This document shows, piece after piece, positions 1 to 64,000 of a stretch of DNA of 64,000 bases (within the stretch, counting starts at the first letter, position 1; each line of letters begins with the position of its first letter). The position numbers and the translations under genes are program-made. The notes below the pieces were generated by a model. The model was not told the DNA's origin, made no database searches, and saw only the letters and a list, made by a program, of their open reading frames with translations. Source of the stretch: Crassostrea angulata (taxonomy: Eukaryota); contig NC_069115.1 of assembly GCF_025612915.1 (NCBI RefSeq), forward strand, positions 25,663,757 to 25,727,756, given 5' to 3'.

Positions 1-427
1 AGTAAGCATTACGGGTGTTAAATATGTTAATATTCTTGATGGGCCATCAGACACCACCAAATACGTTGATTTTGTGGGTGAAGCGGCAAATAGCTTCACA
101 GACGATGGGGAGAGGGCTATCCATGTGGGTGACGTGCTAGTGGTAGATAATGCCCCTACATGTATACACCACCATGCCGCTGAGAGGATTTGAATGAACT
201 GGCTTCCCACAATTGGAGCAGAATACTTGTTCCTACCAACTTATTCCCCGGATCTAAACCCAGCAGAACAATGTTTTCGGAAAGTGAAAACTTTGCTTAA
301 AAATGACCGGTACAGAGTAAGACTTAGCGACAACTTTAAAATGGCTGTACTCGAAGCATTTGGGGAAATCACTATTTCTGACACACTGTCATTTTTTCAC
401 ACAACTGAGCGTGTACATACTGGATAA
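1..427 (+). pseudogene. Tc1/mariner-IS630-like DDE transposase, C-terminal fragment (window starts inside the ORF; one in-frame TGA at 190-192)
   Basis: Frame 2 translates as ...GDVLVVDNAPTCIHHH...(stop)...LPTYSPDLNPAEQCF..., i.e. the DNAxH second catalytic Asp motif and the YSPDLNPxE third catalytic Glu motif typical of Tc1-like transposases. Overlaps track ORF 194..427. The internal stop indicates decay. Confidence 0.7.
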
Positions 428-1029
428 AATCCGATGTCAATAAATATTCATGTGTTTGTTTTCTGTTTTTGTTTTGTTGTTGATTTTTTTAACACAAGAG
501 GCATTCTGAATGTGATTGTAGTAAAATGAAGTGAAAGTTTACCGTGTGAAACATATCATCGTGAATGAAAAGTCTGACCCAATTTTGTGACGCTGTTTCA
601 AATGAAATATTATACAATTATTTAATGCTTGAGCAGTCAATAGACCAGAATATTTTTCCCGAGGTGCAGAGAACAGCTCAGTATGATCTATTGCCCGAGG
701 CCAAAGGCTGTTCCCTGCACCAAGGGGAAAATTCTGGTCTATTGACTGTTCAAGCATTAAATAATTGTTTTATTACCTAATTCCTTTTTTAGTTTTCGGG
801 GTTTACAATTTGCATATTGCAGATAGTTTTCGCGCCATTATGCAATGTATTAAGACTTTTTTTCATCTTTTACATGCACAAAACCTGTTGTTTTGCCTCG
901 GACTAGAATGTCTCGACGTCATTGGATGAATCGCGTCACGTGGTTGCCTCATAAATTTCTTTACAGGGCAAGCGTCAAAATTTAAACGGCAACATGGCGG
1001 ACGTAACGTTATTTGAGCTGATTTTTTAC

Positions 1030-1135
1030 AAGTCTCGTTCAACCAGACGCTCGGCTGTCTCCGTAAATTTCCGACGAGCAGCTCTGTTGTCGGAGATTTA
1101 CGGAGACAGCTGAGCGTCTGGTTGAACGAGACTAA
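1030..1135. repeat. About 100-bp perfect foldback (arms about 45 bp: AGTCTCGTTCAACCAGACGCTCGGCTGTCTCCGTAAAT...); a related half-copy lies at 8913-8946
   Basis: Direct reading of reverse-complementary arms. A nearby nested GC-rich palindrome at 1261-1320 (GAGGGCGAAGCCCTCTCACGGGCCCTTCGGGCCCGTGAGAGCGAAGCTCTCCC) shares a GCGAAGC core with the palindrome at 2934-2985. Confidence 0.8.
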
Positions 1136-2309
1136 CGCCGAAAACATCTTATCAATGTGTAAACCTTTGTGACGTCACTCGATTATTTTTGATTGAGCGT
1201 GTACTGACGTGAACTTTAGAGGTAGCACTGACTGTATGTCGTAACATCGTTATTGTTTTTATAGAGGGCGAAGCCCTCTCACGGGCCCTTCGGGCCCGTG
1301 AGAGCGAAGCTCTCCCTATAGACAACACGTGTACATATGTCTAAAAATAGAAATTACACTCTATATATGACAGACACATTGTAAAATATTTCCCCATTCT
1401 AATTCACCCCCCCCCCCCCTCCCCAAAAAAATGTGTAAACCATTCGTATATGATTAAAAAATACAATAATGTTCAAATTACTAACAATCTGCCATAAAAA
1501 TAAAAGCAAATAGGGAGATTATTTGGAGCAATATGCATTATAAATACTTAAAAATTATTTATAATAGGAAGTATTGATCTGCATTCACAATCAAAAATAT
1601 GCATTGTACATGCACTAAATGTAAGACATTTGTCAGACAAACTCAGATTAAATTATACACCCCGGTATGTACAATATACATCATTTGCACCTTATGATGT
1701 GAATTAGCTAGGGTACTATCTCAATTCTCTAGTTTTAATGCACAAATCAATCACTGAATATTTAATAATTCAGTGTTTGGATGACAAATTTTAGTGAATT
1801 TAGGGAACAAAAATAATCTTAATATCTGTCCATACTTGAGAAATATTCTCAAGAAAATTGATTTTCTTATTATAAAAAAAATTACGCCTTTACTCTTTAA
1901 TTCATGTTTTATGCATATATACATTTAAAATAAGGGAGTAAAATGTTAAAATACTTCATGCTGAGAAATTATCCAGAGATCTGCAATGTAGATACTACAT
2001 GTAGCTGCAGCCAGGTTTTATCCAATATATATGCATACATTACTTCAGACTAGACAATAAGACATCAAAATAATACACATGTATATATATTGATAGAATC
2101 AAAATAATTTTTAACTGTCCCAAGATTTTTTGCTTCATTATTAGTTATTCATCAATATCCCTACCTTTGCTAGCCAAGGGTTTGTGATCTCCAGGAGCGG
2201 CGCGGATCAAAAACCCTTGGCTTACAAAGAAGAAGTATTTCAGAGTTCAAACAATATTTATTTACATACCAGAATGAAAATTTGTTTACAGGTTTTTGTA
2301 TTTGAATTT

Positions 2310-2313
<4 letters not shown>

Positions 2314-2388
<75 letters not shown>
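2314..2388. repeat. (CT)37 microsatellite
   Basis: Direct reading. Track ORFs 2170..2445 and 2184..2405 are translations of this repeat (RERERE/SLSLSL). Confidence 0.95.
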
Positions 2389-2390
<2 letters not shown>

Positions 2391-3595
2391 TACTTGTTCG
2401 GCTGAAAAAGCGGTTGTTAAATAAAAATATATGGTGATATTGCAAATGATAAATTTTTCTTTCCTGTGAAAATCTATGTCAGTAAAAAAACAAAAGATGT
2501 TTTAATGAAGGATTTCAATTGTATTTCTTTTAGCTGTGTACGTTTCTATAACAATGTCAAAATGTGATGGAAACAGTAACCTGGGGCAGACTATAGTCTA
2601 TAGCATATCAGGGCCGGGCTTGAACAAATTTAATAAGCAATGAGATTAGAGTCCAAACAAAACAATTTATGATGCCAGAGATGATTAAAAAGGCATATAC
2701 TGATCTAGCCCCATTTATATTGGCTTCGCTCTCCAAACGGTTACACCGTAAAACATATCATTGTCTTGTTGATTCTCGTGAGAGTGTGAAGTGATAAAAT
2801 TGCCATGATTACAGGGAAGTACTGGGACGATTAAAACAATGCATTGCTGGTCCGATTTACTGACGCCAAAAAAAAACCGTTGAATGAATGTGCAACTAGT
2901 CCGAATTGTCCATTCACACATGCCTTGCCAGTAGAGCTCGCTTCGCTCCGGCGCTGCGCGCCGGCGAGCTGCGCTCGCTATTAATCCCAGATACTTGAAA
3001 TTTTAACATACTCTTTGTTCAGGGATTCATTTTTTAACAAATTGCACATCAACTTCTATTTCATGTCTACTTTGATTTTTTTTTAGCCTTAATTTTCAAA
3101 TTTTGTCAAATTTTTTTTCAGTAACTTATAATATACCAATCGCAGATTCTGGAAATTTTATATGTTTTACCTGATGGAGTTTACGGGCAAAGTCAGTTAT
3201 GTCTTCCTCGCTAATGGGGGCTCTGTCATTTAAATATCGAGGATCAAAGAAGGCATTTTTTACTTCCTCAATTGGCGCATTAATTCCTGTCACTGAATAC
3301 AATTGACATAACATATCATTCAACTGTTAATGATTAGATTGCTTCGATATATATTAAAAATTTTTATATATGTTGTCAATATGTTAAATCCTTTCAATTA
3401 AATTAATTTCATCAGCAATCAATAGAACATTACAAATCAAAATTGAGGTTTATATTTGTTAAGTAAAAATAATTGTACTAAAAATTTTTAAATGTAAAAT
3501 CTGATAACATATCTTGTTTTGGTACATGCATTTCAATGTTCAAGGTATCTATGATTAAATGCTGTATTGTTTCAATCTAATTAAAATTAGACCTT

Positions 3596-3700
3596 TCATC
3601 TCGCTCTCTGTTATATATGGATACCGCTCGTGAAAGGATCTCCTTTCACGAGCGGTATCCATATATAACAGAGAGCAAGATGAAAGGTCTAATTTTAATA
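3596..3700. repeat. About 105-bp near-perfect foldback (GACCTTTCATCTCGCTCTCTGTTATATATGGATACCGCTCGTGAAAGGA / reverse complement)
   Basis: Direct reading. Candidate hairpin MITE or regulatory palindrome. Confidence 0.8.
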
Positions 3701-4432
3701 AGATTGTGTATATATTGTTTATACCTGTAGCTTGCCTTGTGGATCCTTAGTTTGCTTATTTCTACTGGCTGGTCATGTGCTTGTGGCGGCATGGACCATC
3801 TGTGACGGATTTCTGCTCATAATTTTCCAGTTCATATAAACTTGCACCGATATATCTACAAGCTCCGTCTGCTCTAAAATAAGTTTATAAAACTCATATA
3901 AATTCTAAATCCCAAAATTTACAAAACTTTATTGTGTGGGCAGATATTGCAGGCACATAGCATAAGGAGGATTCTTAAATTACTGTGGAATCATTATGTT
4001 TGTTTTGTTTTAATTTTTTTTTCTTTCAAGAATTTTTTGATGAGTTTGCAATTTAGGTTTTTTGATCAGACTTCAACCTCTGGTGATCCATAGACGCTCC
4101 CAGATAATTTAGTAAATGAAGAACGATATATATTTATTTCTACCCTTTATACTATAAATCAATTGTTTTTATAGTATAGAGGGTAGACATACCCATTCCG
4201 GGCCACGTCAGACTGTTTCTTTGATATTTTGCAAAGCTGTTCTATTTAAATTTTATACAAAAAAATCAGGGAAGTATATACGTCCCTGCTTAAAAATATA
4301 TCAAGGTTTATTTTAAATAAAATAAAAATTAAAAATAATAAAAAATGACATACTTTTTGCATGTGAGTCTATCTCGATACGAAGTGTCTTTCAGAGCGAA
4401 CGTCATTATAATATTCCGGTGATTAGTCTTCG

Positions 4433-4644
4433 CCTGCAAGGGAGTGTGACTAAAATGGGTAGCGAAACCCGGGTCGGGCCGGGATTTTCGAAACTGATAA
4501 CCGGGTTTTTGTTGATTTCTTAAAAAATACTCATTTGTTCTGCACGAAATTTGCAGGAATACTTTATTACAACTTGTTTTATCAGTTTCGAAAATCCCGG
4601 CCCGCCCCGGGTTTCGCTACCCATTTTAGTTACACCCTGCAAGG
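4433..4644. mobile_element. MITE, about 212 bp, with about 60-bp terminal inverted repeats
   Basis: GGAGTGTGACTAAAATGGGTAGCGAAACCCGGGTCGGGCCGGGATTTTCGAAACTGATAA at the left and its reverse complement at the right. Flanked by the direct repeat (C)TGCAAG. Confidence 0.6.
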
Positions 4645-7600
4645 AAAATTTCACAACTTCCGGTTATCTGACATGAATGTCAGTGTCCATGGTGTCAGAG
4701 CTTGAAAAAAGGGGGAAAAGATAGACACATGATGATGTCAAACAGTATTCTTGGATTAAAACCACTGCAATTTGTCCATGTATTGGACTTGGTGAGTACT
4801 AGGCCATTTATATCCTGGCTTTACCGGTTTTTGATAGTGCATTTTTTTTTTCACTTAAGAAAAACTGTCCAGGTTTGCCCTAAAATATAATTCATTTGTT
4901 ATATTAAGTTTAACAATCAGCAATTCATTATGTATTTATGTGATTTTTTGTTTTCAAATCAACAAAAATTCTAGGAGCTATTTGACATTTTATGGATCCG
5001 CCATAACCAGAGTTGTTTTGAACGACGTCACCTATTTTCGATAGGAAGTTATAGATAAATATTGGAAATAATTTAATATACTCTCTTCTCATTATATCGC
5101 GGGTTCCGTTGTATCGCGGTATGTTCCAAAAAATAGGATTCTCGTTTTTTCCGCGATTTTCCACAAGGAGTTCATGCACCAACTTCAGGATGAGTACAAA
5201 GAAGGTTGTCAAATATATCGGCAAATAAAATTTTTCTCACAAATAAAAATTTTCCGGAGAGAAGGCATATAAAAAGTACACAATGTATCTGATATAAAAA
5301 AAAAAAACTAAATAAAAAGCATAATAGAATGTATATAATTTAATGACTTTGCTTTCATGAAGAATCATATTTTATTTAAAAAAAATAAAAACTGTCCGTT
5401 AGGCCAAACAAAAATTATTCCTGATTCCTGTCACTTGACCAAAAAAATTAGGGTAGGTAGGTAGGAAAAAAAAATTATTTTTAAAAAATATTTTATTTTT
5501 AAAAACTTGGAGCATGTGTGTAATAATGAGAGAGATGTATATTCCCAGTATGTAAATAGATGATTTAAAATTTCCAAAGGTCTTTGTATTGTTGATGCAT
5601 GCAATGTATAGAAAACAACAGGCAAAGAAAAAAAATAGATTAATTTTTTAATTAAAAATAAAAACTAATTTTATTTGCAAAATTTAATCTATGTGTATGA
5701 ATGTATTTATCCTTTTATGGATAAATATTTTTGTATTGTATTACCGGTAGCTTAATGTCAATATCAACATGATTAATTAAATCACTCTCTGTACTACCCT
5801 TTGACTAACTACCGTACGTTATGTAGAGGATCTGTTTAATTCTCAAGATAATGAAGAAAGTAGTTTTATGATAATTTTAACATTTATTGCAGTTATTAAC
5901 TAATAACAGGTTATTGACTAACTGTAATATCAGGATTTAAAGTAATAAACATTGTTTTTGTAATTTCCAATATACAGTATGTTGTTGCATCACCCGTATT
6001 TATAACTCCTGAAGGTAAGATAGTCGCAAGTTATTCACCACAAGGTATATTTATGCAGTAAAAATGTCTGCAGATTAATTTTCTATCATTCTTTCGCCAG
6101 TGAGGTTAATTTACACGATTATGAACTCAGAAGACTTGGTCATCTTCACTTCTCTTTCTGAGGAAATTCTGGCGAATTTACCGATCACCACCATGATCAC
6201 AAAAAAACTTTTAGGGTCGGAGGGTAAAAGATAGGGTCGGTCGGGCGACAGGAAACAGGAATCATTTTTTTTTTGGCCTTATAACTGAACCTGGCTTCCA
6301 GATTTCCAATGCCGCGATACAATGGAGTTCTCTAATTTTGAATGTGAATGAGACTTGTGAATTAAAAATAGCACACAAAATAAATTACGTAAGTTGGGAA
6401 ATTGATGTTCCTCAGAAAAGCTAGTCTAATAAAAGCTTTTTGAACAGCACTAATGACATGTGAAAATGATAACTTAGTATATCTTTTTTTAGGGAAAAAT
6501 AAGTACCGCGATATTATGAGACACCAGTATAAAACCAATTTGTGGAGTTCTAAATTTTTTAATATGTTTAACGGTGCTACCGTTGGGGCGAGCGCGGCAA
6601 GAATTACACATACATGTACATTGCATCAATATCAACTTAGTGTTATTTATCAACTAACATCAAAGAATTAGAGACAGAGAGGGGGGGGAGAGAGAGAGAG
6701 AGAGAACTATAAGATTTCTAAGTTATAAAATTCTTACAAAATACATAGATTTGCTTCCACCTAAAACTGTTCTTTACTTTGGAGAGAATTGATCAGTCTG
6801 TCAAAACGTTATTTGTGTTTATTTTTGTCAAAATTGTTAACGATAAATACAGTAATTATTTTTTTTTTTATCCTGTTATCAGAATTTTATTTTGTTCCTG
6901 GTTCATATATTTTTTTTTTTGCATTCTAATAACATACGTTGTATCCGTGCCCCCGGTCCCTATTTGTAGGTGTGTATTTCCTTACTAATTTAATGGTTTG
7001 ACAATATGCAATATCTGTATAGAATTTTTAACTGTTTATTTTTTCTATTATTTTTTTTTCCAATTTTTTTTACCTTTATTGCAGTATGTATTATATGTGT
7101 CTGTTTGATACTAAACGGTATAAACTGATATATACTTTTCATCTTTAATGATAAGTTGAACAAAACCTAAATTCTAAATTCTTTGATATTTATTTTCATT
7201 TCGATAAATGTTTATACAGCAATCTCCCTGCATACATGTTGTAACAGGGGTATTAGTTGTGTTTAATGGAATCAAACAAACGCCTGTTGGGGTTTTGAAA
7301 ATCTTCGGATTTTATTGACATATCAGAGATTCATTTTGAAAATGGTCTTTATGGGTCCTGAGGACCCCTCTTAATCGTAAATATGAGTCCCAAGCCGAAA
7401 ACAATGAGTCAATATTTTATTCCATAAAGAAAAAGAATATCGAACAAGCTACATTAATTCAAACTTAATTCCTAATTGACCATACTATTATAGACAGGCT
7501 AAGTGCCATCACTGGGACACTTCCGAGTTTTCTCTGCTTCTTTATCGCGACTATCAATTTAATTTCACATCCTGGATCAGCTTTCCCTTCAGTATGAACC

Positions 7601-10600
7601 TCTCTATTGTTATAAATTTCAGATTAATTGCCACTTGTCTTCTTTTTCATAAACTCTGGTCAATCTATCCTGGTTCAGGAGAAAATTTATCTGCTTTATT
7701 TGGTGGCATCGTGATTGACATCAATTTTCCTGCCGTAATGTCATGTATCATTTGATCTCATTGGTCAATCATTTAGTGTTGACCAATGAAATTTCAGGTT
7801 TTGTAGTGTGTGTGTTTTTTATTCGGAACATATCGGGTGTCTTGTTAGTAGGTTAAGAAAGGAGCAAACGATGTTCTGGAATTCCTTAGTGAGAACATGT
7901 TTGTGTTTTTCTAAATTTGATGCGTCCTTTGGGATGCACAATAAATAAAATAATGCATCCTGAGCAAAACTTGTGCGTGTTTTACTCAGGACGCACATCA
8001 AAATGAATCACTGCATATGTAGTAAGAAAATGAATAGCCCTATACAATAAATAACAACAATATAAATACCGTATACGGTATAAAAATAGTAGTTGCGATA
8101 AAGGAGAATAACTCTTTTCATCAATCCATTATATTAATTATGTTATATATTCATATCTTAAAATAGGTTTACAATGATATTTATCATATTTATCTATAAC
8201 GCCAAATAAAAAAATATGTTTGGTTCCGGTAACATCTTTAAAAAAATAAGAGTAGGTATAAGTAGGGATTTTTTGAGTTTTTGTTTTTGTTTAAAGAGTA
8301 GAAATGTATGAAATAATTTTCTTAGTACTTAGACCTAGCACTGCATTGCAGGTGGCATTATTAAGTGAAATAAATTTACTAAATCAAGATTGGTAGGGAG
8401 CATCTAGCTTTTAACTATGAAACAATGAAAAATAATTTTTAAATACAAATTTTTAATACAAAAAAGTATTACATGTTCATGCAGTATTAATTAGGGCTGG
8501 GGTGATTCGGAGTTCATTCAATTTGATTCAATTTTGATTCAGAATGATATGGTTCCATACATTTTTATTCGATTTATTTGAACAAAAGTCAATCTCAATA
8601 TTTCTCATTTTAAATTGAAATCAAAATACTGAAGAACTGACGGGAGTTGATTTTGTCGATGTTTATTTATTTCAAAATCAGTGATATGTTATTTTGCATG
8701 ACAAGTACATGTAGTTTTTAATTTGAATTAAGCCCATTTTTATAATATGAATTTTTGGACTTTTTTGACAAGATTTATTATAATATCGAAAAAAACCCAT
8801 ATGAATTAATCATGTTAAATAATATTTAAAGATAAAATTAATTGAATCAAACTATGTATCAGTAATAGATATATTTCTTAAACATTGTATGGATCCAAGC
8901 AAAAGGATTTACGGAGACAACCGAGCGTCGAGTTGAACGAGACTATATTGAACTCTGGCGTAGGAATACATACGACTATATAAAATATTTAAATTGTTCG
9001 TACCATTTAAAATCTGACTATTTTCAAGGTATTTATGAATAAGTTTCCTTGAAAACAATGCTTTAGCATGACATTACATCAAATTTATCAATTATTTTCA
9101 ATAACTAATTTTTGTCAGCAGCAATGATTTGTGCTGAGGTCCAAACACCGTTTCACTTTCGGTTTGTCTGAGTAACTGCATAGGAGAGTTGATTAAAATC
9201 AACTCCCAAAAATGATCTTTTAAATTACCTTGCAGATTCCATTACAATTCAATTTAGGGACCAACTTAGAGCAACATTTTAGAGAGATTCACTTCTATCA
9301 TACAGAAAAATAGGTAGAAGCTTGAGAAATCAGAGAGACTTCCATTTCTTGACTATAGCATAATGCTAATGATGATATACAAAGATTAAGTCCTTAATGA
9401 TTTAGATTGGATTAGAAACAAATCAATAAAAACTATAACAGCAATCTAAAATTTTAAAAAAAATTATCCAATTTTTTGAAATTAATTTATTTGATGTATT
9501 CATGCATTTTATATATATATGAAATGTTTTGCAGTTGTGCTAGCTTAATGAAAAATAAAATCAGTCTTCGTACTTTGGTGTATTTTGGAGGTATTAGTAC
9601 AACCCTTTGACCCAATTACAAATGTTATGCAGAGGATCTTTTATTTTTTAAAATAACTGTTAACAACTTGTTTTATGATTATTTCAGCTTTAATTTGGCA
9701 GTGTTATTAACTGATTAAAAGCTAGAAACTGATTATGATATAATCACTGAAAGAAATAAACATCAGTTGTAATTTTCAATGCACATATGTGGTTGTATCA
9801 CCCGTATTTATAACCTCTAAAGATAAGACAGGGGCAAGTTGTAAATCACAACAGGGGATAATTATCAATTTCACAGCCTCAGTTTCATTTTATTGCCTTT
9901 GGGTTTAACGAGGCCGAGTACAGAACGAGTACGCACGCTTTCGCGCAGCGTTTCATTTGTATTGTGACGTCATCTTTTTGCTTGGTTGACGCCATGGCGT
10001 GATAGTTTCAACTGCAGACATTCAGCGAAATTTGTTGAAAATGGCTCGTTTAATGCGTAAAATTAATGTTATATTGTGGAATAAACATAACTGTCTCGAA
10101 GTATAAGCTATATTTGGGCTCGGGTCGAAAACGTGAAGAGGGTTCAGCAGGTCTAGCCCTTTGTCACGTTTTCTTAACCCGCCTAAATATAGCTTAATTC
10201 ATATATTTCAAGACAGTAACCATGTATTTTATATTAATGACCCTTAATATGTGATGTTATATATTTTTTATTACTTCAATATGTCTGAATACTTTAATAA
10301 TACTATAAAGATCACCTTTTCCGCCTTTGTCAAATAAAAAATAGCCATTATCTGACAAATCTGGGAAATTGGGCATACAAAAATCAACTTTGATAAGACC
10401 CCTGGAACAAACCAGGAGGTAAAAGGTTTTTTTTATTTGACCATTTGATGCCTTTTAGCAATAACTTTAATATGTAGAACAGAAAAAGAAATCCCTAGGG
10501 CAGAAGTTTAAAAATTTTTGCAAAATTGATACATTTCAAGCGAATTCCCATAGGGTCCTATGTTAAAAACTAACAAACTTTGAGATGACCCCCTAAACAA

Positions 10601-11444
10601 ACGGTGTGGTAAATGTCTTTTTTTGTAATCTTAAAATAATAATTATATCAGTAGAAATTCAGGTAAAAAATTTCATTAAAAAATCTAGGGCAGAACTAAT
10701 TAGACCCGGCCTCGTTAATTTACACGATTGTGAACTCAGAATACAGAGTGACTTCAACATGTTCAACATCTCTTTCGAAGGAAATTCCTGAGAAGTTATA
10801 GATCATAAAGCGAGTATGTCGCCCCCTAGGTTGGTCTTATTTTATTTATTGTGATGCACAAAAGGTACAAACACTTCTTGATTGATCTTCTTTTCCATCA
10901 ACTGATAGGAATTAAAATGTTCCCACGCTAATTGAAGGCCGCCATTGCTGCATGAAACTAAATCTAATATCAAAGTCAGTGACGGAAAAATTTGAAAATT
11001 GGCGAAAAAAAGTTTACGGTCGGGGGTATAAAATAGGGAAGGTCGGGTGACCGGAACAACAGATTTTTTTATTTGGCCTAATGTCTATAAAGACGTCACT
11101 ATATTAAATATAAATCATTGAATATGGATAAAAAACCATTCTAAGGGAATGCGCTGTTGTACATACATGTACCATATATTTTATGGTACATGAATATTCA
11201 ATATACAGTATACTATCTGGTATGGCATATGTGTCAACTACTACAAATTATTATAAATTTTACATTAATAAACTTATTTTCACAATATAAAGGGATAAAA
11301 AAGGTAAACATATTCATGTTATTCTTATCTATTAAAAAGTTGATATCTCACAAAATCATTCACTATTACTATGCATAAACTATTATTTTCATTTAAATTG
11401 AATTTTGATTTTAATTTATTAAAATTTTAGAATTCACTCATAAA

Positions 11445-12123
11445 CAGGTCCAGTACAATCTCCAGATTTAGCTATATAGCTTGAATAAGCTAAATAGCTT
11501 TATTAAGCTATTCAGAGTAGCTTCATTTAACTATTTTGTCAAACATTTTTCATAAATGTTTAATTATTTCAGCATGTATAAAAAATCGCACTTTAGTGCA
11601 GTGATAATTTTCAACTTTGAACTGTTCTGTTAACAATGCATGTATAGATTACTCATAAATTTGCGTCTCCTTTTAAAAGAGACTTTGCACTACAAGTTTT
11701 GGGGCAACTGATTCATGACCACACAGTTACTTCTTGAATGAAATATAAAGGTGGTCATTTATGGTGAACAAGATAATTGATTCCAGGTAATAATTTATCA
11801 CAATGAGAGGAAATCATACTTATCCAGGCCTCATTGCACACAAAGTGGTGAACAGTTACCCAAACAATGGAAATATATTTTTTGCTTAAAAGTGTTTAAA
11901 AGACGCAGTGTTAAAATTAGCTTTAATTTGGGTCAAGTTTATAATGGTCAATGGCGCAAATATGAGTAGCAAGTTAATTGCGATTTTTCATCCATTTCTT
12001 ACAATAAATATTTTCTTCAAAAACTGCAAAGAAATAGCTTTATTAAGCTATTTTGAATAGCTTTATAAAGCTATATAGCTTTTTCAAGCTATATAGCTAA
12101 ATCAAGAGATTGTACTGGACCTG
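11445..12123. mobile_element. MITE-like element, about 680 bp, with about 90-bp TIRs (CAGGTCCAGTACAATCTC..GATTTAGCTATATAGCTTGAA..)
   Basis: Long imperfect inverted repeats at 11445-11535 and 12030-12123. ATAAA directly flanks both ends (11440-44 and 12124-28). Confidence 0.5.
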
Positions 12124-13023
12124 ATAAAGAAATGTAGAACAGTTGATTGAAATTGTTAGAATTAGTAACGGTAATATTAACTTTATCTATTTATTTATAT
12201 TTATTATTTTCTTTTTTTGTTTGCATTTGCTTTGAAGAAAATGTGAAAGAGAAGAGAGTGTGAAAGGGAAAGAAAGAGTGTGAAAGTGAAAATGCCAAAA
12301 AACTCCATATGTATTACCTTGATTATGAAAGCATATATGATTGTGAAAATAGAAGAAAAAAAAAATAATAAAAAATATATTAACTTACCAAAAGGTAGAG
12401 TTTGTCGTGAATCAAAAGTCAGCTTTCAAATATAAATAACCTCCAGTCTCTTTGATGTAACAAAGAAACATGAAAAACCAGCTCAAGAATTTGAAGGGAA
12501 ATCTCAATCAACCAATGAAATCAAAGAACACAAAACTAAAAACCAATGGAATATCTAGATACATTATATTTTTGGACAGAACCTTAATTACAGTAATTTC
12601 CACCCTAAGGCAATTTATGTCATGGTCAAGATAGCTGCCTGCTCTATTCAACTGACCAAGACCAGATTTTTAAGTTTATAATTATTGGATTTTATTAGAT
12701 ACTTTAATAAAATACTTTTTAAATTTACTTGTGCAATAAATAGTACATAATTATGTTATTTTAATTATCAATAAATTAATGACTTTAATTTATGGATTTA
12801 TTTATTTTATAATTATTAATAATAAATCATAAGTTCAAGTTCATTTATTTTCACTCATAAAATAATTATATACAAAAGTATAAGAAAAGCAGGATTAACA
12901 TAAGAGAAACAGAATAAAGTAAACAATGAATTTTTTATAGTTGTTACGTAGGATGACCGACCAAATCAAATATTTACACATTTTCATAAGAAGTACATCA
13001 TTTGAAGATGACATAAGTTTCTA

Positions 13024-13600
13024 AAGGACTATGTGCGGTATGGTCAAATATCTGCCCCCGATTTCAACCAATTTTTCAGTAGTATCGTATAAAAATGAAA
13101 TCTTCACAAATCATTGTAAAGAGGATGCCTATAACTTTAATCTTGATTTTAGTCATCATTGCTCACTCGCTGTTTATCTATGACGTCACCTAAATGACCT
13201 AATTCCCGCAAATTTGCAAACAAATGAGGATATTCTCATTTTTGCTCTATATTTTGCATTCGGAAGTATAGAGCGCAGGTCTGCTCAAGTGCGATTTTAA
13301 CATATGTTTTTCTTCAGATAGTTATACATATCATACTAAAAAATGGTACTTGAGCAAGCCTGCGCTCGATGTTTCCAAGTCGAAAAATCATCGGAAAACA
13401 CCCATATTTTGCCACAAAACATCAATTTATCAAAATAATGCAATATTCATGACGTCATTTCTACATTATGACGTCACTATGGTGATAACCTTTTACACTT
13501 TTAATTCCAATATGATTTTAACTATCTTTCACCTTATTTTAAAGCTCTTTCAAGAACTTTGATTTTGGGGGGCAAAAATTGCATAAAACCGCACTTAGTC
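13024..13600. repeat. About 580-bp interspersed element, copy 1 (copy 2 at 24408-24990, over 95% identical)
   Basis: Near-identical direct copies 11.4 kb apart. Contains several TGACGTCA palindromes and an internal inverted repeat (GAGCGCAGGTCTGCTCAAGTGC / GTACTTGAGCAAGCCTGCGCTC). Track ORFs 13350..13562 and 24736..24948 are the same repeat-encoded frame. Confidence 0.8.
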
Positions 13601-16384
13601 CTTTTAAGGTGTTTGGGTTTTTAAGATAATTATAATTAATTAATTACTGTATTTTTGAAAATTAGGTCAATCCTGTTAATAGGGCGAAGGAGCCCTTTTT
13701 AGCAAAATAATAAAAAAAAAAGTATAAATAGGTCAACTTTGAAGAATTGGTCGAAAATTACCCCAAGTTTGAATGAATAAATGGTTTAATCCAATAACGT
13801 TATCATAGAAGCCTTTTACTCTTATTTTACAGTTTTAAACAAAACGGAAATAAAATGCATTCCTTAAATTAATACACATCGTAAGAAAATGTCTGAAATT
13901 GCATCAATATTTTGTAACCCATTTATTCAGTACGGCTGGATTAATTTAAGATCGTTTGTTTATCACTTCCTTGCAATGTGTGCAAACTGGTGTTAACCGG
14001 GGGATAGTAACCTAGCCTGGAGGCATGAATACGTATGGTAGCACATCCAACCTTGTGTTTTTAGCTCACCTAAGCTAATTATCTATCAATTCATTAAATA
14101 AATTTCTGTGTTATGGTATATATCTGGAAACATTATTACTTTTAATCCTTTTGAATTCATTATTATTGCATCATATCTATTACTATTTAGAAATCTTGAT
14201 TGAAAATTTCTTAAATTTTTGGATGCGTATAATGATATGATGTTTTAGAAAATTGTTCGGAAAATTAAGAATAAATTCGCAACTTTCATTGGGTGGTAAA
14301 ATCTGTAGATGTGGAAGGTAGCAAACATAATAGGTTGAATATTGACAGACATACCGCAACTGGCCATTACACAATGAACTTGACTGGCCATTATGTCTGA
14401 AGTGTATACACAAAATATAAACCTTTTTGGCTGCTTTATTATATTTTTTCAACCATTTTGAATTTTTATCAGCAAATATTGGCCAATGGCGGACGCAATC
14501 TGAAACCCTGTTGCAACTACAGTACTGTCAACGCGGATCCCGTATTTTCCGCGCACCCCCGCGGTCCAAATTGCAACATGGTTTAAACACCTGTCTCAGG
14601 TAAAAACCGCGTGCCCCTGTGGTTCAATCACCCATAATGACAACACCCCTGCGGTTTGAACGATCGATTACAGGTGTTAAAAAGTATCGAAAAGGAACAC
14701 GAGTTATCTCCCTCGATTAAAGAATATATAACATGCATTAAACATAAATGTAAGTTAACAAATGCATAAAGATAATCATGATCCTTTTATAGAAAATCAC
14801 ATATTTTGAAGGTAAATTTATATTTTTTAATATTTGCTGTTTATTTGGTAATACTCGGGTAATATTTTAATTCTAATCATTTAAAGCTGTTATCTGTACA
14901 ATCCAAGTTGAAATGAGCCATACCCGCAGGTGGTTGAAAAATCATGCTTTACTAACTAATTGATATATCGATATACGATTAAATTAAATTTTAAAATCTA
15001 ACCCAAAAAATGTAAAATTAATAAGACTTATGTACATAATTAAATATTTTACTTTATAAATATTCAGGTATGTATATTTTTATTTTCAATATCATATTAT
15101 CTTTTTATCCTATCAAACCGTTAAAAATTCATTCAAATTTTAAAAGTGGCTTAATGGCTCATTATTACGGAAAATCACGTCCTTATAATTGCTGTAACAA
15201 GCGTCATTGTTTTGATAAAAATTTTATAATTTGTTTGAAAAATTGATTTTAACCAGCTCTGTAGACTGACTAGTTGTAGCCTTATAAAAACACATGCCCA
15301 CAATTAAATGTTCAAAGGAAAATCAGTTCTCCTAATCAAAACACAAAGGAAAAAGGTACTCATAATTTTCACACATCGCACGGGTTTTATTCAGTTTTAA
15401 ACTAAGTGTTGCCCTGAAAAGATATATACACGTATATTCTGTGATTTTCATAAAACAATGGCTAGGCGTTCTGGTGTGCGTGAAGATAGACATTTTCTTG
15501 TGCGGTATTTTTGCGATGACAATTTTCAAGTGCGGAGTCGTGAGAATGTGAGAGTGACATTACGATCACTGTTGGTGAGGAGTATGATGTTCAGTGGGGC
15601 TGGGCCAAAGAAGTTGACAGAGCCGTTGTCCTTGATTCCGGATCCGACTAGGAACTTCGAGTGAAGATGAGAGAGATGGAGACCAGGACTGAGCCCTCAT
15701 CCCCAACACCTCCCGCAAGCCCGTTACAACACCAAAATCATTAAGTAGTTGATTTAATGTGCTAACTTAAGGATATTACGCAAGATTATGTAATTGTAAG
15801 GTCTACCCACGGTAAAAACGGGGTCATCCCCACCTCGTATTCACGCATCCATGTGATACCTTAAAATTTACCTGTCTATAGTCTGTATTAAAAAAATGTT
15901 AAGCAGTAAAATAAAAAGATAGTTGAAAACTTTAAATAATTACAAAAATAAAGATACTAGTTTACGTTTATAGAAAAATTGATTTATTGAAATAATATTG
16001 AATAAAAAATAAATAATGTTCACAAGATAAGTAGTTTCTACACAATTGCTGGTTAATTATTAAACAGACTATAGATATGTACATATTGTCTTCTTTTCTC
16101 CAGCTATTCAGATAACATGTAAAAATATTCCGAAATGCGTGTATTCCATTTATAATGTGGGTATGTGCGAGATAATACAATATCTCTAATGATATTTCAA
16201 AAAATTGCTTAATTGACCTTACTTAATATAACTAAAATATATCATATTTAAATTTTTAAAGTACTGGTTGATCGGGGATCATCGATCACCATGTGATGTT
16301 ATACACGGACTTGTCTCAGGCCTGTGTACTTTGGGCAGTCAAGCGGATAACGATTTCCTGTCAGTGCTTTGGTTGTTTATTTGA

Positions 16385-16388
16385 CACA

Positions 16389-16424
<36 letters not shown>

Positions 16425-16530
16425 ATTCTGATCACATTTTGTCCGTCGTCCGTCTGTCCGTCTGTCTGTCCGTCTGTCTGTCCGTCTGTAAACTTTTTAC
16501 ATTTTGAACTTCTTCTCTAAAACCGCTTAT

Positions 16531-16562
<32 letters not shown>

Positions 16563-16686
16563 TTATGTGAGGGCAAATATAAATTGCAAAAATAAAAGTC
16601 TGATCTGTATTCAAAGCGGAGAAAACCTTGAAACTGTAGAAAAAGGGGGGTGCATTTTTAAAATCTTTAAAAATTAAAAATTTAAT

Positions 16687-16717
<31 letters not shown>

Positions 16718-17880
16718 TTCCAATTCAACGTAGTTTAGCATAAATTATCCTTATGGGAAGGAAAATATAAATTGCAAAAATTAAGTGCTAATTCTGTTTC
16801 AAATCTGAGTTATTACGAAAATAATAATAAAGGAAATGCGTGTTTCAATCAGTTTAATAGCTTCGGGTTCGGCATCCGGTAATCCGGCATCTGGTAAAAT
16901 GGGTAGGCAAGACTTGGTCTGGGCAAAACAAAGATTGGCAGTTATTAATCTGCCAATCTAATTAAAATTTCAGGATATTTGATGGACTAGTATATTTGTA
17001 TTCGCTGTAAATATTGCTGCAAAATAATGCGTATTTGGAATTAATGATTGTCGATCTGCCTTGGCTTTTATTTTGCCACGGCCCGGGATTGCATACCCAT
17101 TTTACCTAGACTCGTATTCCATACTTCTAAAACGAGGTTCTTTGTTTAAAGCAGCCATGACATTTTACGAAAAAGGGTTGATCTGTCTATGATGAATTTG
17201 CTTGTTGTGCAACAGTTCGCGTATGAAGGGAAATTTTTGAAACATGCAAAATATTGTTGCCGATTTTGTGAAGTAAATTCAGGCTAAATATTTCAATGCG
17301 TTGACAGTTTTCACACATGACGTTGGTGTTAACTTGTTCCGATTTTCGTTTCGTTTTCATTATTTCTGCTTGTAACCTGGGAACTATCGTCTGTATTATT
17401 TCGTGATTTTTACGTATCAAATCAAACAGAGACTTCGGTAAATCAAACAGTTAACTGTTTACCTGCGCACATTAAGCAAAATCTGATGTATCAAAAAATA
17501 ATGAAATACAATTCATTCTATCGGTAATTCGATCGGCATTATCTTTTGCGTAATGGTAGATTAATGCAATAGGTTTTGTTGCGATGCTCGGCATTTTCTC
17601 GAGTTTATTCAGTTTAAATAAAGTTTGACATTGCTGACGGAAATATGTAGGTATATACATGTATATATATGATTCATTTCGAAAAAATAAATTGTTCTTT
17701 ATTTGTTATAGTGAATGTTTCTTGTGTTTAATTGTTTTCAATTTCTATTTACTAACCATATTTGAGGGTTAAGCTTCAAATTATAAGCAAGATACAGAGA
17801 TTTGCTCACAATTCTATGTTTGTACACAGATCTTAAAAACTAAAGATTAAAAAAGTAAAAAATTTGTCAATATTTATTAA
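16385..17880. repeat. Segmental duplication copy A (copy B at 54968-56230), beginning with a TTAGCTCACCTGAGCTGAAAGCTCAAGTGAGC..(GTCC/GTCT)n element
   Basis: Collinear at over 90% identity apart from the 245-bp MITE indel. Other copies of the GCTCACCTGAGC-headed element are at 29975-30200, 31975-32400 and 62945-63110. The family's 3' terminus ..GCTCAGGTGAGCGATGTGGCCCCATGGGCCTCTTG is seen at 25715-25760, 57536-57575 and 58525-58570. Confidence 0.75.
16868..17112. mobile_element. Small MITE-like insertion/indel (TIR core GGTAAAATGGGTAGGC / GCATACCCATTTTACC) present in one copy of a segmental duplication
   Basis: Present at 16868-17112 but absent from the otherwise collinear duplicate around 55440-55460. 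Shares the AAAATGGGTAG core with the MITE at 4433-4644. Confidence 0.4.
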
Positions 17881-18639
17881 GAGGCAGTCTACCATAGAAC
17901 CATGCAAATGGCTATCAATGGAAGTATATCGAAATTTCATGAGACTTGGCACAGATATTCATGATAACCTAACTCGATTATAATGAGAATGATTTTTATT
18001 ACATTACATCAGTAACTATGGAAACGGATGGTACTTGGGTTTTTCCCTTGTTCTATTTATAGAACTTTTGAAAAATTAGACAGCATACAATTCTTTTTAG
18101 TTTACTGGAAATATTACACACTGCAATTGAATGAAACCCGTTTCTTCACATTGTGAAAACCCATAGGTATTCTGAATAATAAGGAATTTAAATTTCTAAA
18201 CACAATACACAAAGATATGTGGGCCTTAACTTCATGAAAATACTGAAATTTTACCAAAATTGACCTATTTGCACTAAAACTGGCATAACTGCCCAAGAAA
18301 CGCATCAATTAATATAATATTTTGTCAGCTTATATGGTCTTTATTTGTCTTTAATCTGGTTGAGGGAATTTGGTTGCAAATGAAATTCAGTGGAAATTTT
18401 GGGGGGGTGGGTGGATTTGGGAGGGGGTTGGGGTGGACATGGTGCACTTTTATCTAGGGTAAGAAAAATGCTATTACATAATTATTTAGATTTTCCTTGC
18501 CAAATAAAACAAGTAGTAATGGAGAATTAAGTAGTCTTAAAAATTAAACACACAGAATTACTATGAATTGCCCTCAGGCGGGGGGGGGGGGGGGGGGGGG
18601 GCTGCAATTGAAAGGAAACTTGGACCATTAAGTTTGTCA

Positions 18640-18735
18640 CCTAACAGCGACGCGCAGTGGGTTAGAGGGTGTACTACGAATCTGTAAGTCATGAGTTTGA
18701 CTCCCGCTCTGGGTTTTTACAATTTTTACCTCTCC
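18640..18735 (+). other. tRNA-derived SINE-like head with Pol III A-box/B-box-like motifs followed by a T-run
   Basis: GCGCAGTGGG (A-box-like) at about 18648 and GAGTTTGACTCC (B-box-like, GGTTCGANTCC 9/11) at about 18702, then TTTTT at 18714. No cloverleaf can be drawn, so this is not a functional tRNA. Confidence 0.25.
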
Positions 18736-19449
18736 AAATATTTTTAAAAGCTCTTTTTTGGTTAAATATTGTAAAATTTGAAAATTTTAAACCGGTGAAA
18801 GTATTTCAATCACAATGTACATTAATCCATATTAAAATCGAATTATGTCCCACAGCACCTCAATTTATATAAGCATCCGCTTTGACATTAAACTGTTAAA
18901 ATACAATAACAATGGATTTCATGTTACATGTATTCAAATTTAAATGAATGTACATATCAAACATTTTTTTTATCATATACATTTGTATTTTTGAGCAGAG
19001 TTTACAACATAAGTATATTGTTAAGATGATATCTGAGAAGAACACAGCAAATAACAATCTTTAACTTAATAAATAACCTGTTTAATATTCATGGATTATT
19101 TGTTACAGTTATAAACTTCAAAATGTAGATATAACCACCTGATATGAAAAAAAAAATCCTGAAAAGCCTACATGTAACACTCATTTATAAGAAATACTTG
19201 TAATGAGCCTTTGCTTCAAATGGAGCAAAAAGCAAAGACCAAATTATTGCAGTTATTTTCATGAAATATGAAAAGCCATTGTTTATAAAGCTATGAAATA
19301 AAATATGCAATACAACCAAATTTCAACCTACAATGAATACATCGGAAAGAGAATTTTAATTTCAGAAAAAAAGATACAAAATCAGTGAATTGAAATATTC
19401 ATTATTCAGTTACATACGAAAAAAAGACAGAGATGTGCAATTAATTTAA

Positions 19450-20790
19450 ATTTAGAAAGTTATCATCATCAATTAATACATGTATCCCTATTAGCCAAAT
19501 AACATCATCAATAATACATGTAGTGCTATTAGTCAAGTAAAATCATCAATTTATACATGTAGCAATAGTGGACAACTATTATCAATTAATACATGTATCA
19601 CTTTTGGCCAAATAACAACATCAATTCATACATGTAGTGCTATTAGTCAAATAAAATCATTAATTTATACATGTAGCCGTATAAGACATCTATTTTCAAT
19701 TCATACATTTAACACTGTTAGACAAATACATGTATTACCATCAATTTATACATGTAGCACTAATAACCAAACACCAACAATTCACACATGTAGCACTTAT
19801 CTTTTAGTCAAATAAAATCATAAATTCATACATGTAGTGCTATTGAACAACCTTTATCATCATTCATACATGTTGCACTAAAAGCTAAATAACATTATTG
19901 ATTCATACATATAGCACTGATAACCAAACAACATCAATTCATACATGAATCACTATTTGCCAATTAACATCATCAATTTAAACATGTAGCAATTTAAGAC
20001 AACAATGATCATTAATTCATGAATGTACATGTTTCACTATTGGCCAAATAACATCATTAATTCATGTAGCGCTGTTAGCCAAATACATGTAACCTCATCA
20101 ATTCATACATGTGGCGCTACTAGTCTAAGAACATCATCAATTCAAACGTATAGCACAATTAGCTAGCCAGGTAACACCATCAATTCACACTAGTGCTATA
20201 AGTCAACTTTTATCATCAAATCATTCATAAAGTTTACATCCTCAATTGATACACGTAGCGCTATTGGCCAAATAACAATCAATTCATACCTGTAGCGCTA
20301 TTAGTACAAAAACATTATCAATTCATATATGTGTAGTGCTAATAGAGGACTAACATCATCATTCGTACATGAAATGCTATTATAGAACAGACAACATCAA
20401 GTCATATATTAATTATGTAATGTTTTTAGCAAACTTACATCATCAATTCCTTCTTGTAGCACTATTAGACAAATAAAATTATCAATTCATACATGTAGCA
20501 CTATTAAATAACTAACATCATTAATTCATACATGTAGAGCTACTCGCCAACATTCATACATGTAGCACTTTTGGCCAAATAACATCATCAATTCATACAA
20601 GTGATGTTAGACAACTCTTATCATCAAATCATTAATGAAGTGCTATTATCTAGCTTACATCCTCAATTGATACATGTTTGTCTATTAATGGCCTAAAATA
20701 ATCAATTTATACCTGTAGCGCTATTAGAAGACTTACGTCATCAACTCATACACATGTAGTGCTATTAGAGGACTAACATTATATAAATAG
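19450..20790. repeat. Satellite/minisatellite array, about 39-43-bp unit (..ATCATCAATTCATACATGTAGCACTATTAGCCAAATAAC..), about 32 copies
   Basis: Head-to-tail degenerate repeats with conserved CATACATGTAGC and ATCAATT cores across about 1.3 kb. Confidence 0.8.
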
Positions 20791-20914
20791 TGCCTGTTTG
20801 GGAGGGTAACAGTTGAAATTGACACCCCAAGGACACCATTGTCAACCGACGCGAAGCGGAGGTTGACAATGGTTTTCGAGTAGTATTTAACATGAAAATA
20901 TAATTAATATGAAT

Positions 20915-21102
20915 TCATGCATGTATCACAATTCTCTTTGAATACTGAAGTTGATCAAGATTCATAGATGGCTGTGATTTTACAGGGGAGTACTTTCCAT
21001 ATGACAATAATTTCACAGCTTCATTTAAGATTTCATGCTCTGTTCTTTCATCTTTGGACTGATCAGACCCCACAGTTTTCTGAGATGACAGAAGATCAAA
21101 AT
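20915..21102 (-). CDS. Unknown gene, terminal exon (DFDLLSSQKTVGSDQSKDERTEHEILNEAVKLLSYGKYSPVKSQPSMNLDQLQYSKRIVIHA*)
   Basis: Acceptor attttcag|AT with phase-1 entry. 62 open codons end at TGA (20915-20917). Acidic and Ser-rich. No family recognised. Confidence 0.35.
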
Positions 21103-21577
21103 CTGAAAATAAATATATACCGGTATATTCATTAAAATATATGTATTCAAAGTATTAGACTAAACTCAGCTGTTGGATACACACATATATGTACCACTAT
21201 AATACACATGTAAAGCATTGACAGCTTTAATAACAACTATATGACATTTCAGAAAAAATTATGCATTGTAAAATTTACATATGATAATCATTTCAAGTGG
21301 CAGCCAATCTTTGAATGACCTCGATCCATAAGATGATCACAGTGACTTTTATCTACATTTAGCATTGTCCTTGTGCCTGAATCACATTTAAACTCATTGA
21401 ACTGTAAAACTGAAATTCAACCATACAGTTCAAGAAACATATATACCACCCATGCGGCAATAATGAAAAGGGTCAAAAAATTCATATTTGGAATATCTAT
21501 GATAATCTATGATAATAATGCCAAGTATGCGTCATTAATCATCTTGTACATCATGTAATATTTTTTCACTGTTATAC

Positions 21578-21652
21578 CTCTTGGGTTAGAAAATGATATA
21601 TCAGCGTCCATTGCTTCAGAATCTGTAGTTCTCTCTAATAAACAGCATATTT
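21578..21652 (-). CDS. Unknown gene, exon (EICCLLERTTDSEAMDADISFSNPR)
   Basis: Acceptor ttttgtag|AA and donor AAGAG|gtataa. Phases are consistent with both neighbouring exons. Confidence 0.35.
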
Positions 21653-22248
21653 CTACAAAAGAGTACATTTAATGTATATCTAATATACCGGTAATGTATA
21701 TGTAGTCTATATATTAACAAAAATATAGCCAAATCTTATTTCTGATTTTCATACACAATATCTAATGTACATATACAAGTATCAATTGGATATCCCAAAT
21801 GTTGATTAGTTGAACTCTCAATTATAGACATATTGTAAAATAACTAAATATAAAGTGTAGATGATTAAAGATTTTTAACCATTAAAAGACACTGTTATTA
21901 TCAGTTAATCTAATGTTGTCCAGCTAAATAAGTTTTTAGCATGAATACAAACTATAATGCTATCTTAATGGGACAAATACATTAACCATTTGAAATTCCC
22001 TTTGATTTTTAAGACATTTTTATGCATAAACCTGTTTTTCTCTTAAATACTTAAATGAAAGATCCAGGCCTGGCATGCCCCGCCCCCCCCCCCCCCCCCC
22101 CCCCCTTAATATCTTTGTTCTTACATGTAGTACTCCTCAACTCGATCCTTTGTATTTATATTTTCTGTTTCATATGTAATGTACAACAAAGTTTTATGAG
22201 TTGAATACATAATAATAATTCAGTCAATCAACTGTGTAAAAAACACAC

Positions 22249-22318
22249 CTTTCAACTCCTCCTTCAGATCTGTATTAATCTTGACACAGTTTTCTCTCAA
22301 TGCGTTTTCTGCGAACAC
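22249..22318 (-). CDS. Unknown gene, exon (VFAENALRENCVKINTDLKEELK)
   Basis: Acceptor ccattaatag|GTG and donor TTGAAAG|gtgtgt. Phase-1 exit matches the next exon. Confidence 0.35.
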
Positions 22319-24407
22319 CTATTAATGGTAAAATTCCAAACATCTGATCATTCTGATGTGTCCATTATGCATTAATTTCCCCGTAAACGTTGGTTCATTT
22401 AACAGAGTTTTTGTTCATAATCAAAACAATAATTTATCAGTGACAACAGGTAAGGAAATTGAGATCAAGCATGGGTTTATAAAAGCACTAATTCATTCCT
22501 TGAATAATAAAAATAGGTTTTCAAATTTGTATGAGTATTTCAACAAGTAAATTTTAAGTTTAGAACACTATACCACTATAAAAACTGAACTGTATATCTT
22601 TTCCATAGATATCTAATAAAATTGGGAGGGGGGCAGTTTTAATCTGATATTGATGTGCATTTATTTTATGCATACATACATGTAGTTTGTCCTAGCAATA
22701 TTTACTGGTACACATAAGAGTACTGTTATATAAATATTTTTGGTTTGTTAAGAATTATGTCATTGGGTAAAGGCAATTTTTTCTTACCAGAACCAGTTGG
22801 AAAATGTGTGCTCAGCTTCATCCATGTCTCTCGGCTTTGAATGAATGTAATTCCACTCGCGATTATGCCAGATTGAGATTGTTTATGTAGTGAATGACAG
22901 CATGTTCTCCTTTTCCTTTTCCACTGAATTCCATATTCCTGCCTGTGTTTAGGACACTACGCCCGCTGAAAATTGACAGCCTCAACCCATGCACACCAGC
23001 ACGATGATTCTGGTATTTGTACAAAATCTGACTCAGAGGTACATTAAAAAAATCTCAAGTGTGCTGAAGTGTTTTTCTTACAATCCTAAAGTATATTATC
23101 TGCTTTCTCTTTACAATTTTCACCAAAACTACATTTCAAACCATCCATTTTGTTGACATCTGGCTTTCTCCAATCATTCTTCTTTATCTTCTTTACACGA
23201 GAGTTCCACAAAGGGAGATAATTTAATTTGTAAAAATCCCGAATTTAAACACCGGAATATAAGCTTAATATTTATTTGCAACCAAATTCCCATTTAAATA
23301 TATTTTTTTATGGACAATTCTATTGTTTGAACCAAGAAACTCTAAATTTAAAACGTTTCTTGAGGTTTTATATCCTACTAAGAGAAGTAGTGTGTTTTGG
23401 ACATTACCTATCTTATTATAATATTTGATCATCTAGCTTAAAATCAACGAATGAATTAAAAAATATGTGTGCACCAAATCAAAGGTATTTGTATCAGATG
23501 TTATGTGAATCTGACTCCATGTATGATTAAACTCTATTTAATACTTAAATGACTCTATGAAATTAGCCTTATTCATGCATGAAATTTATTATGAATAATG
23601 AGCTAAAAATAGAAATGGTCTTATCTGGGGGATTTCAGTGGTGCAGATAAATTTAACCATGAAAATTTGATAAAATAGACAATATACTTTAGATATATCC
23701 AGATAAACTATGAAAATTAATCTACACCCTTCATTATAAAATTTTGATTTTGCATGGTTCTATCGTAGACTGCCTCTTAAGAAAATTTTCAAAGTCTGTT
23801 CGTTCAGAAGCCAACTTTAACATCTTATTGTATTGTAAACTTAACCTTTTTTCGTCATTATTACTCCTACTGTACATGTGATCCTGGACTGTGTTTGTGT
23901 ACATTTGTATAAACTGATTTTGAACCTCAAATACCAGTGAACGGGTCTTGAGTGAATAAAAGAATATAAAATCTTAGGCCATTCTTTTTTTCCATTTTAA
24001 ATGCTGAATAGGAAATACCAAGTTAAAAATCATAAGCTGAATGTAATAAACTCATGTGAACAAATTATGAATCAAACCTAGGCGAACTGTGAGCTCTGTA
24101 TCTTGCTTATAATTCTACAATTGACGCTGAAATTTTGGTTGAACATTAGAAAATCTCTATGAATTAGAGTATGTTAAAAACTTGTACAAACAAAATAAAA
24201 GAATGATACTGTGAAATCATTAGATTTCGTGGTGGCTTATTTTTCGTGGAATTCGTGGGTACCTCTCATCCACGAAATAACATCCTTCACGAATTGATGA
24301 ATTAGGGTAATAAAGTCATATTCCCTTTTGTAGATATATATGAATACACGAAATTACATCCCCATGAACCTGTAAAATTTAAGTCATCCACGAAAATTGG
24401 CCCCACG

Positions 24408-24990
24408 AAAGGACTATGTGCAGGTATTGCCAAATATCTGCCCCCGATTTCAACCAACTTTTAAATGGTATCGTATGAAAATGAAATCTTCACAAATCAT
24501 TGTAAAGAGGATGCCTATAACTTTAATCTTGATTTTAGTCATCATTGCTCACTCGCTGTTTATCTATGACGTCACTTAAATGACCTAATTCCCGCAAATT
24601 TGCAAACAAATGAAGATATTCTCATTTTTGCTGTATATTTTGCATTCGGAAGTATAGAGCGCAGGTCTGCTCAAGTGCGATTTTAACATATGTTTTTCTT
24701 CAGATAGTTATACATATCATACTAAAAAATGGTACTTGAGCAAGCCTGCGCTCGATGTTTCCCAGTCGAAAAACCATCGGAAAACACCCATATTTTGCTT
24801 CAAAACACCAATCTATCAAAATAATGCAATATTCATGACGTCATTTCTACATTATGACGTCACTGTGGTGATAACCTTTTACACCTTTATTTCCAATATG
24901 ATTTTAACTATCTTTCACCTTATTTTAAAGCTCTTTCTAAAACTTTGATTTTGGGGGGCAAAAATTGCATAAAAGCGCACTTAGTCCTTT
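24408..24990. repeat. About 580-bp interspersed element, copy 2
   Basis: See copy 1. Immediately preceded (24210-24407) by a CGTGG/CCACGAA-rich segment that also occurs at 27414-27540 and 28900-28990. Confidence 0.8.
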
Positions 24991-25846
24991 AATGATTCCA
25001 CAGTATTCTGTATATATCTACTCTCTGGGGCCCTCTCTTTATACAATAAATAATGTGAAATCTACATCAATTTTGATAGTTTTTCAGACACGAGTAAATA
25101 AAAACGACATCTTTAAAACAGTTTCCATATTTCTGACACATTTCTGTTGCGGGGATAAAGTAATTATCGCTATTCCTAAGAATATCACAGCGGAAAATTA
25201 TCCTGGTTTGTACGCGAAGTAAATAACAGTCATTTAATTATAATGGAGAAGACAAATAAAATTTTTGAATGTTTTTAATTTGAGGAATTGAGCACATTGA
25301 GGTACAATTTTCTTCTTCACATCTATACATGTAGTGTTTCTAAAATAAAAAACAATAACTATTATTTTTTTTTAATACAATAACTAGTAAGTACTGAGTA
25401 GTTGATGAAAAAAAATGTACCTATATGCTCTCATATATTTTGATCGCTTTACAAAGTGAGTGGGGGGGGGGGGGGGGCAGAACGAAAATATAGGGATTTG
25501 GAAGTTAACAACTTAACAGTATACCTCTACCAAATGTTTAGTTTTATATCTTGCGTAGAAATTCTTATTCTGGTAAAAAATAGTATTTCATTAAGGTACA
25601 ATGTCAAAGATTACATGTATACAAAAAAAAGTGTAAAATTCGAATACTTTACAATATTTATTTTTTGTTTTTCTACTGAGGGACCATATGGCACAATATC
25701 TTTTGAACGCCCATTGTTGCTCAGGTGAGCGATGTGGCCCCATGGGCCTCTTGTTAGAAAAACAGGAATCAAATTTGAATTTTCATGTTGCCAGTATTTT
25801 GCTTACAGAGTGTCATCGATGCAAATATTCTCTGTTTATGATCTTC

Positions 25847-25887
<41 letters not shown>

Positions 25888-27413
25888 ATTAAGGTGTAAT
25901 TTTACCTACTTTCATTTGAACTATACCAATTTTAAATATTCATAAATTATTATTCATATAATAATAGGGTACATTGTAATTGAATCCAACATGCAGTTAA
26001 GTCCGAGTCCACGTGCTACACCCGTCAATCAAATCAGCGTGCTAGCTGCACTACGCGTTCCTTCCATGGTAAATTAAAGGAAAAAAGTTTTGTTCTGTAA
26101 ATTTTCATTCTCTCCATTAGTTTATATTGAAGGTTTAATGGTTTATTTGCGGAGAGGAACATCATAAAACATGTATAACAATTTAAGAACAAAGTAAAAT
26201 GAAACAATAATTGTTGTTTGATACGGGTAGAATTCCTTGTGGTCACTCGTTTCACGGATGACCCACCAGTCTATACATGTACCTGTGCATTCAAGCGTAG
26301 AGTGGATTTCCTGTCAGTGCGATGGTTTCACACCTTTGTGTAAAACAATTGGGACTAAAGTTAAATACAGTTTACTTTGACAGTCATAAAAACTTTGATG
26401 GGGGGGGGGGGGCTACGAAAAACGTTATTCGCAACTGTTACAACATATTTTAGCACCTTTATTTACAATCAACACACATAAAATGATAATGTCATGTAGT
26501 ATTTTCAGAGTAAAGAAAAATTTTCATTTTATGTCATTGATCGTAAGGTGAACGTTCACTGTGAAGCATGTGCTTGTCACGGACTATAGTATAACATTTG
26601 CTGTCTTGAGCATCGAGAGACCAAGCCGTAATGATATGGATTTAAAAATATTTAGAGTCGGAAATGTTTAAAAAATCGGTATTTTTTTTTATAGTTTTTA
26701 TCTTATCCTACATGTTTGTACATTATATTAGGAAAATGATTAAAATAAAATGTCTTCGAAATAATAGCTTTATCCATCGTTACATGAAAATTGTTACGGG
26801 TGCATATAATTATTTAATTAAAATTTTTGAGTTTTGAAAACGTGCATTTAATACATAATCATTTAATGTGAAATGAAGCAATTCATCAGACATTACCAGT
26901 AAATAATGATTCTTAATATTAGGTGGACGTCTTATTGTGTAATAGCATACAGGTAAAAATCTCAGATCACCTTGTTCAACAGTAGGTCACACTGCCGCGG
27001 TTTAAACATGGCTGCAGTGAGGAACGCTGTAACGCGGAAAGGATTAATTAACCGCGGGGGAGTGCGGTTAAAAACGGGATCCGCGATGACAGTACAGTAC
27101 AGTCGCACCTGCTGTTACGCCCACCTTTAATCAGCGGCCACTCGCCATGAGTGACTAGTTTCAATCCTGCCCGTTTAGTTTTTCACTATATTTTAACTCA
27201 TTTAAGCGGCCACCTGTCTAACATAGCCAGTGACCAGTATTTTTAGGTCCTGTGCTTTCAACATGCCTGTTTTGAAGGGCCATTTTGTCTGTTTTGTCAC
27301 ATGACTTCTGACACTGACATGTGACACCGTATGGAAAGAAGCCACACTTAGACAGCGGATAATGAGTTTATGATAAATAATTTAGTGTGTAATTTGAATT
27401 CTGCTAAGATTTA

Positions 27414-28900
27414 ATGAGATACTGTGGAATGATTAGACTTCGTGGTGGCTCAATTTTCGTGGAATTCGTTGGTACCTCTCATGCACGAAATAACATCCTC
27501 CACGAATTGATAAATTGGGGTAATAAAGTCATAATTATACCCCCGCAAACGAAGTTTAGGGGGGTATATTGGTTTCACCCTGTCCGTCTGTCTGTCCGTC
27601 CGTCTGTCCGTCTGTCTGTAGACGCAACTTTGTCCCCCCTATAGAATTTTTTATTACTGCATGGAACAGTTTGAAAATTTGTACATATGTTGAACACCAT
27701 CTGAAGATGTGCACCTGCAATTTTTTTTAAGATCAGACAAGATTTAATGATTTTATGACAGTTTTCATTTTCCTTATTCTATATATTGTACACTAATGTT
27801 GAAAAGTAAGGGAGGTAATCCTTACAGATTTTATTAATTAATTAATAGAAAACACTCTAAAATATATTTATATAAATACATCCAGATGGAGTTTTTTGTC
27901 TTTATGTCTTAATTAATAAAAAAAAAATTATTTTTTATAAGTATTCTATCAACTGACAATGCAAAGTTTTTGTTTGTCAATGATAAATTCTTATGAGCTA
28001 ATGAGAACATCAAAGACAAGTGTGGCTGAATTCATTTGTCCCAAGGGAGCCATTATCTGAGCCATGGTTCAGATGGAGCATGTGTCTAGGGGAAATTGAT
28101 AATCTGTAAAATGGGTGATGGTTTTGGGGCTATTTTAAAACTGTTTCATGTAAACCAAAAGGTCTATCATTATAAGGAAATAAATAATATAATTATTAAT
28201 AAAGAAGTTAAACTATTTTTAAAGGTTGTTTAGATTCATTTGTCAAGTAATTCGTGAAGTGACCCTATTGGGCATTAATTTAAATGAAATTCAAAATTAC
28301 TGATATGATTGTAGTGTTTTGGCAATTTTAGAATTGTTTGTAATATTAAATTTTCTTTTTTACATATTTTTACATAGTATGGTAATTATGGTAATATTTG
28401 GGAGTTTATTAAATTTAACAAGCTCATCAAAGAAAATCATAGTCCTATGGGATCAATTTTCTGATATGGAGTTCAATTGTGCCATAGGAAAAAGTGAGGA
28501 AAATTTGAAACAACTAATTGCATTTGTCAAGACTCTTATTAGAAAGATATTGAAAGTTTTATCAACAGAAGAGCATTGCTTGGCTACCGGTATTTCTATT
28601 CACTGCAAAGGGAGGGGTTATTGTCATTTTGTTGGTTTTTCTTTAAATCAATTAAATTAAAAAAAATATATCATCAAATACATACATTTGTAAATGTATT
28701 ACTGTTATAGATATGTATTTACAGTGAAATTCTGACAATTTTGATTTTGATTTTTCTTTGTTAACTATTTTTTTTTTTTTTACATTTCTAGAATTTTTTT
28801 TTTGTATGTGTTCCAAACCTTTATTATTCAATTCAATTATTTGTCCCATTTGAAATTAGCCTAGCGGGGGTATTAGTCCCATTAGGACAGTTCTAGTTCC
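27414..28900. repeat. Composite interspersed repeat, reference copy (other copies 33363-34430 + 38886-39061 + 39866-40010, and 62440-62900)
   Basis: Shared blocks include TATACCCCCGCAAACGAAGTTTAGGGGGGTATA hairpin, a (GTCC/GTCT)n tract, and a conserved ORF frame (..SSSKKIIVLWDQFSDMEF.C.IG...KTLIRK..KVLSTEEHCLATGISI.CKG..; track ORFs 28319..28660 and 62626..62841). Confidence 0.7.
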
Positions 28901-31728
28901 TTTTGTAGATATATAAGAATACACGAAATTACATCCCCCACAAACCTGTAAAATTAAAGCTATCCACGAAAATTGGACCCCACGAAATTTAATGATTCAA
29001 CAGTAACTGATTATAACACCTGTTTTGTGGGGTTAATATATATCTATTTATGTTCTCAATTCATTACAAAGTTATTAAATCGTCAGGTAGTCTTGCACTT
29101 AACAGCTTAACATGTACTGCAATTTACTGAATATGATATTTATGCACCTTTCTTCTAGACTATTTCTTTGTGAGAGAGGGGTGTGTATAATACCCCCCAA
29201 TGGATTTTTGACACTTTTTTAAACAGTTAAAACATTGGCTATCGTAGTTCAGTTCATATTGACAAGTTATACAGAAACGCTACCTCTGTTTGTTTTATAC
29301 CGCATTTAAACAATTGAAAATTATTGTTTCGGCAAATTTAGCAAAAAATGTTTTGCTCTTAATCCGTTGATAGATAAATTGAATTTAAACAGCCATTTAA
29401 AATTAATATTAACTGTTTATTCAACAATCCAATCTGTGAATTTACCATTTCAGTCTACACTGCCATTACAGATGTTATTTATAAATCTTTGCAATAGAGC
29501 CAAAATGAATATACTCAGTGAACCTGGAATAAGAGGCCACCTGTCTTAAGTGGCCAGTTTGTCATTGTCCCACAAGTGGCCTCTTAATACAGGTGTGACT
29601 GTATTTTATTACACCTTTATCATGTTTATTCCAAACTGTACAGTTGTTTTACCGGTAACAGGAGAAAATAATGTCCTGATGGCATGTATTTTGTAAAATA
29701 CAATCGTTTTTGTTCACTCAATGTTTTCTGAAAGAAACAAACACTGATTGAAATCCCCCCCCCCCCCCCCCAGTTTTCAGCTATAATTGCAAAATGGCGG
29801 AAAAGGTTAACTTAAAGTTAAGATGTTATATCTTAAAATTCAGTGCATTTGGATTAAAAGGAAATTACAGAAACACTTCACATGAAAATCTGTACAAAGA
29901 AAACAAAGAATTATGCTAAAATGATTATGTTCTTTTTTGGGGGAGCCTTTTAGCATGCTTAGGCCTTTATCATCTTTTTAACTCACCTGAGCTGAAAGCT
30001 CAAGTGAGCTATTCTGATCATATTTTGTGCGTCGTCCATCTGTCCGTCCGTCTGTCCATCCGTTTGTCCGTCTGTAAACTTTTTACATTTTGAACTTCTC
30101 TAAAATTACTTGGACAATTTCAACCAAATTTGGCACAAAGCATTCTTATGAGAAGGCGAATATAAATTGCAGAAATGAAAGACCAATCTTTGCCTCGCTT
30201 TGGTAGCCAATTTGGAAGCCATTCTAGCTATAAAATCTCGCTAGTTCTTTAGATATTGCGTGACTTGAGTCAGGAACATTCAGACGTTTTTCACATAGCG
30301 ATAACAATATGGGTTTCAAGCATGCAATTTACAATGAGTGGTGAACACTTCTCATTGATTACATTAGTTACAAAAATGTCATCGACATCACCGCCTCGAA
30401 AAAGGAAAAGATATTATTCAAAGTTTAACGCTGACTGTCTGAAAGTATTTGACTTTCTTCATAGATCAAAAAAAGGGGATTACTATGCGTTTTATACATT
30501 TTGTCATACACATTCTCTAATAATTACAGTGTATTGATTTCCACGTTTATGATCTTTTGTTGTTTTTTTTGTTTGTTCTATTATCATGCCAGCGTTGACT
30601 CCCTCTAGATGGGACACCACTGACCAGTCAGGTTAATTCCCAGCATGCTCTGCACATCTTATTCAGCTTTGAATTTGGCCAAGAGATTCAAGATTCTGGA
30701 TGATGAGGATCTGGATACCTTTGGTGATGAGTGTCATGATTTGTCTGTTTCCCCTGATGATGACATGAAATTCATGTGTGTCAGAATTAATCAGAAAATT
30801 AAAGTGCCTAAATGTTCCCAATATTTAAATTTGATGTGCACATGCAAGCACACGCAAGTTACATCAGTTGTACCATTATTTCATGTTAATCAGTGGAACA
30901 AAGGCATGTACCTCATACTAGGACAGATCAAAAATATAAAACAGCAGAAAAATTAAGATATGTACTGGTATACAAACCCGAGTCGACATTTTACGGTTTT
31001 GTGGACTTATTTAAAAAAACCCTGAACATTTCACATTTAATCCCGGTAAAACATATGAAATACAAATAAGAAATGGGCATTTATTGAACGGAAAGTAATA
31101 ATTCTGTGATTAATTACAGTTTTTAAGAAAAACCGGGTGATTAAAACCAGATCCGATCACCCGGGACAAACTTGATAATTCCGTAACAGTTTTTTTCTTA
31201 AATATTAAGTAAAAAGAGGAAATAGGGATTGAATATATATAACGCTTGTTGCAAAATTCATGGCAGCTACTGTTGAATTTTTTTCTACTAGACAGACATA
31301 CTTTTGTTTACATATAGTCGCTTACAAAATTTGGTCGCTCTCTGACGCTTTGCCGACATTAAAAGCATGAAAGAGAGAGAGAGAGAGAGAGATTGATTTC
31401 AGTTTTTACTACACAATATGCATAAAGACACACCAAAAGAGCCCGGCTTTTAGTACTTCAGTACTTTGATTAGATCTTGGAATATGTGAGAAGTTTTTTA
31501 GTTTTATCCTCCCCCCCCCCCCCCCCAAAAAAAAGAAACAAGGAGTTTCATATTTTAAAGTTTCGTAAGATACAATATTATTAACTGTTGTTCTGGTGTG
31601 CAATGTCGCCCATGGGCCTCTTATTTATGTATTATGTTTCTCCCATATGTTAACAAGCACAAGTGAATGTTATATTGCTTTATAATTTTTTTGAATTGTA
31701 ATGTTTTGTAATCTTTTGATTTATATAG

Positions 31729-31862
31729 AACACTAACATTACAAGACTTGAGGTAGGACCACAGACAATACCACTGAAGGGAAATGAGAGACTTGTCACC
31801 CAGCCCCTGCCAATGGTGGTAGTCAAACCTGGTCACTACTGTATCATCCAGAATCCATGCAG
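31729..31862 (+). CDS. MVP: Major vault protein (MVP) exon encoding NTNITRLEVGPQTIPLKGNERLVTQPLPMVVVKPGHYCIIQNPC
   Basis: Acceptor tttatatag|AAC and donor CATGCAG|gtcagt. Translation aligns about 50% with the human MVP N-terminal vault repeat ([44 protein letters not shown]). Ends in phase 2. Confidence 0.85.
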
Positions 31863-32030
31863 GTCAGTCTTCATCAATCTCCATTTGAGTCACATCAATG
31901 TACTGTAGAAGCACATATTTTCGATGGGTCAAAATTTCATTGTTTTTTAACCAAATAAAATTTCGTTGGCATTTAATTTTTTAGCTCACCTAAGCTGAAA
32001 GCTCAAGTGAGCTATTCTGATCACATTTTG

Positions 32031-32063
<33 letters not shown>

Positions 32064-32110
32064 CGTCTGTAAACTTTTCACATTTTGAACTTCTTTTCTA
32101 AAACCACTTC

Positions 32111-32145
<35 letters not shown>

Positions 32146-34639
32146 ATAGAAAGGTGATTATAAATTGCAGAAATGAAAGACCGACCTTTATTAATCGGAG
32201 AAATCCTCGAAAAGGTAGAAAAAAGGGGGTGCATTTTAAAGAACTACTAATTCAAATCCAACGTAATTTTGCATATTAAATAATCCTTATGGATAGGAAA
32301 ATATAAATTGCAAAAATTATCGGTGAATTCTGTTTCAAATTTGAGTTATTTACGAAAATTAAAATAGAGATAATCGCAGTCAATCAGTTCATAACTTTGG
32401 GTTTGGTATTCCATATCGAAAACGAAAGTTCTTTGTATAAAGTGTGTATAAAGTAGCCATGTTTCAATGTTGACGCATGACAAACGGGTTAAACTGAAAA
32501 AGATGAATTTGCTTGTTGTGCAACAGTTTACGTGCGAAGGGATACTTGAAACATGCCAAACATACTTGTGCCAATTTCGTGAAGTGAATTGAGGTTAAAT
32601 CTTTCAATGCATTGACATTTTCACTCGTGACCATGGTTTTACGTTGTTTTTAATTTCGTTTATGCTTTTGAATTGTTTACAATTTTCCCTACAAACCATA
32701 TATATTCAGCTGTGTCAAGTTTCGAATTATAAGCAAGATACAGAGCTTTGCTCACAGAACTGAGGCCATGCTTTTGTTTATTCTGAATAGGAAATACCAA
32801 GTTTAAAAATCTTAATTTTAAGTTGAATGTTATTAACTCTTGTGAACAAAAATTTTGTATCTGTATCTTGCTTATAATTCTACGATTGATGCTGAAATTG
32901 TGATTTATCACTAGAAATGTCTCACTAAACATTAAATACTTATACAGAAAAATTAAAAGAATGATATGCCGTAACAACGTTTTGGGGCCCCTCCTTATAC
33001 GATGAATCTACACCAACTTTGTTGGTTTTTCAGACACAATTAAATAAAAACGACCTCTTTAAAACAGTTTTAAAAATTACTGTTACGGAGATAAATGTTT
33101 TATCGCTATTCTTAAGGTAGTCCTATACTCGGCACTAAATGGGCTCAAACTTTGTAAACTTGGTTTTAAATTATAGTCATACATCCTAGAAACTGATAAA
33201 TGAAAAAAAAGAAGATAGGTCCACATGCTTATTTTTTGTTATTGGATGTAATCCATTGCACCCATGTTTTGACATTCTTGAAAAAATATATATTCTCAAT
33301 TTCCTCTTGTGAATTATTATTTATTCCATAACAAATGAAGTCTAATATGCAGAATGGAACATATACATTTCATTATACCCCCGCAAACGAAGTTTAGGGG
33401 GGTATATTGGTTTCACCCTGTCCGTCTGTCCGTCTGTCTGTCTGTCCGTCTATCTGTAGACGCAACTTTGTCCCCCCTATAGAATTTTTTATTACTGCAT
33501 GGAACAGTTTGAAAATTTGTACATATGTTGAACACCATCTGAAGATGTGCACCTGCAATTTTTTTAAGATCAGACATGATTTATTGATTTTATGACAGTT
33601 TTCATTTTCCTTATTCTATATATTGTACACTGATGTTGAAAAGTAAGGGAGGTAATCCTTACAGATTTTATTAATTAATTAATAGTATTAAAACACTCTA
33701 TAATATTTTTATTTAAATACATCCAGATGGAGATTTTTTGTCTTTATGTATTAATTAATAAATTTTTTTATTTTTTATAAGTATTCTTTCAACTGACAAT
33801 GCAAAGTTTTTGTTTGTCAATGATAAATTCTTATGAGCTAATAAGAACATCAACGACAAGTGTGGCTGAATTCATTTGTCCCAAGGGAGTCATTATCTGA
33901 GCCATGGTTCAAATGGCCCATGTGTTTAGGGAAAATTGATAATCTGTATAATGGGTGATGGTTTTGGGGCTATTTTAAAACTGTTTCATGTAAACCAAAA
34001 GTTTCTATCATTATAAGGAAATAAATAATATCATTATTAATAAAGAAGTTAAACTATTTTTAGAAGTTGTTTAAATTTATTAGTCAACTAAATTGATGAA
34101 GTGACCCTATTGGGCATTAATTGAAATGAAATTCAAAATCACTGATATGATTGTAGTGTTTTGGCAATTTTAAAATTGTTTGTAATATTAAATTTTCTTT
34201 TTTTCATAATTTTACATAGTATGGTAATTATGGTAATGTTTTGGGAGTTTATTAAATTTAACAAGCTCATCAAAGAAAATCATAGTCCTATGGGATCAAT
34301 TTTCTGATATGGAGTTCCATTGTGCCATAGGAGAAAGTGAGGAAATTTGAAACAACTAATTGCATCTGTCAAGACTCCTATTAGAAAGATATTGAAAGTT
34401 TTATCAACAGAAGAGCATTGCTTGGCTACTACCCATACAAAAAAAAAGCACTAAAAAGTTATACCTATGAGCCCTTAAAAAAGTTACAAAAAAGTCATAA
34501 CTAAGTTAGCACAATTTGGAACCATCTGATCAATTATGGTTCCAAATTAGCATCAAAAAGTTATACCTATATTGTAACTTTTTGCTTAAGTACAAAAAAG
34601 TCATAACTAGAGTGTAACTATTGACAATTTATTTTTTTC

Positions 34640-35235
34640 ATAAAAATAAATAGGTATAAAAAAGTTATCAAAAAGTTATAATAAAGTTATCATTTAGGTA
34701 CAAAAAAGTTACAAATTAAAGTTACAGAAAAGTTATCATTTAGGTACAAAAAAGTTATACATATAGGTATAGAAAAGTTATCATTTAGGTACAGAAAAGT
34801 TATAGATGTAGGTACAGAAAAGTTATACATATAGTTACAGAAAAGTTATCATTTAGGTACAGAAAAGTTATACGTATAGTTACAGAAAAGTTATCATTTA
34901 GGTACAGAAAAGTTATAGACGTAGGTACAGAAAAGTTATACATATAGTTACAGAAAAGTTATACATATAGTTACAGAAAAGTTATCATTTAGGTACAGAA
35001 AAGTTATACATATAGTTACAGAAAAGTTATCATTTAGGTACAGAAAAGTTATAGATGTAGGTACAGAAAAGTTATCATTTAGGTACAGAAAAGTTATAGA
35101 TGTAGGTACAGAAAAGTTATACATAAAGTTACAGAAAAGTTATTGTTTAGGTACAGAAAAGTTATAGATGTAGGTACAAAAAAGTTATCATTTAGGTACA
35201 GAAAAGTTACACAGAAAAATTACAGATGTAGGCAA
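34640..35235. repeat. Tandem array, 21-22-bp unit AGGTACAGAAAAGTTATCATTT / ..TTATAGATGT, with 43-bp and 64-bp higher-order periodicity; a degenerate lead-in starts at 34431
   Basis: Direct reading of the sequence. Internal to the 4.46-kb TIR element. Confidence 0.8.
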
Positions 35236-38200
35236 AAAATATCTATCTGTATCATAAACTTCAGATAAAAAAAAACCCCAGGTACATGTACAGGTGTTAT
35301 ACTGATGAAAAAAAAGTCCCTAATGTTGACATGAACTTTTCATCAAATTGTTTTTGCTCTTGAATAGGAATTTAAAATCATATCTGTTCATGTGAGCAGA
35401 AGAACACAAGTCAATGTTTATGTTAATCAATATGTTTACTGAATTATATTTACATCTAATGAGTATGCTTTCCTCCATTTCTTATGGAAACTTATAGTTA
35501 ACGCCTTGTTTCACGATCGGTCGAAACCTATAATGACCTTAGAAACATCATTGAAATAATCAGGATATCAATGCACTCACATTCCCATTGAAGACAATTT
35601 GGCTGTTTCTTTTAGCTAACGTACTGATGCACATTAAAAATAATATAGTAAATTTAACTTACTCTTTACAAACAATTTATTAATTTGTTAAAAGAAAGAT
35701 GTAAATATAAACAATATAACTTTCTTTGACGATTCATGCAGGTAATGAAGGGAGCAATGATTGCAGAAAAAATTTACATAACTCGCTAATGCGGGTAATG
35801 TATTTTTTCTGCAATGTCGCTACATTCATATCCCGCATATGTCACCAAAAAAGCATTTTATTGTTTACATAATTATCTCAAATCATTACAGACCCTATAT
35901 GCAAGTTTTTTAAATAAAGCAATAATCTAACATAAAAGCATTTGGGATTACATGTGTGTCTAATGTTCTTGCTAAATTTGAATAGAAAGTTTGAAAAACA
36001 TTATTTTGTAAACCAAAATTTGACCAAAACCTTCATAATTAAAGCATGTTTTAGGTTAAATTCCTAACATATACTAGCATGATTTTGTTCCAAACATACT
36101 AGTATGATTTTTAAAACAGTCCTGGTTCTAGATGATACCAATGACCTGCAGTAATTTATCAGCAAACAACTGGATCTGTTTCTTGAATCTGTTGAACTTC
36201 CTAAAATGTATAAAAAAGAATGTTTCATTATGGCAATTTCTTACTACATGTACTTTCATTGTAACTGTTAAAATCCTTGACAACTACCTTATACTTAAAA
36301 CAGAAAATTATATAGCATACCAAGTTGAATATATATGTGACCAGCACCTGGCAGGTGAAAACTGGTTTCTGTTTACATGGCTGCATGTATTTCTATGGGA
36401 ACGGTTGCTCTTGTATATGATCTCTTTCATAGTATTATCCTCGTCCTCCATTAATCTAAAAGAAGGCAATAATATTTAAAACATGATACTGTTTGACAAT
36501 TTTCAATATATGTAGCATAAATTATTATTAAATATCAGTAAAACTTTTCAATTCTCTGTTGACCTAGTATCCCCCCCCCCCTCTAAAAAAAAGTCAACAT
36601 TGATACAGCATGCAGTTGCCATTATATTCTCAGATTTACAATAATTCATTTACTAAAAGATATACATAATATATGGTTAAAAATTTAAAATCTGTATCTG
36701 TATATCTTTACTTGATAAACACACACACTTACTTTTTTCATCTTGTATTAATGATGTATCTTCAATCTGGTGTACAGTCTGCTAGCTGGACTTGGTTGGG
36801 ATTTTTTCTGCAATACAATGATACTCTTTTTAAAAGAGTCGGCCATAATTTGATTACATATAGAATGTACATCACTAGATATACATGGCTGCATAGACTT
36901 TGATATAGATGATAAAATCATGCACTTCTTATTAGAATTCTTGAAATATTCCAAATGTATTTCATTTCTAAGTGCAAAGAAATAATATAGAAATTGAGAT
37001 AAGCAAACACAAATGAATTATTTAAAATGACTTGTTTGTACATCAGACTTACCCTGAATGGAAATGGTCATCCACAACTAAAGCCATATCATCCAGGTCT
37101 TAAGCATGTCTATTTTTATGAAACCACTGCTTGCAGTTTCATTACTACATACAACACGCTGTGGTTCTGCATATTTCTTGAAAAAATCAGGAAAATCTTC
37201 ACAACAACTCCTGTCTTCTTTGCCCATTTCAAAATTTGATGGCGGAATGGCAATTGTCCAATCAGAATTCACGAAAGTCAAAGTTTGAAATTTTGGCCAA
37301 TCACGATACAGCCACGATTAATACCGGGATAAATCTTTAAAATTTATTTTGGTTAAAAAACAATATTATTTACTTAATATTATCTTAAGAAGTCTGCATT
37401 TAATTGAAACAAATTTTAGTAATATTTTCTTTCCTTACAACCTGTTAGTTTATTAACCGATCATCAAAACTGGGCATTTCCGGTCTCAAGAGCCGCCATT
37501 TTGAATAATTTGAGGGAATTTTAAAAACTAAATCAATTTAAATACCAATGCATTTTTACAATTGATGAATATGTAAAACCAAAAATTATAACATTTTATT
37601 TAAATAAAACATGTTTCCCAAAGTTTATAACACAGTCCTTATAGCTATGTGCTGTTATAAATTACGATGAGAGATAGGCTTGTACTGGGAAAACATACAG
37701 ATGGAAATAGCAGTACTGTTCTTTGTTAACAGCATGTCTATTAATGAAATATGTGAATAAATATGATGAACCCATCTCATAATAACAAACAATGCTACCA
37801 CCCCTCCACAGCCCCCCCCCCCCCTCTTTCTTCGCATGCATTCGATGTCGTGGGAAAATTCTGAATCAATTTCTAGAAATCTACTCTATTCCTTTCTTCA
37901 TGGGGTAGGCCATGAAAAGTTGGAAAAATTTTCAGTGATAATATAAAGTTGATGCTACCCCTTAGTATTTAACAGTGTTTAAACGAAATCGTAATAATTA
38001 TGTCTAATGATGTTCAAGAGACCGATAACAAAATAATGCTTGCAGGAGCAAAATAAAAAATGTCTGCTGGTCAAAACACACACATCAACTTTTTATCTTA
38101 AACAAACATCAGTGTCATCACAGCACGGACTAAGCATGACCTCTTTAGACACCCTTCACTGTTAACCTGGGATGTGTGTGCGTTCAGGCGGAAAGTGATT

Positions 38201-38504
38201 TCCTGTTTCTGCCTTATAAAAACAATAAAATTTTGGACAGGTGTTTGTGTTGCAATTGATGGACTGGATTCCCGTTATAATGGTTTTGTCATTGTTTTCA
38301 AACAAATCTTAGTGATTTTACTACCCAGTGTGTGATCAACCTACATCTACCCCCCCCCCCCCACTTATCGTGATTTTATAAAAAAAACGATATTTTATAT
38401 TAGTTTTTAGATTTATTGTGATAAAAGTCTACTTTAGACTTGAACCTCTTGGATAAGATACTCTTAAATTTTTAGTGTAAAAATGACAAAGTCCAAACAC
38501 ATTC

Positions 38505-38760
38505 ACAAATTGACTAAGTTCAATGTAGGTACATTTTAGTTATACTGAACATTTTCTAAGTTCAATGTAGGTACATTTCAGTTATACTGAACATTTTCTA
38601 AGTTCAATGTAGGTACATTTCAGTTATACTGAAAAGTTTCGAAGTTCAATGTAGGTACATTTTAGTTATACTGAAAAGTTTCTAAGTTCAATGTAGGTAC
38701 ATTTTAGTTATACTAAGAAGTTTCTAAGTTCCATGTAGGTACATTTTAGTTATAGGGCAA
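38505..38760. repeat. Tandem array, 46-bp unit TAAGTTCAATGTAGGTACATTTTAGTTATACTGAACATTTTC x about 5.5
   Basis: Direct reading. Related GTTACAGAAAAGTTAT motif follows at 38780-38870. Internal to the 4.46-kb TIR element. Confidence 0.8.
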
Positions 38761-39061
38761 AAAGTTTAAGTCCAATCTAGGTACAAGAAAGTTATAACTT
38801 TTATGTGCCTAAATCTTAGGTACATAAAAGTTACACTTTAGTTACAGAAAAGTTATGACTAAGTGTAACTTTTTTTTGTATGGGTTAAGTATTTCCATTT
38901 ACTGCAAAGGGAGGGGTTATTGTCATTTTGTTGGTTTTTCTTTAAATCAATTAAATTAAAAAAAATATCATCAGATACATACATTTGTTAATGTATTACT
39001 GTTATAGATATGTATTTACAGTGAAATTCTGACAATTTTCATTTTAATTTTTCTTTCTTAA

Positions 39062-39865
39062 AGCTATACACGCTATAATTTACGTCAATTTTGAATGACA
39101 GTGAAAACGCATGTGTTTGTCTACTTATAAAAGTTATCCTTAATCTGTAAATTACAAGGGTGAATTCCATCTCGTTACAAAGATATAGATTTTTAATTGT
39201 TTATTTTCCTGCCATGAAAATATACCTTTTCATGAATATTGATGAAGGAAGAGAAAACCGACCTCATTGCGCATGTCCGTGGAGAACTAGGTGGTCGTTA
39301 TTGTTTGCCTAATTAAATATCCAACTTGAATTTTAATATGCTTAACAATTGTTAATTTGAAATACATACAAGTATAATGAGTAAAATACGTTTGTCATTC
39401 ACGATACCCTTACTTCTGTGTTAACACTTATAGGATCTATAAATAGCACATAGGGGAAAAACACAGGTCTACGTCATTTTTTTAAAGGAGGTAATCAAAT
39501 CTACTCACAGGCTTGTATTTTTTTCTTTTGTTTGTACTCGTATATCGGACAAATTTATGCTTTACTGAAAATATCCTTTCCTTTGCGAAACTATCACTAT
39601 TATGAAGATGTTGACCCTTCACCAGTTTTGGTATGATAGGCTAAATTTAGCTGTCGATATCACGTGATATAGATTGATATTCACGAGGAGGCATTACTTT
39701 CCTGGCAGGAAAATAAATATTTTTTATTGTTTAATATTTGATATATTTGTTATGTGATCGAATTTAGCATTATAATTAACAGAATAAAGGTAACTTTTAT
39801 TTGTAATCAAACACATACATTTTCCCCTTTAATCAAAATTGACGCAAATTATAGCGTGTATAGCT
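39062..39865. mobile_element. piggyBac-type MITE (804 bp) with 33-bp TIRs and TTAA target-site duplication
   Basis: TIR AGCTATACACGCTATAATTT(A/G)CGTCAATTTTGA at both ends. TTAA at 39058-61 and 39866-69. The paralogous copy at 28750-28760 has a single uninterrupted TTAA (ctttgTTAActattt). Confidence 0.65.
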
Positions 39866-41124
39866 TTAACAAATTATTTTTTTTTTTACAATTCTAGAAT
39901 TAACTTTTTTTGTATGTGTTCCAAACCTTTATTATTCAATTCAATTATTTGTCCCATTTGAAATTAGCCTTGCGGGGGTATTAGTCCCATTAGGACAGTT
40001 CTAGTTTAATCATATATAATCATTTTTTGGAAAAATGTTATTAAATATTCTTCTAATGTGTCATATATGAGGCAAAATTTGTCAAAATAAATTGCAAAAT
40101 TTTACATTGCAGAGATAAATTCGGGTTATATTTCAAGTTTTATGGACTCAAAGTGAAATTAATTGATTTTATTTCACAGATTAGCATCTAAGAAAAGAAA
40201 TTTTCTTTAAAAAAATATATGTTGACGGTTTACTTTTACAAGTATACCCCCCAAATTTTTTTTCTCAAAAAATCATGAAATATCACTTCTTTCAATGTAC
40301 ATGAAATCTGAGTTTATTTAAAATATTTACAAGTTTTTCACAATTAATTTAAGTTTAAAAATAGATAAAATGAAATAAAACTTAGTAATTTCTCAATTAA
40401 CAATATTTTAATAACTTTTCAGGGTATGTTATGTTAGCGATTGTGCAACACATATAATACAATATAAATTACATGTTGTACATAATAAAATACAATGTGC
40501 CTTAATAATTCATCATGCAAATGGAACATGGTAAATACCTCAAGAAAATTAAATGAATATTTTCTCATTACCATATGCATTTTATACCAACAGGTCAAAC
40601 CAAATTAGTGCATGTTTAGTAACAAAAATTTAGTACATGATCTTAATTCAATACCACTTACAAAGAACTGCCTTCATACAAGCTGCAGAAAAGCTTTTGA
40701 TTCAATCATAATATCTAGAAGCGATAAATAATTGCACAGTTCACTGTAAAAATTTTACATTCTTGTATTTGATTGACACCTTGACAAAAACGTGTAAAAC
40801 AAAATTTCTAATGAGCTTCAGTGTACAAAAAGCCTAAAAGCATTTCAGATGTTTAAAAGATATTGCACAACTTTCTCAATAACTGCTTTTGATTTTGACA
40901 CCTTGCATCTTCTGGAATTAGCAATTGGGTCACTGAAAACATTTCTTATGCCATTGTTGGGGTCATGCTTGTGAATAATTTTAAGCTTGGCTAAATTCAA
41001 GGAAAGTCCCACTAGCTTACTCATAGTTGCTGCAGAAATAACCTTCATCTTAACAAGAGGCTCTAACAATGACTTGCAGCTGTAATAAGACGGTCTAACA
41101 AGATTTTCACCATTACAGTTAACT

Positions 41125-41606
41125 TTAAGTTTTTCGTCTTTGGAGAACTTCTACGTCTGAAACTGCATTGTGCGCATTGTATGTTTCTCCCAGAAGTTTC
41201 TGGACAAGGTTTTCTTGCCTGTAATTACCCATTTCTGCTTTTGGATAAATCCTTTTGGACAACTTGAGAGTATCAACAAATCCAAAAACAATTTCTTGAA
41301 ATCTCTCAAGTAGGTTGTGCTTGGAAAGATTATGCATAAGCACAGGGATATCAAAACTTATGATATTATGTCCAATCAAAACTGCTTTTGGAAAACTCGA
41401 AACAAATGCAATAAACTGTTCAAGTCCTTCGAAAATTGTTAACGAATCAACAGCTTCTCCCTTCAGCTTTAGAACTCCTCCATAATATGTTAATCCTGTG
41501 GCAGCTGAGGCACCAATACTGATAGTACAGGTTGGTCTTGTATAGACGCTAAGCTCTCTCTCCCCACACACACAAGCGATTTGGAGGATGTCTGATGTGC
41601 AATAAC
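41125..41606 (-). CDS. Exonuclease-like gene, 3' exon with DEDDh (DnaQ-like) 3'-5' exonuclease motifs Exo II and Exo III
   Basis: Track ORF 41125..41631 contains LIGHNIISFDIPVLMHNL (Exo II, HN..FD) and YNAHNAVSDVEVL (Exo III, H-x-A-x-x-D). The 5' boundary and the phase of the exon2-exon3 junction are not resolved; the obvious AG at 41607/8 gives the wrong phase. Confidence 0.55.
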
Positions 41607-41700
41607 CTGCAATATAATGTAAAAAGTACACTTATCCTTCCAAATAATTTGTAATCAAATATCAATTACGCATACATAACAAAGGTTACTACAAACTAAC

Positions 41701-41830
41701 CTAATCCTGTAGTTTCTAGGTAAAAAAACTATCAAGGAACTGCTGTCTACGGAGAACTCTTTTGACGGAATGGTGATGTCCTCTTTGTCAGTACATTCAT
41801 CAAATCCAATATTGGTGCTGTAGGTTTCAC
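41701..41830 (-). CDS. Exonuclease-like gene, exon 2 (GETYSTNIGFDECTDKEDITIPSKEFSVDSSSLIVFLPRNYRI)
   Basis: Acceptor ttttttttag|GTG and donor ATTAG|gttagt. Frame is continuous with exon 1. Corresponds to part of track ORF 41655..41936. Confidence 0.4.
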
Positions 41831-41949
41831 CTAAAAAAAATTTGGAACAACTTTTATACATTGCAATCATGATATGATATGCTCTAGCTTTACAAAAATT
41901 GCCATTATATACAGTGTGAAATAAGTACATGTACATGTATTTTATTTAC

Positions 41950-42091
41950 CCTCAAGCACTGAGTGAGTAGCATCTTTTGATAACCTTTCACTCTTCAGTT
42001 TGGCACTGCGTTGGGCTTGAAGTAACCGCTTCCTTTTTAATGAATTTGCCAGTTTTGGGGTGTATTTTACCGTAAATCTGCCGGGAGACAT
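41950..42091 (-). CDS. Exonuclease-like gene, exon 1 (MSPGRFTVKYTPKLANSLKRKRLLQAQRSAKLKSERLSKDATHSVLE)
   Basis: ATG at 42091 on the minus strand. Open frame ends at donor GAGG|gtaaat. Phase-1 exit matches exon 2. Too short for the ORF track. Confidence 0.4.
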
Positions 42092-42566
42092 CTGACACCT
42101 CTTGTTAAGCTAATTAAAAGACAGAAAAACACTTATTTATTAATTACTTCAACTACATAGAATTTAACACGTAATTCAAATTCATTAAGGATAACTATTC
42201 ATTACATGTTAAAATGTCATGAACATGTATTATTTCTAGCAATATACATGTATTAAACATAAAAATCAAAAATTCATTTAAAATTACATGGAATGCTGGA
42301 TTAAAAAAAAGGCTCTCTGAAATTATTTGATATGTTAGTAATAATTTAATAACAATTATTATGATTTCAAATATATGAACAACTGAAAAATAAAGTGAAA
42401 AATTATGCAATATGACCAGTTTGCAAATATACATTTTCATGGAACAAAATACATTCATAAATATTATAAGCATATTAAATATTTTGGGTAGCACTAGGTA
42501 ACAAGATATATAAAAACATATAAGTGTGTATGTGTGCAGGCAGATTCATACATGTATTACAATCTG

Positions 42567-45500
42567 CACTGGATGAAATATCTGGTTTCAGCGCTGCGGA
42601 AACCCTTTGGAAACTCTGCGGAAACTTAAGGTTACCCTAAGTTTCCGACGGGTTTCAGCACGGAAACTTCAAGTTTCATTAAGTTTCCGCAGTGCTGAAA
42701 CTTAGGCTGTCCATGAATCCAAATGGTTTCCGCAACGGAAACTTACTGAAACTTGAAGTTTCTGCATAGTTTCAATCTCCATATACGTTTGGGATACATA
42801 TTGTTTACAAATGGTTTCCGCGACGGAAACTTACTGAAACTTGAAGTTTTTGCATAGTTTCAACCTCCATATACAATTGGGAAACATTTTGTTTACAAAG
42901 GGTTTCCGCAACTGAAACTTACTGAAACTTTTTATATTTTTGCTTTCACAAAAGCTGAGCAAGGTTTCTACTTTATGTAAAAACAAAACAATTTCAAACA
43001 GTTCCAAATTTATTTTGTTCAAAAATCTGAAATTGTTTCTAATAATAAATAAAATACAGCCAAGATACAATAATGGAGAAACATCCATATGGCAATTCCC
43101 TTATTAGGGACTTTTATTTAAAAAATGATAAAATTGCACAAGAAAAAAAACTCCCATAGAAATCTTTACATTTGTATTTTTTTCATCTCAATTAAATGCC
43201 TATCAAATCTCCCTTTAAAAATGCAACAAAGATCTTACTTTTTTAAAAATATGAATGCAATTTACAAAATAACTGCACGTACATGAATAAACAAAGAAAA
43301 CTTCACTGTTACATGAACATGATACACTTGTCTCAATTTGTTTTGAACTACAATGAATATGTACACCATAAAATATTTTTGAAAAGTCTAAAGTATCCAT
43401 CTTTTAAAAAAACAAAAAAAAACACTACAAGATAGTAGTTGACTATAGAGGTATGACCCAGATTTGATTTGAATATGTCAATAAATTCCAAAATGAGGTA
43501 AAAGTGACCCACTTACAAGTTGGGATAAACCTTTTCTTTGTGAGTAATATAATCTAATGTTTTACAATAGAACAGGATTTGATATCATTTTTTTGATAAT
43601 CCATTAAGTCCAAAGTGAACTTTTCATTTCCACCCATGATGTACCAACTGATCAGATTTTAATATCATAAGCCTGTCAGTATTTAATAGATGACCCAGAG
43701 GGAGATATGAAAAGCTTATTGGCCAATAAAAAGCTAACAATGGAGCAGTCTGTCAAATCATGTGCAAAAATATGATGTACACATTTAATTAATTATGCTG
43801 ATTGCAACACACTTCATTCCTGATGAATATTCTTCTTTACACATGGTTTACCTTCCTACATTTCACTACTTTACCTACATTAATATTTTTAATTCCAAGA
43901 CATGAAGTAAAATATACATTGTTTATATATGACAAGTATTACTACATGTACATGTACTTGCTTTTTGTAGCATGAATGTATAAAATACAAAGTATCACAC
44001 AGATCATTCACCTTACAATTCTCATCAATACCAGCATTTTACTTATGATATAAAAGCTAATTCCAATTATATATTAGTTACATAACACAGATTAAAATAA
44101 AACCCACATGGAAACAACTTTCCATCCAAGTAATTTTGTAATATAAAAATTGTAATACATGGGGTATATGTTGTCTTTATATATTTTCATATACGACATA
44201 ATTGAATATTGTTTGGTGTATTTTATCATTTCTATGACCCATGCATTCATCTCCTAATGCAGTGTTTTTACATTTAAGATTGGTTTCTTAATTTTTCATA
44301 TATTGCTGCAAATAAAAACTAAGTTAAAACAAAGAAAATGGAAAAAAAAGTAGTTAACACTTATCAACTTGGAGATGTGAGGATATATGTTACATGGAGT
44401 CTAATATTTTATGCAATATTTGCAAATATAACAAATTATTTAAGAAAATGAAAGTTAATATCTGCAAGGTCTAATCAATCATTTAATAAGTCAAAACCAT
44501 GTGATTTTCTAAGATTCTAGCTTACAGACAGACATTGTAATATACTGGTATTTGATCATATAAAAAAAGTACTTTTATAGTTTATAGGTTTTTTGAAATG
44601 AGAATACTTTACAGTTAAAAAGTCTTGTTCTGCAGAGGTTTAGTCGGGTCGTAGAGATGTGTCCATTCGAATCAATAAGGAGTGTCCTTGGCTGTTGTTG
44701 ATGTAACCCGAGTCGTAGTTTATGGAAATAGGCCTTTTTGGGGGACTTTCGAGCATTGTCCCGACCGGTGAAGCACTCATATGATCTCATCATGGCTACA
44801 GCAGACTTAGTAGTTCTAGACAATGGTAGCATTAAAATTCTTCTTCTTGCGATGAACTTGTTCCTTTCACTGGGCTGTACTTTATGATGTCTGTTCTATT
44901 TATCTTAAACAAGAATAATAAAGTTTCATTTAGATTTTTAAACAATAAACATAAGTCATTCAGCCTAACATGTAATAAAAGCATTCTGAATAAAATTCTG
45001 AATACAGAAGCTACTATGCAGTTGCCAGTTGCTGTTTAAACTATGTCATATAATGACTACAGTAGTATCTGGTCTAAAATGTTTCACTTTATGTTTGAAG
45101 CTATGTTATTTTCATTTTGATTCAATTATTGTTTGTTGAACAATGGAAAAAATAATCAACAATAAGTGTGTTTCACCCCCCCCCCCCCAATCAACCTCCT
45201 TTTCCAGAACTAAGACCTGGATTTCCCAAAAATTACTACAGTAAATTATAAACATCCAACACATGTATAAGTTAATGGTGAAAATAATCAATTTCAAAGC
45301 AATACCATGCGTTCACATCGTCCAGCTGGTCAAAACATTCACCCGAATCACCGAAGTCGGAACAGAGGATGCAACTAATCACAGGAAACATTTAATTTGT
45401 ATGCTGTCAATGCTGAAAAAGAAAAACGTGAAAGATTTCATTTTCCGGATTTATTTAATAAATTTTTTTCGTTACATTTAGAGTTTGTAAATTGTATAAT

Positions 45501-46869
45501 GTGCGAAAGATTCTTTGTTCGTCTTGTTTACCAACCAAGCATTCATATATTAGGGACGTTTATATAATTATATATGTGTATACCCTGGATAATCTTGATT
45601 ATCATGCATATAAAGTTGGTTAATGGTTAACTTGGTCAAAACGTATATTTAAAAGAAATACGGTAATAAAAATTAAAACGCCGAACCAAGTTTGAAAAAA
45701 TGACGCCATCTTGATTTGATGGCTCGAGATCTCGTTTACAAATGAGGGATAAATTAGAGCCTTGAAAATGTTATTGGGAGTATCTAGATTGTGAATTAAG
45801 TTACCTTGACATGAGTTCTTCATTCCTGCATTATCTCCTTGTTGTAGAGGCTATTAATGCTTCTCAATTCTCCATTTTACAACAGCACCTTCTTGTCCAT
45901 TTTAACCTTCGCTCGGAATCATAAAGTGCGCCAATACTGACCAATCAGAACCTGCTAAATCTTGGAAAAGTGCATCTTGGGATAGTTTAAAATGAATAAT
46001 GTTTAATCAAAATTATCATTTTTTACCAAATAGTTAACTTTTTACATGTATAATTATTTTAAATAAGAACTGTCGGAGTCAGTATTTCCTGGTTAAATAC
46101 GACAAAGTATTGGCGTGTGTTTGTTACAATTGTATTTGTAACACGTGATTAACCAAACAAAAAATGGCCGACTGTTTGTTTACAAATGTCTAATGAAATT
46201 AAACAAGTTTTAATGAGACATATGTATCAGATTTTGTCTTTAACTATATTTTATTTACATGTACTGATGATTTTGCCAAACTAAATATGATAGAGCCATA
46301 TATAGTTTACTGACAAGTTGGTCTTGACTTGTCCAATTTTCACCGCGATTCTAAGCTCGGTCATATTCTTATTCAAAATATAGAGGTGTGAAAATATTAT
46401 GTTCATCACAGAGCAGGTTCTGCATGAACACACAGAAATCACAAATATAATTAAATGCCGATCAATTAACGGGGTCCGGTTAACAGCGTTCACCCATACG
46501 GTGAATTTACAACTACGATGAATTGATGGCAATTATTTTACAGTTACACATATGCACTGATTGGTCATGCGATGAACAGTCGTACGTTAAGAATACTTAT
46601 GAAATTAAAATACAAACGCGTTAAACAAGCCGGGAAGTAAGACGTACATGTCGGACTGATATATAAACAAAATATAATTTTAATTATTTGGTATACTTTC
46701 TACATCAAATGTATACGAATGTATAATCAAATTTTAAAAATGGTGCAAAGTTAGACTTAACCAATAGGCATATAGCCCCCCCCCCCCCCCCCACTTTTTC
46801 TCGCCGGAAATGTAATTGTTCCTAAATTTACCTTGAAAGATTGAGAAGTTGGAGTAATAGGCATACTAG

Positions 46870-46902
<33 letters not shown>

Positions 46903-48411
46903 ACACGGATTAGGAATTTCATGATTTTGCGAAAAAAAAATTGGGTAGGGAAATTTATTTTCGGAAGTATATAGTATAGGTATACCCCCCCCCCCCCCCC
47001 ACCACGGATTAGGATTTTCATGATTTTGGGAATTAGGGTTTTTTAGGGTTTTTCCTCAATATTTCTGAGGATAAGTCTAGCCCCCCTTTCAATTTGCTTC
47101 CGACGCCAGTGAATCATGATACAGTCATACATGCAGTAAAGTCTGAAATGCATGTAAATAATTAAACAATTATTATATTAGACTCAAACTCCAAGTGGGT
47201 TTTACTTGTTATTATCAACTGTAGAATTTAAAAAAAAAAATTCCTGTGTACATGTGTTGGCGTGGTATTAAAAAAGAAATGAATTAGCTCTAAACTTCAG
47301 GTTGTACGAATATTTGGTACGATTTGTAAAAATTTACAACGACTTTACCTTAATTTGTTTGCTTAATTAGTTACTGTACCTCAAGGTTCATTCAAATGAT
47401 AACTAAATGATTTAAGAAGGAGTCTTACAAAATAGGTATATTAATTTATTTTACTAAATAATTATAATTTACTTATCAGTTTTCTAACTCAGGTACACAC
47501 AAATTGAAAAAAAATTCCCACCGGGCTCCAGTTATAAACTCACGCTTCGTACTGTGTATATGTTATGTAACAGTCTTTTGTTCACTCCTGACAGAAAAAA
47601 CCCTGCAATCCACACAGAATATACAGGAAAATCACAGGGGAGGTCACCTGGACAAAGAATGTATACACATGTATACACGTGCCCGAGTACCTAAGATTAA
47701 TGATTTCATCATATGCATTAAACAAGATCAGACATCAGTTTTTCTTTTCAAATTCAATTAATTACTTAGTAAGGTTCTTAATCGCCTTATTTGCCACATT
47801 TGAAGATAGTTACACGTATACATATAGTTTCAGTCACGCTGAAACCTTACTATACATTTTAGTATGTACGGATTCATTATCATTAGGCTAGAATTAAACT
47901 TGATTAAACCTGTTGAAAATAAATGATATTACTATTAAACTCAAATTAAATTTAGTAATAGTTTCAGCAATGCGTAAACCATTTGGAATCTTAACTTAAA
48001 GTTTCAGCATACTGAAACCTAGCGAAAATGTTCTGAAACTGATTGATATTTCCATAATAATTTACACAACTTTTCACATGATTCAAATTTAGTTTCCGCA
48101 TTGCGGAAACCATCAGGAATCTTAACTTAAAGTTTCAGCATACTGAAACCTAGCGGAAATGTTCTGAAACTGATTGATATTTCCATAATAATTTACACAA
48201 CTATTCACACGATTCAAATTTAGTTTCCGCATTGCGGAAACCATCAGGAATCTTAGACTAAAGTTTCTGCTGACTGAAACCTAACGGATACTTGCTGAAT
48301 CGATATAATGGTTTCCGCATTGCGGAAACTATACATGAAACTTCAACTTCAAGTTTCAGCAAGGTTTCCATATAGTTTCAGTTTTGCTGAAACTTGATTT
48401 TTCATCCAGTG
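42567..48411. mobile_element. CACTA/EnSpm-like (Chapaev-like) non-autonomous DNA transposon, about 5.8 kb, with 3-bp TSD CTG
   Basis: Termini 5'-CACTGGATGAAA..GTTTCAGC and ..GCTGAAAC..TTTCATCCAGTG-3' are inverted. Identical CTG lies immediately outside both ends (42564-66 and 48412-14). Subterminal tandem repeats of about 105 bp (42590-42960) and about 130 bp (47870-48390) carry GTTTCCGCAACGGAAAC-type palindromes. No long transposase ORF inside. Confidence 0.6.
46875..46911. repeat. Poly-C tract of 36 nt, the longest of many C/G homopolymers
   Basis: Other long runs include G25 at 18577, C26 at 22079, G18 at 25468, G17 at 26394, C18 at 29755, C17 at 31511, C16 at 37808, C16 at 45175, C22 at 46777, C19 at 46985 and a G-rich run at 51851-51888. 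Confidence 0.9.
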
Positions 48412-48877
48412 CTGGCAATCAAATATTTATGAAATCAAAATTAACAACAATAAAACAAACAACTGGTAATTCTAAATAAAAAAGTTATTAAAACAATCTG
48501 TCAATCTAAACTGCATCTGCAATTAACAGTTCTACCACAGTGATATATTTGTAACCCTCATTCTTTTGGCATACAGAGGCTGAAACTCTTGATTTTAGAC
48601 TCTCAGATCTGCCATAAAACCTTTCATCATAATTGTGTGTGTCTCAAATACATGTACTTAAAACATGTAGTATGAAATATTATTTACTAGAATACTTGCA
48701 CTTGTGATTCTTTTTCAGTAAACTTACATTCTTTTTGGTGCTTTGCTTGCTACCATATGGTTGAAATTTTCGTTACTTTGCGTGGATCCTAAAGTGGCCA
48801 ATTCCTCGACTCTTCCAACATATACTTTAAAAGGTCTTCCAGGGCAACACGTAATGGCTGATCTGTCAGAGGCTTAC

Positions 48878-48953
48878 CATATGGCAAATTCCTTGGCTTG
48901 TACGTAGCCTGATTTTTCACTCCTGCACCATGCCCCACATTTGTTATGTTCAC
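48878..48953 (-). CDS. Transposase-derived gene, candidate further exon (..EHNKCGAWCRSEKSGYVQAKEFAIW or alternative frame)
   Basis: Acceptor atttgatttcag|GTG and donor CATATG|gtaagc. Two open frames, so the reading frame is unresolved. Continuation downstream not found. Confidence 0.3.
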
Positions 48954-49057
48954 CTGAAATCAAATTTGATAAATTGCAGTCAATATCTAAACAAGATGAA
49001 CTTTAATACATGTACTAAAAATGTATTTAATTATATTTAATGTTTCAAAACTTAGCA

Positions 49058-49062
<5 letters not shown>

Positions 49063-49112
<50 letters not shown>
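49063..49112. repeat. (CT)18(AT)7 compound microsatellite inside an intron of the transposase-derived gene
   Basis: Direct reading. Confidence 0.9.
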
Positions 49113-49113
<1 letters not shown>

Positions 49114-49119
49114 CCATAC

Positions 49120-49378
49120 AGATGAGGAACAATCTTTTGCAGATCTTCTTTAAGCTGTGTTGATTTTGTTTGACACAATACATAAAGCATCTCTCCACAT
49201 GACCCCGAACTTTAACATTTTTCAATGCTTTGAAGGTGTTACTCATATCAACTAGCTTGCCTGTGAAACCTTTGCGAGTATGATTACTATAATTGCACTT
49301 CTTTCTGATGTTAGGATCCACAGTGGCTTTGACCCTCGCAATCGTGGTAGAATCATTGTCCATGACCAAAGTGTTGAC
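49120..49378 (-). CDS. Transposase-derived gene exon (VNTLVMDNDSTTIARVKATVDPNIRKKCNYSNHTRKGFTGKLVDMSNTFKALKNVKVRGHVERCFMYCVKQNQHSLKKICKRLFLI..), likely second catalytic Asp region
   Basis: Track ORF 49097..49414. Acceptor gaattgaag|GTC (phase 0) after a 95-nt intron. VMDNDSTT resembles the hAT-like second motif (v-t-D-N-a-S-n). Followed by a C...H-T motif. The 3' donor is ATCT|gtatgg or ATG|gtatat, just before a (CT)n(TA)n microsatellite. Confidence 0.55.
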
Positions 49379-49472
49379 CTTCAATTCATCATTTAAAAAA
49401 AAAAATAAAACCATATTTTACATTATCATATACACATCAAAAAGTGATACTGTTTCTTCATTTCAGAAATAC

Positions 49473-49726
49473 CTGCTTTCCTGTATTCATTATGTCTTGA
49501 AGCATTTCACAGGCCATAGCTGGCTCCATGGACTTTGCAGAGCTGCATGAGCATGCATGTTTTCTTGGGGGGACTCCCTTCTTCCTAGCATTTGTACAAA
49601 TCCTACAGCGTTTTCTCATCACGGAAAACCCTAGACCCTTTTTTGTGGACTCTCCAATCAAAGTTGCATGTCCTATAATAATATTAACCAAAACTGTCTT
49701 ATGCAAGAGGAAACCTCTTTGGTTCA
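49473..49726 (-). CDS. Transposase-derived gene exon (..NQRGFLLHKTVLVNIIIGHATLIGESTKKGLGFSVMRKRCRICTNARKKGVPPRKHACSCSSAKSMEPAMACEMLQDIMNTGKQ)
   Basis: Track ORF 49458..49727. Acceptor gataatgcag|TG and donor AAGCAG|gtattt (phase 0). Cys/His-rich KxCxxC...HxC segment. Confidence 0.55.
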
Positions 49727-49845
49727 CTGCATTATCAAATATATTAAACTTTGGATGTAAAAAACATCCAATACTAGGTAACCCTTTATAAAATCAAATT
49801 TTCATTTATCACCGGGACAATAACTAAATCAAAATTTGTACTCAA

Positions 49846-49905
49846 CCTGTCAAACTGTTGTAAGCACGGCCTGTACCTCTTTTTTGCCACGCTCCGTCGA
49901 AACTT
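49846..49905 (-). CDS. Transposase-derived gene exon (SFDGAWQKRGTGRAYNSLT), likely first catalytic Asp region
   Basis: Acceptor tttaacag|CAAG and donor GACAG|gttgagt. This frame exits in phase 1 and joins the next exon to give ...SLTVNQRG... FDGAWQKRG resembles the D-x-W first motif of hAT-like transposases. Confidence 0.5.
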
Positions 49906-50058
49906 GCTGTTAAATTTCCATCACTTCTAATAAAGTAACAAATGCATATTTTCTGGTTATATATTAAATATTTGGTTTCTGTGGTAGCATATAGAGGGAA
50001 AAATTAAATAACAACAGTCAGTGATTTTCTTTAAAAGTTAACTCAATAATATACGTAC

Positions 50059-50230
50059 AATCTAACTTCTTCCTCAAAACTTTTCCTGCAGGTCTCCTCT
50101 GCCATGTCTGCTAGATGAGGTACAATTTCTCTTTCTCTGCACTTAATGCTCTTGGGTGGTATTGTTGGAATATTCATAGCAGACAATAAACTATTCACAT
50201 GCATCTCTCCAAGACCAGCATCTATCATGC
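50059..50230 (-). CDS. Transposase-derived gene exon (GMIDAGLGEMHVNSLLSAMNIPTIPPKSIKCREREIVPHLADMAEETCRKSFEEEV..)
   Basis: Track ORF 50043..50240. Acceptor ttgtag|GCATG. The 3' donor is ambiguous (GAA|gttaga, TT|gtacgt or A|gttttg), so the end is +/-25 nt. Confidence 0.45.
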
Positions 50231-50362
50231 CTACAATCATTATAACATTTTCTTGTGAAAATCAAATACAATTTTCTTTTGTTTACTAATGTATCCCTAA
50301 GATTTATTTATTTGTTATCAAAATTAATTAAGTCTCATTCCAAGTTTGAAAGTTATCCTTAC

Positions 50363-50429
50363 CTGCTGCCAACTTTGTGTTAACATCCCAAGCAATACCA
50401 CCAGCGATAGTTTTATCCCGGCTGCCAGT
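50363..50429 (-). CDS. Transposase-derived gene exon (TGSRDKTIAGGIAWDVNTKLAAG)
   Basis: Donor GGCAGCAG|gtaagg is strong. Phase-1 exit joins acceptor gattgtag|GC of the next exon to give ...AAG-MIDAGLGEM... The acceptor (aaccag|ACT) is weak. Confidence 0.45.
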
Positions 50430-51231
50430 CTGGTTGTTTCACTCGGTTAAATCGTTTATTATAAATAAATAATAAGTATTTATTTTGAAAATTTGATTTG
50501 AATAAATACTATGGATTTAATATTTGATTAAATGACTTTATTTCATGTAAATCGGTGAGAAAACAATTAATACAAACCGAAAGTACCGACATCGTTCCTC
50601 GGCGTCCTTTTTCTTCCCTCAGTTTTCGCTGTTTTCTTTGAAATTCCCTCTGCAAATCACTTCTTCCAGGGTTTATATGTAATTAGAAACATTTCCCAGA
50701 GTCGCTGACATGTTTTTGATGTTTCAAAATTGATCGGCGATGCTGTATTTACGGGTTTTTCGCCACATGGATTACCATTGTTTTCAAACAGCTTATCACT
50801 GCACCACGTGACCCTCTATCTAATAAACGGCAATTGGGAATATTAGTGGCTTGGAAAAGGGTCAATAAAAAGCTTAATAGCGCAGCGTGGGGGCAATGAA
50901 AATACCGAATTTTCATTTAGGTTATTATTCTATCTAAACTGCGCCAAATACCGCTAAATATAGCAACACGAGATCAGTCCTTTAACAAGTTGACAATAGT
51001 TACATCTCATCAGCAACATATGTCCTAATCCAAATTTTTTCTCACCAGTGCAATGGGCTGACTGCATAGCTGGCAAGACTTTAATCCGTCTGCCAAGATT
51101 CCTAAGTTAATTTTTAACAACACATTAGATATAATATTCCATAGCATATAAACTAAAATTACGGTGTATGGTCCACACAAATGTTGTCTGTTTTGGTTTG
51201 TTGTTATTACCTAGTTCTACAACTCTTCGTC

Positions 51232-51462
51232 CTATATAGCTACACGCCATTCCCCCTCTTTCAAGTTTTCATCAAGAGAAATTTCAATTTGCTGACTTGG
51301 ATCGGGGATGTCACATGCATACTCATGATCGTAGCTAATAATTGGTACAACGTTAGCAGCTGAGGCGGTTTCTTGTCTCCATCGTGATTCCCTTCCACTT
51401 TCCAAAGCCTTATTTATTTTTTCCCTTCCCTTTTTACAAAATTTCCCCTTAAACTTCGCCAT
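51232..51462 (-). CDS. Putative first coding exon (MAKFKGKFCKKGREKINKALESGRESRWRQETASAANVVPIISYDHEYACDIPDPSQQIEISLDENLKEGEWR...) of the minus-strand transposase-derived gene
   Basis: ATG directly downstream of a GC/CpG-rich promoter-like segment. Track ORF 51232..51462. The donor used is not identified, so linkage to downstream exons is inferred from strand and proximity only. Confidence 0.3.
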   Translation of the reverse strand: MAKFKGKFCKKGREKINKALESGRESRWRQETASAANVVPIISYDHEYACDIPDPSQQIEISLDENLKEGEWRVAI

Positions 51463-51700
51463 TTGTTGTTACAATAGCTAACTACCGGATATAAGAAACG
51501 CTGAGTAAAAGTCGAACCAAAACCGTAAAAAATTCACATCTCGGAAAACAAAAGTGTGGTTTATCGCGGCTCTAATTTTACATGTCGGTGTGACGTAGCG
51601 CGATACTCGGACTACTTTAAGAAAAAAATTACAGCGGAAAATCATCTTGAATTGTAGCCATTTGTTAATGTTGATTTTGAATAAAGATGAAAATAAAGGG
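51463..51700 (-). promoter_or_regulatory. GC/CpG-rich promoter-like region for the minus-strand gene
   Basis: Local rise in GC and CpG (cgcgctacgtcacaccgacatg, gccgcgataaacc) and a TGACGT CRE-like site immediately upstream of the ATG at 51462. Contrasts with the AT-rich surroundings. Confidence 0.3.
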
Positions 51701-52420
51701 TGGGCCTTAGTAAAATAGAGCGATATGCCTGTCTATACATTGCAGTCTGAGGCTCATTGAGAGGGGTAGGGGGCTAGACTTGATCAGAAATCTTATGAGC
51801 AAAAAAAAAGATTTTGAGTACGGCTATGTCTACCTTTGCAAAAAAAAAAGTTGGGGGTGGGGGGTGGTGGTGGGGGGGGGGGGGGGGGGCTGGACCCGTC
51901 CACCCAGTTCAGACGCCTTTGCATTGATTATACATGTAATAGCTCTATGCATTTTCAACTTTTTGGGGCCAACTCCTTATACGATAAATCTACACCAACT
52001 TTGTTGGTTTTTCAGACACAATTAAATAATTGAGAAGCAAAAAACAAAAAGGTTTTGAGCATGGCTATGTCTAACTTTGCCCCAAAAAAGTGGGGAGGGG
52101 AAACCCCCCCCTTCTACTCAGTTCCGACGCCTATGCATTGATTATACATGTACTTGTAATAGTTCTTCAACATATCACATGATAACATTTTTCATTCCAG
52201 TGTATTCATCGATCAAGTGAGTAAGGTTATAAAACGTCGCACGAGTTCACGCCTGGTAAACAACAATCGTTTATAATGCGGAAGACCAATAAAATTTTTG
52301 AATGTTCTTAATTTGAGCGTCTTGAGGTACAATTTTCTTCTTTCACATGTAGGAATTTTAAAAATAAAATACAATTACTAGCTATTACAATGTAGTTGAA
52401 GATGAGTATGTACATATATA

Positions 52421-54972
52421 CCCCTGCGAGATGATCATGAACAATTCATGATTTTCCCTTTAATGATTCATGAATTATATTCATGAAATGTTCATGAAAA
52501 GTTCATGAAGATCCCATGAACTTATTATTGGACATTTTAAAGTCATGAATTTTTGTTCATGAGAAAATGTTGATGAATATTCATGAACATACTTTTTCAT
52601 GAATAATTCATGAACAGTTATATTCATGAAGCTTCATCATTTGATGAATGTCCAATAATAAGTTCATCAGATCTTCATGAACTGTTCATGAATAAGCTGA
52701 AAATTCTTACCTTCTACATTTTGTATATAAAAAGGTAAAATCTCCTAAGAAATCAAATATAAAATACTTTATTATGATAAATTGAAGAATAATGAGACAA
52801 TATCTTAAGTATCACATAATTCTTATGTACTGACTATCACTTTAAATAATCAGTAAGTTTAATAAGTTGTTTTAAAAAACAAGTAATGATATCAATGCTA
52901 ACTCATTAGCTTTAAAGGAATGTTACAATATTAGAATTGACATACCAATATGCAATGATTTGAAATATAAGCGACATTAGAATATTATTACTAGTTGATA
53001 ACTATCAATATGTTCTTTATGAAATCTTCCTTTGTTGCATCTTCCTTGCCTTTGCTCATGTTGATTTCACTTGTATTCCATATATTGCAATGTACATTTA
53101 CTGCATGGTAGGTAAAATGCTCCATCCTTTAAATGATTATTTTCTACAAACCCAAAGTGTCTTGGTGACAATACTTCTTGGTGGCAATTCTTCAGGCTTC
53201 ACATATAGCCCCTTCGGTGGCAGAAGAGTTGTACCTCTTCTGTACTGTACAAAAATGATATGACAAATAGCAGTATAATTATGACTTATCGTTTAAAACA
53301 TTTGGAACATCAACTAATCACTCAATCATCTCATTTGATTTTTATTTCAAATATTTTTATCAAATGATAATGCTGAAATTGCACTAGAGCTTAAGAATGA
53401 GGGTGCTTAAATACCCTAGAAAAAGTGATATCGCAGAAAAATAAAACAAGATGAAACAAGATGAAAAATTCAGGAGAAAACATAAATAGGCATTATGCCT
53501 GCTGTTCAATCCATTTCAATGTATCTATATACTTGAATAAAATACTTCTTAAATTTATTACGATGAAACTATAACTGTTTTCAAATTTGTAAATGATACT
53601 GGTCATTCTTATTAGAAATTTTCAATTACTTGCAATAGCATTTATTTATTACTTACTGAAATTTATGTTCAATGATCACTATCTTTAGGGGTGTCCAATA
53701 TTCTGGTTTCACTGCATAATTCTAGCGTAAAAACAAAATTTGTATTAACTCAAATGACATCAGCATATAAATTTACCTTGTAATTGCACCAATTTAGGTA
53801 TATCAAATGTGTAATTTATTATCAATTATGTAGTTAAAACTTATAAGTTAGTCAAAAAAGAATTTCCCTACATATTAAAAACCGCCATTTTGAAATGTTT
53901 GAAAAAATGAACAAAAATTAATACGTTATAAATACGTTTTGACTTCCTTATTACATAAAAGTTATTTCAATATACATGTATACATACTATTACATGTATT
54001 ACCTTTAATACCATTACTTTGAACTACATCTGCTGCATTATCTTCTTGCATGTTCCATACTTAATTAATCCATCGCTCATGTTGAAGATCCATCTGCTTT
54101 CATTCAAAATTCGTAATCACTGGGCGGAAGTGACGTAATAGAATCAAAACAACTCGCTGACTGTGTATTCTGAGACTCTTTCATTTGGTAAAATAATTTG
54201 TTTTTAACATATGTTAATAATAATAAAAAAATATCTTTAAATGAAACTAATTATAAAATGCTTAAGTTTTCATTATTATATTTTCAGAGATTGAAGAAAC
54301 GTACGATTTAATATCGTTCGGTTTACACAAATTGTGTCTGTTAAATTTCAACCCCCTCCGTTTTTGAACCCTCAAGGTTTTGGAACTTAAAAAATAATTT
54401 ACACTCAATTAAATATTCTTTCATACTTTATTTCTATAATTCGCATTAATGTTTTAAAGTAAATATTTTCATTATTGCTTAACATTAAGTTAATTGACAA
54501 ATTGAAGTTCAGTCGTGTGTTTTTGTAACGGAGGCGAATCGACATGACACCTCATTAACAATGGCGGACTCCTCGAAACTCTGAGTGTAGTAACGGTAGT
54601 TGTCTGAGTTTAAACAGCTAATCATAAATGCATTGTTGGAAGTTCTCAACGGAATATTTACGTAACGGATTTGTAACTTCTTAGAATGAATCGCTTTCAA
54701 ATGTGTGCAACAGTAATGCCTTTTACAAAGAAACCGCAAAGGTTCTAAACTCGACGGGGTCCAAATTTCAACCGAATGTGCTCGGAACATTTTCTCTGTC
54801 GTTCTCCCAGGAACAGACGCACTTCGTCTTGTGTGTATTTATGCTTCTATGACAGACTGACAACCGACCACGTCTTTAATAAACTTGATATACAATGTAC
54901 TTCAAACAAGTTGGAATTCAACGTATACTAAATCTTTTTTCCAAAGTAATATGCAAATTTTTAAATTATTTC

Positions 54973-55010
<38 letters not shown>

Positions 55011-55136
55011 ATTCTGATCACATTTTGTCCGTCGTCCGTCTGTCCGTCCGTCTGTCCGTCTGTCCGTCCGTCCGTCTGTCCGTCTGTCCGTCTGTAAACT
55101 TTTTACATTTTGAACTTCTTCTCTAAAACCGCTTAT

Positions 55137-55168
<32 letters not shown>

Positions 55169-57534
55169 TTATGGGAGGGCGAATATAAATTGCAGAAATA
55201 AAAGTTTGATCTGTATTCAAAGCGGAGAAAACCTTGAAACTGTAGAAAAAGGGGGGTGCATTTTTAAAAATCTTCTTCTCAAGAACTACCGAGGCAAATT
55301 CAACCTAGTTTAGCATAAATTATCCTTATGGGAAGGAAAATATAAATTGCAAAAATTAAGTGGTAATTCTGTTTCAAATCTGAGTTATTACGAAAATAAT
55401 AATAAAGGAAAGGCGTGTTTCAATCAGTTTAATAGCTTCGGGTTCGGCATACGGTAAAATGATTCCATACTTCTAAAACGAGGTTCTTTGTTTAAAGCAG
55501 CCATGACATTATACGAAAAAGGTCTTTCTGACTATGATGAATTTGCTTGTTGTGCAACAGTTTGCGTATGAAGGGAAATTTTGAAACATACAAAATATAT
55601 TGGTGCCGATTTTGTGAAGTAAATTGAGGCTAAATATTTCAATGCGTTGATAGTTTTCACACATGACGATGGTGTTAGCTTGTTCTGATTTTCGTTTCGT
55701 TCTCATTATGCTTTGTAACCTGGGAACTATCGTCTGTATTTCGTGATTTTTACGTATCAAATCAAACAGAGACTTCGGTAAATCAAACAGTTAACTGTTT
55801 ACCTGCGCAAATTAAGCAAAATCGGATGTAGGGGTACTGAAATACAATTCATTCTATCGGTAATTCGGCATAATCTTTTGCGTAATGGTACATGTAGATT
55901 AATGCAATAGGTTTTGTTGAGATGCTCGGCATTTTCTCGAGTTTATTCAGTTTAAATAGAGTTTGATATCGCTGACGGAAATATGTAGGTATATACATGT
56001 ATATATATGATTCATTTCGAAAAAATAAATTGTGTTCTTTATTTGTTATACATGTAGTGCATGTTTCTTGTGTTTAATTGTTTACAATTTCTATTTACTA
56101 ACCATATTTGAGTGTTAAGCTTCGAATTATAAGCAAGATACAGAGATTTGCTCACAATTCTATGTTTGTACACAGATCTTAAAAACTAAAGCTTAAAAAA
56201 TTAAAAAATTTGTCAATATTTATTAAGAAAATTTACAAAGCCTGTTCTTCCAGAAACCAACTTTAACAACTTATTGTATTGTAACCTTAACCTTTTTAGC
56301 TCACCTGAGGGTGGGGCCACAATGGGGGGTCGAAGTTTAACAAATGAATATATAGAGTAAATCTTTAAAAATCTTCTCCTCAGAAACTAATCAGCCAGGA
56401 AAGCTGAAACTTGTGTGAAAGCATCATCAGGTAATGTAGATAAAAATTTGTGAAAATCATGATCTCCGGAGGTAGGGTGGGGCCACAATGAAGGATCGAA
56501 GTTTTACATAGGAATATATAGAATAAATCTTTAAAAATCTTCTTCTCAGAAACTAATCGGCCAGGAAAGCTGACACCTGTGTGGAAGTATCCTCAGGTAG
56601 TGTAGATTCAAAGTTGTGAAAATCATGACCCCCGGGGTACGGTGGGGCCACAATGGGGGATCGAAGTTTAATATAGGAATATATAGAGTAAATCTTTAAA
56701 AATCTTCTTCTCAGAAACTAATCTGCCGGCAATGCTGAATCTTCTTCGGAAGCATCCTCAGGTAGTGTTGATTCACAGTTGTGAAAATAATAACCCCTGG
56801 GGGTAGAATGGGGCCACAATGGGGGGTCGAAGTTTAACATATGATTATATAGAGTAAATCTTTAAAAATCTTCTTCTCAGAAACTAATTAGCCAGGAAAG
56901 CTGAAACTTGTGTGGAAGCATCCTCAGGTAGTGTAGATTCAAATTTGTGAAAATCATAACCCTGGGGGTAGGTTAGGGCCACAATGGGAGGTCGATGTTT
57001 TACATAGGAATAAACAGTGTAAATCTTTTAAAATCTTCTTCTCAGAAACTAATCAGCCAGGAAAGCTGAAACTTGTGTGAAAGCATCCTCAGGTAGTGTA
57101 GATTCATAGTTGTGAAAATCATGATCCCCAGGGGTAGGGTGGGGCCACAATGGGGGGGTCAAAGTTTAACAAAGGAATATATAGGGTAAATCTTTAAAAA
57201 TCTTCTCAGAAACTAATCAGCCAGATGTTTCTTTATAATTGTTAAGAATTTGGCCCCAGGACAATTCTTTGGCCTCCCGAGAAGGTTCAGAGTTTGATGT
57301 ACGTTTATATCTAATATATAAACTATTGTTAAGGATCATTTTGAGAACTGCAATACTCAACATATGATATGACTATAAAATCATCTTGTTAGAAAAGGGA
57401 CTAATGATTATAAACATAAGAATATCCAGGGGAAAATGGATTTTATTTATACAGGATCTACATGTATTATTGTACATTGTCCAGATAGTTTGTATTATGA
57501 CTCCATTAAGCTGATTTTATCATACCTATTATTC

Positions 57535-57569
<35 letters not shown>

Positions 57570-58230
57570 CAGTTTAGTTTACAAGATTTTTAACAACATT
57601 AACAGCCATAATGTATCATCTGCAAAGACTGATTATTCACTGATAAATTATATCATTTTTAAAAAATATATAAATTGAACAATGAAGAAATTAAGCGTCA
57701 AATTTAGGATCTAGTAATGACCATTTGATCATGATGTCTGAGACCTTCGTTGTTGTCAATGAATTTACATGTTTCTTAGAATTGAATAAATAATATAACT
57801 ATAATATATCACATCTTTCTTTTTCAAAATTAAAGATGCCACATTTATATAGGTGTTTGCATGAATATTCATGAATGTTCATGAAGACTGTTTTACTATT
57901 AATATTTTAAGATGTATAATTTTTTTTAAAAAGATAATGTTCTGAATACTAGAGTAAACTATGTAATTTATAAAAGTATTTGAAATTAATTATATATTTC
58001 GTAAATTAGAACTTCATGAAAATTCATGAATGTTCAATACCTAGAACTATAATTTCCTGTATTCTTGTATATTCATAATTTGTTCATGAATTACATTTTA
58101 AGAATATATTCATGAATAAAATTCATGAACCACCTTTATGAACCAGTTATGAACCAGTCATGAATACATCATGAAACTTCATGAACGGTTCATTAAAGTT
58201 CTTAAAATCATGAATTTCATCTCGCAGGGG
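52421..58230. mobile_element. About 5.8-kb TIR DNA transposon-like element with subterminal TTCATGAA palindrome clusters
   Basis: Left end CCCCTGCGAGATGATCATGAA and right end TTCATGAAATTTCATCTCGCAGGGG form a 14-bp perfect TIR. Dense TTCATGAA/TCATGAA arrays lie just inside both ends (52436-52690 and 57845-58215). The interior carries other repeats (GCTCACCTGAGC-element copy, 165-bp satellite). TSD not resolved. Confidence 0.5.
56300..57235. repeat. About 165-bp satellite, about 6 tandem copies (unit contains GGTGGGGCCACAATGGGGGGTCGAAGTTTAAC...AAATCTTTAAAAATCTTCTTCTCAGAAACTAATCAGCCAGGAAAGCTGAAAC...)
   Basis: Regular 165-bp periodicity. Joined directly to a TTTAGCTCACCTGAG element head at 56287 and followed by the tail ..CCTCAGGTGAGCGATGTGGCCCATGGGCCTCTTG at 57540. 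Confidence 0.8.
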
Positions 58231-58735
58231 AATACATGCATATTCTCATATATAATTTGATCATGTTTTTAAAGTGAGGGGGCAGAACTAAAATAAAGGG
58301 AAGTAGAGTTAACAGTGTATAACCCCTACCAAAAATTTAGTTTTATTTCTTGCATAAGATCTTATTTTTGATAAAAATGGTATTTCATAAGGGTACAATG
58401 TCAAAGATTAAGTGTAGGAAAATAAGTGTAAAATTTGGATACAGTTTATTTTATGGGATTCTTTTTTTGTTTTTCTACCGAGGGGCCAATATGGCACAAT
58501 ATCCTTTGTACACCCATATAAAGCCATTGTTGCTCAGGTGAGCGATGTGGCCCCATGGGCCTCTTGCTCATAATTGTAATCTCTTGTATTAATTCTTGAG
58601 TTAAAAATTCTTCAAGGATTTAATTTTGTTGATTTATGTGGCCAAGGAAAATAATGAAATTAAATCCTCAACGAATATTTCTGCTCCTACAGTATTTAAA
58701 TAAAAGATAAAAACACATGTATGATTTATTTTCAG

Positions 58736-58799
58736 CAAGTACATACCAGGGGAAGTCAGTGAGTTGAAGATTGGACAGACTGCCGTCAGATTTAACTCT
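58736..58799 (+). CDS. MVP: Candidate MVP exon encoding (S)KYIPGEVSELKIGQTAVRFNS
   Basis: Acceptor ttattttcag|C and donor AACTCT|gtgagt. Phase-2 entry matches the upstream exon (AG+C=Ser), and phase-0 exit matches the downstream [10 protein letters not shown] exon. ...LKIGQTAVRF aligns loosely to MVP ...LRHADLEIRL immediately before DPFPLYPGE. It is more divergent than the flanking exons. Confidence 0.5.
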
Positions 58800-61493
58800 G
58801 TGAGTAAATAATAATATAAATCAATTTTATGTATATTTGGTTAATACTCCAACTTTCAACAGATAGTGGTAGTTTATTTACACACCTTTACATTGATTTG
58901 ATGACTAATAAGTAGTCAAATCAATGTGAAGTTTGTAAATTCACCATTAAACAAGCAGTGCACTGTAACTTCAACCTGTAATGGCTTTTATTATACCCTA
59001 CGCAACAAAGTCTGTCAGTCAGTTGGTCAGTTCTGTTTTTTTGTAAGTGCAACTCCTCTTAAACCACTCAAGTAATGTAATTTAGTGAAACTTTGTTGGC
59101 ATTTAGGACACAATGTGCAGGTGTGCATATACCAGGAAAATTCAGATTCCATTATTTTTCTTAAAGTTTTGGTCCTTATAGCCGTTATCTGACAAATCTT
59201 TGATTCTTACATAGAATTAATCTTAAAGGGACTTGGACACGATTTGACATAAAATTTTCAAATTTTATTTTTCCATTTTTAATGTTTATACTAATGAATA
59301 TAGAGGTTTATAATGCTTTGTCAAAATTTGAAAGTCAAATATCAAATTATAAGCAAGATACAGAGTTCATAATTCTTTGTTTTGTAAACAAAGCTCAGTA
59401 TTGTCATTTTTTACATGTGTGTTGTATTGGTGTGAGTTTCAATCAAATGTATCTTTCTTTTGTTGATAATAGTATTTATGAAGATATTGAATTAGTTTAA
59501 ATTGTTTTTGGCCTGTCATTTTGTCTAAGAAATTGTAATTTTCTACATTACATTTTTTGTAAACAACTATAAGACTCGAGCTTTGTTTACATAACAATCA
59601 ATTCTTAGCTCTGTAACTTGCTTGTAACTTGACTGTAACATTCAATATTTTGGTCAATCATTTAAAATGCACCAGTTAACTGTTTTATACATAAAAAATA
59701 AAAATAAAATTTTTGATCTTTAATCGTGTCCAAGTTCCTTTAAGCATTTCTAAGTATTCATCTAATGAAATGTTATTTTTCTTGCCACCTTGTACATTGA
59801 CAAATCTGTTTGCAATGAGTCGATTTCTCTGAAGTTCTGGAAGAATACCTGATATGATTAAGGGCTGTTAAATGAATAGACCTTATCATAAACGATATCA
59901 GTAGTAAATTGCCTGACGAATACAATGATACTGTCTAAATGTTTATATAGCATTTGCATATAAAAAAGGTTAATAAGTCAAAAACTAGCACATGTTTTTG
60001 TGTGCAATTAATACACAATTATTTCAATGGGTGGCAATGTAGCTCCCAGGTTGTTAATCCGAAAATTTTTCTTACAGGGAGCTACAGACCAGCAGCTAGT
60101 TTGTATCTCTTAACGTAGCTCGCGGGTTTGCTGACGTCACAGTAGGAATCGACGTAAAGAGTTGACCGTCATAGTAAACTCATAGGCTACATTTCTTTTT
60201 AAAAAAAATGACAAATGTCTGATCGAGATATTTAGAAGTATAAAAGGAAATATTTCAAAAAGCTTAAATGCAGTTTATTACTGTTTATACAAACATTTAT
60301 TATTATCTGAAAATTTAAAGATGTCACATACATTGTCATATTTTGTTCTATAAAGTATGAGTGTGCGTTGAAATTCTTCCATTTAAAATCATGCATGTTT
60401 TAAAATAGACAAGTAAATCAATTGAACCGTAGGCATTAACTTCGCTATTTTTTTATTTTTTTTTTACAATTATAACTTCCGTAATTTTAACTACCGATCA
60501 AATTTTTGAAATTCTTTTGGCTTGAGCTAATTATTTTATACGATTACAAACTTTTATGTCAGTAGTTGCCCGGCAATTTTTTCATAAAAGCAAAAATAGC
60601 AATTTTTTGTATCTTTGCAGCCTTACATTAATTGCATTTGGGTATTTGATAACATTCACAATAATGTATAATTAATATTTACATGTTCTAAAATGTGTTA
60701 ATCAGCTAGTCTTGTCAATAAATGCATTTCAATTTTTGGGTTCTCAGACGTAAGGAGATAATGACGTCGGGCTAACGTCGTAATGAAAATATAAGGTTTG
60801 GAGTAATCTTTTAAATCTTTAAAGTTGTTTTGCCAAAAATTGGCCGAGAACACATACTGATTATTTTTTATGAATTGATTCAAAATTATCTCCTCTGTTA
60901 TTGTGTTAAGTATAATTAATTTCGTCTGAATCCTTTAAAAGTTTGGAGCATAATTTTGAAATGCGTTTCTCGACTAAGATGTGCATTTTACTATATATTT
61001 CATTGAAATGGCGTCGCTTGATTTTATTAATGACACGGTATTTAAAACACGGTAACATGATTACCGCGTAGACGAATCTCAAATAAATTTTAGAAATAAA
61101 ACTCTGAAACCTATGGATCACGTGGACAGATTTTCAAGGTAGGTTTTCTCACAAGCATGTAAACCCGCGAGCTACCTTAAGGTGGCCCCTCCATGAGTTT
61201 AAACTTACTCTTAGGATAAAGGAGGAGTTTTTACATAATAATCACATTTGCAGACAAAGCAGGAAGTTTAAAAAATGTAATTATAAGCAATAAATCATTT
61301 GAAAAAAAAGATATACAACTCCCATAAATAACTTCAAGGATATATGCAAACAAATTTTCATAATGTTCTAACACATGTTACTTAATTTGTGTGCACACCA
61401 CTGCAGTTACAGGACTATATCTTTCAAAAAAAAGGATTCAATCTCTGAATATATTAATATTTATGTTATTGTTGGTCATATTGTTATTTTCAG

Positions 61494-61721
61494 GATTCCC
61501 CGTTCCCACTTTATCCAGGAGAAACACTCCCAGATGCTCCTCGATTTTTGAAAAATGAGCCTGATCTAACAAATGCCATTAAACCCTTACCTGTTATTAA
61601 AGCCAATTATGCCATCAGATTGATTGCAAATATTGACTTTGAAGATGCCCAGGGTCAGCATATGGCAGGAGAGAAGTGGCAGCTGGAAGGACCCCTCACA
61701 TACAAACCTCAGCCTGAAGCA
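61494..61721 (+). CDS. MVP: MVP exon encoding [76 protein letters not shown]
   Basis: Acceptor ttattttcag|GAT and donor GAAGCA|gtatgt. Strong match to human [14 protein letters not shown]...[38 protein letters not shown]. Same frame as track ORF 61548..61889, which runs on into the intron. Confidence 0.9.
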
Positions 61722-61849
61722 GTATGTATCATGTATAAAAAAACTTCTTCTATTAGTTCACTGTCTGATTGGAGTAGAACACTATTTTTATGCCCCCCTT
61801 CGGAGAAGGGAGGGCATATTTCTTTGCTGCTGACCGGTCGGTCGGTCGG

Positions 61850-62350
61850 TCCACCAACAGTTTCCGTTCATTTTCTTTGCAAAGGATAAACATATTGAAA
61901 TGAATTTTTGTATACAGGTTTATCATGATAATATCTAGGTCAAGTTCAATATTGGGTTCGATCGAGCAATTTTTGACAGAGTTATTGCCCTTGGACTTAG
62001 AAAAATTCGAGTTATTTGCAGTTTCCGCTCATTTCTTTTGCAGAGGATGAACATATTGAAATGAAATTTTGTATACAGGTTTATCTTGATAATATCTAGG
62101 TCAAGTTTGATATTGGGTTCGATCGAGCAATTTTCGACAGAGTAATTGCCCTTGGACTTAAAAAAATACAGGTTATTTGCAGTTTCGCTCATTTTTTTAG
62201 CAGAGGGTGCACATATTAATATGAAATTTGATATGCAGGTTTATCTAAATAATATCGAGGTCAAATTTGATTTTGGGTATGATAGAGCAATTTGTGGCAG
62301 AGTTATGCCCCTTGGACTTAGAAAAATTCTAGTTATTTGCAGTTTACGTT
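61850..62350. repeat. About 120-bp tandem repeat x about 3.5 inside a foldback-ended element (hairpin ends TATGCCCCCTTCGGAGAAGGGAGGGCATAT at 61786 and AAGGGAGGGGGGCATATGG at 62375)
   Basis: Unit ..GCAGTTTCCGCTCATTTCTTTTGCAGAGGATGAACATATTGAAATGAAATTTTGTATACAGGTTTATCTTGATAATATCTAGGTCAAGTTTGATATTGGGTTCGATCGAGCAATTTTCGACAGAGTAATTGCCCTTGGACTTAGAAAAATTC.. repeated. Lies immediately 3' of MVP exon 61494-61721. Confidence 0.7.
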
Positions 62351-63043
62351 CATTTTCTTTGTGGATGTTTCCAAGGGAGGGGGGCATATGGTTTTCACAA
62401 ACATCTCTTGTTAATAAAGAAGTTAACTATTTTTATAAGTTTTTAAAATTTATTAGTCAAGTAAATTGATGAAGTGACCATATGGGGCATTGATTTAAAT
62501 GAAATTCAAAATTACTGATATGATTGTAGTGTTTTTGGCAATTTTAAAATTGTTTGTCAATTAAAACTTTTTTTTTTACATAGTATGGTAATTATTTAGG
62601 GTAATGTTTTGGGAGTTTATTAAATTTGACAAGCTCATCAAAGAAAATCATAGTCCTATGGGATCAATTTTCTGATATGGAGTTCCAATGTACCATAGGA
62701 GAAACATCTGTCAAGACTCTTATTAGAAAGGTGTTCAAAGTTTTATCAACAGAAGAGCATTGCTTGGCTACTGGTATTTCCATTTACTGCAAAGGGTGGA
62801 ATTATTCTCATTGTGTTGGTTTGTCTAAAACAATAAAATAAAAAAAAATCATCAGATACATATATTTGTAAATGTATTACTGTTATACATATACATACAG
62901 TGAAATTCTGACAATTTTGATTTTAATTTTTCTTTGTTACCTATTTTCTTTTTTAGCTCACCTGAGCTTTCTATTCTGATCACATTTTGTATGTCGTCCG
63001 TCTGTCTGTCCGTCTGTAAACTTTTCACATTTTCAACATCTTC

Positions 63044-63090
<47 letters not shown>

Positions 63091-63099
63091 TTAGCCTAA

Positions 63100-63890
63100 G
63101 GGATTCAAAGTTGTGAAAATTTAGGACCACGCCCTTTTGTAAAGGGAGATAATAAGGAATTTATGAATATTTTCGAGAAATTTTCAAAAATCTTCTTATC
63201 AAGAACCATAAGACCAGGTAAGCTGAAACTTGTGTGAAAGCATCCTCAGGTAGTGTAGATTCAAAGTTGTGAAAATCATGACCCCCGAGGGTAGGGTGGG
63301 CCCACAATGGGGGGTCGAAGTTTAACATAGGAATATATAAAGTAAATCTTTAAAAATCTTCTTCTTAGAAATTAATCAGCCAGGAAAGCTGAAACTTTGT
63401 GAAAGCATCCTCAGGTAGTGTAGATTCAAAGTTGTGAAAATCATGAATTCCGGGGGAAGGGTGGGGCCACAATGGGGGGTCGAAGTTTCACATAGGAATA
63501 TATAAAGTAAATCTTTAAAAATGTTCTTCTCAGAAACTAATCAGCCAGCAAAGCTGAAACTTGTGTGGAAGCATCCTCAGGTAGTGTAGATTCAAAGTTG
63601 TCAAAATCATAAATCATAAACCCCGGGGGTAATATTGGGCCACAACTGGGGGTCAAAGTTTTACATATGAATATATAGAGTAAATCTTTAAAAATCTTCT
63701 TCTCAGAAACTAATCAGCCAGGAAAGGTGAAACTTGTTTCAAAGCATCCTCAGGTAGTGTAGATTTAAAGTTGTGAAAATCATGACCCCCGGGTGTAGGG
63801 TGGGGCCACAATGGGGGGTCGAAGTTTAACATAGGAATATATAGAGTAAATCTTTAAAATCTTCTTCTCAGAAACTAATCAGCCAGATAA
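63100..63890. repeat. Second array of the same about 165-bp satellite (about 4.5 copies), again downstream of a truncated TTAGCTCACCTGAGC head (62945)
   Basis: Same unit as 56300-57235. Followed by the same tail segment (..TTGAGAACTGCAATACTCAACAT) at the window end. Confidence 0.75.
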
Positions 63891-64000
63891 TAATTGTTAA
63901 GCCCAGGACAATTCTTTGGCCTCATAAGAAGGTATAGAGTTTATATCCCATATATAAACTATTGTTAAGGATCTTTTTGAGAACTGCAATACTCAACATT

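Follow-up and report, generated by a model that had tools for sequence, protein, structure and literature searches.

The window, the whole 64-kb stretch of Crassostrea angulata DNA that we analysed, contains an oyster exonuclease gene on the minus strand. Homologous contigs were retrieved with the open reading frame of its last exon (41108..41598). Spliced oyster transcripts (L002 and L047–L049) join 48728 to 42109 across an intron of this gene, and one of the spliced transcripts derives from RNA-seq of Crassostrea gigas. Inside the intron lies an element of 5,845 bp, whose span of 42567–48411 was read from the window sequence. The features of the locus, with the target-site duplication abbreviated as TSD and the terminal inverted repeat as TIR, are listed below.

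41108..41598, minus strand: coding part of the host gene's last exon, with an RNase_T/Exu RNase H-like exonuclease domain
42110..48727, minus strand: host intron containing the element, with canonical GT...AG ends; would measure 770 bp if the insertion were absent
42564..42566, no strand: left TSD copy, CTG (window sequence; single CTG at the junction in contig L001)
42567..42578, plus strand: left TIR, CACTGGATGAAA; exact over 12 nt, 15/16 over 16 nt, imperfect to ~42633
42585..42930, no strand: left subterminal region, with 24 GTTTC/GAAAC pentamers and ~7 short palindromes of the form GTTTC(C/A)GC-N-GC(G/T)GAAAC
42720–42930, no strand: left tandem array, 88 bp x 2.4 copies, 91% match (tandem-repeat analysis)
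42931..47826, no strand: AT-rich non-coding interior (ORF, Pfam, tRNA, Rfam and self-comparison scans)
46763..47032, plus strand: imperfect local duplication of ~100 bp with three poly-C runs (repeat families D4 and D10)
47827..48393, no strand: right subterminal region, with 22 GTTTC/GAAAC pentamers and ~9 palindromes
47959–48288, no strand: right tandem array, 131 bp x 2.5 copies, 93% match (tandem-repeat analysis)
48400..48411, minus strand: right TIR, TTTCATCCAGTG (sequence, motif search and end alignment)
48412..48414, no strand: right TSD copy, CTG (window sequence; empty site in L001)

The right end of the element, TTTCATCCAGTG, is the exact reverse complement of the left end, CACTGGATGAAA. 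The flanks read ...caatCTG immediately before CACTGGATGAAA (42567–42578) and CTGgcaat... immediately after TTTCATCCAGTG (48400–48411). The duplication is exactly 3 bp, as the bases adjoining it differ (T before the left CTG, G after the right one). With up to one mismatch allowed, the 12-mer occurs at only these two places in the window, in inverted orientation, and the repeat finder also reports the terminal pair as inverted repeat I1. The two ends can be aligned over ~67 nt at ~76% identity, by manual count on the alignment, with their GTTTC/GAAAC motifs in register. The CACTG termini and exact CTG duplication described in the initial annotation are thus borne out, both by the sequence and by the empty site in L001. 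Taken alone, a 12-nt inverted repeat with a 3-nt direct flank is no rarity: 22 such pairs are present in the real window, compared with a mean of 3.8 in Markov shuffles, while pairs starting with CAC number two in the real window and zero in 30 shuffles. What places the element beyond chance is the clustering of motifs at both ends, together with the empty site.

Arrays of hairpin motifs just inside both ends, also proposed initially, were recovered by repeat, motif-count and folding analyses. The tandem arrays are real, but the periods of 105 and 130 bp first given need correcting: the left one is 88 bp and the right one 131 bp. GTTTCMGC has 29 matches in the window against ~2 expected, 21 of which fall in 42585–42909 and 47838–48393. 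Across the whole window, where GTTTC/GAAAC averages 0.65 per 200 bp, the four 200-bp bins richest in these pentamers are the element ends. The left array contains GTTTCCGCAACGGAAAC (42726–42742), and three exact GTTTCCGCATTGCGGAAAC palindromes are found among the right subterminal set. Folded as DNA, the hairpins are stable, the left ones with energies of -4.8 to -6.2 kcal/mol and the right ones with -5.9 to -8.3 kcal/mol and z ~ -6.

EnSpm/CACTA transposases are of the DDE type with C2C and H3-4H motifs, and the AcademX transposase comes with an XPG nuclease. The whole element was translated in six frames, stops being replaced by X, and scanned against Pfam at E≤1; no domain was found, and no XPG-nuclease or transposase remnant. 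The longest ORF of the element is 85 aa, in line with its earlier description as non-autonomous and without a long ORF. For protein searches the queries were pseudo-proteins, in which the stop-free segments of the two ends were concatenated with the longer interior ORFs. No homologs were returned from a collection of 5.8 billion proteins at E≤0.001, and pseudo-proteins from the element ends alone had no match there at E≤10. Within the element, ARAGORN found no tRNA and no Rfam family was detected, the only match being a sub-threshold miRNA hairpin (29 bits vs. a gathering score of 90). The interior is similar to neither element end, and to nothing in the remaining window except poly-C runs. 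These runs (C17 at 46776–46792, C32 at 46870–46901 and C16 at 46985–47000) do lie in the interior, as the initial annotation had it, but they are not peculiar to the element: poly-C/G runs of at least 10 nt number 15 across the window, and are therefore a trait of the genome.

The 64-kb window contains no second copy of the element, and none was found in metagenome, viral or prokaryote contigs, collections outside which the host genome lies. The DNA pattern CACTGGATGAAAWATCNNGTTTC had zero matches in metagenome contigs and zero in viral contigs; its one match in prokaryote genomes, 25 nt in a Lentimicrobiaceae MAG, was rejected as chance. We likewise rejected 44 metagenome loci matching GTTTCCGCATTGCGGAAAC, 43 of them with a single match, as chance or bacterial palindromes with no further similarity to the element. 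In the literature, the TIR 12-mer appeared in unrelated primer lists only.

The decisive evidence is an empty site in SRR327419_48808 (locus L001), a public Logan contig that follows the window colinearly on either side of the element but does not contain the element. Positions 336–2911 of the contig correspond to window 42566..40005 and positions 27–338 to window 48722..48412, and the two alignments overlap only in the CTG at 336–338. The junction leads from 48412 straight to 42566 via this single CTG, and reads ...catgtattacaatCTGgccatcgaatattt... A k-mer assembler could not have joined the flanks on an overlap of 3 nt, so the junction was in the reads, and a third colinear segment (window 33107–33374) establishes that L001 is the same type of locus and no chance match. 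Because the contig passes through one CTG, the whole segment was inserted as one unit, with a 3-bp duplication made. The search for a single-CTG site at a homologous locus had been set beforehand as a test, and L001 supplies that site. Window and contig differ by ~5% substitutions, at ~90% identity overall. In a gene whose versions are 80–98% identical to one another, L001 may be an allele, an ortholog or a paralog of the window locus. The element is also absent from contigs L053–L057, but ~110 bp around the site are absent too, making them uninformative on the duplication, and L051 ends 95 bp short of the insertion site. The insertion is later than the split of the window sequence and L001, and the perfect duplication and perfect 12-nt termini suggest that it is fairly young.

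The same contig might instead be read as having undergone no insertion, either because a deletion between two CTG microhomologies removed 5.8 kb from L001 or because the gap is a spliced intron. Its source may be DNA or RNA, and 3-nt microhomologies are common. However, the breakpoints agree to the base with the outer limits of a perfect 12-nt inverted repeat starting with CAC, and both termini are followed inwards by matching motif arrays; a random deletion would not yield this. Whichever of the four possible registers is taken, the missing segment lacks GT...AG and CT...AC ends, on which ground a retained or spliceosomal intron artefact was rejected, and L001 retains the surrounding sequence of the true intron, 42110–48727. 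We give either version of this reading next to no chance. A composite or macro-transposon, in which 4.9 kb of unrelated host DNA was mobilised by two small opposed elements on either side of it, is a little less far-fetched and still very improbable. It would account for an interior without TE-like features or likeness to either end, and for tandem units that are unlike (88 bp left vs. 131 bp right). But there is no inner terminus, CACTGGATGAAA being unmatched inside the element at 2 mismatches, a single duplication serves the whole segment, and asymmetric subterminal regions are normal in CACTA elements (PMC2613891).

We conclude that 42567–48411 is probably one non-autonomous class II TIR transposon of the EnSpm/CACTA type, inserted into an intronic CTG of an oyster exonuclease gene. 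Its termini have the form CAC(TA/TG)...GTG (CACTGG...CCAGTG, at 42567 and 48411), and its 3-bp TSD is present as two copies of CTG in the filled site and one in the empty site. The TIR is short, in the range of ~10–30 bp (12/12, 15/16, degrading over ~67 nt), and direct and inverted subterminal motifs are reiterated less than a few hundred bp from each end (24 pentamers left, 22 right). This combination of termini, duplication and subterminal repeats fits the EnSpm/CACTA superfamily, a membership judged from termini, duplication length and architecture in one copy with no transposase. Chapaev elements make 4-bp and Mirage elements 2-bp duplications, and both were rejected on a TSD of exactly 3 bp. 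Among CMC lineages this length points to EnSpm proper over Chapaev; the EnSpm/CACTA architecture first proposed is upheld by termini, TSD and arrays, while the Chapaev alternative offered with it is not. Non-autonomous elements are classified by their termini, TSD and structure (PMC4455052), and in Repbase practice CAC..GTG termini with 3-bp TSDs denote EnSpm (PMC12730594). TSDs of 2, 3 or 4 bp occur in the superfamily overall (PMC7165386). In plants, CACTA elements are bounded by short CACTA TIRs and a 3-base duplication, and their subterminal repeats are asymmetric, direct and inverted, stem-loop-forming and bound by TNPA (PMC2613891).

A non-autonomous DNA transposon of another superfamily with 3-bp TSDs, namely AcademX, Zator or an atypical PIF/Harbinger, seems to us an unlikely source, though the likeliest of the alternatives. 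Zator also makes 3-bp duplications, and those of PIF/Harbinger are 3 bp and usually TWA; PIF/Harbinger was rejected because the duplication here is CTG. Animal AcademX shares the 3-bp TSD, with a 5' pyrimidine and a 3' purine that CAC...GTG fits too, and Academ families occur in Crassostrea (PMC7165386); the element has no transposase to discriminate. Against another superfamily, CAC...GTG termini with a 3-bp duplication are what defines EnSpm (PMC12730594), and subterminal motifs that recur in direct and inverted form are a CACTA hallmark (PMC2613891). The description of Academ in PMC7165386 mentions neither CACTG termini nor reiterated subterminal palindromes, both of which are found in the oyster element. 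hAT elements make 8-bp duplications, or 5–7 bp in some lineages (PMC12730594); hAT was rejected, as the flanking 8-mers, ACAATCTG and CTGGCAAT, are not identical and the empty site shares 3 bases only. GingerRoot, with a 6-bp duplication, was also rejected. Transib and ProtoRAG make 5-bp duplications, unlike the oyster element with its duplication of exactly 3 bp. They have CAC-starting termini in common with it and belong to the wider CMCT clade, where duplications range from 2 to 5 bp (PMC12730594).

The closest known systems to our EnSpm/CACTA-type element are non-autonomous members of that superfamily, such as maize dSpm/I, soybean Tgm and the bivalve 'EnSpm-N' entries annotated as CMC-EnSpm. 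Shared with these are CAC...GTG termini, a short TIR, a 3-bp TSD, the lack of a transposase and intronic insertion, as well as asymmetric subterminal arrays, able to form stem-loops, in which a short motif recurs both directly and inverted (PMC2613891, PMC12730594). Unlike dSpm/I and Tgm, the oyster element has a CACTG rather than a CACTA terminus and a mollusc host. Its motif GTTTCCGC-N3-GCGGAAAC is unrelated in sequence to plant CACTA subterminal motifs; the element is known without a protein-coding partner, and dependence on a TNPA-like second protein is putative.

If the element works as En/Spm and other CACTA elements do, its CAC... termini would be recognised by a transposase that an autonomous relative supplies in trans. 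The reiterated GTTTC(C/A)GC-N3-GC(G/T)GAAAC palindromes would be binding sites pairing the two ends, as with maize TNPA at subterminal repeats, and the CTG duplication would result from a staggered 3-nt cut in the target and subsequent repair of the gaps. A bolder and rather doubtful proposal is that the element comes from a still-mobile oyster CACTA lineage, and that a dimeric accessory DNA-binding protein, an animal counterpart of TNPA, uses the exact palindrome GTTTCCGC-N3-GCGGAAAC as its operator. We know of no characterised TNPA counterpart in metazoan EnSpm elements. If this were true, the family would qualify as a candidate molluscan transposon tool and would also be a source of intron presence/absence variation in a hypervariable exonuclease gene family.

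This is an ordinary transposon of a known type, and its significance outside annotation is small. It does provide a base-accurate oyster insertion of the EnSpm/CACTA type, for which both full ends, the 3-bp duplication and an empty site are available, and could seed a curated family and help the search for an autonomous partner. A second insertion, of 6.6 kb, lies nearby at the same exonuclease gene. CMC-EnSpm insertions are reported to be polymorphic in Crassostrea, and TIR transposons and Helentron-derived elements reportedly make up a large share of structural heterozygosity in the genus (bioRxiv 10.64898/2026.02.10.705023). The element and the nearby 6.6-kb insertion represent TE-driven structural differences at the exonuclease gene, which fit that report.

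The exonuclease ORF ~930 bp from the left end of the 5,845-bp element (42567–48411) was used as a query to find homologous proteins and, from these, the contigs that encode them. One such contig, Logan SRR327419_48808 (L001, 3,789 bp), provides the empty site that the initial annotation had proposed to look for. It aligns to window positions 48722..48412 and then straight to 42566..40005, and the sole overlap of the two alignments is a single CTG at L001 336–338 (...catgtattacaatCTGgccatcgaatatttatgaa...). This 3-nt overlap is too short to create an assembly join, and the segment missing from L001 does not have GT-AG ends in any register. L001 is also colinear with a third window segment, 33107–33374, and therefore represents the same type of locus. 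It differs from the window by ~5% substitutions; the alignment, with 128 gapped columns among 2,633, has 90% identity. The more distant homologous contigs L053–L057 are also without the element, and without ~110 bp around the site.

At the left junction (42564–42578), caatCTG is followed by CACTGGATGAAA..., and at the right junction (48400–48414), ...TTTCATCCAGTG is followed by CTGgcaat. Allowing up to one mismatch, the terminal 12-mer matches nowhere else in the window. The two ends can be aligned to each other over ~67 nt at ~76% identity, with GTTTC/GAAAC motifs in register. There are 24 of these pentamers at the left end (42585–42930) and 22 at the right (47827–48393), and the two ends account for the four 200-bp bins with the most pentamers in the entire window, where the mean is 0.65 per 200 bp. 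The longer motif GTTTCMGC has 29 matches in the window versus 2 expected, 21 of them within the two ends. The pentamers combine into short palindromes, such as GTTTCCGCATTGCGGAAAC (exact three times), with predicted folding energies as DNA hairpins of −4.8 to −8.3 kcal/mol. Tandem Repeats Finder detected an array at each end:

42720–42930, left tandem array, 88-bp unit, 2.4 copies
47959–48288, right tandem array, 131-bp unit, 2.5 copies

The right unit had been described, essentially correctly, as 130 bp, while the 105 bp given for the left unit was wrong.

As a chance test, 12-nt inverted repeats within 10 kb with identical flanking trinucleotides were counted in the window and in Markov shuffles. 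Such pairs are not rare, with 22 in the real window versus a mean of 3.8 in the shuffles, while pairs starting with CAC numbered two in the window versus none in 30 shuffles. The termini by themselves are therefore suggestive only; it is the motif arrays at both ends, together with the empty site, that place the element beyond chance.

No ORF longer than 85 residues exists in the element interior, in agreement with the initial annotation, and we found no Pfam domain in any frame, no homolog in the protein collection searched, no tRNA and no Rfam family above threshold. The three poly-C runs reported in the interior are real, but they are not specific to the element: the 64 kb, at 32% GC, hold 15 C or G homopolymers of 10–32 nt, whose flanks are unrelated and whose number is far in excess of composition-based prediction, and poly-C is therefore a property of the genome. 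Examples from the window-wide count are:

18580–18601, C/G homopolymer run
22083–22105, C/G homopolymer run
46870–46901, C/G homopolymer run, inside the element
51872–51889, C/G homopolymer run

Within the element, beside its poly-C block at 47033–47053, TTAGGGTTTT occurs twice, a unit that includes the telomere-like hexamer TTAGGG.

The window is AT-rich (GC ~32%) and repeat-rich, with only four ORFs of at least 110 residues, as befits eukaryotic DNA. Two of these four ORFs have a domain match:

41125–41631, minus strand, RNase_T / Exu-like exonuclease domain
61548–61889, plus strand, exon-like ORF with a Major Vault Protein repeat (Pfam Vault, E=4e-9)

The latter probably belongs to an MVP gene located at the window's right end. 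The last exon of the exonuclease matches at 98% a transcript contig assembled from SRR27190615, a Crassostrea gigas RNA-seq run that PMC11171025 drew on, which makes the host a Crassostrea oyster, in all probability C. gigas itself or a near relative. Spliced transcripts (L002, L047–L049) connect window position 48728 to 42109, and the flanking intron dinucleotides on the minus strand are GT and AG; the element therefore lies within an intron of the exonuclease gene, and this intron measures 6,618 bp with it versus 770 bp without. Splicing of this intron is retained in the transcripts seen, which come from other individuals or gene versions. Within exon 48728–48954 the window has a stop codon where transcript L002 reads through. 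Homologs of this RNase_T / Exu RNase H-like protein also carry PML_C. Many versions of the gene (~40400–49200, minus strand) are present in public oyster read sets (L001, L002, L047–L058), 80–98% identical to one another and with indel differences; either the locus is hypervariable or the versions form a multigene family of recent origin. Given these several versions, L001 may be allelic, orthologous or paralogous to the window sequence.

The window holds other repeats. A second insertion without a counterpart in L001 spans 33375–40004, its boundary ambiguous by 2 nt (TT), starting (TT)ATACCCCCGCAAACGAAGTTTAGGGG and ending GGGGTATTAGTCCCATTAGGACAGTTCTAG(TT). A 1.37-kb uninterrupted copy at 27534–28898 is colinear with it except for two blocks, 34430–38888 and 39062–39872, apparently present only in the longer copy. 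With its TT target, CTAG 3' end and short inverted ATACCCC/GGGGTAT, it resembles Helentron-derived (HINE) rolling-circle elements. HINEs are abundant in Crassostrea (bioRxiv 10.64898/2026.02.10.705023). Another CAC...GTG candidate, at 7937–10853 (2,917 bp, ATG on each side), carries CACAATAAATAAAATAA at each end as a perfect 17-nt inverted repeat and shows no obvious subterminal arrays; it may be another non-autonomous EnSpm-type element. Arrays of a ~165–166-bp tandem repeat at 56308–57224 and 63162–63999, 85–90% identical within and between arrays, are satellite-like DNA and may be kin to the C. gigas satellite of ~166 bp.

The element inserted between 42566 and 48412 and duplicated a CTG. 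L001 lacks precisely the 5,845 bp of the element and one copy of the CTG, and the breakpoints coincide with the outermost bases of the inverted repeat. A deletion in L001 instead of an insertion in the window is unlikely. Also unlikely is a composite element; no inner copy of the terminal 12-mer was found inside the element even with two mismatches. Repbase practice assigns elements with CAC...GTG termini and a 3-bp duplication to EnSpm (PMC12730594), and the class of non-autonomous elements is set by termini, duplication and structure (PMC4455052). Membership of another superfamily, for instance AcademX, which in animals also makes 3-bp duplications and is present in oysters (PMC7165386), seems to us improbable.

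Structurally, the element is a cut-and-paste DNA transposon, probably of EnSpm type, whose transposase gene was lost or never present. In the textbook anatomy of Spm/En, Tam1 and Tgm, the CACTA TIRs are short, the duplication is three bases long, and asymmetric subterminal repeats, both direct and inverted, form stem-loops (PMC2613891). By analogy with these systems, a transposase supplied by an autonomous relative would cleave the element at its CAC ends, and the reiterated palindromes would be putative binding sites assembling both ends, the role of TNPA in maize. A target cut with a 3-nt stagger would then yield the CTG duplication. Neither further copies nor an autonomous partner were found in the protein-collection search or in metagenome, viral and prokaryote scans, the latter being empty or returning chance matches only. 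CMC-EnSpm elements have already been annotated in Crassostrea, where they are reported to be polymorphic (bioRxiv 10.64898/2026.02.10.705023), and the element described here adds a well-documented further example.

What the first reader, a model, noticed from the sequence alone, without database searches (positions are those of the whole stretch)
48878..51700. Nested antisense multi-exon gene encoding a DDE/RNase-H-like transposase-derived protein with its own CpG-rich promoter
At least five or six GT/AG-bounded exons on the minus strand are phase-consistent across most junctions. They encode ..DKTIAGGIAWD.. / ..MIDAGLGEMHVNSLLSAMNIPTIPPKSIKCRE.. / SFDGAWQKRGTGRAYNSLT / ..KRCRICTNARKKG..KHACSCSSAKSMEPAMA.. 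/ VMDNDSTTIARV..KKCNYSNHT... The D-G-A-W, KxCxxC...HxC and (V)MDNDS(TT) motifs resemble the first and second catalytic-Asp regions of hAT-like cut-and-paste transposases. The exact superfamily cannot be fixed from memory. The gene lacks recognisable TIRs, has introns including one with a microsatellite, and sits below a GC-rich promoter-like island (about 51463-51700). All this suggests a host-integrated (domesticated) or intron-bearing transposase gene, lying inside the large MVP intron. The exon 50059-50230 / 49846-49905 junction phase is not cleanly resolved.
Basis: partly seen in the sequence, partly recalled or inferred. Interest (0 to 1): 0.75.

Follow-up and report, generated by a model that had tools for sequence, protein, structure and literature searches.

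The report
Decayed Kolobok transposon in MVP intron
The multi-exon "transposase gene" is real, but it is a broken, roughly 11.6-kb copy of an intron-bearing Kolobok-type DNA transposon lying antisense in an intron of an oyster's major vault protein gene, not a gene the host has adopted.

Summary
The minus strand carries GT/AG-bounded exons encoding a DDE transposase (Pfam PF20700, E 6e-65), antisense inside an MVP intron.

The interpretation does not hold.
- The protein is not hAT-like. Its DDE core is 62% identical to Repbase Kolobok-9_CGi. It carries the Kolobok zinc-finger and DxxH signatures and continues into a DEDDh exonuclease plus PML_C module, the "KolobokD" architecture.
- The unit is four times larger than reported: 11 exons, element span 51616-40010.
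- A paralogous copy at an unlinked Magallana gigas locus (L011) shares homology that starts and stops exactly at TTAA on both sides, the Kolobok target-site duplication. The element starts 5'-AG. No inverted terminal repeat was found.
- The window copy is dead. It has seven frameshifts, two in-frame indels hitting conserved motifs (DxxH and the NW motif after the CCHC finger), a 532-bp insertion in exon 2 and a 5.8-kb CACTA-type insertion in intron 8.
- The spliced RNA contig (L001) that confirms the junctions comes from the paralog, not from this copy.
- The "GC-rich island" is 35% GC. It is only CpG-enriched (o/e 1.79), and most of it is the element's own 5' end.

Verdict: an ordinary transposon relic. 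Side observations: conserved skipping of an 85-nt exon, and close similarity of the exonuclease to fish Plex9.

The parts
40010..51616 (-). Whole Kolobok-type element copy (about 11.6 kb; about 5.2 kb without the two nested insertions)
   Evidence: Homology with the paralogous copy L011 (M. gigas OY970746.1) begins at TTAA|AGTAGTCCGAG and ends at ..TATATGA|TTAA. Flanks are unrelated beyond the TTAA in both loci.
51617..51620 (.). TTAA flanking the 5' end (target-site duplication)
   Evidence: both copies read TTAA immediately before AGTAGTCC...
40006..40009 (.). TTAA flanking the 3' end (target-site duplication)
   Evidence: both copies read ..TATATGA then TTAA, after which the sequences diverge.
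51463..51616 (-). Element 5' terminal region / 5' UTR, CpG-enriched, contains an ACGTCAC motif.
Evidence: About 97% identical to L011 over aligned blocks. No transcription start was mapped.
51211..51462 (-). Exon 1 (ATG at 51462). It carries a 3-nt deletion at about 51320 and an 8-nt insertion (TAGCTATA) at about 51243 that shifts the frame and creates a stop.
50363..51101 (-). Exon 2 (N-terminal CxxC..CxxC zinc finger). It carries a 13-nt deletion at about 51055 (frameshift), the 532-bp insertion, and an in-frame TGA just 3' of it.
   Evidence: Intron 1 (51210-51102, 109 nt) is also present in L011 and is used by NCBI model P0099.
50450..50981 (-). Nested 532-bp insertion at a TTAA inside exon 2 (5'-AGGACTGATC..). 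Absent from the paralog.
   Evidence: It shares its 5' end and an internal 34-nt motif with a 1168-bp TTAA insertion specific to L011.
50059..50230 (-). Exon 3
   Evidence: L001 alignment and GT/AG.
49847..49926 (-). Exon 4 (first catalytic Asp, SFDGAWQKRG)
49473..49672 (-). Exon 5 (CCHC zinc finger KRCRIC..KHAC). A 9-nt deletion at about 49544 removes the conserved NWT.
49115..49378 (-). Exon 6 (second Asp, VMDNDS). A +3 indel at about 49295 turns the D of the DxxH signature into NY. A 10-nt deletion at about 49168 shifts the frame.
48728..48953 (-). Exon 7 (second zinc finger and catalytic Glu, GSTQSNENFN). A +4 indel at about 48907 and a -1 indel at about 48835 each shift the frame.
48536..48620 (-). 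Exon 8: an 85-nt cassette exon (FYGRSESLKSRVSASVCQKNEGYKYIT), skipped in all oyster-clade RNA contigs examined.
42567..48411 (-). Nested 5845-bp CACTA/EnSpm-like insertion in intron 8. TSD is CAG, termini CACTGGATGAAA.., with subterminal tandem repeats. Absent from the paralog.
41950..42109 (-). Exon 9 (linker), with a 15-nt in-frame deletion at about 42001.
41701..41830 (-). Exon 10 (start of the DEDDh exonuclease, FDLETTGL). A +1 indel at about 41729 shifts the frame and removes the first catalytic Asp.
40845..41606 (-). Exon 11, coding part (RNase_T exonuclease plus PML_C domain; stop at 40847-40845). An 8-nt deletion at about 41138 shifts the frame.
40010..40844 (-). 3' UTR and element tail. 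L001 (a contig from the paralog) aligns down to 40423. The 40010-40402 tail is shared with L011.

Best explanation
The locus is a dead copy of a cut-and-paste DNA transposon of the Kolobok superfamily, with the 'KolobokD' gene architecture.

**What intact relatives encode.** One intron-rich gene of 11 exons encodes:
- an N-terminal zinc finger;
- an RNase-H-fold DDE transposase with a CCHC finger after the first Asp, a DxxH signature and a second zinc finger;
- when the 85-nt exon 8 is included, a C-terminal DEDDh 3'-5' exonuclease with a PML_C domain.

**Inferred history.** The element integrated at a TTAA, antisense, into an intron of the MVP gene of an oyster (Magallana gigas or a very close relative). 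It has since decayed. It cannot make transposase or exonuclease and is most likely a neutral intronic relic.

**Shown here.** Family assignment of the protein, exon structure, TTAA-bounded homology with a second copy, the list of lesions, and the nested insertions.

**Inferred, not shown.** That the copy arrived by transposition, that it is functionally inert for MVP, and that its 5' end acts as a promoter in intact copies.
For: **Protein family**
- Pfam PF20700 at E 6e-65.
- The DDE core is 62% identical (E 3e-119) to Kolobok_9_CGi_1p from Data S5 of PMC9587614.
- The layout matches that paper's description of Kolobok: CCHC finger after the first D, DxxH, then a further zinc finger before E.
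- The C-terminal exons hit RNase_T (1.3e-8) and PML_C (1e-16). [quoted passage not shown]

**Second copy**
- L011 lies in M. gigas next to a TRAM_LAG1_CLN8 gene, not MVP.
- Its homology to the window starts and stops at TTAA on both sides, and the element begins 5'-AG.
- TTAA occurs at 0.0125 per position in the window. By my estimate, chance coincidence at both ends is about 1e-3.

**Decay**
- Window lesions relative to L011/L001 were listed.
- Nested insertions of 532 bp and 5845 bp are absent from L011.
- dN/dS against the paralog transcript is 0.53, from 17 synonymous and 33 nonsynonymous changes.

**Family size.** It is multi-copy across bivalves: 94 protein clusters.

**Introns are a family trait.** The same intron positions occur in the Saccostrea cucullata genomic locus L002 at about 54% amino-acid identity and in L011.
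Against: - No terminal inverted repeat was found between the two ends, neither in the window nor in L011.
- The 3' end reads ..TGA, not the YY-3' described for Kolobok. Canonical Kolobok ends are therefore only half met.
- Only two copies were compared, and no empty site for this insertion was seen.
- Pfam names the domain 'Mutator-like', not Kolobok.
- I could not consult Repbase consensus sequences or Fig. 4 of PMC9587614. Whether Kolobok-9_CGi itself is labelled KolobokD is not verified.
- Conserved introns, expression of the paralog and NCBI gene models (LOC117681434, XP_065932409.1) are also compatible with a host gene family.
Confidence: 0.85

Rival explanations
1. One reading: a domesticated, host-integrated transposase-derived gene with its own promoter, nested in the MVP intron.
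For: - No TIRs were detectable.
- There are ten canonical GT-AG introns, and intron positions are conserved across species.
- A closely related copy is transcribed and spliced.
- NCBI annotates the paralog as a gene.
Against: - The window copy has seven frameshifts, an in-frame stop, damaged DxxH and NW motifs (the latter follows the CCHC finger), a lost exonuclease Asp and two nested TE insertions.
- Homology with a copy at an unrelated locus is bounded by TTAA.
- The family has dozens of paralogs per bivalve genome, and a close relative is catalogued in Repbase as Kolobok-9_CGi.
- The RNA evidence (L001) maps at 99-100% to the paralog, not to this locus.
Confidence: 0.04
2. A pseudogene of a host multigene family (transposase-exonuclease fusion genes of bivalves) that spread by segmental or gene duplication rather than by transposition.
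For: - There are no TIRs.
- The gene structure is intron-rich and conserved.
- Stand-alone exonuclease homologs are annotated as 'protein PML-like' genes.
Against: - The duplicated block ends precisely at TTAA at both ends in both loci and starts 5'-AG.
- A close relative is a curated Repbase transposon family.
- TTAA-targeting elements have been active recently in this same window: the insertion at 60120-61175 has an empty site in other individuals.
Confidence: 0.08
3. A hAT-like or Mutator-like (MULE) element, following the reader's guess and the Pfam family name.
For: - The Pfam family is called 'Mutator-like transposase'.
- hAT, P, MuDR and Kolobok all share the C/DxxH signature, as stated in PMC9587614.
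Against: - The flanks duplicate only TTAA. They do not duplicate 8 bp (hAT) or 9-11 bp (MULE).
- No hAT dimerisation, BED, SWIM or FLYWCH domain was reported by Pfam.
- The best curated relative is a Kolobok family at 62% identity.
Confidence: 0.03

Closest known systems
Kolobok-9_CGi (Repbase family of Crassostrea/Magallana gigas), as aligned in Data S5 of Kojima & Bao 2022, Mob DNA 13:24 (PMC9587614)
   Same: - The DDE core is 62% identical.
- The motifs occur in the same order: FDGAWQKRG, CCHC finger, SAKSMEPAMACEMLQ, VMDNDSTT, CDSNH, IVPHLYGEH..CG.WC, LPYGKPL, GSTQ.NE.FN.
- Same host genus.
   Different: - Only 62% identity, so this is a different family or subfamily.
- I could not see the Repbase consensus, its termini or its intron structure.
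KolobokD lineage (Kolobok transposons encoding a DEDDh/DnaQ exonuclease; PMC9587614)
   Same: - A Kolobok-type transposase followed by a DEDDh exonuclease similar to Exuperantia and TREX.
- Found in mollusks and arthropods.
- TTAA flanks and a 5'-RR start.
   Different: - No TIR and no YY-3' end were detected.
- The paper does not describe introns, the exon-8 toggle, the PML_C domain or a fusion protein.
- Whether this family is in their KolobokD clade is not verified.
Vertebrate Plex9 / PML exon-9 (CDE/PXL) exonucleases (PMC10123124; bioRxiv 10.64898/2026.02.19.706916)
   Same: - The exonuclease module matches PDB 9l8b, 9l85, 9mrd and 9mrc at E 2e-38 to 4e-30. 9MRC is zebrafish Plex9.1 according to the preprint.
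- The Pfam PML_C domain is present.
   Different: - Those are host genes without a transposase part.
- Here the module is the 3' part of a transposon gene, and in this window it is frameshifted.
Drosophila P element (alternative splicing decides transposase versus truncated product) - an analogy from general knowledge
   Same: An intron-bearing DNA-transposon gene in which a splicing choice changes the protein made. Exon-8 skipping truncates the ORF.
   Different: - Different superfamily.
- The tissue specificity and function of the isoforms are untested here.

Membership tests
Kolobok superfamily | DDE transposase homologous to Kolobok transposases | tested here: met
   62% identity, E 3e-119, to the Kolobok_9_CGi_1p core. 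The comparison used paralog protein P0105; the window's spliced exons are 97% identical at nucleotide level to the paralog transcript L001.
Kolobok superfamily | C/DxxH signature, followed by a zinc finger before the catalytic E | tested here: met
   The paralog reads CDSNH..ERCFMYC..HLYGEH..CG.WC..NENFN. In the window copy the D is replaced by NY through a +3 indel, so the signature is mutated in this copy.
Kolobok superfamily | TTAA target-site duplication | tested here: met
   Homology between the two copies is bounded by TTAA at both ends in both loci. No empty site was available.
Kolobok superfamily | Termini 5'-RR ... YY-3' | tested here: inconclusive
   The 5' end is AG, which meets the rule. 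The 3' end is ..TGA, which does not.
Kolobok superfamily | Terminal inverted repeats | tested here: not met
   There is no TTAA-flanked inverted pair. The local alignment of the two ends scored no better than shuffled sequence. The reverse complement of the first 100 nt is not found anywhere in either copy.
KolobokD lineage | A DEDDh (DnaQ) exonuclease encoded with the transposase | tested here: met
   RNase_T, Exu_RNase_H_like and PML_C hits on exons 9-11. Fusion proteins exist in relatives.
CCHC-finger Kolobok lineages (KolobokP/E/D/5) | CCHC finger just after the first catalytic D | tested here: met
   KRCRIC..x12..KHAC, read from the translation.
hAT superfamily | 8-bp TSD and a hAT C-terminal dimerisation domain | tested here: not met
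   Only TTAA is duplicated. Pfam reports only PF20700.
Mutator/MULE superfamily | 9-11-bp TSD and long TIRs | tested here: not met
   The 9 bp on either side differ; only TTAA is shared. No TIRs. Only the Pfam name is 'Mutator-like'.
Domesticated transposase gene | An intact ORF maintained by purifying selection | tested here: not met
   Seven frameshifts, an in-frame stop and an interrupted exon 2. dN/dS is 0.53 against the paralog.
Domesticated transposase gene | A single-copy, syntenic orthologous locus without transposon ends | tested here: not met
   A second TTAA-bounded copy lies at an unrelated locus. Synteny across species was not testable.
CpG-island promoter | Over 200 bp with GC above 50% and CpG o/e above 0.6 (the usual criteria, from general knowledge) | tested here: not met
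   GC is 35.3%. CpG o/e of 1.79 passes only the o/e criterion.

The most novel reading that the evidence does not exclude
The family to which this relic belongs may switch between two products by conserved alternative splicing of an 85-nt, frame-shifting cassette exon (exon 8).
- Skipping gives a C-terminally truncated transposase and leaves the exonuclease out of frame.
- Inclusion gives a transposase fused to a Plex9/PML-like DEDDh exonuclease.

The same data raise a second possibility: the vertebrate Plex9/PML exon-9 exonuclease and the KolobokD exonuclease share a recent common origin, by domestication in one direction or capture in the other.
Probability: 0.35. Interest if true: 0.5.

Novelty: new member of a known kind. 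Interest (0 to 1): 0.2.

Why it matters
For this locus, little. It is one more decayed DNA-transposon copy in an oyster intron, and it should be masked rather than annotated as a gene.

It is useful as a caution in three ways:
- Pfam's "Mutator-like" label covers Kolobok transposases.
- Intron-rich transposon genes can look like host genes.
- RNA evidence from a 97%-identical paralog can be mistaken for expression of a dead copy.

The family-level side observations could interest transposon biologists and people studying the origin of PML, but they are not established here. These are exon-8 skipping, Plex9-like exonuclease modules on a transposon, and TTAA insertion without detectable TIRs.

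Tried and rejected
1. **TIR searches.** I tried all TTAA-flanked end pairs, local alignment of the two end regions against shuffles, and the reverse complement of the first 100 nt against both whole copies. Nothing was found.
2. **L001 as proof that the window copy is transcribed.** Rejected. L001 is 99-100% identical to the paralog L011 and only about 97% to the window.
3. **The idea that L001 is an allele of the window locus.** I considered this because MVP-locus contigs from other individuals differ from the window by 1-4%. It was rejected once L011 was found.
4. **The 530-bp gap in exon 2 as an intron.** Rejected. It is absent from L011 and sits at a TTAA.
5. **hAT and MULE assignment.** Rejected on the TSD and on the closest curated relative.
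6. **CpG island.** Rejected on GC content.
7. **An empty-site test using the flanking repeat X (28590-28898).** Uninformative, because X simply ends where the element begins.
8. **Look-ups that found nothing.** P0003 and P0100 are not on record.
9. **Literature searches that found nothing.** 'PF20700' and 'Plex9 + transposon + exonuclease' returned no papers. 'Kolobok + PML' returned one unrelated review.
Full report

Yes. The window is AT-rich (32% GC). A hand-joined translation matches Pfam PF20700 'Mutator-like transposase' at E 6.1e-65, covering profile positions 24-357 of 357.

A database search returned 94 related protein clusters, almost all from bivalves (Saccostrea, Ostrea, Magallana, Mytilus, Argopecten, Pecten, Pinctada). 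A few came from insects and a brachiopod. Many are 700-840 aa fusions of PF20700 with an exonuclease: RNase_T, Exu_RNase_H_like and PML_C.

**2. Exon structure**

An intron-less Logan contig (L001, 2499 nt) aligns to the window in eight blocks. Every block boundary resolves to a canonical GT..AG intron. Adding protein-guided mapping and the paralog gives 11 exons and 10 GT-AG introns:

| Exon | Window coordinates (minus strand) |
|---|---|
| 1 | 51462-51211 |
| 2 | 51101-50363 |
| 3 | 50230-50059 |
| 4 | 49926-49847 |
| 5 | 49672-49473 |
| 6 | 49378-49115 |
| 7 | 48953-48728 |
| 8 | 48620-48536 |
| 9 | 42109-41950 |
| 10 | 41830-41701 |
| 11 | 41606-40845 |

- The gene is about four times longer than the reported span.
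- Exons 9-11 encode a DEDDh exonuclease (RNase_T, 1.3e-8) and a PML_C domain (1e-16).
- Intron positions are the same in a Saccostrea cucullata genomic locus whose protein is only about 54% identical (L002). The exception is intron 1, which is shared with the M. gigas paralog.
- The introns are therefore an old property of the family, not accidents of this locus.

**3. What family is it?**

Pfam's name points to Mutator, but the literature gives a sharper answer. Kojima & Bao 2022 (PMC9587614) describe Kolobok transposases as follows:
- a C/DxxH signature, followed by a zinc finger before the catalytic E;
- in some lineages, a CCHC finger just after the first D;
- a lineage 'KolobokD' that additionally encodes a DEDDh exonuclease and occurs in mollusks, arthropods and cnidarians.

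Their alignment (Data S5) contains Kolobok_9_CGi_1p, whose motifs are almost those of this gene. BLASTP of that core against the paralog protein gives 62% identity, E 3e-119. The window gene has the same architecture: FDGAW (D), KRCRIC..KHAC (CCHC), VMDNDS (D), DSNH (DxxH; NYSNH in the window), C..C..H..C..WC, NENFN (E), then the exonuclease.

**4. Is it a transposon copy or a host gene?**

The cluster of the closest protein holds Magallana gigas entries: XP_065932409.1, LOC117681434 and A0A8W8JAQ5. The genomic locus of XP_065932409.1 (L011, chromosome OY970746.1 at about 35.17 Mb) lies next to a TRAM_LAG1_CLN8 gene, not MVP. It is therefore a second copy at another locus.

Alignment of L011 to the window shows the following.
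- Homology starts at TTAA|AGTAGTCCGAG (window 51620-51617 | 51616).
- Homology ends at ..GATTATATATGA|TTAA (window 40010 | 40009-40006).
- Flanks are unrelated beyond the TTAA at both ends.
- TTAA occurs at 1.25% of positions. By my estimate, a homology block that begins and ends with it by chance has a probability of about 1e-3.
- TTAA duplication and a 5'-RR start are the Kolobok hallmarks stated in PMC9587614.

No TIR was found by three different searches, and the 3' end is not YY. This remains unexplained. The two copies may descend from a master element with a defective or non-canonical 3' end.

**5. State of the window copy**

Indels are given relative to L011/L001.

| Position | Change | Consequence |
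|---|---|---|
| 51320 | -3 nt | in frame |
| 51243 | +8 nt | frameshift and stop |
| 51055 | -13 nt | frameshift |
| 50981-50450 | 532-bp insertion at a TTAA in exon 2 | exon interrupted; an in-frame TGA follows |
| 49544 | -9 nt | removes the conserved NWT |
| 49295 | +3 nt | turns the DxxH Asp into NY |
| 49168 | -10 nt | frameshift |
| 48907 | +4 nt | frameshift |
| 48835 | -1 nt | frameshift |
| 42001 | -15 nt | in frame |
| 41729 | +1 nt | frameshift; destroys FDLETTGL, which holds the first exonuclease Asp |
| 41138 | -8 nt | frameshift |

- Intron 8 is inflated from about 580 bp to 6426 bp by a 5845-bp element with termini CACTGGATGAAA.., a 3-bp duplication (CAG) and subterminal repeats. 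It is a CACTA/EnSpm-type insertion.
- dN/dS against the paralog transcript is 0.53, from 17 synonymous and 33 nonsynonymous changes. This is consistent with relaxed constraint on one branch.
- The copy cannot encode a functional protein.

**6. RNA evidence**

L001 confirmed the splice junctions, but it is 99-100% identical to L011 and about 97% to the window. It shows that the paralog is transcribed and spliced, not this copy. None of the eight members of the 90% cluster carries the window-specific variants.

**7. The 'promoter island' and the MVP context**

- Region 51463-51700 is 35% GC, with 13 CpG and o/e 1.79. It ranks in the 99th percentile for o/e and only the 70th for GC.
- Its CpG-rich part, 51616-51463, is the element's own 5' terminal region and is conserved in L011. 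It contains an ACGTCAC motif. A promoter role is plausible but untested.
- MVP is confirmed. A Vault-repeat exon at 61497-61730 has PF01505 homologs, and another lies at 31729-31860. Both are on the + strand, so the element lies antisense in an intron of about 30 kb.

**8. Comparison with known families, and novelty**

The coding part belongs to the Kolobok transposase family with KolobokD architecture. The element shows the Kolobok TTAA duplication and 5'-RR start but not TIRs or YY-3'. It is a new, decayed member of a known kind. Very probably it belongs to a family already in Repbase, which I could not query. The domestication hypothesis is refuted for this copy.

**9. Side observations**

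*(a) Exon-8 skipping.* In all oyster-clade RNA-derived contigs, exon 7 is spliced directly to exon 9. This holds for four lineages: L001, L003-5, L006 and L012-15. Skipping the 85-nt exon 8 shifts the frame and ends the transposase ORF shortly afterwards.
- Exon 8 is nevertheless highly conserved as a peptide.
- It is included in NCBI fusion models and in RNA-derived fusion proteins of more distant families.
- This suggests a splicing switch between a truncated transposase and a transposase-exonuclease fusion.

*(b) Similarity to Plex9.* The exonuclease module's best solved relatives are PDB 9l8b, 9l85, 9mrd and 9mrc (E 2e-38 to 4e-30).
- 9MRC is zebrafish Plex9.1, the PML-like exon 9 exonuclease.
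- NCBI already calls stand-alone oyster homologs 'protein PML-like'.
- Neither the KolobokD paper nor the PML/Plex9 paper mentions the other family.

*(c) A recently active TTAA element.* A 1056-bp TTAA-flanked element with 15-nt TIRs lies at 60120-61175. It is absent, leaving an intact single TTAA, from four genomic contigs of other individuals. TTAA-targeting elements have therefore been active recently in this species.

Noticed in passing
window 48536-48620 (exon 8); loci L001, L003-L006, L012-L015: The 85-nt exon 8 is skipped in every RNA-derived contig of four oyster-clade lineages. Skipping shifts the frame, ends the transposase ORF and leaves the exonuclease ORF in another frame. Yet the exon is strongly conserved as a peptide and is included in fusion proteins of more distant families. 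This may be a splicing switch.
   Followed up: partly
window 40845-42109 (exons 9-11); L001:1028-2080: The transposon's exonuclease module carries Pfam PML_C. Its closest solved structures are 9l8b, 9l85, 9mrd and 9mrc (E 2e-38 to 4e-30); 9MRC is zebrafish Plex9.1. A KolobokD-Plex9/PML relationship is not discussed in the papers I could read.
   Followed up: partly
window 42567-48411: A 5845-bp CACTA/EnSpm-like, apparently non-autonomous element: termini CACTGGATGAAA.., 3-bp TSD CAG, about 89-nt imperfect inverted arms, and subterminal tandem repeats (about 88-nt and about 131-nt units). It is nested in intron 8 and absent from the paralog.
   Followed up: yes
window 50450-50981 and L011:14689-15856: Two TTAA-site insertions, 532 bp in the window copy and 1168 bp in the paralog. 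They share a 5' end (AGGAC..ATC.C.TGTT) and an internal motif (TTAGATAG.GGGTCACGTGGT.CAGTGA) but have no TIRs. At the L011 insertion site the window reads TTAA-AATATTG-TTAA, which could be an excision footprint.
   Followed up: partly
window 60120-61175; L007-L010: A polymorphic 1056-bp element with TTAA TSD and 15-nt TIRs (GTAGCTCGCGGGTTT). Four genomic contigs from other samples show the empty site with a single TTAA. Its 5' end (xGTAGC.CGCGGG...GACGTCACA) resembles the 5' end of the Kolobok copy (AGTAGTCCGAG...TACGTCACA).
   Followed up: partly
window 38889-40006, 28590-28898, 62774-62939: A repeat of about 310 bp. The copy next to the element's 3' end is split by an 811-bp MITE-like insertion (39062-39872) with imperfect inverted arms of about 190 nt. 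The uninterrupted copy is at 28590-28898.
   Followed up: partly
window 51769-52100 and 46868-47085: A repeat containing a poly-G/poly-C tract. Two tandem units lie just upstream of the element, and an inverted copy lies inside the CACTA insertion.
   Followed up: no
window 56308-57206 and 63011-63870; L002:5809-6608: Tandem arrays with a unit of about 166 bp, 75-80% identical to an array in Saccostrea cucullata. This appears to be an oyster-wide satellite or TE-associated repeat.
   Followed up: no
window 1-424 (+): ORF fragments resembling the C-terminal DDE region of a Tc1/mariner-type transposase (..YSPDLNPAEQCF..). Identified by eye only.
   Followed up: no
window 31729-31860 and 61497-61730 (+): Two MVP (Vault-repeat) exons about 30 kb apart. 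The exon for the residues between them (human MVP approximately 66-94) was not located.
   Followed up: no

Follow-up and report, generated by a model that had tools for sequence, protein, structure and literature searches.

What kind of mobile element carries short satellite arrays in a 64-kb stretch of Crassostrea angulata DNA (the window), and did those arrays form where they now lie? A preliminary description had proposed a MITE or Helitron-like family that seeds satellite DNA. The repeats are almost certainly non-autonomous Helentrons (Cg_HINE group 1, Helitron-N2_CGi and relatives, or "pearl"), of which two carry Cg170 arrays and four 2.6-kb copies carry none. The assignment to Helitron-N2_CGi rests on CL1 array identity and on the published architecture, the flanks being compared by description and box lengths, not letter by letter. 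The system is already known and published, and nothing essential is new: the family entered the literature as a MITE ("pearl") and stands in Repbase as Helitron-N2_CGi and relatives (PMC7492417; PMC8268682), and the carriage of Cg170/HindIII satellite monomers by non-autonomous Helentrons was described by Vojvoda Zeljko et al. in 2020 (PMC7492417).

Termini and Anatomy of the Repeat Family

The family had been said to recur at least six times, with a hairpin in its tail, and the termini bear out both points. The sequence GCTCACCTGAGC, with at most one mismatch, occurs 14 times in the window, against 0.04 occurrences expected by chance, and TTTTTA precedes seven of seven heads (14064, 16395, 29981, 31984, 54981, 56299, and 62956). 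The tail GCGATGTGGCCCCATGGGCCTCTTG is matched exactly at 25729 and 58542 (zero expected); position 57546 has a variant shorter by one base, and position 31586 a degenerate one. A palindrome, GGCCC(C)ATGGGCC, precedes the element end by 5 nt in each of the four tails and in L001, a full, uninterrupted 2.6-kb element with both termini from elsewhere. The family starts with TTTTTAGCTC and ends in CTCTTG, with the termini TTTTTAGCTCACCTGAGC ... GGCCCCATGGGCCTCTTG. Similarity among copies breaks off sharply on the outer side of TTTTTA and of CTCTTG, and the DNA beyond is unrelated.

For the anatomy of HINEs and of canonical Helitrons we used the definitions of PMC4067079, and the copies have the parts of a HINE. 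Subterminal inverted repeats of 12 bp (subTIRs) are present: 6 nt separate GCTCACCTGAGC from the 5' end, GCTCAGGTGAGC stops 22–23 nt short of the 3' end, and the pair is complementary at 12 of 12 positions in E16, E54, L001, and, as a variant pair, E56. A further inverted repeat, GCTCAAGTGAGC, follows 5 nt downstream of the 5' subTIR in E16, E29, E31, E54, L001, and the independent copy L002 and is absent from E56 and E62; the head folds into a hairpin of -12.5 kcal/mol (z -5.2). The (GTCY)n microsatellite and the 166-bp central arrays match HINE content, and the published box lengths of 44/49/156 bp (PMC8268682) agree with those seen in the window elements. No open reading frame of at least 50 aa lies inside E56, in keeping with a lack of coding capacity, and none longer than 168 aa occurs in the window. 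The head had been described as leading into a (GTCC/GTCT)n tract; the full formula (subTIR, TGAAA, GCTCAAGTGAGC, and (GTCY)n) holds in four of four array-less copies and in neither of the two array-bearing ones.

Some observations stand against the Cg_HINE reading. The 5' inverted repeat of the family consensus is missing from both copies with an array, and the folding energies of the short 3' palindromes are modestly better than those of shuffled sequences (z about -2 for two tails) or, for E56, not significantly different from them.

Twelve-base inverted repeats near both ends of short, non-coding, AT-rich elements would also suit a classical TIR MITE (the original "pearl" class), which a DDE transposase would move by cut-and-paste, creating target-site duplications. 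We consider this very improbable. Target-site duplications, proposed earlier as the mark of a MITE, were found at no consistent offset in the four complete copies examined, and because they are absent and the inverted repeats are subterminal, the elements are not TIR MITEs. The two ends are otherwise asymmetric, and the true TIR elements that lie nested in this window, which have TTAA or TA duplications, look quite different. A canonical (Helitron1-type) non-autonomous Helitron, with a 5'-TC, a 3' hairpin followed by CTRR, and insertion at A^T, shares with the family a GC-rich palindrome near the 3' end, the lack of a target-site duplication, and the Repbase label "Helitron-N2_CGi." It too is a very unlikely reading: the start is TTTTTAGCTC, the copies are flanked by T-runs or T instead of A^T, and the subterminal inverted repeats are absent from canonical Helitrons (PMC4067079). 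Of the marks that were to identify a Helitron, only the hairpin is present; since the elements end in CTCTTG, not CTRR, and lack an A/T insertion site, they are not canonical Helitrons. The earlier term "Helitron-like" stands in a broad sense, that of the Helentron branch of the rolling-circle superfamily.

Insertion at TT or T-rich sites without target-site duplication, as in a Helentron, is what the copies show. The 3' flank begins with T in three of the four complete copies, and each array-bearing copy borders a T-run that continues unbroken in paralogous or independent sequences. A SINE-type origin was considered and rejected, tRNA and Rfam scans of the window both being empty. Exact-pattern scans of bacterial and archaeal genomes and viral contigs with the head, tail, and monomer gave no matches, as expected for an animal repeat, and the literal subTIR string retrieved only unrelated primer matches from the literature.

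Table 1. HINE copies, their parts, and the satellite arrays in the window
Feature	Position	Strand	Basis or remark
E14, head-only remnant, 19 nt	14058..14076	+	terminus matches; identical to E31 head
E16, complete 2.6-kb-type HINE split by two nested transposons	16389..25753	+	BLAST to L001
E16 segments	16389-17879, 23777-24205, 25003-25753
E16 5' subTIR	16395-16406
E16 inverted repeat	16412-16423
E16 microsatellite	16440-16489
E16 3' subTIR	25719-25730
E16 palindrome	25736-25748
E29, shortened copy: head, inverted repeat, microsatellite, about 100 bp	29975..30189	+	terminus matches, L001 comparison
Degenerate solitary tail, GTTCTGGTGTGC..GCCCATGGGC..CTCTTA	31586..31625	+	no significant fold
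E31, internal deletion, 3'-incomplete	31978..33116	+	terminus matches, L001 comparison
E54, 2.6-kb-type HINE without Cg170 array, most likely host of E56	54975..58566	+	BLAST to L001
E54 head	54975-55009
E54 5' subTIR	54981-54992
E54 inverted repeat	54998-55009
E54 microsatellite	55027-55092
E54 3' subTIR	58532-58543
E54 palindrome	58549-58561
E56, array-bearing HINE copy, 1275 bp	56293..57567	+	TRF, terminus matches, monomer HMM
E56 5' subTIR, variant GCTCACCTGAGG	56299..56310	+	fused directly onto monomer
Cg170/HindIII-type (CL1, CgiSat01) array	56308..57224	+	TRF 166-bp period, 5.5 copies, 86% matches; nhmmer
E56 3' subTIR, CCTCAGGTGAGC	57534..57545	+	exact reverse complement of the variant 5' subTIR
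E56 3' palindrome, GGCCCATGGGCC	57551..57562	+	5 nt from element end
E62, array-bearing HINE copy, cut by window end	62950..64000	+	TRF, monomer HMM, terminus matches
E62 5' subTIR	62956-62967
E62 microsatellite	62993-63017
E62 spacer/diverged unit	63017-63177
Second Cg170-type array	63178..63889	+	TRF 165-bp repeat 63178-63886, about 4.2-4.3 units

Array-less Copies

The remaining four copies represent the family's 2.6-kb form and have no Cg170 array (Table 1). E16 matches positions 378–2989 of L001 at 92–95% identity in three collinear blocks; the left copy of a TTAA pair (17876–17879) closes its first segment, and the right copy (23777–23780) opens the second. In E54, 54975–55461, 55462–56297, and 58240–58566 correspond to 378–832, 1048–1891, and 2664–2988 of L001. 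Comparison with L001 also removes two supposed short derivatives of about 300 bp (25456–25760 and 58255–58570), which turn out to be the 3' ends of E16 (head at 16389) and E54 (head at 54975), and the poly-G with which they were said to begin is internal to the 2.6-kb element (L001 about 2699–2711). E14 was considered as a possible seventh element and set aside, 19 nt of head being all that remains.

Two Array-bearing Copies

E56, previously placed at 56287–57575, is a real element with slightly narrower best limits (Table 1). It consists of T5A, the 5' subTIR, 5.5 Cg170 monomers, a 309-bp unique 3' region, the 3' subTIR, the palindrome, and TCTTG, and its tail reads CCTCAGGTGAGCGATGTGGCCCATGGGCC. 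There is no inverted repeat, microsatellite, or spacer, and the junction between subTIR and monomer is TTTTTAGCTCACCTGAGGGTGGGGCCACAATGG. The changes in its two subTIRs match each other, preserving 12/12 complementarity (GCTCACCTGAGG and CCTCAGGTGAGC).

E56 is most likely nested inside E54. At its 5' junction lies a T-run that continues unbroken at two empty sites, in L001 (about 1887–1892) and at 23842–23847 of the window, and at the level of sequence the nesting is proven at this junction only, because 57568–58082 is not homologous to the canonical host element. A search for the continuation of the host element after E56 (57565–58245) found no homology (score 27 versus a shuffle mean of 27.6).

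The second copy, E62, is laid out as T5A, subTIR, microsatellite, a spacer or diverged unit, the array, and the start of the 3' unique region, its inverted repeat being deleted (a 13-nt gap). It is collinear at 86.7% identity with L002, which comprises a head, inverted repeat, microsatellite, spacer, and Cg170 array, and its empty T-run site is found at 28765–28778 of the window.

Origin of the Satellite Arrays

The tandem units of both copies had been put at four to six of 165 bp each (56300–57235 and 63100–63890), and TRF recovers them at 56308–57224 (166 bp) and 63178–63886 (165 bp). With the monomer HMM, the first array resolves into a partial unit (positions 121–166), five full units of 164–166 bp, and a partial unit (positions 1–45), and the second into four full units and a partial one, preceded by one diverged unit. 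The central repeats belong to CL1: the first 399 bp of the array in E56 align gap-free and in register, at 97.7–98.2% identity, with the CL1 arrays scaffold110:56085 and scaffold1327:98572 of C. gigas v9 (Table S1 of PMC7492417). Other CL1 arrays are 86–93% identical to the window arrays, and they too are closest in register (93.4% versus 85–87% when shifted in one case and 91.3% versus 86–88% in a second). CL1 has been placed in Cg_HINE_1; its flanks match Helitron-N2_CGi, and its consensus monomer shares 93.7% identity with Cg170 (PMC7492417).

Monomers are 86.0 and 84.7% identical within the two arrays and 85.7% identical between them; those within an array are thus no more alike than those of different arrays, so local homogenisation is absent. 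Between paralogous copies on other C. gigas scaffolds, in contrast, equivalent array positions are 98% alike. Because monomers are 85–86% alike within an array and 98% alike at the same position across scaffolds, these sequence comparisons indicate that both window arrays arrived as ready-made units and were inherited as such, not grown in place.

The opposite account, a plain satellite or segmental duplication in which the arrays formed locally and duplicated neighbouring DNA accounts for the shared flanks, would fit two arrays less than 7 kb apart in the same orientation. It would also fit the unit numbers among near-identical copies (3.3, 5.5, and 7.5), which differ and so imply that arrays change length locally. 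We judge it extremely unlikely, given the sharp loss of similarity at the termini with unrelated flanks beyond, the lack of any excess of identity within arrays, and the register-specific 98% matches on other scaffolds. Moreover, of about 900 CL1 arrays examined, 24 start at the exact phase of the E56 junction and 94 at that of E62. That the family seeds satellite DNA is a published hypothesis for Cg170; the two arrays in the window came in ready-made.

As to where such arrays come from, L003 (ENA ERZ4291122), from another source, has the same head sequence followed by a 156-bp array. The 156-bp "Box 3" spacer of the family is 82.6% identical to the L003 unit versus 63.6% to Cg170. This favours the spacer being the lone remnant of a unit that a related element carries in tandem and suggests that arrays may originate from the element's own sequence.

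The unit of about 160 bp could alternatively be a protein-coding repeat, because KIFFSRTTGPISTKLGTKHPWVKGIQVCSNEGP-like repeat "proteins" appear in public gene calls. A phmmer search with the 67-aa ORF at 55110–55310 retrieved 89 protein clusters, many with two to four repeated stretches; a word-indexed protein search with the same ORF gave no matches. The clusters derive, however, from contigs of metagenomes or of Logan, and they lack any Pfam domain. The L003 gene (cluster member P0091), the one locus read back, does not yield the protein under the standard code, its DNA having TGA where P0008, the representative of the same 90% cluster, has Trp. The Cg170 consensus has four stops in that frame, and the 166-bp period, which is not a multiple of three, breaks the frame. 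On the strength of the consensus stops, the period, the metagenomic origin of the gene calls, and the TGA-for-Trp locus, we rejected a coding unit as hardly conceivable.

Relation to Known Systems and Implications

By analogy with the family, the Rep/helicase/endonuclease of an autonomous Helentron elsewhere in the genome would recognise the termini, probably the T-run with the 12-bp subTIRs and the 3' palindrome, and the element would be copied by rolling-circle ("peel-and-paste") transposition. The copy would be inserted at a TT or T-run with no duplication of the target; T-run targets and the lack of duplication are observed in the window, and the process itself is modelled on the family. 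The satellite array would travel as cargo between the termini, its unit number varying between copies, and very long arrays may eventually outlast the element. No autonomous partner was seen in the window, and in the 2020 paper, too, none could be paired with the Cg_HINEs (PMC7492417).

The closest published relative is Cg_HINE_1 (group 1, with N2_CGi, N2C, and N2d; PMC7492417), which shares with the window family the order 5' subTIR, inverted repeat, (GTCY)n, spacer, array, 3' subTIR, and palindrome. Like the window copies, it carries a Cg170-type array of 166–167 bp units, about 4.6 on average, and inserts at T-rich or TT sites without target-site duplication; the listed CL1 arrays are up to 98% identical to those of the window. 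It differs from both window array copies in having the 5' inverted repeat; E56 is, in addition, devoid of microsatellite and spacer, a minority structure not described in PMC7492417. The Cg170/HindIII satellite (CgiSat01) has the monomer length of about 166 bp in common, with a constant orientation relative to the element, but the window arrays are short and element-borne, with four to six units, whereas standalone arrays reach 232 units (PMC8268682). Compared by design, pearl (C. virginica, Anadara), MgE (Mytilus), and DTC84 (Donax), bivalve tandem-repeat "MITEs" later re-classified as HINEs, share the modular plan of left flank, core repeats of about 160 bp, microsatellite, and right flank; they differ in species, flank sequence, and monomer sequence. 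DINE-1/HINE elements of Drosophila, mites, and mosquitoes (Thomas et al. 2014, PMC4067079) are unrelated in sequence to the oyster family, and for them, unlike the oyster family, autonomous partners were identified.

The window is a textbook-quality local example of the published Cg_HINE/pearl Helentrons spreading Cg170 through oyster genomes, and it displays in one place empty T-run sites, an old copy invaded by third-party transposons, arrays inherited as units, and an array-bearing copy that apparently lies inside a relative without an array. Only two leads are mildly new, the relic-monomer spacer and a minimal-head subfamily, and both bear on the source of a Helentron's tandem repeats and the cis sequences that it needs. 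It is possible, although we would not favour it, that E56 represents a propagated subfamily in which T5A and the 12-bp subTIR lead straight onto a Cg170 monomer. Should the approximately 24 or more C. gigas arrays with the same start, among them the 98% identical copies on two other scaffolds, all share the E56 junction, a Helentron could be mobilised without the 5' inverted repeat and the microsatellite, and subTIR complementarity would be the feature under selection. Such a minimal-head subfamily, if real, would provide a series of natural deletions that defines which cis sequences Helentron transposition requires.

Oyster Satellite Arrays within a Terminus-defined Element Family

The window is about 31% GC and contains many tandem arrays, an AT-rich, array-filled composition typical for an animal genome. 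TRF placed a repeat of 166 bp at 56308–57224 (5.5 copies, 86% matches) and one of 165 bp at 63178–63886 (4.2 copies). A monomer profile resolved the first array into a partial unit (positions 121–166), five full units and a second partial (1–45), and the second array, from 63178 on, into four full units and a partial (1–48), with a diverged unit upstream at 63035–63121; the end phase within the monomer is identical in both. The 12-mer GCTCACCTGAGC, with at most one mismatch, occurs 14 times in the window against 0.04 expected, in seven heads (all preceded by TTTTTA), four adjacent inverted repeats and three tails. A 25-nt tail motif is present in two exact copies (none expected), with a variant one base shorter at 57546 and a degenerate tail at 31586. 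In alignments, similarity has sharp edges, beginning at TTTTTA and stopping at CTCTTG. On the strength of the TRF calls, monomer profile, motif counts and sharp-edged alignments, the satellite arrays within a terminus-defined element family are real. The preliminary description of the feature was largely correct.

For reference we used the tandem arrays that Vojvoda Zeljko et al. 2020 (PMC7492417) list for the Crassostrea gigas assembly in their Supplementary Table S1. Positions 56308–56706 are 97.7 and 98.2% identical to the CL1 arrays scaffold110:56085 and scaffold1327:98572, respectively, with no gaps and in the same register. Other CL1 arrays fit particular positions best: C24428 is 93.4% identical to the last two units of the first array (85–87% in other registers), and C30792 is 91.3% identical to the first units of the second (86–88% in other registers). 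These comparisons identify the 166-bp unit as the Cg170/HindIII satellite of oysters. In Cg_HINE_1, a non-autonomous Helentron (HINE), CL1 arrays form the central repeats; this element's flanks match Repbase Helitron-N2_CGi, and its monomer consensus shares 93.7% identity with Cg170; its left side carries a 5′ subterminal inverted repeat (subTIR), a complementary inverted repeat and a GTCY-type microsatellite, its right side a 3′ subTIR and a palindrome, and it prefers T-rich/TT insertion sites, without target-site duplication (PMC7492417). A satellitome follow-up equated CL1/2/10/13 with CgiSat01 and described three boxes common to Helitron-N2_CGi and N2C: one of 44 bp at the start, one of 49 bp at the end and one of 156 bp that separates the microsatellite from the repeats (PMC8268682). 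The same layout is found in the window copies. The Cg_HINE family was originally described as a MITE, "pearl", before it was re-assigned to the Helentron-derived elements. The feature is already known, as the Cg170-carrying Cg_HINE/pearl Helentrons of oysters.

We judged class membership by the Helentron/HINE criteria of Thomas et al. 2014 (PMC4067079). The subTIR pair is complementary at 12/12 positions in every complete copy, an inverted repeat lies 5 nt past the 5′ subTIR (head fold −12.5 kcal/mol, z −5.2), and 5 nt separate the palindrome GGCCC(C)ATGGGCC, whose folding scores are modest (z about −2), from the 3′ end. Insertion sites are T-runs, and the four complete copies showed no target-site duplication at any consistent offset. 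The array-bearing copy with its head near 56 kb (E56) has no ORF of at least 50 aa, and no tRNA or Rfam match was found within the window. Two other classes were rejected: the 5′-TC, CTRR-3′ and A^T target of a canonical Helitron are lacking, as are the terminal repeats and target-site duplication of a TIR MITE.

Copy Boundaries and Nesting

Copy boundaries were corrected by mapping L001, an uninterrupted 2,611-bp element on one contig, evidently oyster, found by a tail scan of metagenome contigs; its head and tail are canonical, and it carries no Cg170 array. The mapping joins heads and tails into single elements E16 (92–95% identical to L001 over three collinear blocks) and E54, both of the 2.6-kb type, E16 being interrupted by a TTAA-flanked and a TA-flanked TIR element (see the table). 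Short derivatives of about 300 bp beginning with poly-G, as they had been described, are therefore merely the 3′ ends of E16 and E54, the poly-G tract being internal to the 2.6-kb element. E56 sits between the two E54 blocks and starts at a T-run that is uninterrupted in L001 and in E16 (23842–23847). The nesting of E56 in E54 is demonstrated only at the 5′ junction, because the 0.5 kb 3′ of E56 (57568–58082) has no detectable homology to the canonical 2.6-kb interior. The 5′ flank of E62, the second array-bearing copy, is itself a repeat (62408–62954) with an 83% identical paralogue at 28193–28778 and a further piece at 38889–39061; the paralogue, in which no HINE interrupts a T14 run, is an empty site for E62.

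Features in the window
Feature	Position	Description
E16	16389-17882, 23777-24205, 25003-25754	One element, head 16389, tail 25753
~5.9-kb element	17880-23776	Non-coding, nested in E16; 28-nt TIRs with one mismatch (GAGGCAGTCTACCATAGAACCATGCAAA / TTTGCATGGTTCTATCGTAGACTGCCTC); TTAA at each side, a piggyBac-style target duplication
39-bp tandem array	19465-20537	Inside the ~5.9-kb element
~0.8-kb TIR element	24206-25002	ATACTGTGAAATCATTA ... TAATGATTCCACAGTAT, TA-flanked, nested in E16
Second copy of ~0.8-kb element	13023-13604	96% identical
E54	54975-56297, 58240-58566	One element, head 54975, tail 58566; blocks match L001 378-1891 and 2664-2988
E56	56293-57567	Array-bearing copy
E62	62950 to window end	Array-bearing copy
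E29	29975-30189	Truncated copy
E31	31978-33116	Internally deleted copy
Solitary degenerate tail	31586-31625	
Head remnant	14058-14076	19 nt
Different HINE family	61785-62410	Head TTTTTATGCCCCCCTTCGGAGAAGGGAGGGCATA, then (GGTC)n microsatellite; 161-bp × 3.1 array (61858-62361); tail GGGAGGGGGGCATATGG...CTCTTG
Exon-like open frame	61480-61722 (+)	Major Vault Protein repeat (Pfam PF01505, E 1.6e-9); ends at a GT splice-donor-like site
Another repeat, two copies	27534-28587, 33372-34429	94.5% identical; palindromic head TATACCCCCGCAAACGAAGTTTAGGGGGGTATA, then (CTGTCCGT)n
ORF	41128-41631 (-)	168 aa, sole ORF of at least 150 aa in the window; RNase_T/exonuclease-like (Pfam PF00929, E 2e-7)
Octamer-rich blocks	52402-52692, 57860-58249	Rich in palindromic TTCATGAA; mutually related on both strands
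Further tandem arrays	42720-42930, 47959-48288, 34650-35213, 38514-38785	88-bp and 131-bp units with GTTTCCGC...GCGGAAAC palindromes in common; AT-rich 23/45/113-bp and 42-bp minisatellites

Among the neighbouring repeats, the HINE of a different family lies directly 3′ of a host exon, and an intron of an MVP gene appears to hold both this HINE (61785) and the one at 62950. The repeat at 27534 and 33372 may be a third HINE-like family with the common GTCY microsatellite. The octamer-rich blocks adjoin interior fragments of the 2.6-kb HINE (51958–52375 and 58240–58566), of which they may represent an inserted or variant part.

Array History

The proposed linkage between element termini and repeat holds in independent copies. 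L002, from outside the window, contains head, inverted repeat, microsatellite, spacer and Cg170 units, and is collinear with E62 at 86.7% identity; among about 900 CL1 arrays, the start falls at the E62-type junction in 94 and at the E56-type junction in 24. Seeding of satellite DNA in place does not describe these two arrays: mean monomer identity is 86.0% within E56, 84.7% within E62 and 85.7% between them, whereas paralogous copies from other scaffolds, compared position by position, are 98% identical. The arrays are therefore old assemblies, moved as units by transposition. Unit number differs among near-identical copies (3.3, 5.5 and 7.5), so changes in array length do occur.

Short open frames are present in the monomers, and a phmmer search with a 67-aa ORF of the spacer region matched 89 predicted-protein clusters with repeated stretches. 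These are unnamed gene calls from metagenome or Logan contigs and lack any Pfam domain. We read back one locus, L003, fetched with cluster member P0091. Translated with the standard code, its called gene fails to give the protein, and its DNA has TGA at the place of a Trp in P0008, the representative of the same 90% cluster. In that frame, four stops interrupt the Cg170 consensus, and the 166-bp period breaks frame. A coding repeat was ruled out on these grounds; the protein matches are just DNA homology among bivalve HINEs, sensitively detected. L003 (positions 4965–5940 of an ENA ERZ4291122 contig) is a related HINE with a near-identical head (TTTTTAGCTCACCTGAGCTGAAAGTTCAAGTGAGC), in which a 146-bp × 2.8 array comes straight after an unrelated 156-bp × 3 array, a double-array layout like that described for Cg_HINE_10_13 and Cg_HINE_11_12; the gene call there is a 250-aa "protein", apparently with TGA read as Trp.

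Departures from the Published Description

The 5′ inverted repeat is absent from both array-bearing copies. E56 also lacks the microsatellite and spacer, its subTIR being joined to monomer position about 121, and its subTIR pair is a variant (GCTCACCTGAGG / CCTCAGGTGAGC) that is still perfectly complementary. That 24 arrays share this start phase, and that a diagnostic 35-mer from the first monomer of E56 occurs 25 times in Table S1, suggests a propagated minimal-head subfamily. In E62, the "Box 3" spacer can be aligned to the monomer profile (z 12.2) and is 82.6% identical to the tandem unit of L003, but only 63.6% identical to Cg170; judged by this alignment and identity, the spacer is a relic monomer. 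The putative minimal-head subfamily and the relic-monomer spacer, and nothing else here, are perhaps worth a genome-wide look. Where the repeats come from was left open by the 2020 paper (PMC7492417), and the spacer, as a relic monomer, mildly favours their derivation from the element's own sequence.
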